IMG/VR virus record: IMGVR_UViG_3300022927_001927
DNA: 64,000 nucleotides
Reading direction: 5' to 3' (one strand)
Source: an uncultured virus (IMG/VR IMGVR_UViG_3300022927_001927)
Lineage: Duplodnaviria > Heunggongvirae > Uroviricota > Caudoviricetes
The position numbers and the translations under genes were made by a program. Numbering within the stretch: the first letter of the stretch is position 1; each line of letters begins with the position of its first letter. This document shows positions 1 to 64,000 of the stretch, piece after piece. The notes beneath the pieces are model-generated. The model ran no database searches. It had not been told where the DNA came from and worked only from the letters and a program-made list of their open reading frames with translations.

Positions 1-1
1 T

Positions 2-610
2 GGTATACAAGGTGTTCAAGGTATCCAAGGTCCACAAGGACCACAAGGTCAAATTGGAGCCACCGGACCAAAAGGTGTACAAGGTGTACAAGGACCACAA
101 GGTCAAATTGGAGCCACCGGACCAAAAGGTGTACAAGGTGTACAAGGACCACAAGGTCAAATTGGAGCCACCGGTCCACAGGGGCCAAAAGGTATACAAG
201 GTGTACAAGGTGTCCAAGGTGTCCAAGGTCCACAAGGACCACAAGGTCAAATTGGAGCCACTGGACCAAAAGGTGTACAAGGTGTACAAGGTCCACAAGG
301 TCAAATTGGAGCCACTGGTCCACAAGGACCAAAAGGTGTACAAGGTGTACAAGGTCCACAAGGACCAAAAGGTGTACAAGGTGTACAAGGTCCACAAGGT
401 CAAATTGGAGCCACTGGTCCACAGGGGCCAAAAGGTATACAAGGTGTACAAGGGCCACAAGGTCAAATTGGAGCTACCGGTCCACAAGGACCAAAAGGTG
501 TACAAGGTGTACAAGGTGTACAAGGTGTTCAAGGACCACAAGGACCTACTGGTACAGGTCAAACTGGACCGCAAGGACCACAAGGACCAATTGGAGCCAC
601 TGGTCCAGGT
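2..610 (+). repeat. Coding tandem repeat of 9-bp units (Gly-X-Y)
   Basis: Recurrent ggtgtacaa, ggtccacaa, ggtcaaattggagcc units. Confidence 0.95.
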
Positions 611-1165
611 GGTGGGGGTTCTTCTGCTGAGTTCATCCGTGTAGGTGAAAATTCAATATTCTTAATTGACCCGCAGGATGGTTACTATAGAGGTAATGAA
701 GCACCTGAAAATGCAAACGGTATTGTTGCAAGCTGGAATAATATGGATTGGACAAACGGTAGGTCTGTTCTTGGAGCTAATTCAAACCTAACTAATTGGC
801 AATTATCTAAATTTGGTATGAAGATACCTGTTGACCAAGACCAAGATAGATTTGACTTATGCTATACAATTTCAGCAGATCCAAACTGTTTATTTAGAGG
901 TGCCGCTATCAGTGGAAACGTTCACATGACTTATTACCGTTGTACAACTGGACTTTCGGCAACAGCAACAGCACCTGTTTGGACAACAAAAGCCGCATGG
1001 GCACTTGATGAAAGTAAAACAAACTATATTTGTGGAGTTTTAGAAGGGCCTATTGTAGATGGTGATCGCTGTGATTACATAGTTATTACCCTTGAGGTTG
1101 CTTCTGTACAAGAAGTGAGTTGTTTACAGTTTAATTATGGTCTAACAGAATATCTTTTACCTTAA
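2..1165 (+). CDS. Collagen-like (Gly-X-Y) fibre protein with Cys-containing C-terminal domain; 5'-truncated
   Basis: Frame +2 from base 2 reads [24 protein letters not shown]... for ~200 aa and stays open into track ORF 743..1165 (same frame). Confidence 0.85.
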
Positions 1166-1167
1166 CT

Positions 1168-1371
1168 ATGATTAGACTATGGAGATTTATAAAGGCACTG
1201 GTAAAGTACATCTTTATTGGAGAACAGGTCAGTCAGAGGGAATATGATCTAAGACTTGAGATCTGTTCAACATGCAAAGATAGATGTGATAAGACATGCT
1301 GTATATGTGGCTGTTATTTAAGTAAAAAAGCCCAATGGTCAACCGAAAGTTGCCCAAAAAATAAATGGTAA
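1168..1371 (+). CDS. Small Cys-rich protein
   Basis: CxxC...CCICGC...K...CPKNKW pattern. Confidence 0.65.
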   Translation: MIRLWRFIKALVKYIFIGEQVSQREYDLRLEICSTCKDRCDKTCCICGCYLSKKAQWSTESCPKNKW

Positions 1372-1375
1372 AGCT

Positions 1376-1507
1376 ATGTGTGGATGTAATAAAAAAATAC
1401 AAAAGAAAGAACCAGTTTCTAAAACGCGAAAAGTTTTAAGAAAATTGTGGGAAAAAACCCAACAAGTAGAAAAACCTTTAGTGGTAAAAGAAATAAATAA
1501 ATCATAA
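1376..1507 (+). CDS. Small basic protein (MCGCNKK..., 43 aa), not in ORF track
   Basis: ATG 1376 to TAA 1507, fills the gap between neighbouring genes. Confidence 0.55.
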   Translation: MCGCNKKIQKKEPVSKTRKVLRKLWEKTQQVEKPLVVKEINKS

Positions 1508-1516
1508 TAAGAAATC

Positions 1517-1693
1517 ATGATAATGGAAAAACCTTCATGTATAAATGAATTAAAAGATTTAGCTGAAAGACTTTCTGATAGAGACACAAATCTAAAAGAA
1601 TGTTTTAAAAAGGTTAAATCCATTGTCAATTGTAAAAAGACTTCTGCAGAAGAGAAGATTGCAAAAATAGGAGAAATCTGTAATGGCAAATAA
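1517..1693 (+). CDS. Small hypothetical protein (58 aa), not in ORF track
   Basis: MIMEKPSCINELKDLAERLS...CNGK; overlaps start of next gene. Confidence 0.55.
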   Translation: MIMEKPSCINELKDLAERLSDRDTNLKECFKKVKSIVNCKKTSAEEKIAKIGEICNGK

Positions 1694-2015
1694 TGGATCC
1701 CAAAATGGATGGAACGAGTATTCAAAGCTCGTAATAGCTGAATTGGAAAGACTTAATGAAGGGATCATTTCTCTTAATAGTGAGATACAAGATCTTAAGC
1801 GAGAAATCGCAGAAATGAAAGTAAAGGAAGACTTCGCAAAAGAACTGTGGAAGTGGAAAAAGGAAGTTGATGAAGTTGCTTCCCCTACTCAACTTAAAGA
1901 AACCGTTAAGGATGTCTCAGAACTTAAAACCTTTAAGACCCAGGCTATTACTGTTTGGTTAGTAGTACAGACACTTTTTGCCATGGCGTTGGCTCTTCTT
2001 AAATTCTATAAGTAA
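1683..2015 (+). CDS. Coiled-coil protein with C-terminal transmembrane helix
   Basis: Heptad-rich body, hydrophobic tail AITVWLVVQTLFAMALALL. Confidence 0.7.
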   Translation: MANNGSQNGWNEYSKLVIAELERLNEGIISLNSEIQDLKREIAEMKVKEDFAKELWKWKKEVDEVASPTQLKETVKDVSELKTFKTQAITVWLVVQTLFAMALALLKFYK

Positions 2016-2036
2016 ACACAGAAAAATATTTTTTAG

Positions 2037-2069
2037 AAAAAGGTCTGAATTATCTTTCAGATCTTTTTT
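2037..2069 (+). terminator. Intrinsic terminator
   Basis: aaaaaggtctgaa / ttcagatcttttt hairpin with T run. Confidence 0.65.
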
Positions 2070-2077
2070 AGTTTTGT

Positions 2078-2085
2078 TATATTTG
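2078..2085 (+). promoter_or_regulatory. Bacteroidota-type housekeeping promoter -7 element
   Basis: TATATTTG matches TAnnTTTG, 25 nt before ATG 2111; TTTC 19 nt upstream. Confidence 0.5.
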
Positions 2086-2110
2086 AAATAAATAAACTAA
2101 TAACAAATAT

Positions 2111-2446
2111 ATGTTAGACGATTGGTACAACTCAGATCCTGAAGACGGTTTTAATCCAGAAGACCACGGTGTTGAAATGGATGAAATTGCAAAAATGTAT
2201 GCTGTAGCTGATATGGAAAATGAACAGAAAATATGGGCAAGAAAACAAGCTGAAAAATTCTATGGCGATTTTGAAAGCCTTAGTACTAAAGAAGCCATTC
2301 TTTCCGTTAAAGCCTTAATTAAAGCAGGCACTGTTACTAAAGATGATGCAATTACTCTGATGGACAATATGATTCAAGTTTTTGAAGAGACTGAAGATTA
2401 TGAAAAATGCCATGTATGTCTACAAATTAAAAAAGGTATCTTATGA
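2111..2446 (+). CDS. Acidic hypothetical protein with C-terminal ExxEDYEKC (UVR-like) motif
   Basis: ORF track; FEETEDYEKC. Confidence 0.7.
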   Translation: MLDDWYNSDPEDGFNPEDHGVEMDEIAKMYAVADMENEQKIWARKQAEKFYGDFESLSTKEAILSVKALIKAGTVTKDDAITLMDNMIQVFEETEDYEKCHVCLQIKKGIL

Positions 2447-2733
2447 TTGAATTTGAAGCAAACAACTTAGAAGAATTAGAAGAAGAGGCTCGTATGAAAG
2501 CCACTGAAATTTCATTAACAATAGTTGAAGGAGTTTGTAACGGTTTAGACGAAGGTGCTGATGTAATTGCTTTAGGAATCTTAAGTAACTTGGATATGGA
2601 TATTTCAATCAAAAGAAAGGATTATCTACAAGCATTAACTCTAAATCTACAAAGAGTTGAAGAAGCCGAAGAATTTGAACTCTGTTCACGCGCTATTAAG
2701 TGGATAGAACAGCTTCAAGCAGAACAAGAATAA
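2443..2733 (+). CDS. Acidic hypothetical protein with C-terminal ExxEEFELC motif
   Basis: ATGA overlap with upstream gene; VEEAEEFELC. Confidence 0.7.
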   Translation: MIEFEANNLEELEEEARMKATEISLTIVEGVCNGLDEGADVIALGILSNLDMDISIKRKDYLQALTLNLQRVEEAEEFELCSRAIKWIEQLQAEQE

Positions 2734-2827
2734 AGGTGATAGACACACTTTCAGTTTCTCACTTAATATTTTATAATTAGAATAAACAAACTCAAACTAA
2801 CGCCATATAATTTTAAACTGATTGATT

Positions 2828-4273
2828 ATGGATCTTATGACTGCCCTTAAGGTAAAAGGTACTACCACAGAGAATGGTATGCCAACTAACACAACCTCCC
2901 TTAATGCAAATGTTGACCTGTTCTTTAAAGCAGGTGCTATGCGAAATGCTAAAGCCGAAGATATCATTTCTTTTGTATCTAAGGCATGGGCAGAAGATCA
3001 TACTATATGTCTCCGTATTCTTTTCTGGACTCGCGATGTCCGAGGTGGAGCAGGAGAACGCCGTTTCTTTAGGGTTGCAATGGCTTACCTAATTGAAAAA
3101 GATCCTGTAGGATTTGCTGATATTATGACTCTTATTCCTGAGTATGGTAGGTGGGATGATCTTAAGGCTTTTGAAAATACCGCTGCTGAGGAATATGCAT
3201 TGGCTACAATTACAACTGCATTGGAAAACGGTAATGGTTTATGTGCAAAGTGGATGCCTCGTAAAGGTTCCTTTGCCGCAAAGATTCGTGACTTCCTAAA
3301 TCTTTCACCTAAGCAATACCGTAAACTTTTAGTAGGTCTCACTAATGTAGTAGAAACACAAATGTGTGCTAAAGAGTGGGATGAGATTAACTTTGAACAT
3401 GTACCATCTTTGGCTATGTCCCGCTACGGTATGGCCTTTACTAAGAATGCGCAAGATTCATTTAGTAAATATGTAGAAAGCCTTAAGAAAGGTGAGGCCA
3501 AAGTTAACACTGGAGCAATTTACCCATATGATGTAACTAAGGCACTCTTTAAAAACGATGCGGCTGAGGAACAATGGAAAGCTCTTCCTAATTTCCTAGA
3601 AGGTAATACCGAAAAGATTCTTCCGTTAGTTGATGTGAGTGGGTCTATGAGTAACGTCTGTGGCGGTAATCTCACCTGTATGGATGTGGCAATTTCTTTA
3701 GGATTGTATATTAGTGAAAGAAACGAAGGCCCATTTAAGGATCATTTTCTCACCTTCTCTAGCAACCCGGAATTGCAACATTTAACTGGAGATCTTAAGG
3801 ATCGCTTTCGCCAAATGCAAAGGGCTGATTGGGGAATGAGTACAAATCTAGAAAAGGCATATAAGCTTATCTTAGACCAGGCTATTAAGCATAACATTTC
3901 ACAGGAAGAAATGCCTACACAACTTCTTATTCTTTCTGATATGGAATTTGACCAGGCAACAGACCAAAGGGAAGAGGTATTTGGATGGGGAGAACAGAGT
4001 AGAGATACATGGAATCCTACTGCCCAAGAAATGGTAGAGAAAATGTTTACTGATGCAGGTTATAAGGTACCTAATATTGTTTATTGGAACATTCAATCCA
4101 GAAATGGTAATGTACCTGTTAGATTTGACCAAGATGGTACGGCCCTTATTAGTGGCTTCTCACCATCTATTATGACATCATTGTTAGGTGGAGCCGAAAT
4201 GAACCCGGTATCTATTATGATGGAGACAATCGGTAAAGAAAGATATTCTCATATTAAGTATGAAACAATGTAA
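2828..4273 (+). CDS. Ro60/TROVE-like helical-repeat + vWA protein (DUF2828-like)
   Basis: TTENG, RDVRGGAGERRFF, YGRWDDL, AKWMPR, VPSLAM; vWA MIDAS DVSGSM, TNL, ILSDMEFD, IVYWN, ISGFS. Confidence 0.85.
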   Translation: MDLMTALKVKGTTTENGMPTNTTSLNANVDLFFKAGAMRNAKAEDIISFVSKAWAEDHTICLRILFWTRDVRGGAGERRFFRVAMAYLIEKDPVGFADIMTLIPEYGRWDDLKAFENTAAEEYALATITTALENGNGLCAKWMPRKGSFAAKIRDFLNLSPKQYRKLLVGLTNVVETQMCAKEWDEINFEHVPSLAMSRYGMAFTKNAQDSFSKYVESLKKGEAKVNTGAIYPYDVTKALFKNDAAEEQWKALPNFLEGNTEKILPLVDVSGSMSNVCGGNLTCMDVAISLGLYISERNEGPFKDHFLTFSSNPELQHLTGDLKDRFRQMQRADWGMSTNLEKAYKLILDQAIKHNISQEEMPTQLLILSDMEFDQATDQREEVFGWGEQSRDTWNPTAQEMVEKMFTDAGYKVPNIVYWNIQSRNGNVPVRFDQDGTALISGFSPSIMTSLLGGAEMNPVSIMMETIGKERYSHIKYETM

Positions 4274-4292
4274 AGAGAATTGCATATAAATA
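4263..4292 (+). promoter_or_regulatory. Phage middle-type promoter for the small-RNA pair
   Basis: AAAC-N16-CATATAAATA, ending 7 nt before RNA unit 1. Confidence 0.65.
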
Positions 4293-4299
4293 TTAAATA

Positions 4300-4355
4300 A
4301 GGATAAGTTCCGCAAACCTTTTCTACACAATAATGATTAGAATAACCTTATCCTG
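4300..4355 (+). ncRNA. Putative small structured RNA, unit 1 (Y-RNA-like candidate)
   Basis: AGGATAAG (4300-4307) pairs with CTTATCCT (4347-4354); TTCCGCAAA follows the 5' strand. Confidence 0.6.
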
Positions 4356-4366
4356 GAAAATACTAA

Positions 4367-4425
4367 AGGATGCTTACAGCAAATTTTTACTACTATAAGC
4401 AAATAACAATCAGACCAGCATCCTG
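4367..4425 (+). ncRNA. Putative small structured RNA, unit 2 (Y-RNA-like candidate)
   Basis: AGGATGCT (4367-4374) pairs with AGCATCCT (4417-4424); TACAGCAAA follows; compensatory changes relative to unit 1. Confidence 0.6.
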
Positions 4426-4431
4426 ACTTAT

Positions 4432-4460
4432 AGGTGGCTTCTTCGGAGGCCACCTTTTTT
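4432..4460 (+). terminator. Intrinsic terminator with cUUCGg loop
   Basis: aggtggcttc-ttcg-gaggccacct followed by T run. Confidence 0.9.
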
Positions 4461-4571
4461 ATGCTTAGAATTGTTAATAACTTTTTCACAATTTAGAGAA
4501 AAAAGTCTATGAAAAATTTTTTTTTCCCAAAAAATTGTATTATATTTATAATATAATTAAATAAACGGAAT

Positions 4572-5147
4572 ATGGATACAACATTCTACAAACAAATCGG
4601 TCAATACAAAAACTCCGAAGATCTCGTACTCGGTAACCTCCGATTGGTAGTCCACTTGGCTAAAAAATATCAAGGTATGGGTCTATCCCTCGAGGATCTT
4701 ATTAACGAAGGTACTATCGGTCTCTGTAAGGCACGCGATAAATGGAACCCTTCAAAATCAAACGGTGCAAAATTCTCCACACATGCTACATGGTGGATTA
4801 AGGCTTCAATCCGAGAGGCACTCAATAACAAAAGCCGTACCATCCGCGTACCTGCTCACCGTACACATTTAACCGAGGAAGCACCAAAGGTAAGCCAATT
4901 GGATACCGCATACCAAGGTTCATACAAACCTCAGGTAGAATCTGCATATGACGAATCTCATGTCAACCATACCATTGCTCACCTCCTTAAAAAGCTTAAG
5001 CCTAAGCAACAGGAAATCATCAAAATGAAATTTGGTATCGGATACGATGAGGAAATGAAAACTTCTGATATTGCTAAAGAACTCGGGCTAACTGTTCAGG
5101 CAGTCAACGGTAATATTCGTAATGCCCTTAAACTGATGAAAGGATGA
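4572..5147 (+). CDS. Phage sigma-70 family factor (regions 2 and 4)
   Basis: NLRLVVHLAKKY, DLINEGTIGL, KFSTHATWWIK, SRTIRVP, C-terminal HTH (DIAKELGLT). Confidence 0.92.
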   Translation: MDTTFYKQIGQYKNSEDLVLGNLRLVVHLAKKYQGMGLSLEDLINEGTIGLCKARDKWNPSKSNGAKFSTHATWWIKASIREALNNKSRTIRVPAHRTHLTEEAPKVSQLDTAYQGSYKPQVESAYDESHVNHTIAHLLKKLKPKQQEIIKMKFGIGYDEEMKTSDIAKELGLTVQAVNGNIRNALKLMKG

Positions 5148-5653
5148 TACTAAAGTTAAAGTTATACGCAGAGACTCTGAAGCCTTTACTCCAATGGGCT
5201 TCAGATAATCCTCATGATAAAGACATTAAATATACAATCACAAGGATCATTCGTTTTTCTTCAGACAATCCTAAAGATCATGGTATTCCTTATATGTACT
5301 CTTTGGCTGCATTAGAAGCTGCAAAGGAAAAAGGAATTACTGATGCTGATGAAAGACTTAGGTGGGTTAGATGGAAAGAACAAACTCATAAAGGTGGCTT
5401 AAGAGATGATGGTAGAAAAAATGGAATCTTCCACCAAGAACATATTGTACCAGTCTCTCAAATAGCAAAAAAGCTATATGACCTTAAAGATATCACAGTG
5501 GATAACATATATGCTGTTTTAGTTGATAATATGAAAATTGCATGGATTCTTAAAGAAGAGCAGAAAACATTAGATTCTGTTTGTCGTAGTGGAATAAGAA
5601 CCCCTGAATTACTTACATCATTAAACATTCACATTAAAGGATTTAATTATTAA
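5144..5653 (+). CDS. Hypothetical protein with HNH-like EHIVP motif
   Basis: HQEHIVPVS; ATGA-coupled to sigma gene. Confidence 0.55.
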   Translation: MILKLKLYAETLKPLLQWASDNPHDKDIKYTITRIIRFSSDNPKDHGIPYMYSLAALEAAKEKGITDADERLRWVRWKEQTHKGGLRDDGRKNGIFHQEHIVPVSQIAKKLYDLKDITVDNIYAVLVDNMKIAWILKEEQKTLDSVCRSGIRTPELLTSLNIHIKGFNY

Positions 5654-5656
5654 GAT

Positions 5657-6493
5657 ATGCCAGAATTAGCTGAACTCAGATTAACCGCAGACTATGTTAA
5701 TAAATCATGCGGTAGACTTGACTTTGTAAGTATTAAAAAGAACCCGGTTCATAAAGGTAAAGACATTTCTGTTCCTTATAAGAAATTTCATATTAAGGCA
5801 GAAAGTCGTGGAAAGGAACTTATGCTTATTCTTACGGATAAGTATTCTACTAATTCTATGAAGCTCTTAATGACTATGGGAATGAGTGGTCATTTTGTAC
5901 AGACAAATACAGGAGATGAGAAAAAACACTCTCACTTAATGTTCTATACAGATGATGGTACAACACTCTCATTTGTTGATGTCCGCCGTTTCGGTAAGTG
6001 GAAGTTTGTAGATGATTGGTCTCCTAATCGTGGACCAGATCCTACTAAAGAATATGATAGGTTTACAAATCACATTTTAGAAAATTTAGATAAGTCTGCA
6101 TTTAATCATCCTATCCATACGGTCCTAATGAACCAAAGTTATTTTAATGGGATAGGAAACTACTTAAGAGCAGAAATCTTATATAGGTTACCTAATGTTA
6201 ATCCTTGGACATCTGCTCGTGAAGTCCTTGAAAAGGAGACACTAATTTTTGAACTATGTAGAGATATTCCACTCCAGGCATATGCTTTAGGTGGAGGACA
6301 ACTTAAAGATTGGGAAAGTCCATTTGATAATGACCCGGAGCCATTTAGGAAGTTTATGAGATGTTATGGCAACCGTAATATGTCAAAGAAAAAAGATAAG
6401 AATGGTAGAATGTTTTGGTATGATTCTAAATGGGATGAAGAAGCTCTATGGGATCATTATAGCGGTCTCCCAAATCCTACTGCTTACATGTAA
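5657..6493 (+). CDS. Fpg/Nei DNA glycosylase/AP lyase, NEIL1-like with zincless finger
   Basis: N-terminal MPE, RGKEL, GMSG, FVDVRRFG, H2TH FNGIGNYLRAEILYR, DKNGRMFWY. Confidence 0.92.
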   Translation: MPELAELRLTADYVNKSCGRLDFVSIKKNPVHKGKDISVPYKKFHIKAESRGKELMLILTDKYSTNSMKLLMTMGMSGHFVQTNTGDEKKHSHLMFYTDDGTTLSFVDVRRFGKWKFVDDWSPNRGPDPTKEYDRFTNHILENLDKSAFNHPIHTVLMNQSYFNGIGNYLRAEILYRLPNVNPWTSAREVLEKETLIFELCRDIPLQAYALGGGQLKDWESPFDNDPEPFRKFMRCYGNRNMSKKKDKNGRMFWYDSKWDEEALWDHYSGLPNPTAYM

Positions 6494-6531
6494 ACAATAG
6501 TACATATTAGCTATATAAAAATAAACAAAAT

Positions 6532-7026
6532 ATGGCTAACATAGATAATCAATGTAAAGACCTTGAAGTAAGAGATTACTTTTCTGAAAACGGTTATGAA
6601 CAATCAAAGAATTCTTTAGAAGATCTCTATTCATTACAAGCAGAAACACAACAAATGTATTTTAAGAAACAAGGCCGTAAGCCTTTTTCTGAAATGAACA
6701 TAGGAGATGTTATTGACTTTCTCATGGTAACCAATCATGCAATAATCGATGAATTACATGAAATGGTCGATGCGGTCGGTGGTATCGAAGATGGTGTAGG
6801 TAATGCTGCATGGAAACCTTGGAAGTCTGCAAATCCTGAAATTAGACAAAAGAAACTGTCAGACTTAAGCCCAGGAGATCTTAAAGAACTTAAAATGGAA
6901 TGGATTGATGTAATGCATTTTGTATTTAATGCAGGTTTGGCAATCGGTGTTACTCCAGCAGAATTCTATAATTATTACCTTTCCAAGAATGAAGAGAATT
7001 GGAATAGACAGAAAAACAATTACTAA
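6532..7026 (+). CDS. All-alpha dCTP/dUTP pyrophosphatase (T4 gp56-like)
   Basis: DELHEM, WKPWK, EWIDVMHF, KNEENWNRQ. Confidence 0.8.
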   Translation: MANIDNQCKDLEVRDYFSENGYEQSKNSLEDLYSLQAETQQMYFKKQGRKPFSEMNIGDVIDFLMVTNHAIIDELHEMVDAVGGIEDGVGNAAWKPWKSANPEIRQKKLSDLSPGDLKELKMEWIDVMHFVFNAGLAIGVTPAEFYNYYLSKNEENWNRQKNNY

Positions 7027-7048
7027 TTACTTCATATAAAAATAAAAT

Positions 7049-8458
7049 ATGCTATTAGATATTACACAAGAAGATCGTACTCTATGGGTTTCTTATTTTA
7101 ACCTTGAAGGTAAGACTAGGTTTAAAACATATGAACTCAAATCAGAAGATATGTTTAACTGGGAAGTATGTGATGAGAGCGATCCTAATGCTGATTCTAA
7201 AATTAAAAACTGGGATGGCCGATCTGTAAAAAAGGTTAGGTCTAAGTTTCTTAATAAGTATAGAATTATTGAATACATCGATAACCTATCAAAGTCTGAT
7301 AGAGAGTTTATCTTCAGTTATCATTTTCCAAGAACATATTTTATTGATATTGAGGTTGAGGTAACTGATTCATTTCCAGAGCCAAGTAAAGCACCTAATC
7401 CAATTACAACAATCTGTATTGTAACTCCAGAGAGACAATGTATAGTTTTAGCAACAAAGGATTTAGATAATAAGACACAAACAAAAATACAAGAACAGAT
7501 TAATGAACACTTTAAAGATATAGATGATGACTTTCAGTTTGTCTTTAAATGTTTTAAATCTGAATATGATATGATGTCAACATTTATGATGTCATTCGTT
7601 CAAAAGTTTCCAATGATGACAGGTTGGAATTATGTAAAGTTTGATTGGCAATACATTATTAACCGATGTAAGAAACTGGGAATTGATATAGGATCTGCTT
7701 CTCCCTTAGGAAGGACTTTCGGTAGAGATGAATTCCCGTGCCATGTAGGTGTAATGGATTATTTAGATATTTATGCTAAATGGGATAGGACTGTAGATAT
7801 TAAAGAAGACTTTAAACTTGATACCGTTGGTGAAGCGGTCGTAGGAATTAAGAAGGTTAAGTATGAAGGTACCATTCAAGATATGTATGAAAAGGATTAT
7901 CCTAAATATGTATTCTATAATGTAATTGATACTGCATTAGTTTATCTTATCCATCAAAAGATTAAGACTATGGATATTGCATTAACTATTGCACATATGA
8001 GTCAAATTAGTATTTTTAAAGCTGCATCACCAGTCGCAATTACTGAGGCATTATTGGCAAGAGAATTCTTAACAAGAAACCTTGTGATGGCAAAAGACCC
8101 AAAGGCACCACCTACAAAGAGAGAACAATTCGAAGGAGCCTTCGTAAAAGAGCCAATCACAGGTATGCATAACGCAGTTGCTGCATTTGACTTTGCTTCT
8201 CTATACCCTTCTATCATGAGACAAATGAACGTATCACCAGAAAGCTTTAAGAAAAAGGTATCACCTGATAAAAAGGATCAAGAAAAATCCGATAACTCTA
8301 TTGTGTCTGTTACTGGTGCTGTATATGATACCGAAAGATCAATCCTAAAAGATGTCCTAACGAGGTTATATTCACAAAGACGAGAGTATAAGAAAAAATC
8401 TTTTGAACTCCAACAAAAGGCATATGAAATGGAAAAAGATCTAAAAGATAGTAAATAA
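7049..8458 (+). CDS. Family B DNA polymerase, N-terminal subunit (exonuclease + motif A)
   Basis: ExoI DIEV, ExoII GWNYVKFD, ExoIII YNVID, motif A DFASLYPSIM; ends in fingers helix RREYKKK. Confidence 0.92.
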   Translation: MLLDITQEDRTLWVSYFNLEGKTRFKTYELKSEDMFNWEVCDESDPNADSKIKNWDGRSVKKVRSKFLNKYRIIEYIDNLSKSDREFIFSYHFPRTYFIDIEVEVTDSFPEPSKAPNPITTICIVTPERQCIVLATKDLDNKTQTKIQEQINEHFKDIDDDFQFVFKCFKSEYDMMSTFMMSFVQKFPMMTGWNYVKFDWQYIINRCKKLGIDIGSASPLGRTFGRDEFPCHVGVMDYLDIYAKWDRTVDIKEDFKLDTVGEAVVGIKKVKYEGTIQDMYEKDYPKYVFYNVIDTALVYLIHQKIKTMDIALTIAHMSQISIFKAASPVAITEALLAREFLTRNLVMAKDPKAPPTKREQFEGAFVKEPITGMHNAVAAFDFASLYPSIMRQMNVSPESFKKKVSPDKKDQEKSDNSIVSVTGAVYDTERSILKDVLTRLYSQRREYKKKSFELQQKAYEMEKDLKDSK

Positions 8459-8540
8459 ATAAAAAACAATTATCCCTCTCAAACTATGCAACTTAGGTTG
8501 CATGTTTAGTCAATATCAAAAACAAAAAAATAAAAAAATT

Positions 8541-9074
8541 ATGTCAACACCACATTTTAAAGTTACAAATAGCACAAAGGTTCCTGTTTGTTACGCAGTT
8601 TACGAACAACCAAAAGACGATAATTACCCTTCCAAAAAGGGTGTACTTAAACCAGGAGAAACAAAAGAATGGAACTCTGGTTCATTATATGTAGGAAATT
8701 ACCAAGTATGGGCCGTTGTAGTTGGAGACGCTCAGGACCACACTGAATTGACACAAGTTAATGGTAATAAACCTTTTTTCCCTGGGGAAGATGTAATGAA
8801 AGTTTACTTTGAAGATGGTTTAGAAAATTGGTTAGGTTCTCTTGATAGAGCTGATATGGAAGCATTTTCTTCTGATGATTTAAAACAAACCTTAGGAGAG
8901 GACATGACTGAATCAGTTTGTCCAACCTTCTATTGGAATGGGACATCAACCCACCATGTTCAAATAACAGGTGGTCCTCAATTAGTCCAAGAACCCGAAA
9001 CAGGTTTGTATAGAATAGGTAAACCTGGAGAAGAAATTGAAGCAACCGAATTACTTTGTTATAGAGCGGGATAA
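8541..9074 (+). CDS. Hypothetical protein
   Basis: ORF track; A-rich leader supports ATG 8541. Confidence 0.65.
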   Translation: MSTPHFKVTNSTKVPVCYAVYEQPKDDNYPSKKGVLKPGETKEWNSGSLYVGNYQVWAVVVGDAQDHTELTQVNGNKPFFPGEDVMKVYFEDGLENWLGSLDRADMEAFSSDDLKQTLGEDMTESVCPTFYWNGTSTHHVQITGGPQLVQEPETGLYRIGKPGEEIEATELLCYRAG

Positions 9075-9096
9075 AATTAAAAAACAAAAAATACAA

Positions 9097-10092
9097 ATGA
9101 GCAACTTATTTACCGAAAGAATTCACTACAAACCCTTTGAATACCCTGAGTATTATTTAGAAGGATGGCTTCCACAAGCCCAGGCATTTTGGCTTCATAC
9201 TGAAATTTCAATGCAAAGCGATGTTAAAGATTGGAATGAAAATCTTAATCCATCGGAAAAGAACTTAGTAGGTAATATACTTTTAGGATTTGCTCAAACT
9301 GAATGTGCAGTTTCTGACTATTGGACAGGAATGGTTACTAAGTGGTTCCCTAAACATGAAATTAGACAAATGGCTATGATGTTTGGATCACAAGAAACTA
9401 TCCATGCAGTTGCATATTCTTATCTTAATGAAACATTAGGTCTTGAAGATTTTGAAGCATTTTTACATGAACCTTCTATTGCTGACCGCTTTGAATTCTT
9501 AATGCAAACAACAGCTGACTATACTCATGAAGATTTGCATAAAGATCCTAATGCACGTAAAGAAGTAGGAAGATCTCTTGCTATCTTTTCTGCCTTTGCT
9601 GAAGGTGTTGCACTTTACTCATCTTTTGCTGTTCTTTATAGTTTCCAACTGAGAAACTTTTTAAAAGGTATTGGTCAACAAATGAAATGGTCAGTAAGAG
9701 ACGAATCACTGCATTCTAAAATGGGATGTAAACTATTCCGCCATATGTGTGAAGAGTATCCTGAGTTAAAAGAAGAAGCAAGAGCTGATATTGAAAATGC
9801 AGCATCTCTTATTATAGAAATGGAGCATAAGTATATTGATAAAATATTTGAACAAGGAGATTTAGAAAATCTCGCAGCATATGACCTTAAGAACTTTATT
9901 TACCGAAGAACTAATGAAAAGTTGGAGGAATTAGGGTATGATGCCATTTTTGATTATGATGAAAAATCAGCAGATAATTTAGATTGGTTTTATCACCTTA
10001 CTGGTGGGCATACTCACACTGACTTTTTTGCAATCAGACCTACTGATTATGCAAAGGCAGGAGAAGATGATAATTGGGACGACATTTGGTAA
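9097..10092 (+). CDS. nrdB: Class I ribonucleotide reductase beta subunit
   Basis: QTE, ETIH with AY radical Tyr, EG, DESLH metal ligands; DFF...Y tail. Confidence 0.95.
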   Translation: MSNLFTERIHYKPFEYPEYYLEGWLPQAQAFWLHTEISMQSDVKDWNENLNPSEKNLVGNILLGFAQTECAVSDYWTGMVTKWFPKHEIRQMAMMFGSQETIHAVAYSYLNETLGLEDFEAFLHEPSIADRFEFLMQTTADYTHEDLHKDPNARKEVGRSLAIFSAFAEGVALYSSFAVLYSFQLRNFLKGIGQQMKWSVRDESLHSKMGCKLFRHMCEEYPELKEEARADIENAASLIIEMEHKYIDKIFEQGDLENLAAYDLKNFIYRRTNEKLEELGYDAIFDYDEKSADNLDWFYHLTGGHTHTDFFAIRPTDYAKAGEDDNWDDIW

Positions 10093-10110
10093 ATAATAAA
10101 GAAGATAAAA

Positions 10111-11886
10111 ATGACAGCAGATCAATTAGAAAAAGAATTAGGATGGGAAAGGGGTGTTGATTACCCTGAATGGGGCCATACTAATGTTTACTTACAAACA
10201 ATATCAAAAGGATATTGTTTACCTGGAGAAACCCCAAGAGATGCATATTGGAGAGTATGTACTACTGTAGCAAATAGATTAAAGAAACCTGACCTTGCGG
10301 ATAAGTTTTTTAAATATATTTGGAAAGGATGGTTAAACTTAGCATCACCTGTATTAAGTAATACTGGAACTGAAAGAGGTTTACCTATAAGCTGTTTTGG
10401 AATTGATGTGGCTGATTCTATTAATGATATAGGGCAAAAGAACCTTGAATTAATGTTATTGGCTAAACATGGAGGTGGTGTTGGGATATGTCATAATCAG
10501 ATTAGACCTGCTGGTGCAGAGATAACCGATAATGGTACAAGTGATGGTGTAGTACCTTTTATAAAGATTAATGATTCTACTATTCTTGCTACTAATCAAG
10601 GTGCGGTTAGGCGAGGTGCAGCTAGTTCAAATTTAAATATTGAACATGGTGACTTTTGGGAGTGGTTAGAAATTAGAGAACCTAAGGGTGATATTAATCG
10701 TCAATGTTTAAATATGAATCAATGTGTTATCATTTCTGATAAGTTTATGAGAAAGGTAATGGAAGGTGATAATGATGCTAGGTCACGATTTTCAGCTGTT
10801 CAAAGAAAGAGAAGACAAACTGGGCAACCTTATATAATGTATCGAGGAAATGTTAATAAGCAAAACCCGGAAGCATATAAGAGAAATGGTTTAAAGGTCT
10901 TTATGACCAACATCTGCTCTGAGATAACATTACACAGCGACGAAAATCATTCTTTTGTATGCTGCTTAAGTTCTCTTAATCTTTCTAAATATGATGAATG
11001 GAAAAATACTAATCTTATTTATGATGCTACATGGTTTTTAGATGGCGTTCTTGAAGAATTTATACAAAAGGCAAAGTACAGAAAAGGGTTTGAAAATTCC
11101 GTAAGAACGGCAGAAAAAGGGAGAGCCTTAGGTCTTGGTGTTTTAGGATGGCATACATACCTACAGCAGAGAGGTATTGCGTTTGAAGGTTTAGAGGCTC
11201 AATATGAAACGCGAAATATCTTTTCTCAAATTAAAATTGAAAGCGAAAGAGCAAGCCGTGATTTAGCAGAAGAATACGGAGAACCTCTTTGGTGTAGAGA
11301 TACTGGATTTAGAAATACTCACCTTAGAGCCGTTGCTCCAACTGTTTCTAATTCTAAACTCGCTGGCGGTATTTCTGCTGGGGTTGAACCTGTACCTGCA
11401 AATATTTGGACCGATCAATCCGCAAAGGGAACCTTTATTAGAAAGAATAGTATTCTTGAAGGATTCCTTGAAAAGATAGGCCATAACAATAAAAAGGTAT
11501 GGGATAAAATAATGGCAGATGGTGGATCTGTACAAGGTCTTAAGTTTTTAGATGAGTGGTGTTTTGTTAAAGGAATTTTGGTTAAATGTAAAGATGTACC
11601 TGAATTTGAAGAAGGTGTACCTTTTAAAGATGTATTTAAAACCTTTAAAGAAATTAACCAATTAGAACTAGTAAGGCAAGCCGGTATTAGGCAACAATAT
11701 ATTGATCAAGCAGTATCTCTTAATCTTGCGTTTCCTAAAGAAGCTTCACCTAAGTGGATTAACCAAGTCCACCTTGAAGCATGGAAACAGGGAATCAAAA
11801 CACTTTACTATATGAGAACTGAATCTGTATTAAGAGGTGATATTGCCGCAAAAGCTATGGAAGAATGCGTAAGTTGTGATGGATAA
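10111..11886 (+). CDS. nrdA: Class I ribonucleotide reductase alpha subunit (no ATP cone)
   Basis: ASPVLSN, ISCF, GGGVG, TNICSEI, APTVS, KTLYY, C-terminal CVSC. Confidence 0.95.
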   Translation: MTADQLEKELGWERGVDYPEWGHTNVYLQTISKGYCLPGETPRDAYWRVCTTVANRLKKPDLADKFFKYIWKGWLNLASPVLSNTGTERGLPISCFGIDVADSINDIGQKNLELMLLAKHGGGVGICHNQIRPAGAEITDNGTSDGVVPFIKINDSTILATNQGAVRRGAASSNLNIEHGDFWEWLEIREPKGDINRQCLNMNQCVIISDKFMRKVMEGDNDARSRFSAVQRKRRQTGQPYIMYRGNVNKQNPEAYKRNGLKVFMTNICSEITLHSDENHSFVCCLSSLNLSKYDEWKNTNLIYDATWFLDGVLEEFIQKAKYRKGFENSVRTAEKGRALGLGVLGWHTYLQQRGIAFEGLEAQYETRNIFSQIKIESERASRDLAEEYGEPLWCRDTGFRNTHLRAVAPTVSNSKLAGGISAGVEPVPANIWTDQSAKGTFIRKNSILEGFLEKIGHNNKKVWDKIMADGGSVQGLKFLDEWCFVKGILVKCKDVPEFEEGVPFKDVFKTFKEINQLELVRQAGIRQQYIDQAVSLNLAFPKEASPKWINQVHLEAWKQGIKTLYYMRTESVLRGDIAAKAMEECVSCDG

Positions 11887-12619
11887 GTATATTTTAGGCC
11901 CGTGTTCTTTAGAAAGCCAAGAAAACTGTAAAGAAGTTTTAGATGTCTTATACCCTATAATGAAAGGTAAAGATTGGTATTTTAAAGGATCTTTTGATAA
12001 AGCAAACCGAACCTCTATCCACTCAGATAGAGGTCCTGGTATTCATAAAGGTTTAGATATATTTGCTTGGATTAAAGCAACCTATCCTAGTGTGAAATTA
12101 GTTACAGACATCCATGAACCGTGGCAAGCAGAGAAACTTTCAGGGTACATTGATATGATACAAATACCAGCGTTCTTATGTAGACAAACAGATTTAGTAA
12201 TAGCTTGCGCAAAATGGTTTAAGCATATTAATGTTAAGAAAGGGCAGTGGCTATCACCACATGCAATGGAACACGTAGTTACTAAAATTAAGGAAGTTAA
12301 TCCTAAAGCTAAAGTGTACATTACTGAAAGAGGTACTTCATTTGGTTATAGTGGTCTTATGCCTGACTTTAGGGCTGTTGATATTATGAAGTCATTTAGT
12401 GATGGGGTCTTTTTAGATTGTACTCACTCAACACAAAAACCTAAAGGTGAAACAACCGGGGGCGATAGAGAATTGGCTAAAAAATATGCCCTTGCTGCTA
12501 AGATATTTGAATACGATGGAGTATTTATTGAAACTCATCCTGATCCAACAAATGCAATTTCAGATGCTGATAGCCAAGTTGAATTAGAGTGGATCGTATC
12601 TCAAATAAATAATATATGA
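11879..12619 (+). CDS. kdsA: KDO8P synthase
   Basis: GPC, KGSFDKANRTS, TDIHE, QIPAFLCRQTDL, KKGQ, ERGTSFGY, ETHPDP. Confidence 0.92.
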   Translation: MDKYILGPCSLESQENCKEVLDVLYPIMKGKDWYFKGSFDKANRTSIHSDRGPGIHKGLDIFAWIKATYPSVKLVTDIHEPWQAEKLSGYIDMIQIPAFLCRQTDLVIACAKWFKHINVKKGQWLSPHAMEHVVTKIKEVNPKAKVYITERGTSFGYSGLMPDFRAVDIMKSFSDGVFLDCTHSTQKPKGETTGGDRELAKKYALAAKIFEYDGVFIETHPDPTNAISDADSQVELEWIVSQINNI

Positions 12620-13104
12620 AAACTAAAAAATCTGCAGGTTTAGCGATCATATATGACAATAAAATTTTATTGGCTCATACAACCTCAAGAGGATGGTATG
12701 GATCTTATGGTATTCCTAAAGGTGGCATTGATGATGGTGAATCTAAATTAGATGCAGCAATAAGAGAAACTCGTGAAGAAGTTGGAATTAACATTCCTAA
12801 AAAACTTATAGATCCTACTGAATATACATTTACGGTAAGTACCAAAAAATATGGTCATAAGATTGTATATTATTACATTGTAAAAATAGATGATCTTAAC
12901 CAGATAGGGTTAAAGGATTTAAGAGTTCCTAAAAAGCAATTACAAGTTGAAGAAGTTGACTGGGCTGGTTTTTTAGATTATAAAGAAGCTATGAAAAGAG
13001 TCATGAAGTCTCAAATTTCTTTAGTCAATAATTTAGTAGGAAAGGGACTTTTAGAAAAGAAGCAAAACATTTTAAACTTTAAAAGGTTTGGAGATAGATT
13101 ATAA
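12616..13104 (+). CDS. NUDIX hydrolase
   Basis: GGIDDGESKLDAAIRETREEVG Nudix box. Confidence 0.92.
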   Translation: MKTKKSAGLAIIYDNKILLAHTTSRGWYGSYGIPKGGIDDGESKLDAAIRETREEVGINIPKKLIDPTEYTFTVSTKKYGHKIVYYYIVKIDDLNQIGLKDLRVPKKQLQVEEVDWAGFLDYKEAMKRVMKSQISLVNNLVGKGLLEKKQNILNFKRFGDRL

Positions 13105-14143
13105 TAAGCTACTTGGAAGAGATCCTATTACTACGGATTTAGAAGCAATCCAAGATTACATAAAAGGTAAAAGAGTTTTAGTAACTGGTGGTGCTGGTTC
13201 AATAGGAAGTGAAATAGTAAGACAGTTAATTAAATGTGGGACATCTACTGTAACCGTTTACGATAATGCAGAGGCATCAATGTTTCATCTTGAACAAGAA
13301 ATATCCAGAACTTATCCAAAAGCTCATATTAAATATGTTATAGGAGATGTAAGAGATAAGTATAGATTAGACGAAATATTTGATACTTTTAAACCTAACA
13401 TAGTATTTCATGCAGCTGCATATAAGCATGTCCCTATGATGGAGTTAAACCCAATTGAGGCAATAAAAACTAATGTATTAGGAACAATGAATGTTTCCAA
13501 TATTGCTTATATGAATGAGGTAGAAAAGTTTGTAATGGTATCAACTGATAAGGCAGTAAATCCAACAAATATAATGGGTGCTACTAAAAGAATAGCCGAA
13601 CTTTATACACAATTCTTAGAAACTAAATCTGCCACAAATTTTATTGTTACTAGGTTTGGTAATGTATTAGGATCCGAAGGTTCTGTTATTCCTACGTTTA
13701 TTAAACAGATTGAAAGAGGTGGGCCTGTTAGTGTTACTCATAAAGAAGTTATTAGATATTTTATGACGATACCTGAAGCATGTCAATTAGTATTACAGGC
13801 AAGTGTTTTAGGTAAAGGTGGAGAAGTGTTTCTATTTGATATGGGTGAGCCTGTAAATATTAATGATTTAGCAAAAAGATTAATTTCTCATTTTAATAGT
13901 AATGCTGAAATTAAATACATTGGACTAAGACCAGGAGAAAAACTTTATGAAGAATTATTATGTGACGGGGAAAACATGGTTACTACTGATGATCATAATA
14001 TAATGAAACTTAATCATGTTGATTATGATTTTAAGGAATTAATCCCTAAGATAGAAAAACTTTCAAAAATAAGATCAAATGATTTTTATAAGATATTATT
14101 GTTAGTCAAAAGTATTGTCCCTGAATTTAAAAGAGAAGAATAA
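13088..14143 (+). CDS. UDP-GlcNAc 4,6-dehydratase (PglF/CapD-like, soluble)
   Basis: TGGAGSIGSE, HAAAYKHVP, STDKAVNP, MGATK, RFGNVLGS, RPGEKLYEEL. Confidence 0.92.
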   Translation: MEIDYNKLLGRDPITTDLEAIQDYIKGKRVLVTGGAGSIGSEIVRQLIKCGTSTVTVYDNAEASMFHLEQEISRTYPKAHIKYVIGDVRDKYRLDEIFDTFKPNIVFHAAAYKHVPMMELNPIEAIKTNVLGTMNVSNIAYMNEVEKFVMVSTDKAVNPTNIMGATKRIAELYTQFLETKSATNFIVTRFGNVLGSEGSVIPTFIKQIERGGPVSVTHKEVIRYFMTIPEACQLVLQASVLGKGGEVFLFDMGEPVNINDLAKRLISHFNSNAEIKYIGLRPGEKLYEELLCDGENMVTTDDHNIMKLNHVDYDFKELIPKIEKLSKIRSNDFYKILLLVKSIVPEFKREE

Positions 14144-14676
14144 TGGTAAACATTTACGGTAAAGGCGGTCATGCAAGAATGATAGCATCTCTTATTGATG
14201 ATAGCTATTCATTTTATAATGATGATGATTTTTATAAAGCTGATCCTAGATTTGATTGGATCATAGGAGTTGGCGATAATTCAAACAGAAAAAAGATTGC
14301 ACTTAAATTAGGTAATGTAGATTTTATAAATGCTGACCAAGGTCTATATGTAATGGAATATGAAATTGGTATAGGTGTTGTCATTGCACCAGGTGCGGTT
14401 ATTCAGAATGATGTATCTATCGGGAATCATGTAATCATTAATACATCTGCATCAGTAGATCATGATTGTGTAATTGGAGACTTTGTACATATTGCACCTA
14501 ATGTAACTTTATGTGGAGCTGTAGAAATCGGAGAAGGGACATTCATTGGTGCAGGCTCAGTTGTAATACCTGGAATTAAAATAGGGAAGAATTGTGTAAT
14601 TGGTGCAGGGAGTGTTGTAGTTAGAGATATTCCGGATAATTCTAAAGCCTACGGTAATCCTGCTAAATTAAAATAA
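14143..14676 (+). CDS. Sugar N-acetyltransferase (PglD/NeuD-like)
   Basis: GGHA, hexapeptide repeats, DHDC, YGNPA. Confidence 0.9.
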   Translation: MVNIYGKGGHARMIASLIDDSYSFYNDDDFYKADPRFDWIIGVGDNSNRKKIALKLGNVDFINADQGLYVMEYEIGIGVVIAPGAVIQNDVSIGNHVIINTSASVDHDCVIGDFVHIAPNVTLCGAVEIGEGTFIGAGSVVIPGIKIGKNCVIGAGSVVVRDIPDNSKAYGNPAKLK

Positions 14677-14677
14677 T

Positions 14678-15793
14678 ATGAAGAAAATATACTTATCCCC
14701 ACCTCATATGTCAGGTAAAGAGCTTGATTATATAAAAGAGGCATTTGAACAAAATTGGATTGCACCAGTAGGACCTCATCTTACCAAATTTGAAGAATCC
14801 ATTAAAGAATATACTGGCGCAAAACATGCCGTGGCGGTAACATCCGGTACTGCAGGTATTCACCTGGCATTAAAGGCTTTAGGTGTAGGAGATGGTGATT
14901 TTGTTATATGCTCTTCTCTAACCTTTATTGGAACCGTGAATCCTATTTTATATTGTGGAGCAGAACCTATATTTGTAGATTCTGAGGAAGGTACATGGAA
15001 CATGGATCCTGTTTTATTAGAAACCGCAATTCTTAATTCAAATGCAATAGGTAAAAAACCTAAAGCAATTATTCCAGTACATATTTTTGGAGTTCCTTGT
15101 AACATGGATGCAATTAAAAAATTATCCGATGAATATGATATACCTATTATTGAAGATGCTGCTGAAAGTTTAGGATCAACGATTGATGGAAAACATACAG
15201 GTACATTTGGTAAAATTGGAGTCTATTCATTTAATGGAAATAAATTACTTTCAACATCTGGCGGTGGGGTTATAATTACTGATGATAAAGAAAAAGCTGA
15301 TAAGATGAGGTTCTTATCAACACAAGCAAAAGATCCAATGCCGTTCTACCATCATACTGAAATTGGATATAATTATAGAATGAGTAATATTCTTGCTGCT
15401 ATAGGAATAGGTCAGATGGAAGTTATTGAAGATCGTATTAAAAGAACCCGTGAGGTTAACCAAATTTACAAAAAAGAATTAGGTGATTACTTTTATTCAT
15501 TCCAGGAGGAGACTGATCATGATAGATCCAATGCATGGTTAACTTGTGCTATTTTAAAACCAGAAGATAGACCACAAGAACTCATAGAACATTTAGCAAA
15601 TGATAATATTGAAGCTAGAAGGATTTGGAAACCTATGCATCAGCAACCGGTTCTAACCTCATACCGAAAATATATAAATGGAAACAGTGCTCTATTATTC
15701 TTACAAGGTATATGCTTACCTTCAGGGTCGGATTTAACCGATGAAGATCTTAAAAGGATAATTGAGTCAATAAAAACATTTTTCAATAAATGA
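14678..15793 (+). CDS. DegT/DnrJ family sugar aminotransferase (PglE-like)
   Basis: LSPPHM, SGTAGIHLAL, EDAAESLG, SFNGNK, GYNYRM. Confidence 0.92.
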   Translation: MKKIYLSPPHMSGKELDYIKEAFEQNWIAPVGPHLTKFEESIKEYTGAKHAVAVTSGTAGIHLALKALGVGDGDFVICSSLTFIGTVNPILYCGAEPIFVDSEEGTWNMDPVLLETAILNSNAIGKKPKAIIPVHIFGVPCNMDAIKKLSDEYDIPIIEDAAESLGSTIDGKHTGTFGKIGVYSFNGNKLLSTSGGGVIITDDKEKADKMRFLSTQAKDPMPFYHHTEIGYNYRMSNILAAIGIGQMEVIEDRIKRTREVNQIYKKELGDYFYSFQEETDHDRSNAWLTCAILKPEDRPQELIEHLANDNIEARRIWKPMHQQPVLTSYRKYINGNSALLFLQGICLPSGSDLTDEDLKRIIESIKTFFNK

Positions 15794-16686
15794 TAAGCTT
15801 TGATGAATACAATTTACTAGAGTCATATATAGGCTCAGGGAATTTTGAAATCTTATTAGAGAAGAATCTTACTAGTGAAATTGATAAAAAGATTAAGTTT
15901 GGTATTGTAATGCCTACTCATAAAATTTCTGATGGCGGTGCTCAGACTGGTCGTCAAAAATTTATGGACACTCCTTCTCTACTTAGAGATTCTTTAGGAT
16001 CTATTAAGAATCAGAAATATGACAATTATGTAGTTTACTTAGTAGGCGATAAATATGATGGTGATGAAGAAATAAAAAAGGTAATGGATGAAGTAATTCC
16101 TAAAGAAAAACTGAAATACCATAATCTATCGACACCAGGAGAACGTGACAAAGGTTTTACTAAACAACAATTTAGATATACGGCAGGATGTGGTGCTATG
16201 AATAAAGGCCTTCAGATGGCAAAGAACGATGGCTGTGATTACATTGTAAGAATTGATCATGATGATAAATGGAGCCCAGATCACTTGGAGCTTTTGGCAA
16301 AGGCATACACGCAATATCCTGAATTGGCATATGTATTTACAAGAAGTCGCAAAAAGGTAGATGCAACAAATAGTTCAAAGAAGTTTATGTATCAACCTAG
16401 AGATGAAAGACATACTAATACAATAGAGCCAAATAATCTAGGCTATACACATGGTGATGTTAGCCATTCAGCGGTTTCATGGAGACCTAGTATGTGCGGT
16501 GATTTAAGATACCGTGATGCATCTCAACAAGCAAACACAGCCCCAAAGATACCTATGGCTAAGACAAACCCGGCTGACGTTGATATGTTTAATAGAATGA
16601 TGAAAGCTATTAAAGATAAAGGGCATAAGTACATGTACATACCAAGACTAACAAGTTTCTATAGAAACAGAAAAGGTAAATTCTAA
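15790..16686 (+). CDS. GT2 family glycosyltransferase with N-terminal extension
   Basis: IVMPTH, SIKNQ, MNKGL, RIDHDD. Confidence 0.8.
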   Translation: MISFDEYNLLESYIGSGNFEILLEKNLTSEIDKKIKFGIVMPTHKISDGGAQTGRQKFMDTPSLLRDSLGSIKNQKYDNYVVYLVGDKYDGDEEIKKVMDEVIPKEKLKYHNLSTPGERDKGFTKQQFRYTAGCGAMNKGLQMAKNDGCDYIVRIDHDDKWSPDHLELLAKAYTQYPELAYVFTRSRKKVDATNSSKKFMYQPRDERHTNTIEPNNLGYTHGDVSHSAVSWRPSMCGDLRYRDASQQANTAPKIPMAKTNPADVDMFNRMMKAIKDKGHKYMYIPRLTSFYRNRKGKF

Positions 16687-16720
16687 TGAATATATATTAA
16701 AACAATAAAAAATAACTATT

Positions 16721-16897
16721 ATGGAAAAATTTGAAGAAATCAAAGCACTTATTGAAGCAGTAGGCGAAGACGTTGAAAAGTTTTACGTTAAAGGAAACAA
16801 AGCTGCTGCTGTAAGAATTCGTAAGTCTATGCAAGATGTTAAGAACCTTGCACAAGAACTAAGATTACACGTTCAAGAGACTAAGAATAACATGTAA
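16721..16897 (+). CDS. Histone H1-like (Hc1-family, Bacteroidota type) protein, 58 aa, not in ORF track
   Basis: MEKFEEIKALIEAVGEDVEKFYVKGNKAAAVRIRKSMQDVKNLAQELR; own promoter and terminator. Confidence 0.8.
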   Translation: MEKFEEIKALIEAVGEDVEKFYVKGNKAAAVRIRKSMQDVKNLAQELRLHVQETKNNM

Positions 16898-16928
16898 GAT
16901 AACACGTCCCCAGACACTCCTATAAAGA

Positions 16929-16953
16929 GGGCCACTGAAAAGTGGTCCTTTTT
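16929..16953 (+). terminator. Intrinsic terminator
   Basis: gggccact-gaaa-agtggtcc-ttttt. Confidence 0.85.
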
Positions 16954-17025
16954 AGTTTAATAAAGTCCTATTTACTTGAAACCTTTTTAAAAACCTCTAT
17001 ATAATAATAAATCAGTTTGGTTTAT

Positions 17026-17577
17026 ATGGAAAGGTGCTTAATATTAGATTTTGATGATACATTAGTTTCTACTATAGATACTCATGCAGATTCTTGGAGG
17101 CGAGCATTGGAAAGAGTCTTAAATAGAGAAATTCCAATAGAAACTATTATGGCCGATATTAATTATGGAATGGATGTTCTATTGCAAAAATATCAATTAA
17201 CCGAAAAGGAATCTCAATTGGCTCAGAAATATAAAAGACAAATCTTTTCTAAGAACCTGCATAAAACAAATGTTAACCAATTACTTCTGTGGATAATTGA
17301 AAACTCAAAATTTGAAAAGGTTATAATTGCATCTAATTCATCTAGGGAAAATGTGGATAGAATTATGTCGTATCATAACATTAGCCCAAATCTATTTGAC
17401 CTTATTGTAACCAGAGATGATGTTAAAAATAAGAAGCCTCATTCTGACATGGCAGATCTTATCTATAAAACATTTCCTGAATATACCTTTACTGATTTTC
17501 TTATGGTTGGTGATTCTGAAGTAGATTCAACATTCGCACTTAAAAATAATATGAAATGCATTCTGGTAAAGTTTTAG
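17026..17577 (+). CDS. HAD-family phosphatase
   Basis: DFDDTL, SNS, KKP, VGDSEVD. Confidence 0.88.
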   Translation: MERCLILDFDDTLVSTIDTHADSWRRALERVLNREIPIETIMADINYGMDVLLQKYQLTEKESQLAQKYKRQIFSKNLHKTNVNQLLLWIIENSKFEKVIIASNSSRENVDRIMSYHNISPNLFDLIVTRDDVKNKKPHSDMADLIYKTFPEYTFTDFLMVGDSEVDSTFALKNNMKCILVKF

Positions 17578-18302
17578 TAGGAAATAGTGGAGATCGCGTT
17601 TATCTCCAAGATAATAAAGTCATTAAAGAAGCAGGCGTTTATCCTATAAAGTTTAAACAGCAAATGGATTGGTTAGCAAACTGCAGTCATCCTAATTTTA
17701 TTAAGATTAATCCAATTTCGGATACTTCATTTGAAATGAATAGGTATCCTACATGGTATGAAAAGATTTGTGATCAACCTTTAATTAAATCGTTAGATCA
17801 ATTAGATAGGCTCATACATATTGTAAATGACTTTGACGGTTATGGTGCTGATGTAGATACAAGATCATATTTAGATAAACTTGAAACTAGGACAGGTTAT
17901 AAGTATGATGGTAAATTTGATGCTGCCTCAAAATGGGGTTTTGTACATGGTGATCTTACCGTAAGTAATATCTTATATGATAAAGATTTTATTTTTATTG
18001 ATCCTCGCGGTACTGAAGAACAGAGTTACTATGATCATGGTAAATTAATGCAATCATTTACTATGAAATATGAGTCCCATATATACAATGAAAGGAATCC
18101 TAAATATCTTAAGTTCTGTAGAGAAGCTGAAAAGATTATGTATCAATGGTATGATGAATATCAATTAAAGTTTTTCTTGGCAGTTCATTTATTAGGAGCA
18201 GTTCCATTTTTTGAATTAAACGAAAGGTATGAATTGGCAGGCATGTTCCTTAAGAAGGGCCACCAGTTATTTGATGAATTAGAAATTAATTATACTAAAT
18301 GA
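17556..18302 (+). CDS. APH/choline-kinase-like phosphotransferase
   Basis: HGDLTVSNIL and FIDPRG. Confidence 0.8.
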   Translation: MHSGKVLVGNSGDRVYLQDNKVIKEAGVYPIKFKQQMDWLANCSHPNFIKINPISDTSFEMNRYPTWYEKICDQPLIKSLDQLDRLIHIVNDFDGYGADVDTRSYLDKLETRTGYKYDGKFDAASKWGFVHGDLTVSNILYDKDFIFIDPRGTEEQSYYDHGKLMQSFTMKYESHIYNERNPKYLKFCREAEKIMYQWYDEYQLKFFLAVHLLGAVPFFELNERYELAGMFLKKGHQLFDELEINYTK

Positions 18303-19006
18303 GTAGAGTAAGAAAGGCAATTATCTTGGCGGCTGGTAAGTCAACAAGATACGGATCAAATAAACTCATTGATCCAATTTTAGGTAAATCAACAGTTCAG
18401 TACTGTATTGAATTTTGTATTGAAAACGGTATAGAAGATGCATATGTTACAATTAGTAAATCTGACTTCTTCTTTAAGAATAGAAATACTAAACTATCTC
18501 ATCCTATTATTGAAAGTTTATCAAAGTATAAGGAAAAGATAAACATTTACTATGAGTTCCAAAAGGATGATGAATATGGACCGGGTGCCGCTATTAAAGC
18601 ATGGGAAGGTAAATTTTATGAACCGTTCCTATGTCTGTTTGGTGATAATTACTATCAAGGAAATATTGGTTTAGAATATCACGATCCTAATGTATCAGTT
18701 GCTACATATAAAGATTACGATACTCGTGCAAGGAATTTACAACTTGCAACTATCCTAGAAGACGTAGTCATTGAAAAACCGCATGGTGTGGTAAGCGGTA
18801 GGTATTTTTGCGGATATATGATTTTTGCAAAAGAAGCATTTGATAATTTAAGTAGTATTAAGTTATCAAATCGTAATGAATATGAAATCACTCATCTTAT
18901 AAATTCAATGGAAAATTTAAAGTTTGAGAAATTAGGAATATGCTGGTATGATTTAACATACGAACAGGATAAACAAGTTATAGAAGACATCATCCAAAAT
19001 TGTTAA
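18299..19006 (+). CDS. Sugar-phosphate nucleotidyltransferase (RmlA-like)
   Basis: ILAAGKSTRYG, GDN, EKP, SNRNEYEIT. Confidence 0.88.
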   Translation: MSRVRKAIILAAGKSTRYGSNKLIDPILGKSTVQYCIEFCIENGIEDAYVTISKSDFFFKNRNTKLSHPIIESLSKYKEKINIYYEFQKDDEYGPGAAIKAWEGKFYEPFLCLFGDNYYQGNIGLEYHDPNVSVATYKDYDTRARNLQLATILEDVVIEKPHGVVSGRYFCGYMIFAKEAFDNLSSIKLSNRNEYEITHLINSMENLKFEKLGICWYDLTYEQDKQVIEDIIQNC

Positions 19007-19007
19007 T

Positions 19008-20273
19008 ATGAAAGATAACGTAAAAAAGGTCGGCTTTTTTAAATTAGGTAAAGCCATTAAGTTTAATGAAAATAGTTGGAGTGCAATCGGTGGTGATTGT
19101 GAACCTAAACAACTTATCTGCTCAATTGCAAACCGTAACCCAGATACCGAGTATTGGTTACTTAGTCCTAATGATTTAGGTAAGTTTAGAGCAAAACAAA
19201 AGCCAAAGGTAAATTCACTCTTTGGTCCACCACCAGAAGAAGAATCTGCAGTTCCTTCCAATATCAAAGAATTTCACTCTACTATGAAAGAGAGAAAGTC
19301 TGCAGACGAAACTGTTGAAATTATTAAGAGTTTAGATTTAGATTTTATCTTTTTCTATACAGGACCTACAAGTACTGTTAATATTGAAAATTACATTAAT
19401 AAAGTAGATGGTACTGGTAGAGTTAAATCTTTAGACTTCTTTAAGTATTATGCTGCTCCAATTATTCGAGCAATGAATGAATTGGAAAAGAAGGTACCTA
19501 TCGTAGGTTTACTGGTGGATAACCGATACGTTCTTTCATGTAAGGATTGGGGAAATAATAATCGACCTACTTATTATCTTGCGCAAAATAACTTTGAATT
19601 AGATGAAGAGTATTTTAGTAACCCACCTACTAGAGAAACTGCAAAAATACATTCTGTCTTTGAATATTCAGGAATTGAAACAGTATTCTTGTTGGATAAA
19701 AAACGATATGACATAGATGAACTCTTTGAAATGAAAAAAGATAATTCATTTATGATGTTACAAAACCAAGGAAAGGGCTCAGGTGGAATGGACCGCTGGG
19801 ATCCTGTAAAAGAGTATATTGTAGATCAAGATATTGAAACCGATATCTATGGTAAATGGGATGATGAGATTAAAGAAAAGTATTCTAAATGGTTTAAGGG
19901 AGAAACTCGTATTGAAACAATGACCGATGAACTTCTTAAAACTAAATACACATTCTGCGTTCCTATTAAAGAGGGTATGGTCACTTCTAAATATGCAGAA
20001 ATGCTACACTATGGTATTATACCTTTCTTACACCCATCTTACGATACTGAATTTAATGTGTTCCCAGAAGGTCATTTTATTAGATGTCAATCACCAGAAG
20101 ATCTCAAAAAGAAAATTGAATTCTTAAATGCAAACCCAGAGCATTATAAGAAATTATTCTATAACCTCCAAGAAAAATATCTTAAAGATTCATATTATAC
20201 TGGAGAACATGTAGATACTAAAATCTGGGAAGCTTATGAACGAGTAACTAAAACTGAAAACGTAAATGTATAA
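19008..20273 (+). CDS. GT-B glycosyltransferase resembling T4 DNA beta-glucosyltransferase
   Basis: C-terminal VTSKYAEMLHYGIIPFLHPSYDT...EDLKKKIEFL resembles the BGT C-terminal region by eye; DIYGKW. Confidence 0.55.
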   Translation: MKDNVKKVGFFKLGKAIKFNENSWSAIGGDCEPKQLICSIANRNPDTEYWLLSPNDLGKFRAKQKPKVNSLFGPPPEEESAVPSNIKEFHSTMKERKSADETVEIIKSLDLDFIFFYTGPTSTVNIENYINKVDGTGRVKSLDFFKYYAAPIIRAMNELEKKVPIVGLLVDNRYVLSCKDWGNNNRPTYYLAQNNFELDEEYFSNPPTRETAKIHSVFEYSGIETVFLLDKKRYDIDELFEMKKDNSFMMLQNQGKGSGGMDRWDPVKEYIVDQDIETDIYGKWDDEIKEKYSKWFKGETRIETMTDELLKTKYTFCVPIKEGMVTSKYAEMLHYGIIPFLHPSYDTEFNVFPEGHFIRCQSPEDLKKKIEFLNANPEHYKKLFYNLQEKYLKDSYYTGEHVDTKIWEAYERVTKTENVNV

Positions 20274-21288
20274 TTCTGAAACTAAAATCCTGGTCACCGG
20301 TGGAGCTGGGTTCGTTGGAACAAACTTTATCAACGATTTATTAAATAGAGGTCATAATCCTAACTGTATTGCTGTAATTGATAACTTATCTCACGGTACT
20401 TATATCCCTAAGGTTCATGATCAAATTGAACATTTCTATAAAGAGGATATTAGAAATCAATATGTAGAAAATATTATTCAAGAGTTTAAGCCTGAGTATG
20501 TTTATCACTTTGCAGGTCTAGTTTCGATCTATGACTGTAATGAAGATCCTTATGAAGCGGTGGACAATAACATTTTAGGTAGTATTAATATAATGAATGG
20601 CTGCGTTAAGGCAGGTGTTAAGAGAATCATATTTAGCGAAACTTCTGCTGTATATGAAAACTGTGAAATGCCAGATGCTGGGTTTAACGAAACACAATCA
20701 GATCCTACGACCATCTATTCTACATCTAAAGCATGCCTCGCGTTATTAGCAGAATCTTACCAGAGAACTAAAGGTCTTAATTATACTGCATTAAGATATT
20801 TTAATGTAGCTGGACCACTACAAGATTATAATAGAACAATACCGCCAGTATTTGCAGGATTCATTTTAAGAATTAAAGGTGGTCATAATCCTATCGTATT
20901 TGGAGATTATATGAAAGCTCGTGATTACATTGATGTATCTGATGTTAATGCATTCCACATTCTTTGTATGGAAAATGAAAATACTGCAAATCAAACATTC
21001 AACTTAGGTACAGGTAAAATGACAAACCTAATGGAACTTAAAAATATGATTGGCAATATTATGGGAGTTGGTGAAGTTCCTTTTGACCATTATGATCCTA
21101 TTGCTGGAGAAGCATTAAATATTCGCGGTGATATTTCTAAAGCCAAATCAATGGGCTGGGAACCTAAGAAAGATATTAGAGATACTATTAAGGAAACTAT
21201 TGTATATCTTGAAAATGAAATCGCTGAAGGAACAATTGATCCTTTAACATTCATGGAAGATTTAGAAATTGAAAAAGTAAAAATATAA
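20266..21288 (+). CDS. NAD-dependent sugar epimerase/dehydratase (GalE-like)
   Basis: TGGAGFVG, YSTSK, LRYFNVAG, RDYIDV. Confidence 0.92.
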   Translation: MYNSETKILVTGGAGFVGTNFINDLLNRGHNPNCIAVIDNLSHGTYIPKVHDQIEHFYKEDIRNQYVENIIQEFKPEYVYHFAGLVSIYDCNEDPYEAVDNNILGSINIMNGCVKAGVKRIIFSETSAVYENCEMPDAGFNETQSDPTTIYSTSKACLALLAESYQRTKGLNYTALRYFNVAGPLQDYNRTIPPVFAGFILRIKGGHNPIVFGDYMKARDYIDVSDVNAFHILCMENENTANQTFNLGTGKMTNLMELKNMIGNIMGVGEVPFDHYDPIAGEALNIRGDISKAKSMGWEPKKDIRDTIKETIVYLENEIAEGTIDPLTFMEDLEIEKVKI

Positions 21289-21296
21289 AAAATAAT

Positions 21297-21962
21297 ATGG
21301 GAAACGTAGGTAAATATACACCAAGCGGTGAATTTGTAGAAGAAAATCCTCTGTATGAATTTGAAGCCGATTATTGGGGGAATTGTTGTAATTCTCTTGA
21401 TGAAGAAATAAAACAATTCTTTTATGCTAAACTAATGAGTATTGATAAATACTCCCCATTTTCTTTTTCTGTTAATGGAAAGAAAATACTAGATATTGGG
21501 GGCGGTCCGGTTTCATTATTACTTAAATGCCATGATCATGGAGGATCTAAGGTTGTGGATCCTATTAAGTATCCTAAGTGGACAATTGATAGGTATGCAG
21601 CTAATAATATTGAATATGATCAAAAACCAGGTGAAGATGTTGATGAGGAGGGATATGATGAAGTTTGGATCTATAACTGTTTACAGCATGTAATAGATCC
21701 AGAAAAGATAATTAATAATGCCAAGAAAGCTGCGCCTGTAATTAGAATATTTGAATGGATTGATATACCTGCACACGAAGGTCATCCTCATGAATTAAAG
21801 GAAGACAAACTTAACAAATGGTTAGGTGGTAAAGGTAGTGTAGGTATTATTCAATATGATGAATATTCCTCAGTATTCGGTGATAACTTACCTGTGATAA
21901 GAGAAAGAATCGGCGATGGCGGGGCATGTTATTATGGTGTTTTTAAACATAATAAAAAATAA
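21297..21962 (+). CDS. Class I SAM-dependent methyltransferase
   Basis: ILDIGGGP, VDP, NCLQHVIDP. Confidence 0.8.
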   Translation: MGNVGKYTPSGEFVEENPLYEFEADYWGNCCNSLDEEIKQFFYAKLMSIDKYSPFSFSVNGKKILDIGGGPVSLLLKCHDHGGSKVVDPIKYPKWTIDRYAANNIEYDQKPGEDVDEEGYDEVWIYNCLQHVIDPEKIINNAKKAAPVIRIFEWIDIPAHEGHPHELKEDKLNKWLGGKGSVGIIQYDEYSSVFGDNLPVIRERIGDGGACYYGVFKHNKK

Positions 21963-21965
21963 GAT

Positions 21966-23228
21966 ATGAGTAAAGAATTAAAATGGGGTACTATTATTCC
22001 TCTTATTGGAGGTAGTGCCATAGGTTGTAAAAAATCTGCAGGTAATGAACCGGCTTTTCATTTAAGCTATGAAGCATTTGCTGCAAACGAAAGCCATATT
22101 GAAAGATATTGGCCAGATGTACCAATGTATAGACTAGATCATGAAGAATTAGAAATACCTAATCAAACATTCGAAGGTGTTGATTATGTAAATTCAGTCT
22201 GTCCATGTGCAGGCTTATCCTTATTGAATTCTGCTAGTGGATCTGCTGCATCGCGTGGATCTGATGCTGTTCAAAATAAATGGATGTATGAATCATCTGA
22301 ATATATTTTAGAACATGTAAAACCTAAAGTTCTTTGGGGTGAAAATGCCCCAGGCCTTTTTACTAAAATGGGAGAAGGTGTAGTAGAAAGACTTAGAGAA
22401 ATTGCAGAAAAACATGGATATAGTTTTTCTCTCATTAAGACCAATACAGAATTACATGGTATTCCACAGAGAAGAATGCGTACCTTTTACTTCTTTTGGA
22501 ATACACCAACAGTTCCAATGTTAGAGTGGAAGTTTAGAGAAAAGAAAAAGCTTATTGACTATCTTAACGAAATACCTGAGGATGCTACACAACAAGACAT
22601 GTTCATGGTACCTGGAAAGGTCACTGATCATTTTAGACCGTATGAGTTTGTTTTAGAAAAAGAAGGCTTAACTCATGCCGAATTTTCTGCTAAGTTTAAG
22701 AAAGGTACTATTGCACAGTATCTTGATAAGAATGAATTACTCGATGAATGTATTGACTGGTTAGATAAACATTATCCAAAAGAAGGTTTTTCCAATAAGA
22801 AGTCAACTAAGACATTTATTGATATGTTGGAGCATCAGAAGAATAAAGTAAGTCAAGGGCTTGGGTATTGGGATGCATCGCCACATTTTTTCCATGATTC
22901 TTTTTCTGCTCTGATTGGTCGTAATATGTTTAATGGTGTTCATCCTGTAGAAAATAGATATCTTAATGTAAGAGAGATGCTTCATTTAATGGGTCTTCCT
23001 TTAGATTTTGAAATTGAATCTTCTCGCCAAGTTAATCATATTGCACAAAATGTACCAGTTACCACTGCTATGGATATGGCCGATGAGGTGAAGAAGTTTT
23101 GTGAAGGTAATGCAAAAATGACAAATTATACATTCCTAAAACAAGATAACACTAATCATAAGATTATTGAAGCAGAAGAAATTGGAGCTAAACCAAAAAA
23201 GAAGTATAAAGTAAAAAGTATAATTTAA
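21966..23228 (+). CDS. C5-cytosine DNA methyltransferase-like protein with atypical motif I
   Basis: CPCAGLS (IV), ENAPGL (VI), GIPQRRMR (VIII), RYLNVRE (IX), QNVP (X); motif I reads IPLIGG. Confidence 0.82.
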   Translation: MSKELKWGTIIPLIGGSAIGCKKSAGNEPAFHLSYEAFAANESHIERYWPDVPMYRLDHEELEIPNQTFEGVDYVNSVCPCAGLSLLNSASGSAASRGSDAVQNKWMYESSEYILEHVKPKVLWGENAPGLFTKMGEGVVERLREIAEKHGYSFSLIKTNTELHGIPQRRMRTFYFFWNTPTVPMLEWKFREKKKLIDYLNEIPEDATQQDMFMVPGKVTDHFRPYEFVLEKEGLTHAEFSAKFKKGTIAQYLDKNELLDECIDWLDKHYPKEGFSNKKSTKTFIDMLEHQKNKVSQGLGYWDASPHFFHDSFSALIGRNMFNGVHPVENRYLNVREMLHLMGLPLDFEIESSRQVNHIAQNVPVTTAMDMADEVKKFCEGNAKMTNYTFLKQDNTNHKIIEAEEIGAKPKKKYKVKSII

Positions 23229-23230
23229 TT

Positions 23231-24238
23231 ATGAAAGATAAAGCTTTAGCCATCGGCGTATCCAGTCTAGAGTTTACTAATATCTTATGTAGTTATTATC
23301 CTAGAGGAGTTAAAGAGAAGTTTGACATTTATCTGTTTGTGGATGATACTAAAATAGACCTAGATAAACTTAGTGGTATTTTTGAAGAACATGATTTGGA
23401 TATATTTAAAAATGCCAAAATTATTATTCTTAATGATCTTTATGACCATTACATTGAGAAGCATGGTTATGAAGGTAAAGCAAAGGAATTTCTTTTAAGT
23501 CATGGTTGCTTATTTAAGATCTTAATGCCAATTTATCTTAAAGAAAAATTTGGAGTAAAGAGAACTCTTGTATCTGATGATGATGTATTTATATTAAATG
23601 ATATAAGTTACATGTGGGATGAATATAAAGAGTTCGGTATCAAAAAGGAAAATCTATTTTACATTAGAAACAAGGATAAGTATGATGTAATGGATGCTTT
23701 TAATGAAATCTTTGAATCTGATTTTACATTAGAGCAAATGAATGCACTTTCTATAAATGCAGGTAATATCATATACGGAGACGATCCTAAGTTAGAGTAT
23801 TATTTTGAAAGATTTATGAAGCACCCATTTATTCATCATCTTTACTTTAACTTTACAGGATATACAAGCTGGACAGTTGAGCAGAGATTCCACCACTTTA
23901 ATATTCATAGATATTTAGCAGAAGGGAGAAAGGTTAAATTTACCAATAGTAAAGATTTAAGACTTATGCAAAATCTTGATAAAGGAATGAAGGCAGGTAC
24001 TCCTGATGAAAGGTATCTTAAACAAGTAACTCCTTCAATTATTCATTATGCTATAGGTACAAAAAAGCCTTTATGGTTGAGAGATTTTTTACCAGGTTTA
24101 TCATGGAAATTTGATGGTTTTCAATATGAACCTAAATATGAATTAAAGGGTATCTTGTATAATAAAGATTGGCAACCACCTTCTTTTAAGAGTGTACAAA
24201 AGAAACAAAAAGAATTTAAAATTAAGTCAGTATTCTAA
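23231..24238 (+). CDS. Putative GT-A glycosyltransferase
   Basis: SDDDVF DxD motif, INAGN, EQ, IIHY...KP (GT8-like). Confidence 0.55.
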   Translation: MKDKALAIGVSSLEFTNILCSYYPRGVKEKFDIYLFVDDTKIDLDKLSGIFEEHDLDIFKNAKIIILNDLYDHYIEKHGYEGKAKEFLLSHGCLFKILMPIYLKEKFGVKRTLVSDDDVFILNDISYMWDEYKEFGIKKENLFYIRNKDKYDVMDAFNEIFESDFTLEQMNALSINAGNIIYGDDPKLEYYFERFMKHPFIHHLYFNFTGYTSWTVEQRFHHFNIHRYLAEGRKVKFTNSKDLRLMQNLDKGMKAGTPDERYLKQVTPSIIHYAIGTKKPLWLRDFLPGLSWKFDGFQYEPKYELKGILYNKDWQPPSFKSVQKKQKEFKIKSVF

Positions 24239-24690
24239 TGGATAAGATAACAACAGCTACATTTAAAATGGATAAAGGAGATATGGTATTTCGGCTTTAT
24301 GAAGAAACACCAATTCATACTGGGGCATTCATTAATAATGCAAAAACAGGTCAATTTAAGGGAATTGAATTTTATAGAGTAGAACCTAACTTTGTAATAC
24401 AGAGTGGTCCTAAAGAAGCCAATGGGCGTATGTGGGATGAAACAAAACCACCTAGAAGAACAAAAGATAATAATACGCATTTCTTTGGCGTATTAAGTTC
24501 TGCTAATTCAGGACCAGAACATTCATCAATAGGTGTCTTTTTTATATCTCTAGGAAGATGGAGAGGGCGAAGTTTGGATGAAGCATATACATCATTTGGT
24601 CACATAATTGAAGGGTGGGAACATCTTGAAAAAATTGAAAAGGGTGACATTATTAATGATGTAATAATTAGAGAGTATACATTAAACTAA
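24238..24690 (+). CDS. Cyclophilin-type peptidyl-prolyl isomerase
   Basis: FYRVEPNFVIQSG, GVLSSANSG, YTSFG. Confidence 0.88.
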   Translation: MDKITTATFKMDKGDMVFRLYEETPIHTGAFINNAKTGQFKGIEFYRVEPNFVIQSGPKEANGRMWDETKPPRRTKDNNTHFFGVLSSANSGPEHSSIGVFFISLGRWRGRSLDEAYTSFGHIIEGWEHLEKIEKGDIINDVIIREYTLN

Positions 24691-24731
24691 GTAACTAATA
24701 TCAATATAATAATAAACAAAATTTATTTTCA

Positions 24732-25481
24732 ATGGAAACAACAATTAACAAAATTGACGGTTATGAATTAAGTTCATTCGTCCGCAAACTACTTCCAATT
24801 GACAAGTTTATCTTTATGAAGATTGCAAAAGAAGGAACTGTTTCTTCTGTCTATTTTCCTGAACGAGATGCTGTTAAATTGGTTAGCACACCAACTAAAG
24901 ATATCTTTGAAGCAGATATTGATAATCCGGTAAAAGTAAGCTTCTATAACGGTACTAAAGTTATTGATGCGTTAAGCCATTTTAATGGTGATGTAAAAGG
25001 TCGTATTAAGTATACTGAATATGACGGAGAATACATGGCAAGTGATTTTATTTTAGAGAATGATGATCTTCAAATTAATCTTGCATGTACCGATCCATCA
25101 TTATCATTTATGGAAATGAGTAAAGAAGAAACTGACCGAGCATTTGGAACTGAATCTAAGATGTTTGAATTTGATCTTCTTACTACTCATGTAGATAAAA
25201 TGAAATCATTGTTTAACCTTGATAAAGAAGAAGATATCTTTACTCTTTGTATTGGAGAAAAAGGTATTAACATTAAAGGTACTTCATACGATGCTACACT
25301 TTGTCACTCATATGATTCATCTGTTGAAAAAGGTGCAAAGGTTGTTATCTATAAGAAATACATAAACCTTTTAGATAAGGAAAACTATAAAGTGAGTGTA
25401 TGTGAAAATAAAGTTGTTTTCAAATCGTTGGATACTAACACTCATCTTACTGTGGCGGTTGCCATTACAGACGAAGATTAA
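24732..25481 (+). CDS. Sliding clamp (T4 gp45-like)
   Basis: 249-aa two-domain pattern ending YKVSV...VVF...LTVAVA; directly upstream of polymerase subunit. Confidence 0.65.
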   Translation: METTINKIDGYELSSFVRKLLPIDKFIFMKIAKEGTVSSVYFPERDAVKLVSTPTKDIFEADIDNPVKVSFYNGTKVIDALSHFNGDVKGRIKYTEYDGEYMASDFILENDDLQINLACTDPSLSFMEMSKEETDRAFGTESKMFEFDLLTTHVDKMKSLFNLDKEEDIFTLCIGEKGINIKGTSYDATLCHSYDSSVEKGAKVVIYKKYINLLDKENYKVSVCENKVVFKSLDTNTHLTVAVAITDED

Positions 25482-25492
25482 TCCCGTCTATC

Positions 25493-25533
25493 TAAGGGCA
25501 TCTAATTAAGTTTAGGTGCCCTTAAACTTTTTT
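25493..25533 (+). terminator. Hairpin/terminator overlapping next promoter
   Basis: taagggcatcta / taggtgccctta then aactttttt. Confidence 0.55.
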
Positions 25534-25557
25534 AATCTTTACCTTATAAAAATAAAA

Positions 25558-26676
25558 ATGACAGAGGAATTACAGCAAATAAAAGAAGAAGCATCAAAGT
25601 ATTATAATTATGAACAAGCTGTAAAGCTAATGCTTAACTCTATTTACGGTGCATTTGGTAATCCTTATTTCTATTTCTTTAATGTTGATATAGCCGAAAC
25701 TATTACCCTTCAAGGTAAAGATGCTATCCTATATACTGAAAGACTTATTAACAAATATTTTAAAGAATATTGGCATAAAGATACTGCTGCTCACCAAGCT
25801 ATGGGAATAACAGTAACTGGTAAAATTGAAAAACCTGTTGGTATTTATATTGATACTGATTCGGTATATGTAAAGTTTGAGGAACTAATTAAAAAATCTG
25901 AAGGGTGGGAAGGTGATGAAAAAGAATTCATTTTAAAGTTATATGAAGTAAGACTTAAAGCTTATATAGAAAAAATTCTACAGGTGTATGCTGATAATAA
26001 TAATGCAGAAAACTTTTTATCATTTGAATTAGAAAGTATTGCTAAGAATGCAATATGGCTTGCCAAGAAAAAGTACATGCAGAATATTGTTTGGAAGGAT
26101 CCGGATATTCATTATGATGATCTTTCTAAAATTAGTTCTAAAGGATTTGAAATTATACAGTCATCCACTCCAATTTTTGCTAGAGAAAAACTAAAAGAAT
26201 TGCTAACATATATATTTTCGGCTGGTGAATTAGATATGGGTAAATTTGCAAGTCAACTTAAAGATATTAAAAGACAATTTAGATTAGCAAATGTAGATCA
26301 AATCAGTTTTTCACGAAAGGTTAATAATTATCAACGATATATAGTAAACGATTATGATACATTTGAAGTTGCATCTAAATGTCCAATTGGGGTAAGATCT
26401 GCAGGTTATCATAATTACCTATTAAATAACTCCAGTGTGAAAGGAAAATATCAGCCACTAGGAAACGGCGAAAAATGTAAAATGTACTTTTCTGTAGATT
26501 CATCCTGCGATGTATTTGCATATGCTCCTGGTGATTATCCTTATGAATTTGCCCCTAAGGTAGATTATGATAAACAATTTGAAAAGACAATATTGGATCC
26601 AATAAATCGGGTTGTAACTGCGATGGGATTTAAGGCCTTTAACAGAAACATAATTTATACCACCAATCTTTTCTAA
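25558..26676 (+). CDS. Family B DNA polymerase, C-terminal subunit (motifs B, C, thumb)
   Basis: KLMLNSIYG, YIDTDS, KKKY, KGFE; ATG 25558 after A-rich leader. Confidence 0.92.
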   Translation: MTEELQQIKEEASKYYNYEQAVKLMLNSIYGAFGNPYFYFFNVDIAETITLQGKDAILYTERLINKYFKEYWHKDTAAHQAMGITVTGKIEKPVGIYIDTDSVYVKFEELIKKSEGWEGDEKEFILKLYEVRLKAYIEKILQVYADNNNAENFLSFELESIAKNAIWLAKKKYMQNIVWKDPDIHYDDLSKISSKGFEIIQSSTPIFAREKLKELLTYIFSAGELDMGKFASQLKDIKRQFRLANVDQISFSRKVNNYQRYIVNDYDTFEVASKCPIGVRSAGYHNYLLNNSSVKGKYQPLGNGEKCKMYFSVDSSCDVFAYAPGDYPYEFAPKVDYDKQFEKTILDPINRVVTAMGFKAFNRNIIYTTNLF

Positions 26677-26691
26677 AAAATAAACATAAAT

Positions 26692-27846
26692 ATGAAAAAG
26701 AGTTTTAGAATTCACGTACTAGGTCTTCCACATACTATAACCAATGAAGACTTTGTAGCATGCGCCTATACACAAAAGGCCTGGAAATTTTGTAAAATGA
26801 TGGCTGGAAGAGGTCATACAATTTACCATTACGGTCATGAAGATTCGGACACCATGGCAGATGAAGATGTAACAGTTATTACTAATGAGGTATGGGAAGA
26901 GGTTTATGGTACTCATGATTACAAGAGTAAATGGTTTAAGTATGATATGAATGATAAAGCATATCAAACTTTTTATAGAAATGCAATTAGAGAAATTGAT
27001 AAAAGAAAACAACCAGGAGACATCATTCTTCCGTTTTGGGGAGCAGGTGTAAGACCAATTTGTGATGCTCACCCAGACCTTTTAACAATAGAACCTGGTA
27101 TAGGATATGCAGGTGGTCACTGGGCACCTTATAAAATATTTGAATCTTATGCAATTTATCATGCATATTGCGGACTTCGTAATGTTGGGGCATGTGCACA
27201 AAGTAACTATGATATAGTAATTCCTAATTATTTTGATTTAGACCAATTTGAATATCAAGAAGAAAAAGAAGATTACTTTCTTTTCTTAGGAAGAGTTTAT
27301 ACTGGTAAAGGGGTTCATATTGCTCAACAGGTTTGTGAAGCCGCTGGGGTAAAACTTAAAGTTGCTGGTCAATTAGACCCTTCGTATGAAAATTATAAAT
27401 GGCCAGATCATGTGGAATTTGTAGGATATGCAGGCGTTGAAGAAAGAAAAGAGCTAATGAAAAATGCAAAAGGTTCTTTCTTGGCATCCCAATATCTTGA
27501 ACCGTTTGGTGGAGTACAGATTGAAAATCTCTTAGCAGGGACTCCTACTATATCATCTGATTGGGGTGCCTTTACTGAAAATAATATTGAAGGCGTAACA
27601 GGCTATCGCTGTAGGACGTTTGAAGACTATGTAAGAGCAGTTAAAAACATACAAGAAGGCAAGATAAAATCAATAGATTGTAGAAAGCATGGAGAAAAGT
27701 TTTCATTAGAAGCAATAGCCCCAATGTATGAAGACTTTTTTAGAAAGGTTTCTGATATACATTCAGGAAGAGGTTGGTATGAAATATGGGATGATTCATT
27801 GTATACATCTAAATGGATAGAAAAGCAAAATCTTGAAAATGATTAA
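26692..27846 (+). CDS. GT4-family glycosyltransferase
   Basis: FLGRVYTGKG, EPFGGVQIE, GTP. Confidence 0.85.
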   Translation: MKKSFRIHVLGLPHTITNEDFVACAYTQKAWKFCKMMAGRGHTIYHYGHEDSDTMADEDVTVITNEVWEEVYGTHDYKSKWFKYDMNDKAYQTFYRNAIREIDKRKQPGDIILPFWGAGVRPICDAHPDLLTIEPGIGYAGGHWAPYKIFESYAIYHAYCGLRNVGACAQSNYDIVIPNYFDLDQFEYQEEKEDYFLFLGRVYTGKGVHIAQQVCEAAGVKLKVAGQLDPSYENYKWPDHVEFVGYAGVEERKELMKNAKGSFLASQYLEPFGGVQIENLLAGTPTISSDWGAFTENNIEGVTGYRCRTFEDYVRAVKNIQEGKIKSIDCRKHGEKFSLEAIAPMYEDFFRKVSDIHSGRGWYEIWDDSLYTSKWIEKQNLEND

Positions 27847-28759
27847 TGTTCTATATTTTGGTGATTGCTCTGCTGGAGCAATGGGAATAATTCATCGTGA
27901 TATTAAATCTATCATTGATGAAAAATACCCAGATATTCAATTTAAGCTAATGGATTGGGCAGAAAAAGATAATTATGTTTATCTTTTTAACCAAAGAGGA
28001 TGGAAGAATTATGATCTTATTATAGTTGATCCTTATATTGCAAACGTATTAAATAACGGTTGGCTTTTTAAAGATTTACCTATAGAAGAACAAAATGAAC
28101 TTAAAGATAAGTTTATTCCAGTTTATCATCATGAAGTAGATGTACCTGCTGATCATTTTAATCATGGATGGTATGAAGATTGGTTTACTACACCATTATG
28201 TAGTATTAATCCTTATATAGTAGATCAACTTAGATCTAAGGGTGTTGAAAGTTATCTCTTACCTATCGGTGTAAATAGAAAGAGATTTTACCCATTTAAA
28301 CAAATTACTCAAATCCAAAAGGTTGGGTTTGTAGGATCTTCGCCTAAAGAAGATTGGCAGTCTATTAAAAGACCTAATATGTTTCATGAAATATGCAATA
28401 AAGCTAAGGTATATCCTGTAACTATTACCGGGAGGAATAACGATAAGAATATGTACCATGATGTTGATCTAGTAATATGTACATCCTCGGCTGAAGGAAA
28501 TCCTATGTCTTATTTAGAAACAGCTGCTTGTAAGATACCTTTTATTTCAACTAATGTAGGAATTGTTAGATATTATGATACAGTTAAGAAATTCAAAACT
28601 GTCGATGAAGCTGTTAAAATTATTAGTGAATTTATTAATAATCCAATGCTTATTAATGAATATGTATCTAATGTACATGATGAAATATTTCCTGATAAGG
28701 ATTGGGAATCTATTATAGAAAAATTCTGGGTACCTTATTTTAAAAAAATGAGTAATTAA
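27839..28759 (+). CDS. GT-B (GT4-like) glycosyltransferase
   Basis: SSAEGNPMSYLE, PFISTNVG. Confidence 0.8.
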   Translation: MINVLYFGDCSAGAMGIIHRDIKSIIDEKYPDIQFKLMDWAEKDNYVYLFNQRGWKNYDLIIVDPYIANVLNNGWLFKDLPIEEQNELKDKFIPVYHHEVDVPADHFNHGWYEDWFTTPLCSINPYIVDQLRSKGVESYLLPIGVNRKRFYPFKQITQIQKVGFVGSSPKEDWQSIKRPNMFHEICNKAKVYPVTITGRNNDKNMYHDVDLVICTSSAEGNPMSYLETAACKIPFISTNVGIVRYYDTVKKFKTVDEAVKIISEFINNPMLINEYVSNVHDEIFPDKDWESIIEKFWVPYFKKMSN

Positions 28760-28803
28760 AACAACTTAACATTTTTCTATATAATAATAAAATAAAACAA
28801 AAT

Positions 28804-30000
28804 ATGGGTAAAGAATTTTCATTCGCAGATTTAAACAAGGAAATGTCAAAACACTCCACATACGGAGAGACATTGGATAAATCAAGCATTTCAGAAATTG
28901 ATCACTTTATACCTACCGGAAATTACCACCTTAATGCATGTTTAACAGGATCCTTATTTGGAGGTTATCCTAATAATAGAGCAGTTGCATTGGCTGGGCC
29001 TTCTGGTACAGGTAAAACTTATCTTATTCTTAATGCTGTTAAACAAGCACAGGAAATGGGATATAGTATTGTATTCTATGATTCTGAAAATGCAGTAGAT
29101 AAAAAGTTGGTTGAAAAATTTGGAATAGATCCTAAAAAATTCCGTTATGAACCATGTAATACTGTTCAAGAGTTCAGAAGTTCTGTTACTGCATTAACTG
29201 ATCTTTTGATTGATCAAAAGAATAAAGGTGCTGAATTACCTAGAGTCTTAATTATATTGGACTCTGCAGGTAACCTTGCAACACAAAAAGAAATTGATGA
29301 TGCCAAGAGCGGTAGTGATAAGGCTGATATGACGCGAGCTAAATTGCTTAAATCTACGTTCCGTATTCTTATGACCAAATTAGGCATCATAAAGGTTCCT
29401 TTCTTATTTACAAATCATACATACCAAACACAAGACCTGTTTTCTCGCCAAGTAGGTGGAGGTGGTACTGGTCCTGAGTATGCTGCTTCCATTATTCTTT
29501 TCTTAGGTAAGGCAAAACTTAAAGACGGTGTTGAACAGACTGGTATTATTGTAACTGCAAAACCTAATAAAAATCGCTTTGCTAAACCTACGCCAATTAA
29601 ATTCCACATTTCATTTAATAAAGGTATGAATCCTTACATTGGATTAGAGGAGTATATCAGCTGGGATACGTGCGGTATTGAACGTGGAAGGTTTATTAAT
29701 CAAAATGCATATGATAAACTTAACGAGACGGGTAAAGCAGAATGCCGAGAACATACATATGAAAAAGATGGTAAAGAAGTAACTATTTATTTCCAACCTG
29801 CAGCAACTGCTCGTAAGATCTGTGTAGCTCATCTTAACGATACTGTTGATCTTAATCAATTATTTACTCCATTAGTTATGACACCGGAAGTTTTACAAAA
29901 GCTTGAACCGGTAGTCGCCGAGAAGTTTAAATATGGTGAAGAAATTGATGTAGAGAATTTAACCGAAATGCTTGAAGAAAATGCTGAAGAAAACGATTGA
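28804..30000 (+). CDS. uvsX: RecA-like recombinase
   Basis: GPSGTGKT, YDSE, ILDS, TNHTY, GGG, KNRF. Confidence 0.9.
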   Translation: MGKEFSFADLNKEMSKHSTYGETLDKSSISEIDHFIPTGNYHLNACLTGSLFGGYPNNRAVALAGPSGTGKTYLILNAVKQAQEMGYSIVFYDSENAVDKKLVEKFGIDPKKFRYEPCNTVQEFRSSVTALTDLLIDQKNKGAELPRVLIILDSAGNLATQKEIDDAKSGSDKADMTRAKLLKSTFRILMTKLGIIKVPFLFTNHTYQTQDLFSRQVGGGGTGPEYAASIILFLGKAKLKDGVEQTGIIVTAKPNKNRFAKPTPIKFHISFNKGMNPYIGLEEYISWDTCGIERGRFINQNAYDKLNETGKAECREHTYEKDGKEVTIYFQPAATARKICVAHLNDTVDLNQLFTPLVMTPEVLQKLEPVVAEKFKYGEEIDVENLTEMLEENAEEND

Positions 30001-30280
30001 TACTGCTAAACTTAAAGTTAAGCACGTATTAGGAAATCATACAGCATTACCAACATACCCTGATTCTGAAGATGTTATTTTTGAATTAATACGTGATTAC
30101 TGTGGTAAGGTAGCAAAAGAGATAAAGTTTACTAATGTATCTTTACAGAAAAAGTATGACCTAACCGATGAAAGAACGAATGAAATAATCATGAGTCTTA
30201 GGAGAGATAAGATTATTGATGTATCACTTTCTAATTCTGCTTATACTACATACGAGGTTATTAAAAATCCGTATGAATAA
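29981..30280 (+). CDS. Hypothetical protein
   Basis: ORF track; lies between UvsX and helicase. Confidence 0.6.
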   Translation: MLKKTIDTAKLKVKHVLGNHTALPTYPDSEDVIFELIRDYCGKVAKEIKFTNVSLQKKYDLTDERTNEIIMSLRRDKIIDVSLSNSAYTTYEVIKNPYE

Positions 30281-30317
30281 ACTAAATATAGTTTCCACTA
30301 TATAAAAATAAACAAAG

Positions 30318-31601
30318 ATGAAATCAAGTACAGATCACGAAAAAATATTCTTTAACTATTTTCTTAAGAAACCACATTATCTAAAAAGCACAGGACCGGG
30401 TTTCTTTTCCAACAGTGATCTAGATCATATTGCAAAATTAGCAAAGAATTTTTATATTAACTTTGGGGAAAGTCCTTCACGAGAACAAATGAAGGCTTTA
30501 GTTAAAGATGATCCTAATGAAATCCCTGGTGATATTGTAACAAGTATTTATAATATTAATATTAATGAATATGACCAGGATTGGTTAAAGAGAACTGGTG
30601 AGTCTTGGGTTAAATGGAAACACTTTGATAAACAATTAGTAAGAACTATTGAGTATGTAAAAACTCAAGATGTTAGCCCGGAAAATGTTGAAGATGTAGT
30701 AACCCGTGCAATTGGTATGATCTCTACTGAAGGATCATTAAACTTTGATACTGATACTGGATTAGACTTCTTTAATCCTGAGCACCACATACAGAGAACA
30801 TCTAAAAAGATTGAAACCGGTTGGACTTTTGTAGATAATGTTTCTGGTGGTGGTTATGATACGAAATCTCTCATTGTATATGCCGGTGAACAAAACATTG
30901 GTAAATCTATATGGTTGGCAAATGATGCCGCTAACTTCGTTAGAATGGGTCATAATGTAGTATTCATTTCAGCTGAGATGTCTGCACAAAAAGTACTTAA
31001 GAGAATAGGTTCTAATCTGTTAGATATTTCTATGATGGAATATGATAATAAAACAGGTAATCGTGAATTTATGAAAAGAAAATTGGAAAGAATTTCTAGG
31101 GGATTACTTCCACCAGGAAAGCTCTTTATAAAAGAATTTCCAACTTCTCAAGGTACTGTTCTTGATATTGAATCTTATCTTAAAGATTTAGAAGAAAGCC
31201 AAGATCATAAAGTAAATGTTTTGGTAGTTGACTATATTAATATTCTTGCAAATTATAGAAATCCAAATACTGAAAATACTTATATGAAGATTAAACAAAT
31301 TGCTGAAGATCTTCGTGCTCTTGCTGTTAAAAGAGATATGTTAGTAATTTCAGCAACACAAATTAACCGTGGCGCATGGGATGCAACTGAAGTAAGAATG
31401 GAAAACATCGCAGAATCTGCAGGTCTTGCGCATACTGCAGATGTTATGTATGCATTGATTCAAGATTCAATGATGCATGCAAATAGAGAATATTGGTTAA
31501 AGGTATTGAAGATTAGAGATGGGCAAGGAAAAGGGTCAAGATGTCGATTTAATATCGATTATGATCATATGAGATTAACCGAAACTGATGACATAAATTA
31601 A
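30318..31601 (+). CDS. Replicative DnaB-like helicase (T4 gp41-like)
   Basis: GEQNIGKS, SAEM, VVDYIN, ATQINR, AESAGL, KIRDG. Confidence 0.92.
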   Translation: MKSSTDHEKIFFNYFLKKPHYLKSTGPGFFSNSDLDHIAKLAKNFYINFGESPSREQMKALVKDDPNEIPGDIVTSIYNININEYDQDWLKRTGESWVKWKHFDKQLVRTIEYVKTQDVSPENVEDVVTRAIGMISTEGSLNFDTDTGLDFFNPEHHIQRTSKKIETGWTFVDNVSGGGYDTKSLIVYAGEQNIGKSIWLANDAANFVRMGHNVVFISAEMSAQKVLKRIGSNLLDISMMEYDNKTGNREFMKRKLERISRGLLPPGKLFIKEFPTSQGTVLDIESYLKDLEESQDHKVNVLVVDYINILANYRNPNTENTYMKIKQIAEDLRALAVKRDMLVISATQINRGAWDATEVRMENIAESAGLAHTADVMYALIQDSMMHANREYWLKVLKIRDGQGKGSRCRFNIDYDHMRLTETDDIN

Positions 31602-31608
31602 ACATACT

Positions 31609-32106
31609 ATGTGGGGAAAAAAGAAAATACCAAAATTAGATGAAAATGGCAAAGAAATAAAGCCATCATTAGCAGACAAAGATAAGATCTTTAACAACAC
31701 TTACGGTGAACAAGATGTAACTGAAAACCGAGTAAACTTTACAGTTTCTTCCACATACCTGGATGATATGGATCCAGATGATAAGATGCATTATGAACTT
31801 CTAATTAAAAAGATTGATAACTTAATTAAAGGTAGTGAATATGAGCATCTTAATGAAGCCACACCTGACGGAGTTATTAAAAAACTAAATAAAGTACAGA
31901 TTAATAAAGTATACTCTTATGTAATTGAACATGTTGGTGAAGGTTATACAAGAGTAGATTTATTCAGTGTTATATCAGATTACTTTGATGTATTCCCTAA
32001 CAAGTTTTATAATTCTCTTTCTAATAAATTTAAGGATGAACTTATTAAAGAATTAGACGATAAGTATAATATCCTAGAAAAAAGAAAAATAAGAAAATTA
32101 TTTTAA
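31609..32106 (+). CDS. Hypothetical protein ending KIRKLF
   Basis: ORF track. Confidence 0.65.
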   Translation: MWGKKKIPKLDENGKEIKPSLADKDKIFNNTYGEQDVTENRVNFTVSSTYLDDMDPDDKMHYELLIKKIDNLIKGSEYEHLNEATPDGVIKKLNKVQINKVYSYVIEHVGEGYTRVDLFSVISDYFDVFPNKFYNSLSNKFKDELIKELDDKYNILEKRKIRKLF

Positions 32107-32107
32107 C

Positions 32108-33193
32108 ATGGCAAGAATTTGGATGGTTAGTGATTCTCACCTTGGGTGTAGATCAAATTCAGTTTTATGGCTTAACATCATTGAAGATTACTTCTTTAAC
32201 TTTTTTATACCATTAGTTAAAAAGGAATACAAAGAAGGTGATGTTCTTTATCATTTAGGGGATGTGTTTGATAATCGCCAAAGTATTAATTTAGCTGCAC
32301 AAGATTTAGGAATTAGAGTTTTTGAAGAATTAGGAAAAATATTTCCAGACATCCATATCATTGTAGGTAATCATGATATAATGAGAAAGAACTCTAATGA
32401 TATTGCATCAGTAGACTGTCTTAAATATATTCCTAATGTTACCGTTCATAAAGAACATAAGATCTTACAATATGGAGATGCTAAATGTTTACTTATGCCA
32501 TGGCGGAGAGATCATAAACATGAAAAAGAAACATTAGATTCTATCACAGAAAATATTGACTATATGTTTTGTCATACTGAAACTCGCGGTGTTCAAACTA
32601 GTCCTAGTACAAAACACCTCCATGAAGGTGGTAATGATGTTTCAACCTTTAAGAGATTTAAGCGAGTTTACTCAGGTCATATTCATTATAGACAAGATAA
32701 ACAGAATTTTGTATTAGTAGGAAATCCTTACCAAATGACAAGATCTGATCGTGATAATCAAAAAGGTATCTATCTATTGGATTTAGATACTGGAAAGCAC
32801 CAATTCTTTATGAACAAGAGGAGTCCAGTATTTATACGGTATTATATTAATGATATCTTAGAGATGAGAATGGAGGATATAAAGAGAGAAATAAAGGATA
32901 ATTTTGTGGATGTGTTTGTGCCATCAAATATCTTAGGTAAGTATAATATTAATAGATTCATGGATTACCTTGATGGTGTTGCCAGAAAATTAGAACCAAG
33001 AATTTATGATGAGGATAACCCATATGATAGAGAAGATGGGGAAATGTCAGATTTTAACGGAGAATTGAATTTAATGAATATTGCCGCAGAGTATATCAAT
33101 TCATTAGATTATGAAGAGGATTTAAAGGAAAGACTAAAACTGTCAGTCCAAGAACTATATAAAACAACACTATCACCTAACTATGAAGATTAA
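32108..33193 (+). CDS. Mre11/SbcD-like nuclease (T4 gp47-like)
   Basis: SDSHLG, GDVFD, GNHD, SGHIH. Confidence 0.92.
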   Translation: MARIWMVSDSHLGCRSNSVLWLNIIEDYFFNFFIPLVKKEYKEGDVLYHLGDVFDNRQSINLAAQDLGIRVFEELGKIFPDIHIIVGNHDIMRKNSNDIASVDCLKYIPNVTVHKEHKILQYGDAKCLLMPWRRDHKHEKETLDSITENIDYMFCHTETRGVQTSPSTKHLHEGGNDVSTFKRFKRVYSGHIHYRQDKQNFVLVGNPYQMTRSDRDNQKGIYLLDLDTGKHQFFMNKRSPVFIRYYINDILEMRMEDIKREIKDNFVDVFVPSNILGKYNINRFMDYLDGVARKLEPRIYDEDNPYDREDGEMSDFNGELNLMNIAAEYINSLDYEEDLKERLKLSVQELYKTTLSPNYED

Positions 33194-34853
33194 CAAAGTA
33201 GAGTTCAAAAATTTTGCAAGTTACGGTAACCGAAAGCAAGTAATAGAATTTAATAAAAACAAAAGTGACCTATACTTAGTACTAGGTGGAAATGGTGCAG
33301 GTAAAAGTACTTTAGCAAAAGTGATAACATATCTTTGTTATGGTAAAGTTGAAGGTGCCAATCTTAAAGACTTACCTAACAGAGTAAACAGTGAGCTTTG
33401 GGGTAAAATTTGGTTAGAGTCAAAAAATAATTCTATTGAGATTGAAAGAGGTATTAATCCTGGGGTATTTAATGTAAAGATTAATGGCTCCGAATATGAT
33501 GTTGCAGGTAAAACAAATCTTCAAGACTTTTTAGAAACTGAAATTTTTGAAATTCCTTATCATGTATTTAAGAATGTAATTATTCTATCTGTTAATGACT
33601 TTAAGTCTTTTATTACAATGTCTCCTTACGATAAGAAGCGAATCATTGATAAGATCTTTGGCTTTTCAATTATTAATGAAATGGCAGAAGCTGTTAAAGA
33701 AAAGAGGAGAAGCATAATTGAAGAAATCAGAACTTATGAAGATGAAATCCGAACTCTTAATGATTCAATAGATTCTGTTTTAGAAAAAATTGAACATTTT
33801 GAAAAGATAAGTAAAGATAAAGATGCTGAAAAGGTTAAAGTCCTCAAAGAAAATCTAGTTACTTTAAATGGTCAAAGAAAAAAGTTATTAGAGATAACAC
33901 AGTCAACTAAAGAAAAACTAGAAGAGATGGATTCTTATTCTCGTAAAAAGAATAATGAAAAATCAAATCTTAATTCTAAAATTAATACTGTAAAAAAGGA
34001 ACTTAAGCTTTATGAAAACAATACATGCCCAACATGTACAGCACCTCTTAATTCAGATTTTCATTTAGACATTAAAAAGGAAAAGGAAGAAAAATTAGAT
34101 TCCTTGTTTTCTCAATGGAATGGTATTAAAGCAGATGCTGAAAAGGCAGAAGCTGATCTTACTGACCTTCGCCAAAAAGGAAGAAAGATCCATGTAAAGG
34201 TTGGTCAGTTAGAAACTCAAATGGAATCTATTAAGGATAAGTTAATTGAACTTGCTGATAAGGATGAGTCTGAATCATCTTCTCACCTAAAGCAATTAGT
34301 AAAAGAATTTACTGATAAAAAATCAGATAAGAATGAAGGTAAGCTAAAAAGTGAAGGTGAAGATTATTACTTAACTATCCTAGAAAACATTATGGGAGAA
34401 GATGGTATTAAGAATTTAGCCGTAAGATCTATTCTTCCTTCATTTAATAATAATATCCTGTTAATGGGAAGAGAAATGGGAATTCCATTTGGTATTAGAT
34501 TTAATGAAAAGTTTTACTGTTCTCTCCATCATCTAGGTACAGAAGTTAGTCCTAAGACTTTAAGTACAGGTGAAAGAAAGAAAGTTGATTTTGTAATTAT
34601 CATGGCTTTAATGAAAATGATAAAGGTTAGGTTCCCTTCTCTTAACATTTTATTTTTGGATGAAATCTTTTCTTCTATTGACAATGACGGTGTACATCAT
34701 ATTATTAACATTCTTCATAATACTATTCAAGATATAGGATTAAATACATTTGTGATTAACCATACCGTTTTACCTAGTGAATACTTTGATAAGAAAATTG
34801 AAATTACAAAAGATGCAGGCTTTAGCGAATTTAACATTGAATCTATTGGATAA
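33183..34853 (+). CDS. Rad50/SbcC-like ATPase (T4 gp46-like)
   Basis: GGNGAGKS, zinc hook CPTC, LSTGE, FLDE. Confidence 0.92.
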   Translation: MKINKVEFKNFASYGNRKQVIEFNKNKSDLYLVLGGNGAGKSTLAKVITYLCYGKVEGANLKDLPNRVNSELWGKIWLESKNNSIEIERGINPGVFNVKINGSEYDVAGKTNLQDFLETEIFEIPYHVFKNVIILSVNDFKSFITMSPYDKKRIIDKIFGFSIINEMAEAVKEKRRSIIEEIRTYEDEIRTLNDSIDSVLEKIEHFEKISKDKDAEKVKVLKENLVTLNGQRKKLLEITQSTKEKLEEMDSYSRKKNNEKSNLNSKINTVKKELKLYENNTCPTCTAPLNSDFHLDIKKEKEEKLDSLFSQWNGIKADAEKAEADLTDLRQKGRKIHVKVGQLETQMESIKDKLIELADKDESESSSHLKQLVKEFTDKKSDKNEGKLKSEGEDYYLTILENIMGEDGIKNLAVRSILPSFNNNILLMGREMGIPFGIRFNEKFYCSLHHLGTEVSPKTLSTGERKKVDFVIIMALMKMIKVRFPSLNILFLDEIFSSIDNDGVHHIINILHNTIQDIGLNTFVINHTVLPSEYFDKKIEITKDAGFSEFNIESIG

Positions 34854-34878
34854 ATAGAATATAAAATAGATCTATTGA

Positions 34879-35868
34879 ATGTCTGCCTATAATCAAGAGT
34901 ACAATAAGGATAATACTATATTAAGATACCTAGTCGTATCTATGTTAGCCGAGCTAAGTAAAAAAGTCTATTACTACAATCAGATAGATGAAGATACTTT
35001 AAAGAAGATAGATGTTCCTTTCTTTTATTCAATTTCTGGTAATGAAAGATTCTTATTAGACAATTTTATGTATGATGCTGAAGCTGCAGGTAAAGCAATT
35101 GGTGACTATGAAGTTGTTCCTAGAGGAATTGTTCAGATGAATTCTATGGCAATTGATTCTTCTGCCCAAACTAATAAATTTACAAGAGCTGAGTTTGTAA
35201 GAGAATGGAATGGGATACTTAAAACTTTTTCATTAGAAACAAATTTCTTACCTATAACCATGGGATTTGGTGTAACTCTTATTTGCTCAAATAACTTGGA
35301 GATGTTAAAGGTTACTGAATCTGTAATGAATAAGTTATATAAAGGTACCTTATTTAGTTGTGATTTAGGTATGATGAGAGTCCAGGCAAGTATGTCTGTG
35401 CCTGAGGACTATTCACAAGATAGGTTATTTGAATGGGGCTTAAATGACAAGAAAGAGTTCCAAGTAACTTTTGATATTGAACTAAAATCATTTATGCCTG
35501 TTTTTGAGAGTGGTATACTTCTTTCAGAAATAGACTTTTTAACCAGAGAAGCAATTAAGAGTAATCCTACTGCATCTGGTGTAGGACAATTAAGATCTAA
35601 TGCAGAAGGTGAAATAGGAATCTATTTCGGTGGAGTATTCCAAAAACTATTAACTAGTCAAGATAATATCCTTAAGGCACCAGGTAAAGATGTTCAAAGC
35701 AATCTTTCATACTTTGATCCTAACAGTGTTAATACCGGGGGACCGTATAGTGAAAGCGAAATTAATAGTTCTAAGCCTAATCCAGAAACAGAAGCAAGTA
35801 GGAGTTATAGAAATGCTAATGCAGAAGGTGGTCCAGAAAATTCAGGACTAGGGACGGCAGATAATTAA
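34879..35868 (+). CDS. Tail terminator/sheath stabiliser (T4 gp15-like)
   Basis: KIDVPFFY, VPRG, size and context. Confidence 0.5.
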   Translation: MSAYNQEYNKDNTILRYLVVSMLAELSKKVYYYNQIDEDTLKKIDVPFFYSISGNERFLLDNFMYDAEAAGKAIGDYEVVPRGIVQMNSMAIDSSAQTNKFTRAEFVREWNGILKTFSLETNFLPITMGFGVTLICSNNLEMLKVTESVMNKLYKGTLFSCDLGMMRVQASMSVPEDYSQDRLFEWGLNDKKEFQVTFDIELKSFMPVFESGILLSEIDFLTREAIKSNPTASGVGQLRSNAEGEIGIYFGGVFQKLLTSQDNILKAPGKDVQSNLSYFDPNSVNTGGPYSESEINSSKPNPETEASRSYRNANAEGGPENSGLGTADN

Positions 35869-35911
35869 CTCAAAGATCTTAGAATATATAAAACAAATCA
35901 AATTCAATAAT

Positions 35912-37789
35912 ATGGATAAAGTTATTAAAGAAGGGCAGACACAGGTTTACATGAACGGTGGAATTGATCCACAATTCGGTGTAAATACTGATGCTCCTTA
36001 CCTTAATGCACCATCTAAGCAATTATTAGAAATAGTTGCTACTCTCTTTTCACAAAGCGGAAAGACTAAATTAGATGGAAGAAACGGTAAGGTAATTGAA
36101 GAAGGTGGAATGAAAGAATCGCAGGTTCTTTCCATTTTAGTAGGAATGGGAATTCCTCAGCAATTAGCAATGTCTGCAATAGCAACCTTTAAAGGAAACC
36201 AAGGAATTATAGAAAATAACAACAAACAAAAAAATCATAACAAAATGAAATTTACAATTGCTGAACTGTATGAAAATGTTATGAAGAGCATTGCGGCCTT
36301 AAATGAAATGAATTCTGATAACTCCAGAGTTTCTTATACTGCTAAAAATGCCCTTAACATTTTAGAAGAATCTCTTAAGGCATTCCCAATGAGATTTAAA
36401 AGTGAAGAAGCTGAAGTAATCAGTGAAGAAGTAGAAAACAGTGTTAACCCAATACTTAAGTTTAACATTGCAAAACAACTTCACAGAGACTTGGCATCTT
36501 CTGATTGGATTAATCCAATTAGAGAATTAAGATCTTATATCGAAGGCGCTTACGCTGATACTAAATGGTCTTTCAGAATTTCTGAAGCTATTCAAAGAGC
36601 AAAAGGTCAAAGAGGTAAATTATATGAAGGATTGGTAAATGATTTAGAAGGTCTTTTAACAGAGTCTTCTGATTCTATTAAAACTAAATTCTCTGCCCTT
36701 TCTTCTAAGAACCCATGGTATTTGGAAGGTAAGTCAATTGTAAATGAAATGAAAGCAGAAGATAATAAAGCTACCGCAAATGGTGGTGGAACTATTTCTA
36801 CTACGCTTTCACCAGTATTGGAATCTGCTGAAGGTTTAACTTTCCACTTACACGGTAAAAATTATATCTTCAACGGTAAAACTATTACTGAAGCTGAGGT
36901 TAAAGATTCAAGATTCTTTGATGTATTAGAAGGATTAGGAATGTTTAAGAACACGGATAATACTTTAGTTACATTTGGTGAAAGCGGTAAAACTTTAGAA
37001 TACAGCTTAACTGAAGGTACTCTTAAGCTTGGCAATGTTGATTTATCAAATTCAAGTATTATTGAATTAAAAGAAGCTCTCCTGGCAAACAACTTCTTTG
37101 GTTACAGAAACCAATGGAAGATTGATAATGTATGTAAATTCTTTGAATCAATTGATCTTCTTGCTGAAATGGATAATTTCACTACAATTACTTCAAATGA
37201 GTTTACTAACTTATTCTTAACCATGATCGCTGTTGAAGAAGGAATTTATGTTAACACCGTAAATTCTGCAATGCACTTAAACGAAATGAAACTCATTTCT
37301 TCTGCAACCGAAACGGTTAAATTGGTTAAAGAATTCATTAACTATGACGCTTCTCCAATTCTTTCTGAAAGATTAATTGCTGAAAACAATGAAGCTGCTA
37401 AAGCTGAAAAGGTAAGAGCTACTATTTCTGACCGAATTTCTTTCTTAGAAGAAAAGAAGTCTAAGGTAAAGGACGCTATTAATAAACTTGGAGAAACTGA
37501 AGAACTTACTGAAGCTATGAATCTTTTAGATGAAGAAATCTCTAAGTTTGAAAAGGAGCTCCAGGAAAGTTATGTAGTTGAAAAAAAAAGTCGTAACGAG
37601 TTACTAGACGACGGTTTTGTTGAAGCTGAAGTTAATAAAAACGGAAATGGTCTTAGAAAAGGTCAAGAAGTTTATGTAAATGCCGAAGACTATACTTCTC
37701 TAGGTGATAACGATCAATTAGAATGTATTGACTTCAAAACCAGTAAATCTACAATCTGCCCAAAGGGACAACTTAACGTAAAGATCTAA
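35912..37789 (+). CDS. Late, probably head-associated protein with C-terminal coiled coil
   Basis: Late promoter at 35882; many (I/L)xE sites; possible internal start at 36245. Confidence 0.6.
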   Translation: MDKVIKEGQTQVYMNGGIDPQFGVNTDAPYLNAPSKQLLEIVATLFSQSGKTKLDGRNGKVIEEGGMKESQVLSILVGMGIPQQLAMSAIATFKGNQGIIENNNKQKNHNKMKFTIAELYENVMKSIAALNEMNSDNSRVSYTAKNALNILEESLKAFPMRFKSEEAEVISEEVENSVNPILKFNIAKQLHRDLASSDWINPIRELRSYIEGAYADTKWSFRISEAIQRAKGQRGKLYEGLVNDLEGLLTESSDSIKTKFSALSSKNPWYLEGKSIVNEMKAEDNKATANGGGTISTTLSPVLESAEGLTFHLHGKNYIFNGKTITEAEVKDSRFFDVLEGLGMFKNTDNTLVTFGESGKTLEYSLTEGTLKLGNVDLSNSSIIELKEALLANNFFGYRNQWKIDNVCKFFESIDLLAEMDNFTTITSNEFTNLFLTMIAVEEGIYVNTVNSAMHLNEMKLISSATETVKLVKEFINYDASPILSERLIAENNEAAKAEKVRATISDRISFLEEKKSKVKDAINKLGETEELTEAMNLLDEEISKFEKELQESYVVEKKSRNELLDDGFVEAEVNKNGNGLRKGQEVYVNAEDYTSLGDNDQLECIDFKTSKSTICPKGQLNVKI

Positions 37790-37802
37790 CCATCCACATA
37801 TT

Positions 37803-37840
37803 AAAGAGCCGATAGTGATAATAAACTATCGGCTTTTTTT
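37803..37840 (+). terminator. Intrinsic terminator overlapping gp55 promoter
   Basis: agccgatagt / actatcggct then T7. Confidence 0.85.
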
Positions 37841-37868
37841 GTATATAATAATAAAATAAACCTAAGTG

Positions 37869-38234
37869 ATGGCTAGAAAGAGAAACTACTTAAATAATAG
37901 AGATTTGCTGGAGGAGATTAGACTATCCAAAGAGCAAGATGAATTAACACCAAAGGCATTAGAATTCTTAATGCTATTAGCAGATAAATGTTCAAGAAAA
38001 TTATCATATGCAAACCCAGATGACAGAAACGATTGTATAGCTTATGCTTATATGGATCTTTATCGTTATTGGAGAAACTTTAATCCAGAAAAAAGTACAA
38101 ATGCATTTGCTTATTTTACTGAAATTGCAAAAAGAGGCTTTGCTAAAGGGTGGAATAAATTACATCCAAAGAAATATGCAGGAACTGTATCAATTAATGG
38201 AAGTGCGGACAGTGATGGCATTTACACTATCTAA
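37869..38234 (+). CDS. Late-transcription sigma factor (T4 gp55-like)
   Basis: NYLNNRDLL and NFNPEKSTNAFAYFTEIA match the gp55 signature. Confidence 0.85.
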   Translation: MARKRNYLNNRDLLEEIRLSKEQDELTPKALEFLMLLADKCSRKLSYANPDDRNDCIAYAYMDLYRYWRNFNPEKSTNAFAYFTEIAKRGFAKGWNKLHPKKYAGTVSINGSADSDGIYTI

Positions 38235-38239
38235 GATAC

Positions 38240-38716
38240 ATGAGTATAAAGAAGGTAAAACCAACAGCAAAATCAGGATTTAAACAAGGATATTATAAAC
38301 CTCATAATCCTAAAAAGTATATGGGACCTGGTCCTATAATATACCGTAGTAGCTGGGAAAGAAAGTTTTGCCATTGGTGTGATCATAATGAAGATGTTAT
38401 ACATTGGATCTCGGAACCTTTTTCTATAAAGTATTTTAATATCTTAGATAAAAAATTTCATAATTACTATCCAGATTTTTATGTTAAGATGGATAAAGGT
38501 GGTATAATTGAAGAATATGTTGTTGAAATAAAACCAAAAGCTCAATTACAAAAACCTAAACCACCTAAAAGAAAGACTGCAAAGGCTATGAAAAATTTTC
38601 AGTATGGATATGAAACTTATGTTAGAAACCTTTGTAAAACCGAAGCATTAAATAAAGCAGCCGAATTAAGAAACTTTAAAGTAATGCTTTTAACTGAAGA
38701 CTCAAAATTATTCTAA
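38240..38716 (+). CDS. Head completion nuclease (T4 gp4-like)
   Basis: YKPHNPKKY, YRSSWE, YYPDF, EIKP. Confidence 0.88.
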   Translation: MSIKKVKPTAKSGFKQGYYKPHNPKKYMGPGPIIYRSSWERKFCHWCDHNEDVIHWISEPFSIKYFNILDKKFHNYYPDFYVKMDKGGIIEEYVVEIKPKAQLQKPKPPKRKTAKAMKNFQYGYETYVRNLCKTEALNKAAELRNFKVMLLTEDSKLF

Positions 38717-39291
38717 TGGCAATAATAGGATCATTTACTGAAGATTTGGATATTTACCTTACAGAAAATAGAGGTCGTACTGGAGCATCTAAAGCATCTG
38801 CAAACGATTTATATAAAGTAGGTGTAAAAGATACTGGCGTTTTAGAAAATGGAAAAATGTATTGCTTTGAATATTTTACACCTGACGAAACCTTTTATGA
38901 TACTAACCCAATCGTTTTGGGACTAGGTAAAAGTATAGATAATCATCAGCTTGGAATAAATTTACATTACATTCCTTATGAAGCAAGAATACCATTTCTT
39001 ACTGATGTAGTTAGATCATTTCAGAGTGTTATAGCCCAACAGCTAAAAGGTGCAACTGGAAATCCTAAATCGCAAGGTAGTCTTAAAGAATTTACTTATG
39101 ATAATTTAAAGTCTTCGTTGGCAAGAAAATACAATCTTAAGTATGCAATAAGACAATACAGATTAGATAGAATTAGAAAACCTAAAGTATTAGGTTATGA
39201 AGATTGGTACATTGGTGCTGTTAATAACCAAAACAAATTTTTTGGAGGAAACATTAACGAGGCACAAGCATTATATTACAAGAATATATAA
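38716..39291 (+). CDS. DNA end-protector (T4 gp2-like)
   Basis: GKMYCFEY, YDTNP, GINLHYIP. Confidence 0.75.
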   Translation: MAIIGSFTEDLDIYLTENRGRTGASKASANDLYKVGVKDTGVLENGKMYCFEYFTPDETFYDTNPIVLGLGKSIDNHQLGINLHYIPYEARIPFLTDVVRSFQSVIAQQLKGATGNPKSQGSLKEFTYDNLKSSLARKYNLKYAIRQYRLDRIRKPKVLGYEDWYIGAVNNQNKFFGGNINEAQALYYKNI

Positions 39292-39311
39292 ACAATAAAA
39301 GATAAAACAAT

Positions 39312-40961
39312 ATGGCAGGATTTACTGATAGGAGAGGACCATTAAGTACAGGTAATCCAGTAAGAAAAATATTAAAAGATCTTTCTAACTTAGGAATGGC
39401 CTATGATGATATGATCATCCGCAATTCCCGTGCAGTAGGTTTTACTGAAAATCAGATGGGTTATACATTTAATCCAATGGGATCTGATTCTGATGACATC
39501 TATGGTGCTTTTGCTGCCCTTTCATTAACTGATACATCTCTTAAGAAAAATATTTCTATCTTTGATAGTGATTATGAAAGAAAGAGAGATGAACTAAGAA
39601 CATATGCAGTACAAGATGAAATTGAAGATATCCTTGATGTAATTACAGATGAGGCTATTGTATTTGATGAATCTAACTTTATGGCATATGCTCATTTTAA
39701 TGGCCATATTGCAAATTCAATAGAGGATGAAATCGGTGATGTTTACAATAACATCTATAACTATTTTGGATTTAACGATTCTATCCAACCTTGGAATTAT
39801 TTTAGGAAATGGTTGGTTGATGGATACCTTGCGTTTGAAATAGTTTATAATGATAAGCAAACAGAAATAATAGGATTTAAAGAATTAGATCCAATTTCGC
39901 TAATGCCAGGTATTGATACTGATACTGGAAAAAAGCAATGGGTTCAATACAAAGGTCAAGGTGCCAAAGAAAGAAAACTTTGGGATTCTCAAATTATTTA
40001 CATATCTTATTCACAGGTAAATTCACCAATGAGAATATCATATGTTGAGAGACTTATCCGATCTTTTAACCTTTTAAGAATTATGGAGACTACCAGAATC
40101 ATCTGGGCTGTTTCCAATGCTTCATTTAAAACTCAGTTTATTATCCCTGTTGGTGGTAAATCTAAAACTAGGGCAAAACAATCGTTGGCTCAGTTAATGA
40201 ATTCTTATCGTGAAGTAGTAGACTTTAACTATGAAAGTGGTGAAATTCAAACTAACGGTAAACCAATGATGCCATTCAATAAAGAATATTGGTTACCATC
40301 TAAAGATGGAGAATCTCCAGAAATCAGTACCGTTGGTGGTGATGGTCCAGATTTAGGAGATACAGAATCTTTAAAATATTTTGCCGACCGATTAAAAATG
40401 GCATCCAAGATACCTTTCTCACGATTTGATAAAGAAGGTGGTAATACATATGATATGGATGCTAGTGGTATGCTAAGAGACGAAATAAAATTTGGAAAAT
40501 TTGTAGCTCGTTTAAGATCACTATTCCAGGAAATTTTAATTAAGCCAGTATATCTTCAAATGTGTCTTAATCATCCAGAATTAAAAAATGATGTTTCTTT
40601 TAAGGCTGGTTTAGGACTTAAATTTGTTAAAGATAATGTGTTTGAGGAAATGAAAGAAATGGAATTACAAACAAAACGAGTTGATTTTATTGGTAATCTT
40701 AAAACACAGTTAAGTACAATGGATGCTGAAATGACAGAAATTCCATACTTTGATTTAGGATTCCTTGTTAAGAGATACGGTGGATTTACTCGAGAGGATC
40801 TAAAAGCTAACCAGAGGGCCAAAGAAAGGACAGAATTAGAAGACGCTGGATATAAAGAAGAGGATATAGAAAAAATCCTTTTAGGAGCCGATAAGGCCGA
40901 TTTTGAACCAGAGAAGAAAGATGGTGCACCAGATGAAGATCCATTGGCTGGTCTTGGATAA
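39312..40961 (+). CDS. Portal protein (T4 gp20-like)
   Basis: RKWLVDG, ELDP, YWLP, KIPFSR, RDEIKF. Confidence 0.9.
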   Translation: MAGFTDRRGPLSTGNPVRKILKDLSNLGMAYDDMIIRNSRAVGFTENQMGYTFNPMGSDSDDIYGAFAALSLTDTSLKKNISIFDSDYERKRDELRTYAVQDEIEDILDVITDEAIVFDESNFMAYAHFNGHIANSIEDEIGDVYNNIYNYFGFNDSIQPWNYFRKWLVDGYLAFEIVYNDKQTEIIGFKELDPISLMPGIDTDTGKKQWVQYKGQGAKERKLWDSQIIYISYSQVNSPMRISYVERLIRSFNLLRIMETTRIIWAVSNASFKTQFIIPVGGKSKTRAKQSLAQLMNSYREVVDFNYESGEIQTNGKPMMPFNKEYWLPSKDGESPEISTVGGDGPDLGDTESLKYFADRLKMASKIPFSRFDKEGGNTYDMDASGMLRDEIKFGKFVARLRSLFQEILIKPVYLQMCLNHPELKNDVSFKAGLGLKFVKDNVFEEMKEMELQTKRVDFIGNLKTQLSTMDAEMTEIPYFDLGFLVKRYGGFTREDLKANQRAKERTELEDAGYKEEDIEKILLGADKADFEPEKKDGAPDEDPLAGLG

Positions 40962-41007
40962 AAAGTTTACAAAGATTGTAATATATAAATCAAATAACTA
41001 GTAGAAA

Positions 41008-42729
41008 ATGTCAGGAAAGAAATTATTGATTCTTGAAAGAGCTAAATCAAACCTAGATATAACTACCGGCGAAGACGGTTCGGTTGTATTAGAAGGTGTC
41101 TTTACCGAGTTTGGTGTTCGTAACAAGAATAACAGGATATATGAGGAAAAAGAAGTAATGCCTCATATCAATGAATTACAAGAAAAGGTTAAAACCAATA
41201 AGCTTTTAGGTGAATTAGATCATCCTAAGGATTTTGATGTTAGTTTGGCTAATGTTTCTCATGTTGTTGAATCATTAAACTATGATCCAGCAAAAAAGCA
41301 AGTTATTGGAAAAATTAGACTATTAAATACATCTAAAGGTAAAGAAGCACAAGCTCTTATCAAGGATGGTATCCCTTTACATATTTCAAGTAGAGCTGCC
41401 GGTACGGTAGATGAAAATGGAAAGGTTAAAATTAAAAAATTCTTTACTTATGACTTGGTTGCAGATCCTGGCTTTGAGAATGCCGAGTTATCAAGAGTAA
41501 ATGAATCTTTTGGTTTTGAAGATGATGGTACTTTAATAATCTATGAAATGGAAGAAACTGAAAACAACACAGATAATAAAAAAGATTTAACAATGGAAAA
41601 TAACAATTTTGTAACTGTTGAAGATTTTCAAAAGTATACTGAATATGTATCCGGAGTTCTAAATAACGTTAAGGAATCTGCTAACTCTAATAATGATGAG
41701 GTGATTGAAAAGCTTATTAAGTATTCTGAGCATATTGCAGAAAAGGTAAATCAGGTTTCTGATTATGCTGAATACTTATCTGAAAATCTAGATAAGAGCA
41801 TTTCTTATTCTGACTATCTCGCTGAAAATGTAAATTCAATTAAGGACTATGCTTCTTACTTGGCTGAAGAACTTGATGGAAGTATTCAATACGCCGAGCA
41901 TGTAGCGGAGATGGCTGATAAAGGAATTCAATATTCTAACTATGTAGCTGAAAACCTTGAAAAAGGAATTGAATATTCTGAATATGTAGCCGAAAAGGTT
42001 GATCAAAATATTGCTTATTCTGAATACCTCGGTGAAGGATTAGAGAAGAGTATCAAGTATTCCGAATACATTGCAGAAAATGTAAATTCTGTAGAAGGCG
42101 AAACTCTTAATGAGTCTGCCGATGTTAAAGAAGGCAAGGATGCAGTATGCGAATCATGTGGAAAGGTACATGAAGGAGCCTGTGAATCTTATGAAGAAGA
42201 AAAAGACTACAAAGAATCAATCGAAGAAAAATTGGAAAGACTGATTGCTAAAGCTGAAACTAAGAATGTTTCTGAAATGCATTTTATGAACTTCTTAGGA
42301 GAGTCTAAAAAGAATCAATTCAATACTCTTCCTGCTGAGAAACAAGCAATGATTGTTGAATCAATGAATGCTCAACCAATTATGTCTACTGTGCAAGCAG
42401 AAAACGTTTGGGAATCTGCCTTTATTGAAAAGAGAAGAGAATTAAATATAATTGATGATATGCCTGAAAAGTTCAGAGCAAAATGGGATAACCTTTCTGA
42501 GGCTCGCCAGGCACAGATCATTGCGGAATCTAAATTCCATCAACTAGGTAACCAATACGGAATTAATAATTTCTGGGCAACAAGAGATATGAGAGATACT
42601 CAAATGTCAACAGAAGCTATTAATGAAAGTAAAACTGCTGCTGAGGCTGCAAAGAAATCAGAACCTTTGGTAAATGAATCTTTTGCTGCTAACCTTATCA
42701 GTAAAGTTAAGTTTAATCTAGGCAAATAA
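41008..42729 (+). CDS. Prohead protease (gp21-like) fused to scaffold (gp22-like)
   Basis: NKNNRIY, GELDHP, ISSRAAG, DLVADPG; then helical 14-aa repeats. Confidence 0.88.
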   Translation: MSGKKLLILERAKSNLDITTGEDGSVVLEGVFTEFGVRNKNNRIYEEKEVMPHINELQEKVKTNKLLGELDHPKDFDVSLANVSHVVESLNYDPAKKQVIGKIRLLNTSKGKEAQALIKDGIPLHISSRAAGTVDENGKVKIKKFFTYDLVADPGFENAELSRVNESFGFEDDGTLIIYEMEETENNTDNKKDLTMENNNFVTVEDFQKYTEYVSGVLNNVKESANSNNDEVIEKLIKYSEHIAEKVNQVSDYAEYLSENLDKSISYSDYLAENVNSIKDYASYLAEELDGSIQYAEHVAEMADKGIQYSNYVAENLEKGIEYSEYVAEKVDQNIAYSEYLGEGLEKSIKYSEYIAENVNSVEGETLNESADVKEGKDAVCESCGKVHEGACESYEEEKDYKESIEEKLERLIAKAETKNVSEMHFMNFLGESKKNQFNTLPAEKQAMIVESMNAQPIMSTVQAENVWESAFIEKRRELNIIDDMPEKFRAKWDNLSEARQAQIIAESKFHQLGNQYGINNFWATRDMRDTQMSTEAINESKTAAEAAKKSEPLVNESFAANLISKVKFNLGK

Positions 42730-42811
42730 ATAAAAAAATTCAATCTAATAGTTAAGAAGCAAAGAACTGTAGATAGATTATACAAAAAGTGCAAAAAATA
42801 AAAATACTAAA

Positions 42812-44527
42812 ATGTACGCAAATCAATTAATCAACGAGGCCGAAGTTCAAAAGACTTGGGGCCCTATCATTGAGGAGGCTACCGGTATCACTGAAAAGTC
42901 TAAGTTATCTTGGATGTCTAAGTACTGCCACTACCATAACCTTAATGAAAGTGTATATAATACTGTACACTTAAATCCTAACATGAATGTTCAGGGTATG
43001 AATGCTGTTACTTTACCAGGAAACCCTGGAAGTATGGATGCATTCTCTGGACAAACTACTGGTTCAGGTGATAGACCATTTTCTTTGTTGCCACTTGCTA
43101 TGCAAGTTGCTGCTCAGACTGTAGGTTTAGACTTAGTACCTGTTGTACCAATGCAAGGTCCTATGGGAGTTCTTACTTACTTAGACTTTGTATACGGTGG
43201 AGGTAGAGTTACTGACGCTGGCGGAATCGCTACTGACAGTGCTCCTTTATTAATCAAAGTAAAGGCTGATGTCGGTACTGGTGCATCTTGGACAGTTGAT
43301 CAAGTAGTTTACGCTGCTTCTACTGCTACCAACAATGCTGCTTACGAATTAACTTACGTAGGTAAATCTAGAATTGACGGATACCAAATCTTCCGTGTAA
43401 GAGGTAATAACACTGCTACTGATCTTACTTTCCGTCAAGGTGAAGAAGGATACGAGCCAATTTATGCTGCTGTAGCAAATGGTGTTGCTTTCTATTCTGA
43501 CGCTGCAACTACTACTGTTGCTGGTACTTGGGATGGAAACGCTGAATACGTTAAAGCTTTAGAAGATCACATTACTGGATTCTCTGGTAACGCTTTTGAA
43601 AAAAATAACGTTTCTGCTCCATTTACTAACATCGATGGTGTTAATCCTTACGAAAGAGGTGCAGGTGAAGCTACTCCTGATAACATCATGGGATTGAGCT
43701 TATTTAACAAGTCAGTTGCTGCTAAGACTTTCCAAGTTGCTGCTGCTGTTACTCGTGAGCAAGTTCAAGACCTTAAGCAATTTGGAATCGACGCAGTTGC
43801 TCAAGTAGAAGCTGTATTGGTTAACGAATTGACTCAGTCTATCAACAAATACATCTTGGATCGTATCTTCCGTAATGGTGCTACTAACTCTAAGAATGTA
43901 AGCACTGTTGAAGGATTATTGTTATCTGCTGCTTTCGGTGACGGTACAACTACTACCAATGCTGCTGGATTCAACTTAGGATTTGATAACACTGGTGCTA
44001 ATGTTACTTTAGGTGCAGGTTCTGCTGTAACCAACGTAACTGGTGGAGGTGAAACTCAAGGTACAATCCAAAGAAGAATGTACACTAAGATTCTTGCTGC
44101 ATCTAACTTGATCGCAACAAGAGGTCGTAGAGGTCCTGCTACTTTCGCAGTATGTTCTGGTGAACTTGCTACTGCATTCCAGGATATCGCAGGATTCGTT
44201 CCTTACCCATTGTCTAACACAATCAACCAAGCAGGTGGATCTCTTTTCCCAATTGGTGCTCTTGCTGGTGTAACTATTTATGTTGATCCTAACATGGCTT
44301 GGAATGACTACAGAGTTGCAGTTGGACGTAAAGGTGACGGAAACTCTCCAGGTTTGGTATTCATGCCTTACTTAATGGCTGAATCTGTTGAAACAATCGC
44401 TGAAGGAACTATGGCTCCTAAAATCGCGGTTAAATCACGTTTCGCTTTAGTAGATGCTGGATTCCACCCAGAAACAATGTATTACACTGTTGCATTCAAA
44501 ACATTCGATGGCGTAAGCTTTATCTAA
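42812..44527 (+). CDS. Major capsid protein (T4 gp23-like)
   Basis: VVPMQGP, EQVQDL, INKYI, VYVD-like TIYVDP, FMPY, PKIAVKSRF. Confidence 0.92.
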   Translation: MYANQLINEAEVQKTWGPIIEEATGITEKSKLSWMSKYCHYHNLNESVYNTVHLNPNMNVQGMNAVTLPGNPGSMDAFSGQTTGSGDRPFSLLPLAMQVAAQTVGLDLVPVVPMQGPMGVLTYLDFVYGGGRVTDAGGIATDSAPLLIKVKADVGTGASWTVDQVVYAASTATNNAAYELTYVGKSRIDGYQIFRVRGNNTATDLTFRQGEEGYEPIYAAVANGVAFYSDAATTTVAGTWDGNAEYVKALEDHITGFSGNAFEKNNVSAPFTNIDGVNPYERGAGEATPDNIMGLSLFNKSVAAKTFQVAAAVTREQVQDLKQFGIDAVAQVEAVLVNELTQSINKYILDRIFRNGATNSKNVSTVEGLLLSAAFGDGTTTTNAAGFNLGFDNTGANVTLGAGSAVTNVTGGGETQGTIQRRMYTKILAASNLIATRGRRGPATFAVCSGELATAFQDIAGFVPYPLSNTINQAGGSLFPIGALAGVTIYVDPNMAWNDYRVAVGRKGDGNSPGLVFMPYLMAESVETIAEGTMAPKIAVKSRFALVDAGFHPETMYYTVAFKTFDGVSFI

Positions 44528-44555
44528 TAGAATGTAAAGTAATAAATACTTTAAG

Positions 44556-44584
44556 AAAGGTTCGCCGAAAGGCGGACCTTTTTT
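44556..44584 (+). terminator. Intrinsic terminator after MCP
   Basis: aaaggttcgcc-gaaa-ggcggaccttt plus T run. Confidence 0.9.
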
Positions 44585-44631
44585 GTTTAATAGTCTCAAA
44601 TATATAAAACAATAGAAAAATAATATAGATC

Positions 44632-45702
44632 ATGAAATTATTATCTTTTGAAGGATACAAAATGTTAAACGAATCATCTAAAGCATTTGAGGCTGATTTG
44701 GATAAAACACTAAACGAAAATATTGGAGCTGCGTTAGGTAGCCCTGTTAAATTTACCAAGATTAAAAATAATGCTAAGAAGTACCAACAAGCTTTAGTAC
44801 AGGTTGCAATTAATAATCTTGACTATGAAAAGAAAAAGGCTGCTGGTAATGTAGATAAAACTAAAGCTGATGTTCTTAAAGCTGCGAATGCTCAAAAGAA
44901 TCAGGCATTAAAAGATCAGGCTTCTGCTATATCTGATAGAATGGATCAATTAGCCACAACGGCCGGTCTTAAAAAAGTTGCCTCTATTGCTAAGAATAAA
45001 TCAAAAATGGCTGCTGCCGAAACTGCACTTAAGACTGCTGATGGTGAAGAAGCAAAGGCACTTAAGTTAAAGATTAAAGGTCTTAACCAAAAGGTTGCTG
45101 CCGATCAACAAGAACTTAAAGATTATGAAAAGGCTGATGATAAGAAAGAAGGACCAGAAGGAACAGATAATCAAAACCTTGATAATGTAAATACTACTGA
45201 CGGTGGTAAAGAAAAAGGTGGTAAAGAAGAAGTTGATCAGGCTAAAATAGATGCTGCTCAAAAAGAAGTAGATCAAGCTAAGGCTGAATTGGATATTATA
45301 ATCGGTAATGATAATGCGAAGGAAGAAGATAAAATTGATTTTCAAATCGCATGGGCCAAAGCAGTGATGAAAAGAAATAAACTTGAAGGTAAGGATACTA
45401 CAAAAGACTCCAAGGCAATAGGTGACTTGATGCAAAGGAAACAAGAATTAGCTGCAAAAGGAAAGGGCGGTGACGGTCAACCTGAAGGAGGAAAGAAACC
45501 CGGTGGAACACCTCCACCTCCACCCCCAACTCCTGGTAAAAAGAAACCCGGTGGAACACCTCCACCTCCACCCCCACCTCCTGGTAAAAAGAAAGAAGAT
45601 GAGGAAGAAGGCAAACCTAAGAAAAAGAAAGCCGGTAACGAATCTTATGTAAACGAATCAGTTTCTGCTAAGTTCAGAAGACTGATGGAAAATAAATCTT
45701 AA
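44632..45702 (+). CDS. Late Lys/Ala-rich protein with poly-Pro repeats; probable internal head protein
   Basis: Late promoter 44598; N-terminal SFEGYKMLNES; GGTPPPPPP twice. Confidence 0.65.
   Translation: MKLLSFEGYKMLNESSKAFEADLDKTLNENIGAALGSPVKFTKIKNNAKKYQQALVQVAINNLDYEKKKAAGNVDKTKADVLKAANAQKNQALKDQASAISDRMDQLATTAGLKKVASIAKNKSKMAAAETALKTADGEEAKALKLKIKGLNQKVAADQQELKDYEKADDKKEGPEGTDNQNLDNVNTTDGGKEKGGKEEVDQAKIDAAQKEVDQAKAELDIIIGNDNAKEEDKIDFQIAWAKAVMKRNKLEGKDTTKDSKAIGDLMQRKQELAAKGKGGDGQPEGGKKPGGTPPPPPPTPGKKKPGGTPPPPPPPPGKKKEDEEEGKPKKKKAGNESYVNESVSAKFRRLMENKS
45493..45588 (+). repeat. 48-bp tandem duplication (coding)
   Basis: aagaaacccggtggaacacctccacctccaccccca(a/c)ctcctggtaaa x2, one mismatch. 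Confidence 0.95.
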
Positions 45703-46193
45703 TGTACAAAGTTCGTAAAATAAACTTTGGATGGTATAGAAGGCGGCATGGTATTCTTTTGGAGAATCTGCCGCCTTCAAAGCAACGATTCATGGTAGAG
45801 AATGATTATCTGAAATGGTTAGAACCAGATCCACAGGTATATGAAATCATATTTAAAGTGGAGGATATGAATGACCATGAAAAGAATCCTAACCGCATTC
45901 TTTGGAATCCTTTTAGAGAAACGTTTACTAGCATAAAAGAATTAGAAAAAGATTCCGATTTAGTAGATTGGAATTGTGGAATCTGTAAAGCTGATATTAA
46001 ATCAAGAATGGATTCTAAGAAAGTAGAAAACTTTGTTTGTAAGAAATGCTCAGAGGCTCATAACTCACGGAATAAAAGGGTTGATCAAAGGATAATAGAT
46101 TCGTCCATTAAATTTACTAAACACTGTAAATCTCTTCTAAAAGGTGAACAGAGGGAGTTCCTCACCTATGTACGCAGATCATCTAAGGGCTAA
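45702..46193 (+). CDS. Hypothetical Zn-ribbon protein
   Basis: CGIC...CKKC. Confidence 0.65.
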   Translation: MYKVRKINFGWYRRRHGILLENLPPSKQRFMVENDYLKWLEPDPQVYEIIFKVEDMNDHEKNPNRILWNPFRETFTSIKELEKDSDLVDWNCGICKADIKSRMDSKKVENFVCKKCSEAHNSRNKRVDQRIIDSSIKFTKHCKSLLKGEQREFLTYVRRSSKG

Positions 46194-46973
46194 TGCCTCG
46201 TCTATAGTTATCTTTTTAAATGCGTTAAGTTTGCTCGTAGGGCATGCATTAAATATTTGGATATCTTTACCTTTTAGTAACTCTTTAATAACATTAAATC
46301 CTGGTAAGAATTGATCTTTATAAATATTCTCACCAGTTGCATTTACTGGGTACCCATCATGGAAGTGGCTATTTTTTCCATTATTACCCATATCATATCC
46401 TAAAAGAACAATTCTTTTTGCACCTAAATGGATTGCTAAATTAATTGCTGCATAGCCGCTATTATTACCATGTGCTAAAGTATCTCTCGCAGTTTCTAAA
46501 CCAAATTTTTGACCCTTTCTAAGAATATGAATTGTCTTATCTTCATAAGGCATTGCTCTAACGGTAAATTTTAAGCCTTTAAAATTATGAATCTTTTCTT
46601 TAAGCCATGCATATATTCTACCATCTGTCCAATACATAGCATTAGCATGCGGCCAAAACTCTATAGCTTTATTTATTGCAATAGTCTTTTTACCTTTTAA
46701 TCTATTCCACTCAAATCCTTTTAATGATGGCCCTCCACCTATTAAGTAAACCGTTTCACCTTGCCAAATAGGCTCAATTGGCTTAAATGTCTTTGGGGTA
46801 ATATAAGGTTCCTTTCTTTTTATCTCTGCTTTTGCCACTTGTGTTGATACCGTAACTTTTTTAACTACTTTATTTCTTTGAACACCTTTAACTATTCTGC
46901 TAGGATTATTTGCAGAATCGTCTTTAGGTAAAAGTATATCAACCCTCTTTCTAAGTTTTCTTATGCGGCGCAT
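46179..46973 (-). CDS. Maf/CstII-like (DUF115) putative glycosyltransferase
   Basis: LIGGGPSL, IAIN, NSGYAAINLAIHLGAKRIVLLGYD. Confidence 0.7.
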   Translation of the reverse strand: MRRIRKLRKRVDILLPKDDSANNPSRIVKGVQRNKVVKKVTVSTQVAKAEIKRKEPYITPKTFKPIEPIWQGETVYLIGGGPSLKGFEWNRLKGKKTIAINKAIEFWPHANAMYWTDGRIYAWLKEKIHNFKGLKFTVRAMPYEDKTIHILRKGQKFGLETARDTLAHGNNSGYAAINLAIHLGAKRIVLLGYDMGNNGKNSHFHDGYPVNATGENIYKDQFLPGFNVIKELLKGKDIQIFNACPTSKLNAFKKITIDEALALR

Positions 46974-47042
46974 AGGTCAGTTTTTTTATTTATTCCTTTT
47001 GAAACCATATCCAATTTTTACATATAAAAATAAATCTATTTT

Positions 47043-48005
47043 ATGAAGAATGTACAAAACATACTCTTAACAGAAAAGTATCGGCCTCAATCTTTAGATG
47101 ATCTTATTACCCCTAAACGAGTTGGTGATAAATTGGCAAAGGGAGTTTATCAGCATTTACTTTTACACGGTAGCCCTGGTACTGGTAAGACATCTGCTGC
47201 AAAGGCAATGGTTAAACATTTTAAACATCCTTATCTTTACATTAATGCATCAACCGACACATCAGTAGATATTGTAAGAAATCGCATTACTGATTTTTGT
47301 GCAAATCGTTCTATCATGGATGAACCTGGTAAACTGAAGGTTATTATTCTTGATGAGATTGATGGTGTATCTGATCAATTCTTTAAAGCTCTTCGCGCTA
47401 CGATGGATCAATTTAATGTTAATGCAAGATTTATTGCAACATGTAATTACATTAATAAAGTACCGGACCCAATTCAGTCCAGATTTGAAATGATTGATTT
47501 TGATTTTTCAAAAGAAGAAGAGACTGAAATTATGAAAGGTTACATAATGAGAGTTTTACAAATCTGCAAAGAAGAGGGGTTAGGAATTGATAAACATGCT
47601 GCGGTTGAATTAGTAAAAAGAAAATTTCCAGATCTTCGTAATATGCTTAATACAATCCAAGGATTTAAATCTCAAGGATTGGAAACTGTTAATGTAGAAG
47701 ATATTAAGAAGTTTAGTTCAGTCTATAAAGATATCTATGACCTTGTTATTGATGGAACTGATCCTGTAAAAAATTATCAATATATGTTATCAAATTATGC
47801 AAATAGAACTGATGATGTACTTTCTTCTCTAGGTGCAGAATTTATAGATTTTATAAAACAGGATAGGCAATCATATACTCAATTCATACCACAGATAATT
47901 GTAACGGTTGCAAAATATCAATCACAAAGGCAACAGGTAATTGATCCTGCAGTATCAATGCTTGCTTGTATCTATGAACTGCAATCAATAGTAAATGAAG
48001 CATGA
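47043..48005 (+). CDS. Clamp loader AAA+ subunit (T4 gp44/RFC-like)
   Basis: EKYRP, GSPGTGKT, INAS, ILDEID, SRF. Confidence 0.92.
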   Translation: MKNVQNILLTEKYRPQSLDDLITPKRVGDKLAKGVYQHLLLHGSPGTGKTSAAKAMVKHFKHPYLYINASTDTSVDIVRNRITDFCANRSIMDEPGKLKVIILDEIDGVSDQFFKALRATMDQFNVNARFIATCNYINKVPDPIQSRFEMIDFDFSKEEETEIMKGYIMRVLQICKEEGLGIDKHAAVELVKRKFPDLRNMLNTIQGFKSQGLETVNVEDIKKFSSVYKDIYDLVIDGTDPVKNYQYMLSNYANRTDDVLSSLGAEFIDFIKQDRQSYTQFIPQIIVTVAKYQSQRQQVIDPAVSMLACIYELQSIVNEA

Positions 48006-48163
48006 CACCAGAATTTTTAGATCAACTAATCAAACTCTATCCTAATAATTATGAATTAGGAAATGCAGTTAGAGCATTTTGGCATATGAAAAGAGACAAG
48101 CCTAATTTAAGCCTTGTTGAGTTAGAAAATGAATTTCTCCGTAACTTTCAGAATGGCATCTAA
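48002..48163 (+). CDS. Small hypothetical protein (53 aa), not in ORF track
   Basis: MTPEFLDQLIKLYPNNYELGNAVR...; ATGA overlap with clamp loader. Confidence 0.6.
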   Translation: MTPEFLDQLIKLYPNNYELGNAVRAFWHMKRDKPNLSLVELENEFLRNFQNGI

Positions 48164-48193
48164 CTTGTTATAATTAAATTAAATACTAATAAT

Positions 48194-49417
48194 ATGAAGA
48201 AAACCGGCAGACATACATTTGTCATCGACGGAAACTACTTTTTGTTTAGGACTCTATATGTTATACCTAGCCGTTCAAAAAAGAAAGGTTTATTAGGTAC
48301 TGATGAAGAGGTCCAATCATTTGTCAAAAAATTGGCAACCGATTTTGCTTATCAGATCCGATTATTTGAAGGACTTATAGATCGTGTTGTTTGGACAGTA
48401 GATTCTAGGTCATGGCGTAAAGACTTTTACCCAGAAGCTGATTATAAGGGTAACCGTAAGCAGGACAGTAATATTAACTGGGATAATTTCTCTAAAGCTA
48501 CATCTGATTTTATTTCCATTCTATCTAAGCAAGGTGTTATCATTTCTAAAATTGATGGTGCTGAAGGTGATGATCTTATGTATGCGTGGAATACAGAATC
48601 ACTCGCAAATGACAAATCAGTAATCATGTTTACTGGTGATAGGGATCTTGTTCAATTAGTAGATAAGAGTAAAAACAATAATACCCATACTATTCTATTT
48701 TCACCAGCACATAAGAAGCTGTACACTTACCAAGGATTTTCTGAATGGTTAGATACTGAGGATGTTTCAGAAACTTCTGATGATGTATTTGATGTTCTTA
48801 AGGTTTCTGTTTCTCCAGAAAACCAAGCCAAGAAATTACTTAAAGACTTGGTTAAAAAGAAAAAGGCATCTATTATTGAAATAGACCCAGAAGACTTCCG
48901 TTTCCGTAAAGTTCTTACTGGTGATGCTGGCGATAATGTTCCTCCTGCATATTACTATACTTCAAAAAATCGTAGATACGGTATCAGTGAGAAAAAGGCA
49001 ACTGCTATCATTGCAGAGTTTAAAGAAAAACATGGCCATCTTTCTCATATGTATCTTTATAATGAAGAGTATGTAACTGATTTAGCCAATATGGTTATTC
49101 GGGTTATGAATGCAAAACATATGAGCCGAGAGCAAATTATTGCAAATATTAAATCTAATGTTAATCTTATGGTTCTTGCTGCTGAATCAATCCCAGAAGG
49201 TATTTTGGATGAAATGTTTAAATATGTTGAATCTAAAATGAATCAGAAAGGACTACAATTAAAGACTATCTCTACTATGAAATCCTTATTGGAAGGAACT
49301 GAATATGCAAAAGAAGTTGACAGTTCCTTTAAGGCATCGTTCTTTAAAGATGACGATGATGATGAGGGTGATCTTTCTTTTATTAAGGACACTAAAAAAC
49401 AAGATAAGATTTTTTAA
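48194..49417 (+). CDS. 5'-3' exonuclease / T4 RNase H-like
   Basis: IDGNY, WRK...YKGNR, EGDD, TGDRD, GDAGDNV. Confidence 0.9.
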   Translation: MKKTGRHTFVIDGNYFLFRTLYVIPSRSKKKGLLGTDEEVQSFVKKLATDFAYQIRLFEGLIDRVVWTVDSRSWRKDFYPEADYKGNRKQDSNINWDNFSKATSDFISILSKQGVIISKIDGAEGDDLMYAWNTESLANDKSVIMFTGDRDLVQLVDKSKNNNTHTILFSPAHKKLYTYQGFSEWLDTEDVSETSDDVFDVLKVSVSPENQAKKLLKDLVKKKKASIIEIDPEDFRFRKVLTGDAGDNVPPAYYYTSKNRRYGISEKKATAIIAEFKEKHGHLSHMYLYNEEYVTDLANMVIRVMNAKHMSREQIIANIKSNVNLMVLAAESIPEGILDEMFKYVESKMNQKGLQLKTISTMKSLLEGTEYAKEVDSSFKASFFKDDDDDEGDLSFIKDTKKQDKIF

Positions 49418-49455
49418 ACATATTGCAATTACTTCATATAAATATAAAATAGGAG

Positions 49456-49872
49456 ATGAAATTATTTGACTATATAAAAGTTCTTTTCGGAAAGGATGAA
49501 CAGTGGGATAAAGTAACAAACTATGATAAGTCTAAAAACTCTTTTATGACTAATCGGTTTATGAGTATTAAGTTTCCTATTCAAGCAAACTTATTTAATT
49601 CTCTTAAAACAGATCCGGCCGGTCAAGCCGAGGCATGGAGATTGGTCGCATCAAAGTTTAATAGGGTTCCTGGATTTATTTACACAAAGGTAAAAAAGTC
49701 ACCAAAAGAAAAAGCAAAGGAATGGTCACCTAATCCTAAAGCTTTAGAACAATATATGAAGTTCAATGAAATTGGTGAACGTGAATATAAAGAAGCACTA
49801 AAATATGACCCATTACAAGTTCGTTCTGCGATAGATATATTAGAAAAACAGATGGGTAATGATGCTAATTGA
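49456..49872 (+). CDS. Putative clamp loader small subunit (gp62-like)
   Basis: LFDYI, FMTNRFMS; size and middle-type promoter. Confidence 0.45.
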   Translation: MKLFDYIKVLFGKDEQWDKVTNYDKSKNSFMTNRFMSIKFPIQANLFNSLKTDPAGQAEAWRLVASKFNRVPGFIYTKVKKSPKEKAKEWSPNPKALEQYMKFNEIGEREYKEALKYDPLQVRSAIDILEKQMGNDAN

Positions 49873-50530
49873 TAACACCTTTGAACTAGGAATTCCAACA
49901 CATATAAAATTTACTCTTTTTAAGTATGATTACTTTGATAGTATAATTATTAGTAGAGTAAAAAAAGAGTGTAAGAATTTAAACTTATCAAAAGATGGTA
50001 ATGAATATACTGTTAAAGTATCTTCTTTTCTTAATGCTATAAAAACAAGTAAGCGTTTACGTACCGAAATAGAAAAAGCTGAAAATTCTGGTTTTTTACC
50101 TAATCCTGCACTTAAGCCTAATTCTGTTTACTTTATTGTTTCTATTTTAAGTAGATTAGAAAATTTAGAATTTCTAACTTTTAGTGTAAATGATGATAAA
50201 AAATACACAAGATTAGTTAAAGGCGAATCTGGGCATGTCTTAAGTTTTTATTTCAGTATTCTTGAAGGCATTTTTGATTTAACACAGCTCTTGGATAGAA
50301 AAGAATTAGATATTTTTAATAAGACACTTATTGAATATAGGATCATGGATAACAAGTATCTTGATAGAAAGCCTTATTTCTATATGAAAGCTAGTGCTTT
50401 ATTAGATATCTTAACTTCAATGGAAATTGATGGCAAACTAGATGCATATGGGATTATTGATCAAATAGATCCTAAATTAGAGGAAGACGATCCTATCTTA
50501 GTTGTCAAAACAGATTACACCCCATATTAA
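49859..50530 (+). CDS. Hypothetical protein
   Basis: ORF track. Confidence 0.6.
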   Translation: MMLIDNTFELGIPTHIKFTLFKYDYFDSIIISRVKKECKNLNLSKDGNEYTVKVSSFLNAIKTSKRLRTEIEKAENSGFLPNPALKPNSVYFIVSILSRLENLEFLTFSVNDDKKYTRLVKGESGHVLSFYFSILEGIFDLTQLLDRKELDIFNKTLIEYRIMDNKYLDRKPYFYMKASALLDILTSMEIDGKLDAYGIIDQIDPKLEEDDPILVVKTDYTPY

Positions 50531-50546
50531 GTAGAATATATAAATC

Positions 50547-51071
50547 ATGATAAGAAGGGATTCATACACATTTACAGGAAATGAAAATTTACCATCTGAA
50601 TCTTGGATTCCGTATTTTTCGCAATCCACTGTTGGTAATTCATATACAATTTTATGGAATGATACTGATGATGAATTAATGATGTCCAATACTGAATATG
50701 AGTTTTCAACATATCAGCCTTTCTTTAATGAATTATTTAATGGAGCTAATGTTTTATCTATAGGTTATGGTATAGGTTTTATTAATGATGAAATTACAAG
50801 AAATAAAGCTACTATGACTGTCATAGAACTTCATCCAGAAGTTGTTGCATTGGAAACTAGAAATATTGAAAATATTACAATGATATATGCAGATGCATAT
50901 AACTGTGATTATCAAAAACTATTTCCAACTGAAAAATTTGACATTATCTTATTTGACCCATCAGGGTATGATAATCCTAATAAAAACTTTCCAAGAAACC
51001 CTCTAAACGAAATCTTAACACCTGACGGTATAATGATGAGATGGAGTCATGCAGGATGTCACTTAGTTTAA
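50547..51071 (+). CDS. SAM-binding, spermidine-synthase-like methyltransferase fold protein
   Basis: VLSIGYGIG, VIE, ADAY, FDIILFD. Confidence 0.65.
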   Translation: MIRRDSYTFTGNENLPSESWIPYFSQSTVGNSYTILWNDTDDELMMSNTEYEFSTYQPFFNELFNGANVLSIGYGIGFINDEITRNKATMTVIELHPEVVALETRNIENITMIYADAYNCDYQKLFPTEKFDIILFDPSGYDNPNKNFPRNPLNEILTPDGIMMRWSHAGCHLV

Positions 51072-51113
51072 CCTGTTAATTTCTAAGAATATATAAACAA
51101 ATAATGTTTGTAT

Positions 51114-51509
51114 ATGAAATCATTTCTTAGAAGATGTTGTGATTCAAAGCGAGAATGTGTTACTTACCTTGTTGTTTTTCTATGGGTATCAGTAGGTGTA
51201 TTAGCTACTTATTTTGACACCGATTTTACTCAATTAGCCGGATACTTTATTTCTCTTACTGGATTCGTTGCTTCTTATATCTTTGGTGAAAGTATGAGAC
51301 CTAGCGAAGATACTTCAATTTTTCTAAAAGGAAAAAATAGTAAAAGAGAAGTCTTAATGTATATAACAATTGCTTTATGGGCAATCGTAGGTATATGGGT
51401 CATTGTAAAGAACGCGGATTTAATAGGAGCCAGCGCTTACTTTGCTGCACTAACACCATTCGTAGGATCTTACATTATTGGAGAAACATTTAAAAAAGAA
51501 AATTCTTAA
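51114..51509 (+). CDS. Four-TM membrane protein with internal duplication (holin candidate)
   Basis: Two copies of SKRE...W...YFxxLTxFVxSYIxGE. Confidence 0.65.
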   Translation: MKSFLRRCCDSKRECVTYLVVFLWVSVGVLATYFDTDFTQLAGYFISLTGFVASYIFGESMRPSEDTSIFLKGKNSKREVLMYITIALWAIVGIWVIVKNADLIGASAYFAALTPFVGSYIIGETFKKENS

Positions 51510-53465
51510 ATGGCAGTTAACGGAACAACCACAGACGCAAACGGTGATGCTATACTTATAAGCCTACAAGAACCCTATAAAAATGTTGTTGAGGTTGTAG
51601 GATACTCTGATGTTACTAAAGGGGAAAACACTGGAGTTTATTTTAATAAACAGTTTAGGTGGGGAACCGATGGTGTCACTTATTCTGATTACGTGGCACT
51701 TACAAATGCGAATCTAGAGGCCTTACTATTAGATCCAAATAAACCATTTTGGATTCAGTATAGGTATGAACAGGTGGGCGATGGCACATTGGAATTTGAA
51801 TCTATTGCTCTAGAATTAGTAACAGATGGTGGAATTATCTGTAAAGTTCCGCAAGTTCAGTGTGGAGCTGAAGGCTGTGTTGGCGTTCCTAACCTAGTAG
51901 TAGATTGCTGTGGAGGATCTTGGAATCCTTATGATTTAAGTAGAGCTTCGTCGATGTATAATCAACTATCAGCAGTAGCATCTAACTTATTTGGGTTCTG
52001 TGTTGACTATTTTAAGACAAAAGCTGACCAAAGAAGTCGAGATGTTATACTTAAAGAATATTCTTTATTTGATGTTATATCAGAAGCCGAAGTAAAAATA
52101 CTTATTCCTGATAACGAATTACCTACAAGAGAAATCCAGTTTAATCCAATGATGATGGATTTTCCTGTGCAGTTTGAAGTTCATATTGTTAAGTCTGCAT
52201 TTGAACAAGTGTTCGGTGTTGGTGCAAAACCAGAAATGAGAGACTATCTATACTTTAAACAGTATATGAATAGAATGTACGAAATTGATGCTGTTGCGGA
52301 AGCAGATGATTTTCTTTACTCAGGATCTTATTGGAGAGTAAGTCTTGTTCCGTACCAACAAAGAACTGCAGTTGGGTTTGATAATACCCTAGAAGGTAAA
52401 AATGCAGAAATTGATACTAAGGCTCTTGTATCTGATCTTAATAAATTTAAACAAGAAAGAGAAGATGAATTTGCAGATGTAAGAAAACCTAATCAGTATA
52501 ATACTATAGGTACATTAGCAAATGATTATGTTAGAAGAATCTTAGATAAGAAGCTTATTATTAAAGAAGAAAATGTTTATAATGAATGGACTATCATTTC
52601 AAAGTATCATTATAAGTTAGGTTCTATGGCAAGAGGAACTGAAGCCATAGAATATAGATATAATCAAGGGTGGGCTCAAACTGATGATAGGGCATTTACA
52701 TTTTGGTTAAATCCACAATACACAACACCTGTTGGAAAAAATATACTTATCTTATCAATTGTAGATAAAGGTGGTAAAGTACAGTTTAATACAGGCGGGT
52801 TACCTACATTTGGTCAGGCTTTAAATATTGGAGACTGGGTATCTGTGAGTGGTACTAATTCATATAATGGCATTCATAAAATAATTGAAATCAACGGTGA
52901 TTCTATTGTACTAGATGAATCCTTTATAGATGATGCTACTTCAGGGACCCCTAAATTTAATAAAGAAGCTAGTAATAATTTCATGGTATATGAAAATGAA
53001 TTATTACCTCCTACTAATTTTGTTTCTATGACTTATACTAGTAATTGGTTCATTATGAAAATTAATGAAACTTATTATAAGTGGAAGCTATCTCAACCTC
53101 TTCTTAAAGATGAATGGTATGCATTAGTTATAAACTTAAATGCAACTGCAAGACAGCTAAGTCTATTTGTCTATAATACACCAGCTCAAACCGGCGCGAT
53201 TAATCCAGAGTTTACTGCAACATTAACTAAGATATTTAATGAGACTAAAGTATATGACTTGGTTAATGTTCCTAATGATCAATCTTGGAAACTATTGGGT
53301 TGCCAAACAGATTTAACAAATATTAGAATTTGGAAAAAGCCAATAGAAGAAGAGCTGCATAGCTTAATCTTAAGTCAATATGTTGTTAAGGATACACATT
53401 TAACTCTCCTTTTAGACAATGCTTCTCCTGAACTGTTACTACCAACAGTTTCTGATGCCCGATAA
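51510..53465 (+). CDS. Neck protein (gp14-like core) with extra N- and C-terminal domains
   Basis: FGFCVDYF, KP...DYLYF...RMYEI; LamG-like C-terminus (WYALV, NIRIWKK). Confidence 0.55.
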   Translation: MAVNGTTTDANGDAILISLQEPYKNVVEVVGYSDVTKGENTGVYFNKQFRWGTDGVTYSDYVALTNANLEALLLDPNKPFWIQYRYEQVGDGTLEFESIALELVTDGGIICKVPQVQCGAEGCVGVPNLVVDCCGGSWNPYDLSRASSMYNQLSAVASNLFGFCVDYFKTKADQRSRDVILKEYSLFDVISEAEVKILIPDNELPTREIQFNPMMMDFPVQFEVHIVKSAFEQVFGVGAKPEMRDYLYFKQYMNRMYEIDAVAEADDFLYSGSYWRVSLVPYQQRTAVGFDNTLEGKNAEIDTKALVSDLNKFKQEREDEFADVRKPNQYNTIGTLANDYVRRILDKKLIIKEENVYNEWTIISKYHYKLGSMARGTEAIEYRYNQGWAQTDDRAFTFWLNPQYTTPVGKNILILSIVDKGGKVQFNTGGLPTFGQALNIGDWVSVSGTNSYNGIHKIIEINGDSIVLDESFIDDATSGTPKFNKEASNNFMVYENELLPPTNFVSMTYTSNWFIMKINETYYKWKLSQPLLKDEWYALVINLNATARQLSLFVYNTPAQTGAINPEFTATLTKIFNETKVYDLVNVPNDQSWKLLGCQTDLTNIRIWKKPIEEELHSLILSQYVVKDTHLTLLLDNASPELLLPTVSDAR

Positions 53466-53495
53466 CTCGGAATATATAATACAAATTTAGTATTA

Positions 53496-54104
53496 ATGGA
53501 AGATAACTCAAAAGATAAGTTTAGAGATAGTTTGGGTGATTTACTTAGCGATTTACCAGATGAAGTACCTGGACTAAGTGAAACACCAGAATTACCTAAG
53601 GTTAGAGCAGAAGGTACACAAGCCGTTGCGATGACTAAAGCCAAAGGAAAGGCTAAAAAGGTAATGAGTAGTTTACTTAAGTTTTATTTAAGTGAAGAGA
53701 TCATAGCAGAGCATGAATACATTCAAGCTAAAGCTCAGCTTGATGAATATGCATTAGGAATGTTAATAAGACAGATGGAGAATAGTGAAATTGCTATTTC
53801 TACTCTTATGGATACTATTAATGAAGGCGATGTATCCCCTAGAATGTTTGAAGTACTTAGTGACTTACAGAGAACTCTCCTAGATATAATTAAATCACAG
53901 ACAATGTACATGGTAGCTATAGAAGAAAATGCCAAAAAGACATCACGTGATATTGATGTTTATCACGGAAGCCCTGAAGGAGATAGTAGACAAAAATCAC
54001 AAGGGCTTAAGTCAAGAGGTACAAAAGATTTAATGAGAGCTTTACAAGAAACTATTAACGAAGAAGATATACAAGATGTCGATAGCGATGAAGATGAAGA
54101 ATAA
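53496..54104 (+). CDS. Terminase small subunit (gp16-like)
   Basis: SPRMFEVL motif, GTKDL near C-terminus; upstream of TerL. Confidence 0.6.
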   Translation: MEDNSKDKFRDSLGDLLSDLPDEVPGLSETPELPKVRAEGTQAVAMTKAKGKAKKVMSSLLKFYLSEEIIAEHEYIQAKAQLDEYALGMLIRQMENSEIAISTLMDTINEGDVSPRMFEVLSDLQRTLLDIIKSQTMYMVAIEENAKKTSRDIDVYHGSPEGDSRQKSQGLKSRGTKDLMRALQETINEEDIQDVDSDEDEE

Positions 54105-54357
54105 TTATATTCTTGTAGAAGAAATTCCACAAGAAGCTGTAACATCAGGTGGTATTATTATCCCTGAGGAAAAATATAACCGTAAAGCAAAGGTACTATG
54201 TTCAGATAATGATCAGGTCAAAGAAGGTGATACGGTAATAAAAACAATAGGCAAAGGTACTGAATATACATTAAATGGTAAGAAAGTAGAAATCTTACAC
54301 TTAAATCATATCCTTGCCGTTATAGAAGAAAATGGCACAGAGACCACAAGCACCTAG
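54094..54357 (+). CDS. GroES-like co-chaperonin
   Basis: NYILVE, TSGGIIIP, VKEGDTV, ILAV. Confidence 0.8.
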   Translation: MKNNYILVEEIPQEAVTSGGIIIPEEKYNRKAKVLCSDNDQVKEGDTVIKTIGKGTEYTLNGKKVEILHLNHILAVIEENGTETTST

Positions 54358-56149
54358 TGCAGGATTTGACTTTAATATAAGTAAAGCTCAACAAGCCTTT
54401 TCATGGACTAGTGAAGCAGTAGAGCAATTAATGCTTGCTATTGAAGAAGGGTATAAACCTGCATCAACACCATTCTACGAAGGTAATCCTAACCTAAGAA
54501 AAGGAAACATTGTATTTAATTATACTCCTCATGAATTAAAGGAGATTAAGAAGTGTGCAACTGACATTGTATATTTTGCAAATACATACTGTACTGTTAT
54601 GACAGATCATGGTCTACAGACTATTGAGCTTAGAGCATATCAAGAAGACATGCTAAGACAGTTTCAGGCAGAGAGATTTAATGTATGTTTAGCAAGTAGA
54701 CAGGTTGGAAAAACAATATGCTCTTCAATTTTTATTGCATGGTATTCATTATTTAACTTTGATAAAAATTCATTAGTACTTTCAAATAAGGGTGCAACTA
54801 CCAGAGAGATTATTGATAAGGGTAAAACTATCCTTGAACATTTACCTTTCTTTTTGAAGCCAGGTGTTTTAAAATGGGATGTATTTAATTCTAAGTTTGA
54901 TAATGGTTGCCGTATCATTGGTCAAACTACAACTAAAAAGGCTGCGATTGGTTTTACCATTCATTTACTATTCATGGATGAGTTTGCTCACATTCCCCAA
55001 AACTTTGTAGAAACATTTTATGAAAACGTGTATCCAACGGTATCCGCTTCTTCAAACTCAAAGGTTATTATTACAAGTACACCTAATGGGTTTAATAAGT
55101 TTTATGATATTTACTCCGCCGCTGAATCTGGGTTAAGTGAATATACTCCATTTCGAGTAGATTGGTGGGATGTGCCAGGTAGAGATGAAAAGTGGATGCG
55201 CCAAGAGGTTGCAAACTTAGGAAGTGAAGAAGCATTTAATAGACAATATGGTAATCAGTTTATTGCAAGCTCGTCTCTTTTATTAGGAGCAGATAGTCTT
55301 AAGAAACTAACAACAAACCAAGTAGAGTTTGTACATAGAGAAATGCCTGAATTTGATGAAGAGTCCGTAAAGTATGATGGATTAGTTTGGGATCCTTCTT
55401 TTGATTTAGAAGAATGCCAAGAAGATTCAAATTACTGGGTATTTTCAGTTGATATTGCAGAGGGTACAGGTGGAGATTATTCTATTGTTAATATTTTCAA
55501 AATTGAAATAATGGACGAGAAGGATTGGAAAAAGGTTGCATCGCCTGGTAGCTTTGTTGACTTCTATCGCATAAGACAAGTAGGTAGATTCAGAAGTAAC
55601 GAACATACTATTGAAGAATTTGCAAAATCTGTTTACCTCTTAGCTTATGATGTCTTTTATTCAGAAAATGTAAAAATGATTATTGAATGGAATATGTTTG
55701 GTGGAGAACTAATAAAAAGGTTAGAAACGGTTTTCCCTCAAAGAAATGATTTTGATGAAGAAGCTGTAGTTAAATTTAAACATAGAATAGATGCTCGTAC
55801 TAAGCAATTCGGTCTAAAGGTTAAAAAAGATAACAAGCCTATCTTTTGTCAAAACTTTAAAAAATACATAACACAAAATAAAATAATCATAAAAGATAAA
55901 CAAACGGTCTATGAAGCATCTACTTTTGGTAAGATGCCTAACGGTTCTTATGCCGGTCAATTAGGTCACGATGATCTTATTATGACATGTATAAATAGTT
56001 CTGAATTCTTCTTTACATTAGACTTTTCAGATTTTGCAGAAGAGATCCATGATGTAATAGAGCAGTCAGTTCAAGATAAAATTGATGCTATACTTGAACA
56101 AGATGCGAAGGGTGGAAATCTTAACTATGATATCTACGACCTGGTATAA
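54332..56149 (+). CDS. Terminase large subunit (gp17-like)
   Basis: SRQVGKT, FMDEFAH, ITSTPNG, VDIAEG, HDDL. Confidence 0.95.
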   Translation: MAQRPQAPSAGFDFNISKAQQAFSWTSEAVEQLMLAIEEGYKPASTPFYEGNPNLRKGNIVFNYTPHELKEIKKCATDIVYFANTYCTVMTDHGLQTIELRAYQEDMLRQFQAERFNVCLASRQVGKTICSSIFIAWYSLFNFDKNSLVLSNKGATTREIIDKGKTILEHLPFFLKPGVLKWDVFNSKFDNGCRIIGQTTTKKAAIGFTIHLLFMDEFAHIPQNFVETFYENVYPTVSASSNSKVIITSTPNGFNKFYDIYSAAESGLSEYTPFRVDWWDVPGRDEKWMRQEVANLGSEEAFNRQYGNQFIASSSLLLGADSLKKLTTNQVEFVHREMPEFDEESVKYDGLVWDPSFDLEECQEDSNYWVFSVDIAEGTGGDYSIVNIFKIEIMDEKDWKKVASPGSFVDFYRIRQVGRFRSNEHTIEEFAKSVYLLAYDVFYSENVKMIIEWNMFGGELIKRLETVFPQRNDFDEEAVVKFKHRIDARTKQFGLKVKKDNKPIFCQNFKKYITQNKIIIKDKQTVYEASTFGKMPNGSYAGQLGHDDLIMTCINSSEFFFTLDFSDFAEEIHDVIEQSVQDKIDAILEQDAKGGNLNYDIYDLV

Positions 56150-56203
56150 AAAGTTATGTGTTAGTGGATATATAAAAAAAGCAAATAAAAAAAATAATAT
56201 AAG

Positions 56204-59200
56204 ATGGCACTAGATCCGAAAATCGCTTCGATTAAAGCTGCAGGTACTTACAGATTTGAGTTTGATAAGTCTCAAGTTGTTAGTATTCCTGCTAATCAGA
56301 CAAGGTTAATTGTCGGTTTCTCTAAAACTGGACCGTTTAACACCCCAGTTTTTGTACCAGATACTGCGTTCTTTAAGCAAGTATACGGCGACATTGATAG
56401 AAACTTAGAGAGAAAAGATTCTTATTTCCACAGAAGCTGTTTAGCAGCATTGGAAAGAGGACCTATCTTGGCTCTTAATCTTCTTAATTTAGACTCAAAC
56501 GATAAAGTTGAGTACATTAAGTTTGGTACTTCATCTACACCGGAAGTACAAAACAATTCAGGTGCAATGGGAGAATATCAAAAATTCTATAACAGAGATA
56601 AATTCTTCTATCCAGATTCTGACGCATTCCTAGATAACGTTGGAGCAAACAGACAGGTATTAAGTTCTACTACTACCAATGATCTTTTAGATATGGTAAA
56701 CTTAGGACAGAATCCAATTTCTGTTATTGTAAGAAAAGCATCTGCTGCAAACTCTGCAGGTTTTAATGTAACTGTTGAAGAATGGTACGGAGCTGCAAAT
56801 GTTCCAGGATTCTTAGATAAAGATAGTTTGGTATCAGACTTCTTAGTTGATATCTTTGTAATTGCAGGAAACTTCGGTGGAGACTTTAGTTCTGCAACAC
56901 CTTATGAAAGATTTGATTCTGATCCAATCTTCCAAACTTACTTTGATAAAACACAAGGATTGAAAAGAAGATTATTTGATTCTGATGCAACTGATACTAA
57001 GATTGCTGAATTCTTTAATGAAAGTGAAGTTAATGTTATTGCAACCTATACTGCATCATTAATTCCTGATTTTGTGGATTTACTTGGAAATAACCTTTTC
57101 GTAGAAAAAGTTGTTAATGCAAACACTGCATCTACCGGATTATTTATAACTGTTAATGAGGACCTCTTTAGTGGAGACTTTTTAATTGACGGTGTTGCTG
57201 GTGGTATTGATCTGATTGGACATAACCTTGAATATACTCAAGCTACTTCAATCCAGGATGATGTTAATTTCTTATCATACAGTGGAGCTATTGTTTCTGA
57301 TTTAAGTTATAACAGGGCTGCAACTGTACCTAATGTTATTACACAATCTACTGGGACTCTAATTTCTGCAACAACTGTTACTAGTGGAGATATTCAAATC
57401 CAAGTACAAGGAACTGCAGGTGATTCATTTTTTGATTCATTTGCTAATATGACTGCAAACAGCTCAACTGTTGTAGGTACCTATATCTTTGATTCTGTTA
57501 TTTCAAAATATGTTCCTGTTATATCTCACCAAGTTGTTGGAAATACAGTTACATTATTGTTATCATCTGTTGGTGGAGTTACTGATACTGACTTCCCTAC
57601 TTCTGGTGCAACATATACCTATATTAATGAAAGTGACTTTGGATTCGTTGCTGATGAACTTCCACTAGCTAATCCAACTGCAGGTATCATCGGTTCTTAT
57701 GGATCTATGTTATATAGCCAATTTGCTAACGGTACACTTACTGATGGTGATGAAGCAGTATACTTAGATGGTGGAACTCAATATACTTCATACTTAGTAT
57801 TTAATGCTATTGATTATGGGTTTATTCACGTAGGAACTCCAACAACTGCTGTTGATACTGTTGCAATATCTGACCCGGCATATAGCTTACCTTCTGTTCA
57901 GGTTCTTGCTTACCAGGAAGATGCATTTAATAACTTAACGCCTCATGCTGAATTTACTTTAGATGGTGCAGGTGTTTTCTTAAATTCTGATGCTGTTGCA
58001 TACGGTGCAAATGTTTTTGGAATTCAAACGCTGAAAGGTGCAAATAACCTTTCAATTGATATCTTGGCTGATTCGTTAACCGAAACTGCTCTTAGACCTA
58101 ATCAAATATTAATTGATGCTGCTAATCCTGATGCTGCTGATGTAGTTGTAGGAAATTACTTAGTACACTTTGAAGGTTCTGTTAATGTTCCTCACTCAAG
58201 GTTAACAAGAATTAATGTTGTACAAGGAGGATTAACTAATTCTGAATACAGCACAATTCCTGCAGGAAAAACTGCATTATTAGTAACTTGCCAAAGTGAA
58301 ATTTCAACTTCTACTGCAGGTGGAGTTAAAAAGGTAGAATTGTACTATCCAATTGATGCATGGGTTGATTACTTAAATGTATTCACTTTAGATGGATTTA
58401 AATTAGATAACACTAAACATGTTCCTGATGGATCAAACCAAAGACAAAATGCTATATTAAATGGTACTCTTAACGGAACTAATCTATTTAAAGCATTAAC
58501 TGATAGAGATGTTATTAACTTCCGTTATGTCGTTGATACTTTTGGAAACGGTATTGAAAGTGGATCTAAAGCAATCTATACAAACCTCTGTTCTACTAGA
58601 AAGAATGCATTTGCTATTCTGAATGCACCTTCTGCTAAGGACTTTAAGGCTAATACTGATCCTACATTCTTGGATGCTACTGGAACTCTTTCATCTAGAT
58701 TTATTTCTACTGGTGGAGATCTTAGTAAAAATCCAACTGTAAGATATTCATTACCATCTCAAACACAAGGTGCGAGTTGGGGAGCATTCTATTATCCTTA
58801 CATTACCGTAAGAGATCTTGGGAAGAATATCAATGTACCACCCGCTGCATATATTTCTAATAACTTTATTGCAAAATATGAAAATGCTTTACCATGGTCA
58901 TTAGTTGCAGGTGTTCGTAGAGGTGTTGTTGGTGGAACTGGTGTTGTCGGCTTAGAATTAAATCTTGGAAAAGAGGACAGAGAATACTTGGAGCCATTTG
59001 GATTGAATCCGATTGTATTCCAAAGTGGAACTGGTCCAACAATCTTTGCTAACAAAACTGCACAGCAGACTACAAAATCTGCATTAAGTTCAATTAACGT
59101 TAGAGAGGTTGTAATTTACATCCAAGATGGTATTGATGCAATTCTTAAAAACTACTTGTTTGAATTTAATACAGCTCAAACAAGATTGGAAATTAAAACA

Positions 59201-59413
59201 CTTGCTGATAACTTCTTATCAACTGTTCAGAATGATGACGGTGTTTATGACTTCAGAAATATTATGGATGAAACCAATAATACACCAGAAGTTATTGATC
59301 AAAATGTTGGTATCTTAGATACTTATATTGAGCCGGTAAGAGGAATGGAAATACTCGTCCAAAGAACTACAATTCTTAAGACAGGTGCAATAAGCTCAGG
59401 TAACTTCCAATAA
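56204..59413 (+). CDS. Contractile tail sheath (gp18-like) with large insertion
   Basis: GFSKTGPFNTP, YYPY, VPP, AGVRRG, INVR, FEFN, DETNNT. Confidence 0.92.
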   Translation: MALDPKIASIKAAGTYRFEFDKSQVVSIPANQTRLIVGFSKTGPFNTPVFVPDTAFFKQVYGDIDRNLERKDSYFHRSCLAALERGPILALNLLNLDSNDKVEYIKFGTSSTPEVQNNSGAMGEYQKFYNRDKFFYPDSDAFLDNVGANRQVLSSTTTNDLLDMVNLGQNPISVIVRKASAANSAGFNVTVEEWYGAANVPGFLDKDSLVSDFLVDIFVIAGNFGGDFSSATPYERFDSDPIFQTYFDKTQGLKRRLFDSDATDTKIAEFFNESEVNVIATYTASLIPDFVDLLGNNLFVEKVVNANTASTGLFITVNEDLFSGDFLIDGVAGGIDLIGHNLEYTQATSIQDDVNFLSYSGAIVSDLSYNRAATVPNVITQSTGTLISATTVTSGDIQIQVQGTAGDSFFDSFANMTANSSTVVGTYIFDSVISKYVPVISHQVVGNTVTLLLSSVGGVTDTDFPTSGATYTYINESDFGFVADELPLANPTAGIIGSYGSMLYSQFANGTLTDGDEAVYLDGGTQYTSYLVFNAIDYGFIHVGTPTTAVDTVAISDPAYSLPSVQVLAYQEDAFNNLTPHAEFTLDGAGVFLNSDAVAYGANVFGIQTLKGANNLSIDILADSLTETALRPNQILIDAANPDAADVVVGNYLVHFEGSVNVPHSRLTRINVVQGGLTNSEYSTIPAGKTALLVTCQSEISTSTAGGVKKVELYYPIDAWVDYLNVFTLDGFKLDNTKHVPDGSNQRQNAILNGTLNGTNLFKALTDRDVINFRYVVDTFGNGIESGSKAIYTNLCSTRKNAFAILNAPSAKDFKANTDPTFLDATGTLSSRFISTGGDLSKNPTVRYSLPSQTQGASWGAFYYPYITVRDLGKNINVPPAAYISNNFIAKYENALPWSLVAGVRRGVVGGTGVVGLELNLGKEDREYLEPFGLNPIVFQSGTGPTIFANKTAQQTTKSALSSINVREVVIYIQDGIDAILKNYLFEFNTAQTRLEIKTLADNFLSTVQNDDGVYDFRNIMDETNNTPEVIDQNVGILDTYIEPVRGMEILVQRTTILKTGAISSGNFQ

Positions 59414-59451
59414 GAAAAGAAAGATGAATATATAAAAAAATAAGATAAGTT

Positions 59452-60012
59452 ATGCCATTACCACATTATACACAATCAAGGGCTAGCAGTCAGAGATATG
59501 AACCTATCCAACCTAATTTATTTGAGGTGACTGTGTTTACGCCACTAGGTGATGATACTGGATTAATCTTGGAACAGGTTAAAACAATCGGAGGATTAAA
59601 TAACCTTAACCCTTCTGTAGATGCAATAGGTCAGAAATATAAATTTGCTGATCGTTCGTTTGCAAGTATGCCAGGACAGACATTCATGGATCTCACTGTT
59701 AACTTCAGTTTGAACTTAAACGAAGCAAACGAAAACTACATTTACAATACCTTCCGTAACTGGTATAAATTAGTTTACGATCCATTGACTGGCGAAATGG
59801 GATTGAAGAAGGACTATGTTGGAAGTATGATTATTGTACAGTACAACAGAGCAGGTGATATTTTTAGAAAGATTACTTGTAAAGATGTATTCCCAACAGG
59901 ACAACCTGATTTTGTAGATGAATTGAGTTATGAAACTCCAGATGCTGTTGATTTAACAATGACTTATCGTTGTGATCATTGGGTTGAGGAGAACGTTGGT
60001 GCTGGAACCTAA
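59452..60012 (+). CDS. Tail tube protein (gp19-like)
   Basis: PNLFEV, WYKLVYDPLTG, KKDY, FPT; follows sheath. Confidence 0.85.
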   Translation: MPLPHYTQSRASSQRYEPIQPNLFEVTVFTPLGDDTGLILEQVKTIGGLNNLNPSVDAIGQKYKFADRSFASMPGQTFMDLTVNFSLNLNEANENYIYNTFRNWYKLVYDPLTGEMGLKKDYVGSMIIVQYNRAGDIFRKITCKDVFPTGQPDFVDELSYETPDAVDLTMTYRCDHWVEENVGAGT

Positions 60013-60030
60013 TTCAAATTAAACTTATAT

Positions 60031-60057
60031 AAAACTGGCCTTAGGGCCAGTTTTTTT
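60031..60057 (+). terminator. Intrinsic terminator
   Basis: aaaactggcc-ttag-ggccagtttt plus T run. Confidence 0.9.
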
Positions 60058-60100
60058 GTCATTACTCTAATATATAATATAGAATACATAATCTAAAATC

Positions 60101-60568
60101 ATGAAGATATTTAAAGTAAAAAATCAAACAGATGGGAAAGTTTATGTAGGTTATTCAGTTAATGACAATCCTAATAACTTAGGGTCTGGAAAATACATTA
60201 AGAGGGCGGTGAAGGATTTTGGTACAAAGTCTTTTACTAAAACCATTCTTGAAGAATTTGAAACAGACGAGTCATTAGGTCATATTATGGATAGGGTAGA
60301 GTTTTGGATTAAAAAATACAAAGCTGACAATCCTAAATATGGTTACAACGAAAGCGTACAGGAAATGATTCCACAAAAGAAAAGACTTACAAAAAAATTA
60401 CAAGTTCTTTTAACTCCTGAAGATGAAGATAACCTTAATACTATCATCATTCAAAAATCAATGGAAACAAAAACAAAACCGATGCCAGTTTCTAGGTATG
60501 TTAGACAACTTATTGTTGAGCATATAGTAGAGGAGACATCACCAGAAAAACAATTAACAAAAAATTAA
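60101..60568 (+). CDS. Degenerate GIY-YIG domain fused to ribbon-helix-helix-like C-terminus
   Basis: KIF...KVYVG, LGSG, GYN; C-terminal KLQVLLT...VSRYVRQLI. Confidence 0.65.
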   Translation: MKIFKVKNQTDGKVYVGYSVNDNPNNLGSGKYIKRAVKDFGTKSFTKTILEEFETDESLGHIMDRVEFWIKKYKADNPKYGYNESVQEMIPQKKRLTKKLQVLLTPEDEDNLNTIIIQKSMETKTKPMPVSRYVRQLIVEHIVEETSPEKQLTKN

Positions 60569-60575
60569 ATAAATT

Positions 60576-61580
60576 ATGAGTAGTCACGAAGACAACATTA
60601 AAAAAGAGTTTGAAGCAGCTGAAGGTATACAAGATACTGAAGCCACTGTTAAGACTAATGAGGATGGTGTAATTACTGAACTGGGTAAGGTTGATACCAC
60701 CAGGGGTAGTGGAATTACATCACCAGACGATCCTGAAATACAGAGAATTCAAGCTTTAGCAGGTTATGTAAAATTAGATTTAGGTAACTTCCCATCAAAA
60801 GGTAAATTCTATAGAGAAGATTTTGAAATTCATATTAGAGCCGCAAGAGTTGGTGAAATTAGAGAATTTTCTACATTGGATGAAGATAACATTTTAGATG
60901 TAGATGAAAAGTTAAATTCTATTCTTGTTAACTGTACTAAGATAATGTATGGTACACAAAGAGGTTCATATAGAGATGTTTTAGAAGAAGATAGAATCTT
61001 TTTAATTTTGGCAATCCGCGAATTAACATTTAAGAGCGGTGAAAATAAACTTATGATGCCAGTAGGTAAAAAGGCATGCCCAACTGGAGCATGTAAATCT
61101 CAGGATTCCGTAGAGCTTAAAACTACTAATCTTCAATTCCAAGAAGGGGACGAGTTACTAGAAAAGTATTACGATTATCAGAATAAGTGTTTTACTATTC
61201 CAACAAAAAAACATGGAGAGCTTACATTAGCACCGCCTACAATTGGTGTTATGCGAGCAATTACAACATGGATTAGAAAACGTGAAGAAGAAGGTAAATC
61301 TTGGGATAGGTCATCACTTACCATACTACCTTATATACAAAGAGAGTGGAGAGGTTTCAATGATAAAGAAATCTTTTCTGCAATAACAAATTTCCAAGGC
61401 TGGGATGCTAATAAATTTTCAATCATTTACAGACTTGTGGAAAAAGCGAAAATTGGAGTTAAACCTGAGTTTATCTATCCATGTGAATCTTGTGGTGCGG
61501 AGGTCACAGTTCCGCTTTCCTTTCCCGGCGGTGTCAAGGCTCTCTTTATTATTCAAGATATCACTTCTGAACTTCTTTAA
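60576..61580 (+). CDS. Baseplate hub / tail assembly protein (gp26-like)
   Basis: LPS-like FPSKGKFY, DRIFLILAIR, CPTGAC and CESC; lies before tape measure. Confidence 0.65.
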   Translation: MSSHEDNIKKEFEAAEGIQDTEATVKTNEDGVITELGKVDTTRGSGITSPDDPEIQRIQALAGYVKLDLGNFPSKGKFYREDFEIHIRAARVGEIREFSTLDEDNILDVDEKLNSILVNCTKIMYGTQRGSYRDVLEEDRIFLILAIRELTFKSGENKLMMPVGKKACPTGACKSQDSVELKTTNLQFQEGDELLEKYYDYQNKCFTIPTKKHGELTLAPPTIGVMRAITTWIRKREEEGKSWDRSSLTILPYIQREWRGFNDKEIFSAITNFQGWDANKFSIIYRLVEKAKIGVKPEFIYPCESCGAEVTVPLSFPGGVKALFIIQDITSELL

Positions 61581-61827
61581 GGTTAGAGTCTTATTATTGG
61601 AAAAGTTGCATCTCCAGCCATCTGAGCTGGATTTGCTTCCTTTCTATGAATATGAGTACACTCTTGAAATGTTTAATGACATAATGAAAGAGCGTAACGA
61701 TGATGAGCGCAAGCAACAGACGTCGTATGGGGATAAATATGATATGGGAGGTATGAAAAAACAGATGAAAAATATGTCATCATATAAAACTCCATCAATG
61801 CCGAAAATAAGCATGCCTAAGTTCTAA
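61521..61827 (+). CDS. gp51-like extension, probably expressed by +1 frameshift; start uncertain
   Basis: SLLNFFKVRVLL...SELDLLPFYEYE; no ATG between 61405 and 61669. Confidence 0.55.
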
Positions 61828-61837
61828 TAAATATAGT

Positions 61838-64000
61838 ATGGCAGCAGTAACCTTAAAAGACTTGATGAGCCCTCTATCTAAGATAGAGGCTTATTCAAAA
61901 GAAACCAGCGAAAGCGTTAAAAGAATTGAAGATTTTATCGTTAAGGGTATGGGTTCAACGGGTAGTGCTGATGCCACATCTGCTGCTATACTTTCGGTCT
62001 CACAACAACAGTTATCAGTATTACAAAATATTAGATCACTAATAGGCCAACATCTTGGTGTGGCAATAATGCATGAAGAAGGTGCTAGATCATTTGCAGG
62101 TGATAGTATAAGACAAGCAATAAGAGATAGAATTTTAGGTAATAGAGATTCTAAAAACTTAGAAATACTTGCAAAAAACGCTAATAATAAAAGCACAGGT
62201 AGCGATAAGACTACTAATAAGAAGAGTAGTGGAAAGATTGATGGCAAAGCCGCTTCAGCATTAAAGGATTTAGGATACGGCGCTTTACTTACAGGTAAGG
62301 CGATGTTAGTGTGGAGTATTGTTCCTAAAAGAGCTGTTAATAAATTCCTGGATTTTGTAGTTAACTCATTTGAAAGATTTGAATCCTTCAATACAAAGAA
62401 AGTACAGAAAGGGATTGATGCATTGGATTCTATGGGAGATGCTATTATAAAGTTTGCTGGAGGTTTGGCTTTAGCAACACCTCTTATCTTAATAGGTCTT
62501 GTAGGCTTACCTATTCTTATACCTACTCTGTTTATTATGGGCGGTGTCTTTTCTCTTCTTGGTAATAAAAAGTTTTCACAGAACATTAGAAAGGGTGCTA
62601 GATCTGTTGATAGAATGGGTGATGCTATTCTTTCCTTTGGTATTGGAATGGCTGCATTTGCTCTTACTACATACTTTATCCTTAAACAGCCTGCAATTTT
62701 GCTAGGAATGGTTTTATCATTAGTACTTATAGGTGGGGCTGTTGCTTTACTAGGTACCAAAGTAATGAGTAAAAAGGTAAGAAGAGGCTCTCTTAACTTA
62801 CTTATTATGGGGGCAGCCGTAGGTGTCTTTGGTATAGGGTATGGAATTTTTGCTGCCGCATTTCCTAAGAATGTAGGTTTTAAAGATGTTTTAATACAAG
62901 CTGCTGCTATAGCAGGTATAGGAATTGCTACTGCAATAGTAGGAAAATTTGGATTAACTAATATTGCATTAGGTGCATTATCATTAGCTCTTAACGGATT
63001 AGGATTGCTTGTATTTAACATGGGTTATGTTCCTTTTGCCGATGCAACTAAAGGAATGTCATTAGCAGATGTTGGAATACAAAGTGGTGTCCTATTAGCG
63101 GTAGGTGGTATAATGGCATTAGCAGGTCTTGCTGTTACGGCATCCGCTGGTGCTATATTATTAGGACCTGCTCTTTATGCTGCTGCTGGATGGTCATTAA
63201 CATTATTAGCACCAGGACTTGAGGCAATGAAGGATTTAGAATATTCTGAACAAGACTCTAAAGATCTCGCTACTACATTAGGTGCCGTTGCAATGGCATT
63301 CTCTGGTGTTGATCCTGAAGCTGGGGCTTTTGGAATGTTAAAAGGTTTATTTACTAGGGTAGTACAGAGTGGCGGTGGATTAGCTGCAGCTAAAATGTAT
63401 GCTGCTGCTGGTTCCGCATTACAAGAATTATCAAAAGGCTTAACTGATTTTAAAGCAGTCGGTTTTACAGAAGATGATTCAAAAGAATTAGCAATAGCAT
63501 TAGGATCTGTTAGTGGAGCATTTGCCCAAGCTGGCGGAGAACCTGCTAGCCCAGGTGGATTGTTTGGTGCAGTATTTGGAAATACATTTAGTCCTAATGC
63601 TACTGAACGTGGTATTGATTCAGTAATGGATTCAGGTAAGGCTCTAATGGAAATAACAAAAGGGCTTGCTTCATTCTTAGATCTTAAAAAGAAATACAAA
63701 TTAGACGGTGATGCATTTAAAGAAGGCGGTTATCTTAACACTGCTATAACTGAAACTCTAGGTTTCCTAAACTCTGCTTTTGCCGCAATCGGTACTAATG
63801 AAACGTCAGATTCTTGGGGAATATTTAGCTGGGACGAGAACAGTGTTGAAAAAGGTATTGATGCAGTTAAAGGATCAGGTAAAGCACTAAAAGACATAAC
63901 AGAAGGTCTTAAAGGATTTTTAGATCTTAAGAACAATTACGGGCTAACTTCTGAATCATTCATGGAAGGTGGGTTCTTATACACAGCCGTTACAGATTCA
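61838..64000 (+). CDS. Tape measure-like protein; 3'-truncated, not in ORF track
   Basis: MAAVTLKDLMSPL... open to the window end; Ala/Gly-rich, hydrophobic stretches, repeated KGIDAV/DS motifs. Confidence 0.8.
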   Translation, partial: MAAVTLKDLMSPLSKIEAYSKETSESVKRIEDFIVKGMGSTGSADATSAAILSVSQQQLSVLQNIRSLIGQHLGVAIMHEEGARSFAGDSIRQAIRDRILGNRDSKNLEILAKNANNKSTGSDKTTNKKSSGKIDGKAASALKDLGYGALLTGKAMLVWSIVPKRAVNKFLDFVVNSFERFESFNTKKVQKGIDALDSMGDAIIKFAGGLALATPLILIGLVGLPILIPTLFIMGGVFSLLGNKKFSQNIRKGARSVDRMGDAILSFGIGMAAFALTTYFILKQPAILLGMVLSLVLIGGAVALLGTKVMSKKVRRGSLNLLIMGAAVGVFGIGYGIFAAAFPKNVGFKDVLIQAAAIAGIGIATAIVGKFGLTNIALGALSLALNGLGLLVFNMGYVPFADATKGMSLADVGIQSGVLLAVGGIMALAGLAVTASAGAILLGPALYAAAGWSLTLLAPGLEAMKDLEYSEQDSKDLATTLGAVAMAFSGVDPEAGAFGMLKGLFTRVVQSGGGLAAAKMYAAAGSALQELSKGLTDFKAVGFTEDDSKELAIALGSVSGAFAQAGGEPASPGGLFGAVFGNTFSPNATERGIDSVMDSGKALMEITKGLASFLDLKKKYKLDGDAFKEGGYLNTAITETLGFLNSAFAAIGTNETSDSWGIFSWDENSVEKGIDAVKGSGKALKDITEGLKGFLDLKNNYGLTSESFMEGGFLYTAVTDS

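Follow-up and report, generated by a model that had tools for sequence, protein, structure and literature searches.

The window analyzed here is a 64,000-nucleotide stretch of a 122-kb contig from an uncultured, large, T4-like phage whose record is 40% complete. Eight plus-strand open reading frames (ORFs) lie between positions 16979 and 24238, with overlaps or gaps of ≤8 nt. The features of the window that bear on its function are as follows.

6532..7026, plus strand: dimeric dUTPase/dCTPase-like protein (PF08761, E 9e-4, below cut-off)
16976..17005 (match at 16979), plus strand: promoter-like AAAC-N16-18-TATAAT preceding the run (11/12 sigma70 match)
17017..17577, plus strand: HAD phosphatase (Pfam HAD_2, E 8e-22; phage G gp310, E 8e-10)
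17556..18302, plus strand: APH-fold kinase (APH, E 0.011, below cut-off; Bacillus phage G gp311, E 2e-10)
18299..19006, plus strand: sugar-1-phosphate nucleotidyltransferase (NTP_transf_3, 3e-6; phage G gp309, E 1e-11)
19008..20273, plus strand: GT-B glycosyltransferase, a distant relative of T4 beta-glucosyltransferase (BGT) by profile and fold match
20266..21288, plus strand: GalE-like NAD-dependent NDP-sugar epimerase/dehydratase (Pfam, 8e-46)
21297..21962, plus strand: accessory class I SAM methyltransferase (Pfam, 0.004, below cut-off; phrog_3603, 4e-71)
21966..23228, plus strand: enzyme of the C5-cytosine methyltransferase fold, its cofactor motifs rebuilt and its C-terminal tail polymerase-like (PF00145, 7e-19)
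23231..24238, plus strand: accessory GT-A/GT8-like protein, possibly adding a second sugar
24238..24690, plus strand: cyclophilin, the final gene of the run, sporadic among relatives
24732..25481, plus strand: probable sliding clamp with its own promoter copy (ESM Atlas 0.95 to a cluster in which 16% of members carry gp45-slide_C)
25516..26676, plus strand: split family B DNA polymerase, C-terminal half, ending in YTTNLF

The promoter pattern occurs 13 times on the plus strand of the 122-kb contig and never on the minus strand, mostly directly upstream of ORF starts. (An initial version of the pattern gave 2 matches against 2.1 expected; correcting its spacing yielded the strand-biased set.) An earlier note on this DNA had described eight tightly coupled genes behind an AAAC-type promoter, ending at 24238 just ahead of the clamp and polymerase genes. 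The ORF coordinates, the shared strand and the promoter bias bear out the run and its promoter, and the gene order is as described, but the cyclophilin gene carries the run past 24238 and the clamp gene sits behind a second promoter copy at 24684.

Pfam, NCBIfam, PHROG, phage G and structure matches support the functions that the note had assigned to the HAD, kinase, nucleotidyltransferase, GT-B, epimerase, SAM methyltransferase and C5-methyltransferase-like genes. The GT-A label is the least secure in the run: the protein has a DDD motif and matches a GT8 cluster in the ESM Atlas (0.96), but has no match in Pfam or PHROG. For the nucleotidyltransferase, the best NCBIfam matches (Arch_glmU, 8e-16; rmlA_long, 3e-14) fall below cut-off. 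Relatives of the HAD phosphatase begin three codons downstream, at an ATG. By sequence comparison, the HAD protein is likely a sugar-bisphosphate phosphatase and the kinase likely a sugar-phosphate anomeric kinase.

Across 28 related loci, the epimerase and C5-methylase-like genes accompany the GT-B gene in every case. The HAD phosphatase is present in 24 and the kinase and nucleotidyltransferase in 25 each, the remaining four and three loci, respectively, ending before these genes; the GT-A gene is found in 21. An extra small methyltransferase occurs in only eight loci (phrog_3603 type in 4/28, other types in 4 more), with FkbM and UbiG types among those gained and lost. With no such gene in the run of the other 20, the methylated sugar originally suggested is at most a lineage-variable extra.

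The comparison of the GT-B protein with T4 BGT that had been proposed at the outset placed BGT first by both methods used. In a profile search, T4 BGT was the best PDB match (E 2.7e-8), and in Foldseek it occupied ranks 1 to 4 (E 6e-11, TM 0.52), although identity is only 10 to 12% and BshA-type GT4 enzymes score almost equally. D171, invariant across 106 sequences, belongs to a DxR motif that lines up with the TDIR stretch of BGT; it is a candidate counterpart of the catalytic D100 of BGT. GT-B homologs also adjoin hydroxymethylase-type thymidylate synthase (TS) homologs in the unrelated phages XG4, 9183, L070, L082 and L085. The GT-B protein is thus likely the primary glycosyltransferase for hydroxymethylcytosine (hmC).

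The note had seen no hydroxymethylase in the window, which is correct, and had left the attachment handle unexplained, which no longer holds. The search beyond the window that it called for was positive for dCMP hydroxymethylase: a second TS homolog is encoded at contig position 75,972, ~52 kb beyond the operon and outside the window, while an ordinary ThyA is encoded separately at 103,287. The best PDB match of the former is T4 dCMP hydroxymethylase (1b49, E 1e-25; best thymidylate synthase, 1e-13), and its active site carries the D143, D169, D177 signature (KDFVCT...RSNDLILGTPTD). It has the TS fold, the catalytic Cys, an acidic residue at ThyA position 143, Asp 177 and Asp 169, as expected of a T4 gp42-type enzyme under the residue criteria that distinguish hydroxymethylases from 5hodCMP synthases in the accessible part of PMC13326640. 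A hydroxymethylase was found in 4/4 partial relatives searched, and a scan of 16 loci showed the triad in 14, with no TS match in the remaining two; D169 is kept in the source phage and in all 14 related TS motifs found. Because the homolog keeps D143, D169 and D177, we read the handle as hmC rather than 5-hydroxycytosine. The latter base, found in the arabinosylated DNA of RB69 and DLP3, would fit the same kinase-phosphatase-nucleotidyltransferase logic and the KdsD-like isomerase encoded at 118,579, yet it is very improbable here: every tested 5hodCMP synthase has N at position 169, a substitution whose absence led us to reject this route, and a tblastn search with the GT-B protein matched eight phage records, none of them RB69-like. 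A TET/JBP search matched 0/5 records, all incomplete and with the positive control silent, and Pfam scans of the operon and its flanks gave no TET/JBP match.

Together, these genes suggest a pathway. The dCMP hydroxymethylase (75,972), the dNMP kinase whose gene adjoins it (75,211) and the dCTPase-like protein (6,532) would supply hm-dCTP. The last of these, which has a homolog in XG4 two genes past the C5-methyltransferase-like gene (E 2e-22), likely removes dCTP. If the operon follows the HY126/RB69 route, the kinase, HAD phosphatase and nucleotidyltransferase would take a sugar monophosphate through a bisphosphate to an NDP-sugar, which the epimerase would then reshape. The likeliest feedstock would be arabinose 5-phosphate made by the KdsD-like isomerase, with heptose or hexose also possible. 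The BGT-like GT-B enzyme would place the sugar on hmC, and in some lineages the GT-A protein and small methyltransferase may decorate it.

However, the contig is rich in surface-glycan genes, including KdsA and KdsB matches over cut-off, PglF/D/E-like and Gmd-like genes and several GT2/GT4 enzymes; the products of the sugar module and isomerase may accordingly go into other glycans. It is possible, if unlikely, that the sugar genes and glycosyltransferases make a virion or host-surface glycan and that the DNA carries unglycosylated hmC, and the gain and loss of FkbM/UbiG-type methyltransferases in the run, like the many Kdo, bacillosamine-like and GDP-sugar genes, would suit that arrangement. 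Against it stand the match of the GT-B protein to T4 BGT by two methods, the hydroxymethylase-type neighbors of its homologs in five phages and the absence of Pgl-like genes from many relatives in which the core is retained. In XG4, L070, L082 and L085, moreover, the GT-B, C5-methyltransferase-like, nucleotidyltransferase and hydroxymethylase-type TS genes occur together. Among distant C5-methyltransferase-like loci, several of them near kin, TS is present in the retrieved DNA of 15/22 and the GT-B family strongly in 8/22. On the opposing side, the kinase and nucleotidyltransferase resemble the fused proteins of XG4 and 9183 only weakly (E 0.004 to 0.8).

Given a T4-type hydroxymethylase on the contig, a BGT-related GT-B enzyme and a conserved sugar core, we regard the run as a variant of known hmC glycosylation, a form of phage camouflage. 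We put at about 0.72 the probability that this phage incorporates hmC as a nucleotide, glycosylates it with an operon-activated sugar and has the methylase-fold enzyme act on new phage DNA at the fork. The analysis supports the proposal that the phage makes its own NDP-sugar and that a BGT-like enzyme transfers it to cytosine modified at C5, with the GT-A protein as a plausible optional second step. It does not support a new kind of chemistry, as the kinase-phosphatase-nucleotidyltransferase route has been published for phage DNA arabinosylation (PMC13326640). For a widespread group of uncultured phages, the operon predicts hmC that bears a sugar of the phage's own making.

The C5-methylase-fold enzyme (21966..23228) keeps the overall fold, the catalytic PC, the ENV-type Glu and QxRxR, and C81, E126, R170 and R172 are invariant in 82 related sequences. 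It has IPLIGG as motif I (LF(S/A)GxG in five canonical enzymes) and AQNVP as motif X (IGNAVP in M.HaeIII); both rebuilt motifs are common across the family. Because these depart from the SAM-binding forms FxGxG and GNxV, we class the protein by fold. SAM-dependent methylation would come close to an even chance, an activity outside the two considered here is doubtful, and transfer of a different C5 group is rather unlikely. Such an enzyme could add or exchange, for example, a hydroxymethyl group, so that the handle would have a second, post-replicative origin or a new base would arise. The family-wide motif changes would accord with this, and CmoX is a precedent for an altered cofactor (PMC12783734). 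The CmoX route itself was rejected: the enzyme has SVCPC in place of SPPC and no CmoA-like or ligase neighbors, and Pfam scans of the 40%-complete record found no CmoA-like or asparagine-synthetase-like gene. A classical hydroxymethylase, moreover, already provides the handle, and the sole PF00145 match of phage S-TIM54 belongs to this family. The DNA of S-TIM5 is reportedly methylated at cytosines following purines, which also speaks against a non-methyl activity. The family matches 8yf3 weakly (E 3e-4). A C5 methylase would be left with nothing to act on were hmC to replace every cytosine.

The data do not support methylation of CpG by the phage enzyme: CpG is low (rho 0.53), yet at fourfold sites C is not depleted before G (ratio 1.0 in the source phage, 0.61 to 1.48 in close relatives). 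LR756500, which has no PF00145 match, is likewise CpG-low (rho 0.57).

The tails of these proteins point to the replication fork. The polymerase ends in YTTSLF or YTTNLF in 74/74 cases, methylase-like proteins in KYKVKSII or KYKVNSTF types and GT-A proteins in xxKSVF or TSLF types; the tails SLASFFS and NLESFFG occur in the loci with the most T4-like hydroxymethylase. Against this, the GT-B protein of the source-phage lineage has no such tail. For the C5-methylase-fold enzyme, the likeliest role is to dock on the clamp and modify cytosines that escaped substitution.

The phage C5-methylase-like protein is 54 to 56% identical to relatives in the transcriptome of the copepod Neocalanus flemingeri, and further relatives include many longer metagenomic proteins with zinc-finger-like extensions and one with a CXXC extension. 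In trees that left out DNMT1/2/3 sequences (one keeping 107/137 rows after removal of fragments <340 aa and most close relatives, the others using 54 chosen rows or 31 rows), the copepod and zinc-finger-like proteins form one clade (100/98) nested beside the source-phage lineage within the phage family, and the AU test rejects a clade made up of phage sequences alone (p 0.0007 to 0.006). We discarded orthology to animal DNMT1/2/3, since the copepod proteins share 54 to 56% identity with the phage protein whereas a family profile that includes them reaches plant and fungal DNMT1-type structures only at E 1e-6. As the copepod relatives branch from inside the phage family, a phage-to-animal transfer is probable: one eukaryote lineage, calanoid copepods among its members, would have acquired a phage-lineage enzyme once, duplicated it and added zinc-finger-like tails.

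The copepod-labelled genes might instead belong to a symbiont, a parasite, prey or a virus of eukaryotes, a minority prospect in our estimation. The records are solely transcriptomic or metagenomic, with full-length ORFs called without introns; a species name was attached to 2/20 clusters looked up; and a search of locus L087 found no GT-AG joint, its DNA-run pieces being too short and low-depth to decide whether introns are present or absent. Opposing such an origin, ten N. flemingeri transcripts form two paralog clusters in different subclades, third-position GC is 0.68 in a copepod-type gene versus 0.21 in the phage gene, and the zinc-finger-like and CXXC extensions are present. An IMG/VR search with P0157 patterns found no relative, and 185,579 prokaryote genomes yielded only six loci, four of them near a hydroxymethylase-type TS.

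More speculatively, and short of even odds, the enzyme may be a writer of DNA cytosine marks that docks on the clamp and perhaps uses a cofactor other than SAM; calanoids would have captured it from a marine T4-like phage and expanded it into at least four zinc-finger subfamilies acting beside DNMT1. Two papers describe an unusually strong, unimodal CpG depletion in the calanoid methylome (PMC11706791), on which the copepod branch bears, and DNMT1 expression in calanoids (PMC7460014). On this speculative reading, a phage-derived DNA modification system would operate in an animal group that ranks among the most abundant. A literature search, largely of the main texts of open papers, found none about this C5-methylase family and none about a copepod methylase of phage origin.

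Among known systems, the glucosyl-hmC pathway of T4 (gp42, gp1, gp56, BGT) shares the hydroxymethylase triad, dNMP kinase, dCTPase-like gene and BGT-fold transferase. The source phage differs in its own sugar-activation module, its epimerase and its extra C5-methylase-fold enzyme, in a GT only 10 to 12% identical and in handle genes distant from the operon. Arabinosyl-5-hydroxycytosine synthesis in RB69, DLP3 and HY126, in the accessible part of PMC13326640, shares the kinase/HAD/nucleotidyltransferase route, an arabinose-5-phosphate isomerase homolog and a GT-B transferase, whereas the source phage has D169, separate kinase and nucleotidyltransferase genes, an added epimerase and C5-methyltransferase-like gene, and no GT-B tblastn match to those phages. 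Pyle et al. (10.1101/2023.12.21.572611) describe clusters of C5-methyltransferase, TET and GT genes that likewise place a C5-methyltransferase beside GTs and an epimerase, but here a TS homolog accounts for the handle and TET/JBP is unmatched in a 40%-complete record with a silent control. In that preprint, GT-B contigs have a ThyS companion in ~28% versus 5mYOX in ~10%, with genes for an APH kinase, an epimerase, a methyltransferase and the clamp nearby. Bacillus phage G (gp301-gp319), whose modification the accessible part of 10.1101/2024.12.16.628780 does not resolve chemically, and Pseudoalteromonas phage XG4 share the C5-methyltransferase-like family, hydroxymethylase-type TS, HAD, kinase and nucleotidyltransferase; phage G has alpha-GTs where the source phage has a BGT-like GT-B enzyme. 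Because both phages are in culture, the odd methylase can be tested now. For the animal branch, the closest parallel is N4CMT of bdelloid rotifers, a methylase that an animal reportedly took over from bacteria and fused to a eukaryotic module; beside it, a domesticated phage DNA-modifying enzyme would be a rare case. Both involve a prokaryote-type DNA methylase in an animal, with the copepod case consisting of transcripts of putative activity and genomic location, and the copepod enzyme differs from N4CMT in its C5 fold, its phage DNA-hypermodification lineage and its zinc-finger-like tails.

The eight genes of the operon occupy the positions assigned in the earlier note, overlapping or with at most 8 nt between neighbors:

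17017..24238, + strand: the eight-gene run, comprising HAD, kinase, nucleotidyltransferase, GT-B, epimerase, SAM methyltransferase, C5-MTase-like and GT-A genes
19008..20273, + strand: GT-B transferase
21966..23228, + strand: C5-methylase-fold (PF00145) protein, here the odd methylase
23231..24238, + strand: putative GT-A transferase

A cyclophilin gene continues the run. By Pfam, family support was strong for the HAD, epimerase and PF00145 proteins and weak for the kinase, SAM methyltransferase and GT-B; GT-A had no Pfam family support. The proposed AAAC-type promoter also proved real: its form, AAAC-N16-18-TATAAT, has 13 copies on the coding strand and none on the opposite strand, with copies standing ahead of the operon and also ahead of the clamp gene.

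The contig (121,963 bases; about 40% complete), of which the window is bases 1-64,000, belongs to a large T4-like myovirus, marked by portal, gp23 capsid, sheath, terminase, clamp loader and split family B polymerase genes. The polymerase lies in two genes 17 kb apart (window 7049-8458 and 25516-26676). The phage's capsid protein is nearest to that of the 462-kb phage LR756500 (59%), followed by Lak, pT24, PAU and PTm1 (31-39%); these relatives, together with a CHU_C domain protein on the contig, suggest that the host is likely a member of the Bacteroidota. CCTAGG is missing from the whole contig (0 observed versus 27 expected, both strands), and TCGA, ACGT, CTAG and CCGG are likewise low throughout.

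The handle, the C5 group on cytosine to which a sugar would be attached, had been considered unexplained, but the same contig encodes a T4-type dCMP hydroxymethylase homolog at 75,972, beyond the window. Pfam scans of 80 ORFs in that region revealed two thymidylate synthase (TS) homologs: an ordinary ThyA (N177) at 103,287, and the 75,972 gene, whose best match is T4 dCMP hydroxymethylase (E = 1e-25), which carries D143, D169 and D177 and which adjoins a dNMP-kinase-like gene and a guanylate-kinase gene. In the relevant part of a published account, D177 directs dCMP selection, an acidic residue at 143 accompanies hydroxymethylation, and N169 occurs in 5-hydroxylases (PMC13326640). TS of the 75,972 type was found in all four partial relatives searched, and 14 of the 16 loci that were scanned have the D143/D169/D177 triad. 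At 6,532 there is a dCTPase-like gene, which adjoins an Fpg/Nei glycosylase gene (window 5657-6493); Bacillus phage G also has such a gene near its cluster. In cyanophage S-TIM54, an annotated ThyA (L035:6111-6953) two genes away from the same odd methylase family has D177, H147 and C143, which point to dCMP as its predicted substrate.

The suggested likeness of GT-B to T4 BGT held up in both sequence profile and predicted structure. A profile built from 106 sequences for this 421-aa protein returned T4 BGT as the first of three PDB matches (E = 2.7e-8), and the AlphaFold model (pLDDT 93.7) retrieved BGT at ranks 1-4, at just 10-12% identity and with GT4 enzymes scoring close behind. GT-B matches occurred in 8 of 50,697 phage records, namely Pseudoalteromonas phage XG4, Enterococcus 9183-like phages and short matches. 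The XG4 cluster runs from TS through HAD, a fused nucleotidyltransferase-kinase, the GT-B homolog, a second GT, the C5-MTase-like gene and one small ORF to the dCTPase-like gene; the 9183-like phages have a similar cluster without the PF00145 gene. We put the probability of a mechanism based on glycosylation of 5-hydroxymethylcytosine (hmC) at roughly 0.7.

Among 28 IMG/VR loci (83-100% identity; many near-duplicates, one identical), the epimerase and C5-MTase-like genes were present in all, the kinase and nucleotidyltransferase in 25 and HAD in 24 (the missing cases being truncated loci), and GT-A in 21. The window-type SAM methyltransferase was found in four, and UbiG-like or FkbM methyltransferases occupy slots in four others (three proteins scanned). 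Methylation of the sugar, if it occurs, would be a variable extra. In phage G, separate kinase, HAD and nucleotidyltransferase genes match those of the operon at E of about 1e-10 and accompany a C5-MTase-like gene, a hydroxymethylase-type TS and alpha-GTs. One published route, in the part of the source concerned, leads from arabinose 5-phosphate to UDP-arabinofuranose (PMC13326640). A KdsD-like SIS protein is encoded on the contig and in three of four partial relatives; it may instead serve Kdo synthesis, since KdsA and KdsB are also on the contig. This set (KdsA and KdsB above the NCBIfam cut-off, plus the SIS protein; window 11876-12619 and contig 91,599 and 118,579) would give this phage a near-complete CMP-Kdo pathway. 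Directly ahead of the operon (window 13088-16686) are a PglF/PglD/PglE-like dehydratase, acetyltransferase and aminotransferase with a GT2, found in some relatives only, and a second glycan cluster (contig 85,273-92,348) encodes pyruvyl transferase-like, O-methyltransferase, GNAT, DegT, Gmd and KdsB proteins.

The odd methylase resembles C5-MTases in fold, and its catalytic Cys, Glu and two Arg are conserved across all 82 aligned sequences, but motifs I and X are rebuilt. A search for its CpG-methylation footprint found none. TS lay within the fetched DNA of 15 of 22 distant odd-methylase loci and the window's GT-B family was strongly matched in 8 of the 22, so that the enzyme tracks the hmC handle more than GT-B. 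Short, hydrophobic and related C-terminal tails are shared by the polymerase, odd methylase and GT-A; GT-B, compared alongside them, has no such tail. In other lineages the odd methylase ends in KSLF-type or LxxFF-type tails, the latter similar to the T4/RB69 clamp-binding motif. A 425-kb contig in a Pacearchaeota MAG (L141) carries the odd methylase, a hydroxymethylase-type TS and a terminase-like ORF, and three further MAG contigs (L142-L144) carry the first two; all four are probably large phages that were mis-binned. The only isolate genome among six GTDB loci with the enzyme is a Victivallis vadensis contig (L145:3003-4172), with no TS or GT-B match within the fetched DNA. At four loci (L135, L137, L090 and L140), the match is in pieces or extends across additional DNA, which may be a self-splicing insertion.

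A homolog search with the odd methylase returned 2,144 proteins, and many of the 120 matches listed were 470-710 aa long at 47-59% identity. Two homolog clusters, of six and four members, are EukProt transcripts of the copepod Neocalanus flemingeri, the species named on both of the clusters that bore a name among the 20 looked up. Of 30 extended homologs scanned, eight had C2H2-type Pfam matches below cut-off and one a CXXC finger above it, and paired CxxC...HW...C repeats are visible in their consensus. A 2,047-base contig encodes a 71% identical relative, with a third-position GC of 0.68 in the core of its gene versus 0.21 in the phage gene; it was present in 20 of 23 runs listed, including seven recorded as RNA and ones labelled with two single organisms. 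DNA runs covered the test contig (L087) in short pieces only.

In a maximum-likelihood tree of 54 rows, the 25 eukaryote-type rows (labels taken, for those without zinc fingers, from a first tree and so circular for them) formed one clade (100/98) of at least four subfamilies, nested in a clade (98/88) that also holds the window's lineage and the phage-type proteins P0166 and P0174. In 31-row trees with five canonical C5-MTases from plasmids and phages as outgroup, the root fell next to phage G and a phage-only clade was rejected (AU p = 0.006 under LG+G4 and 0.0007 under a mixture model), in a test weakened by long branches. Because of this nesting and rejection, phage-to-eukaryote transfer is the best reading, and the gene probably passed from phage to copepods, whose copies here are transcripts.

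The main stake lies in the methylase-fold enzyme, which is still unexplained, and in the transfer that probably carried it into copepods. The operon itself is a real feature and probably a variant of already known phage hmC glycosylation; Pyle et al., in the part that treats such contigs, describe ones with GT-B plus ThyS close to genes for an epimerase, an APH kinase, a methyltransferase and a clamp (10.1101/2023.12.21.572611).
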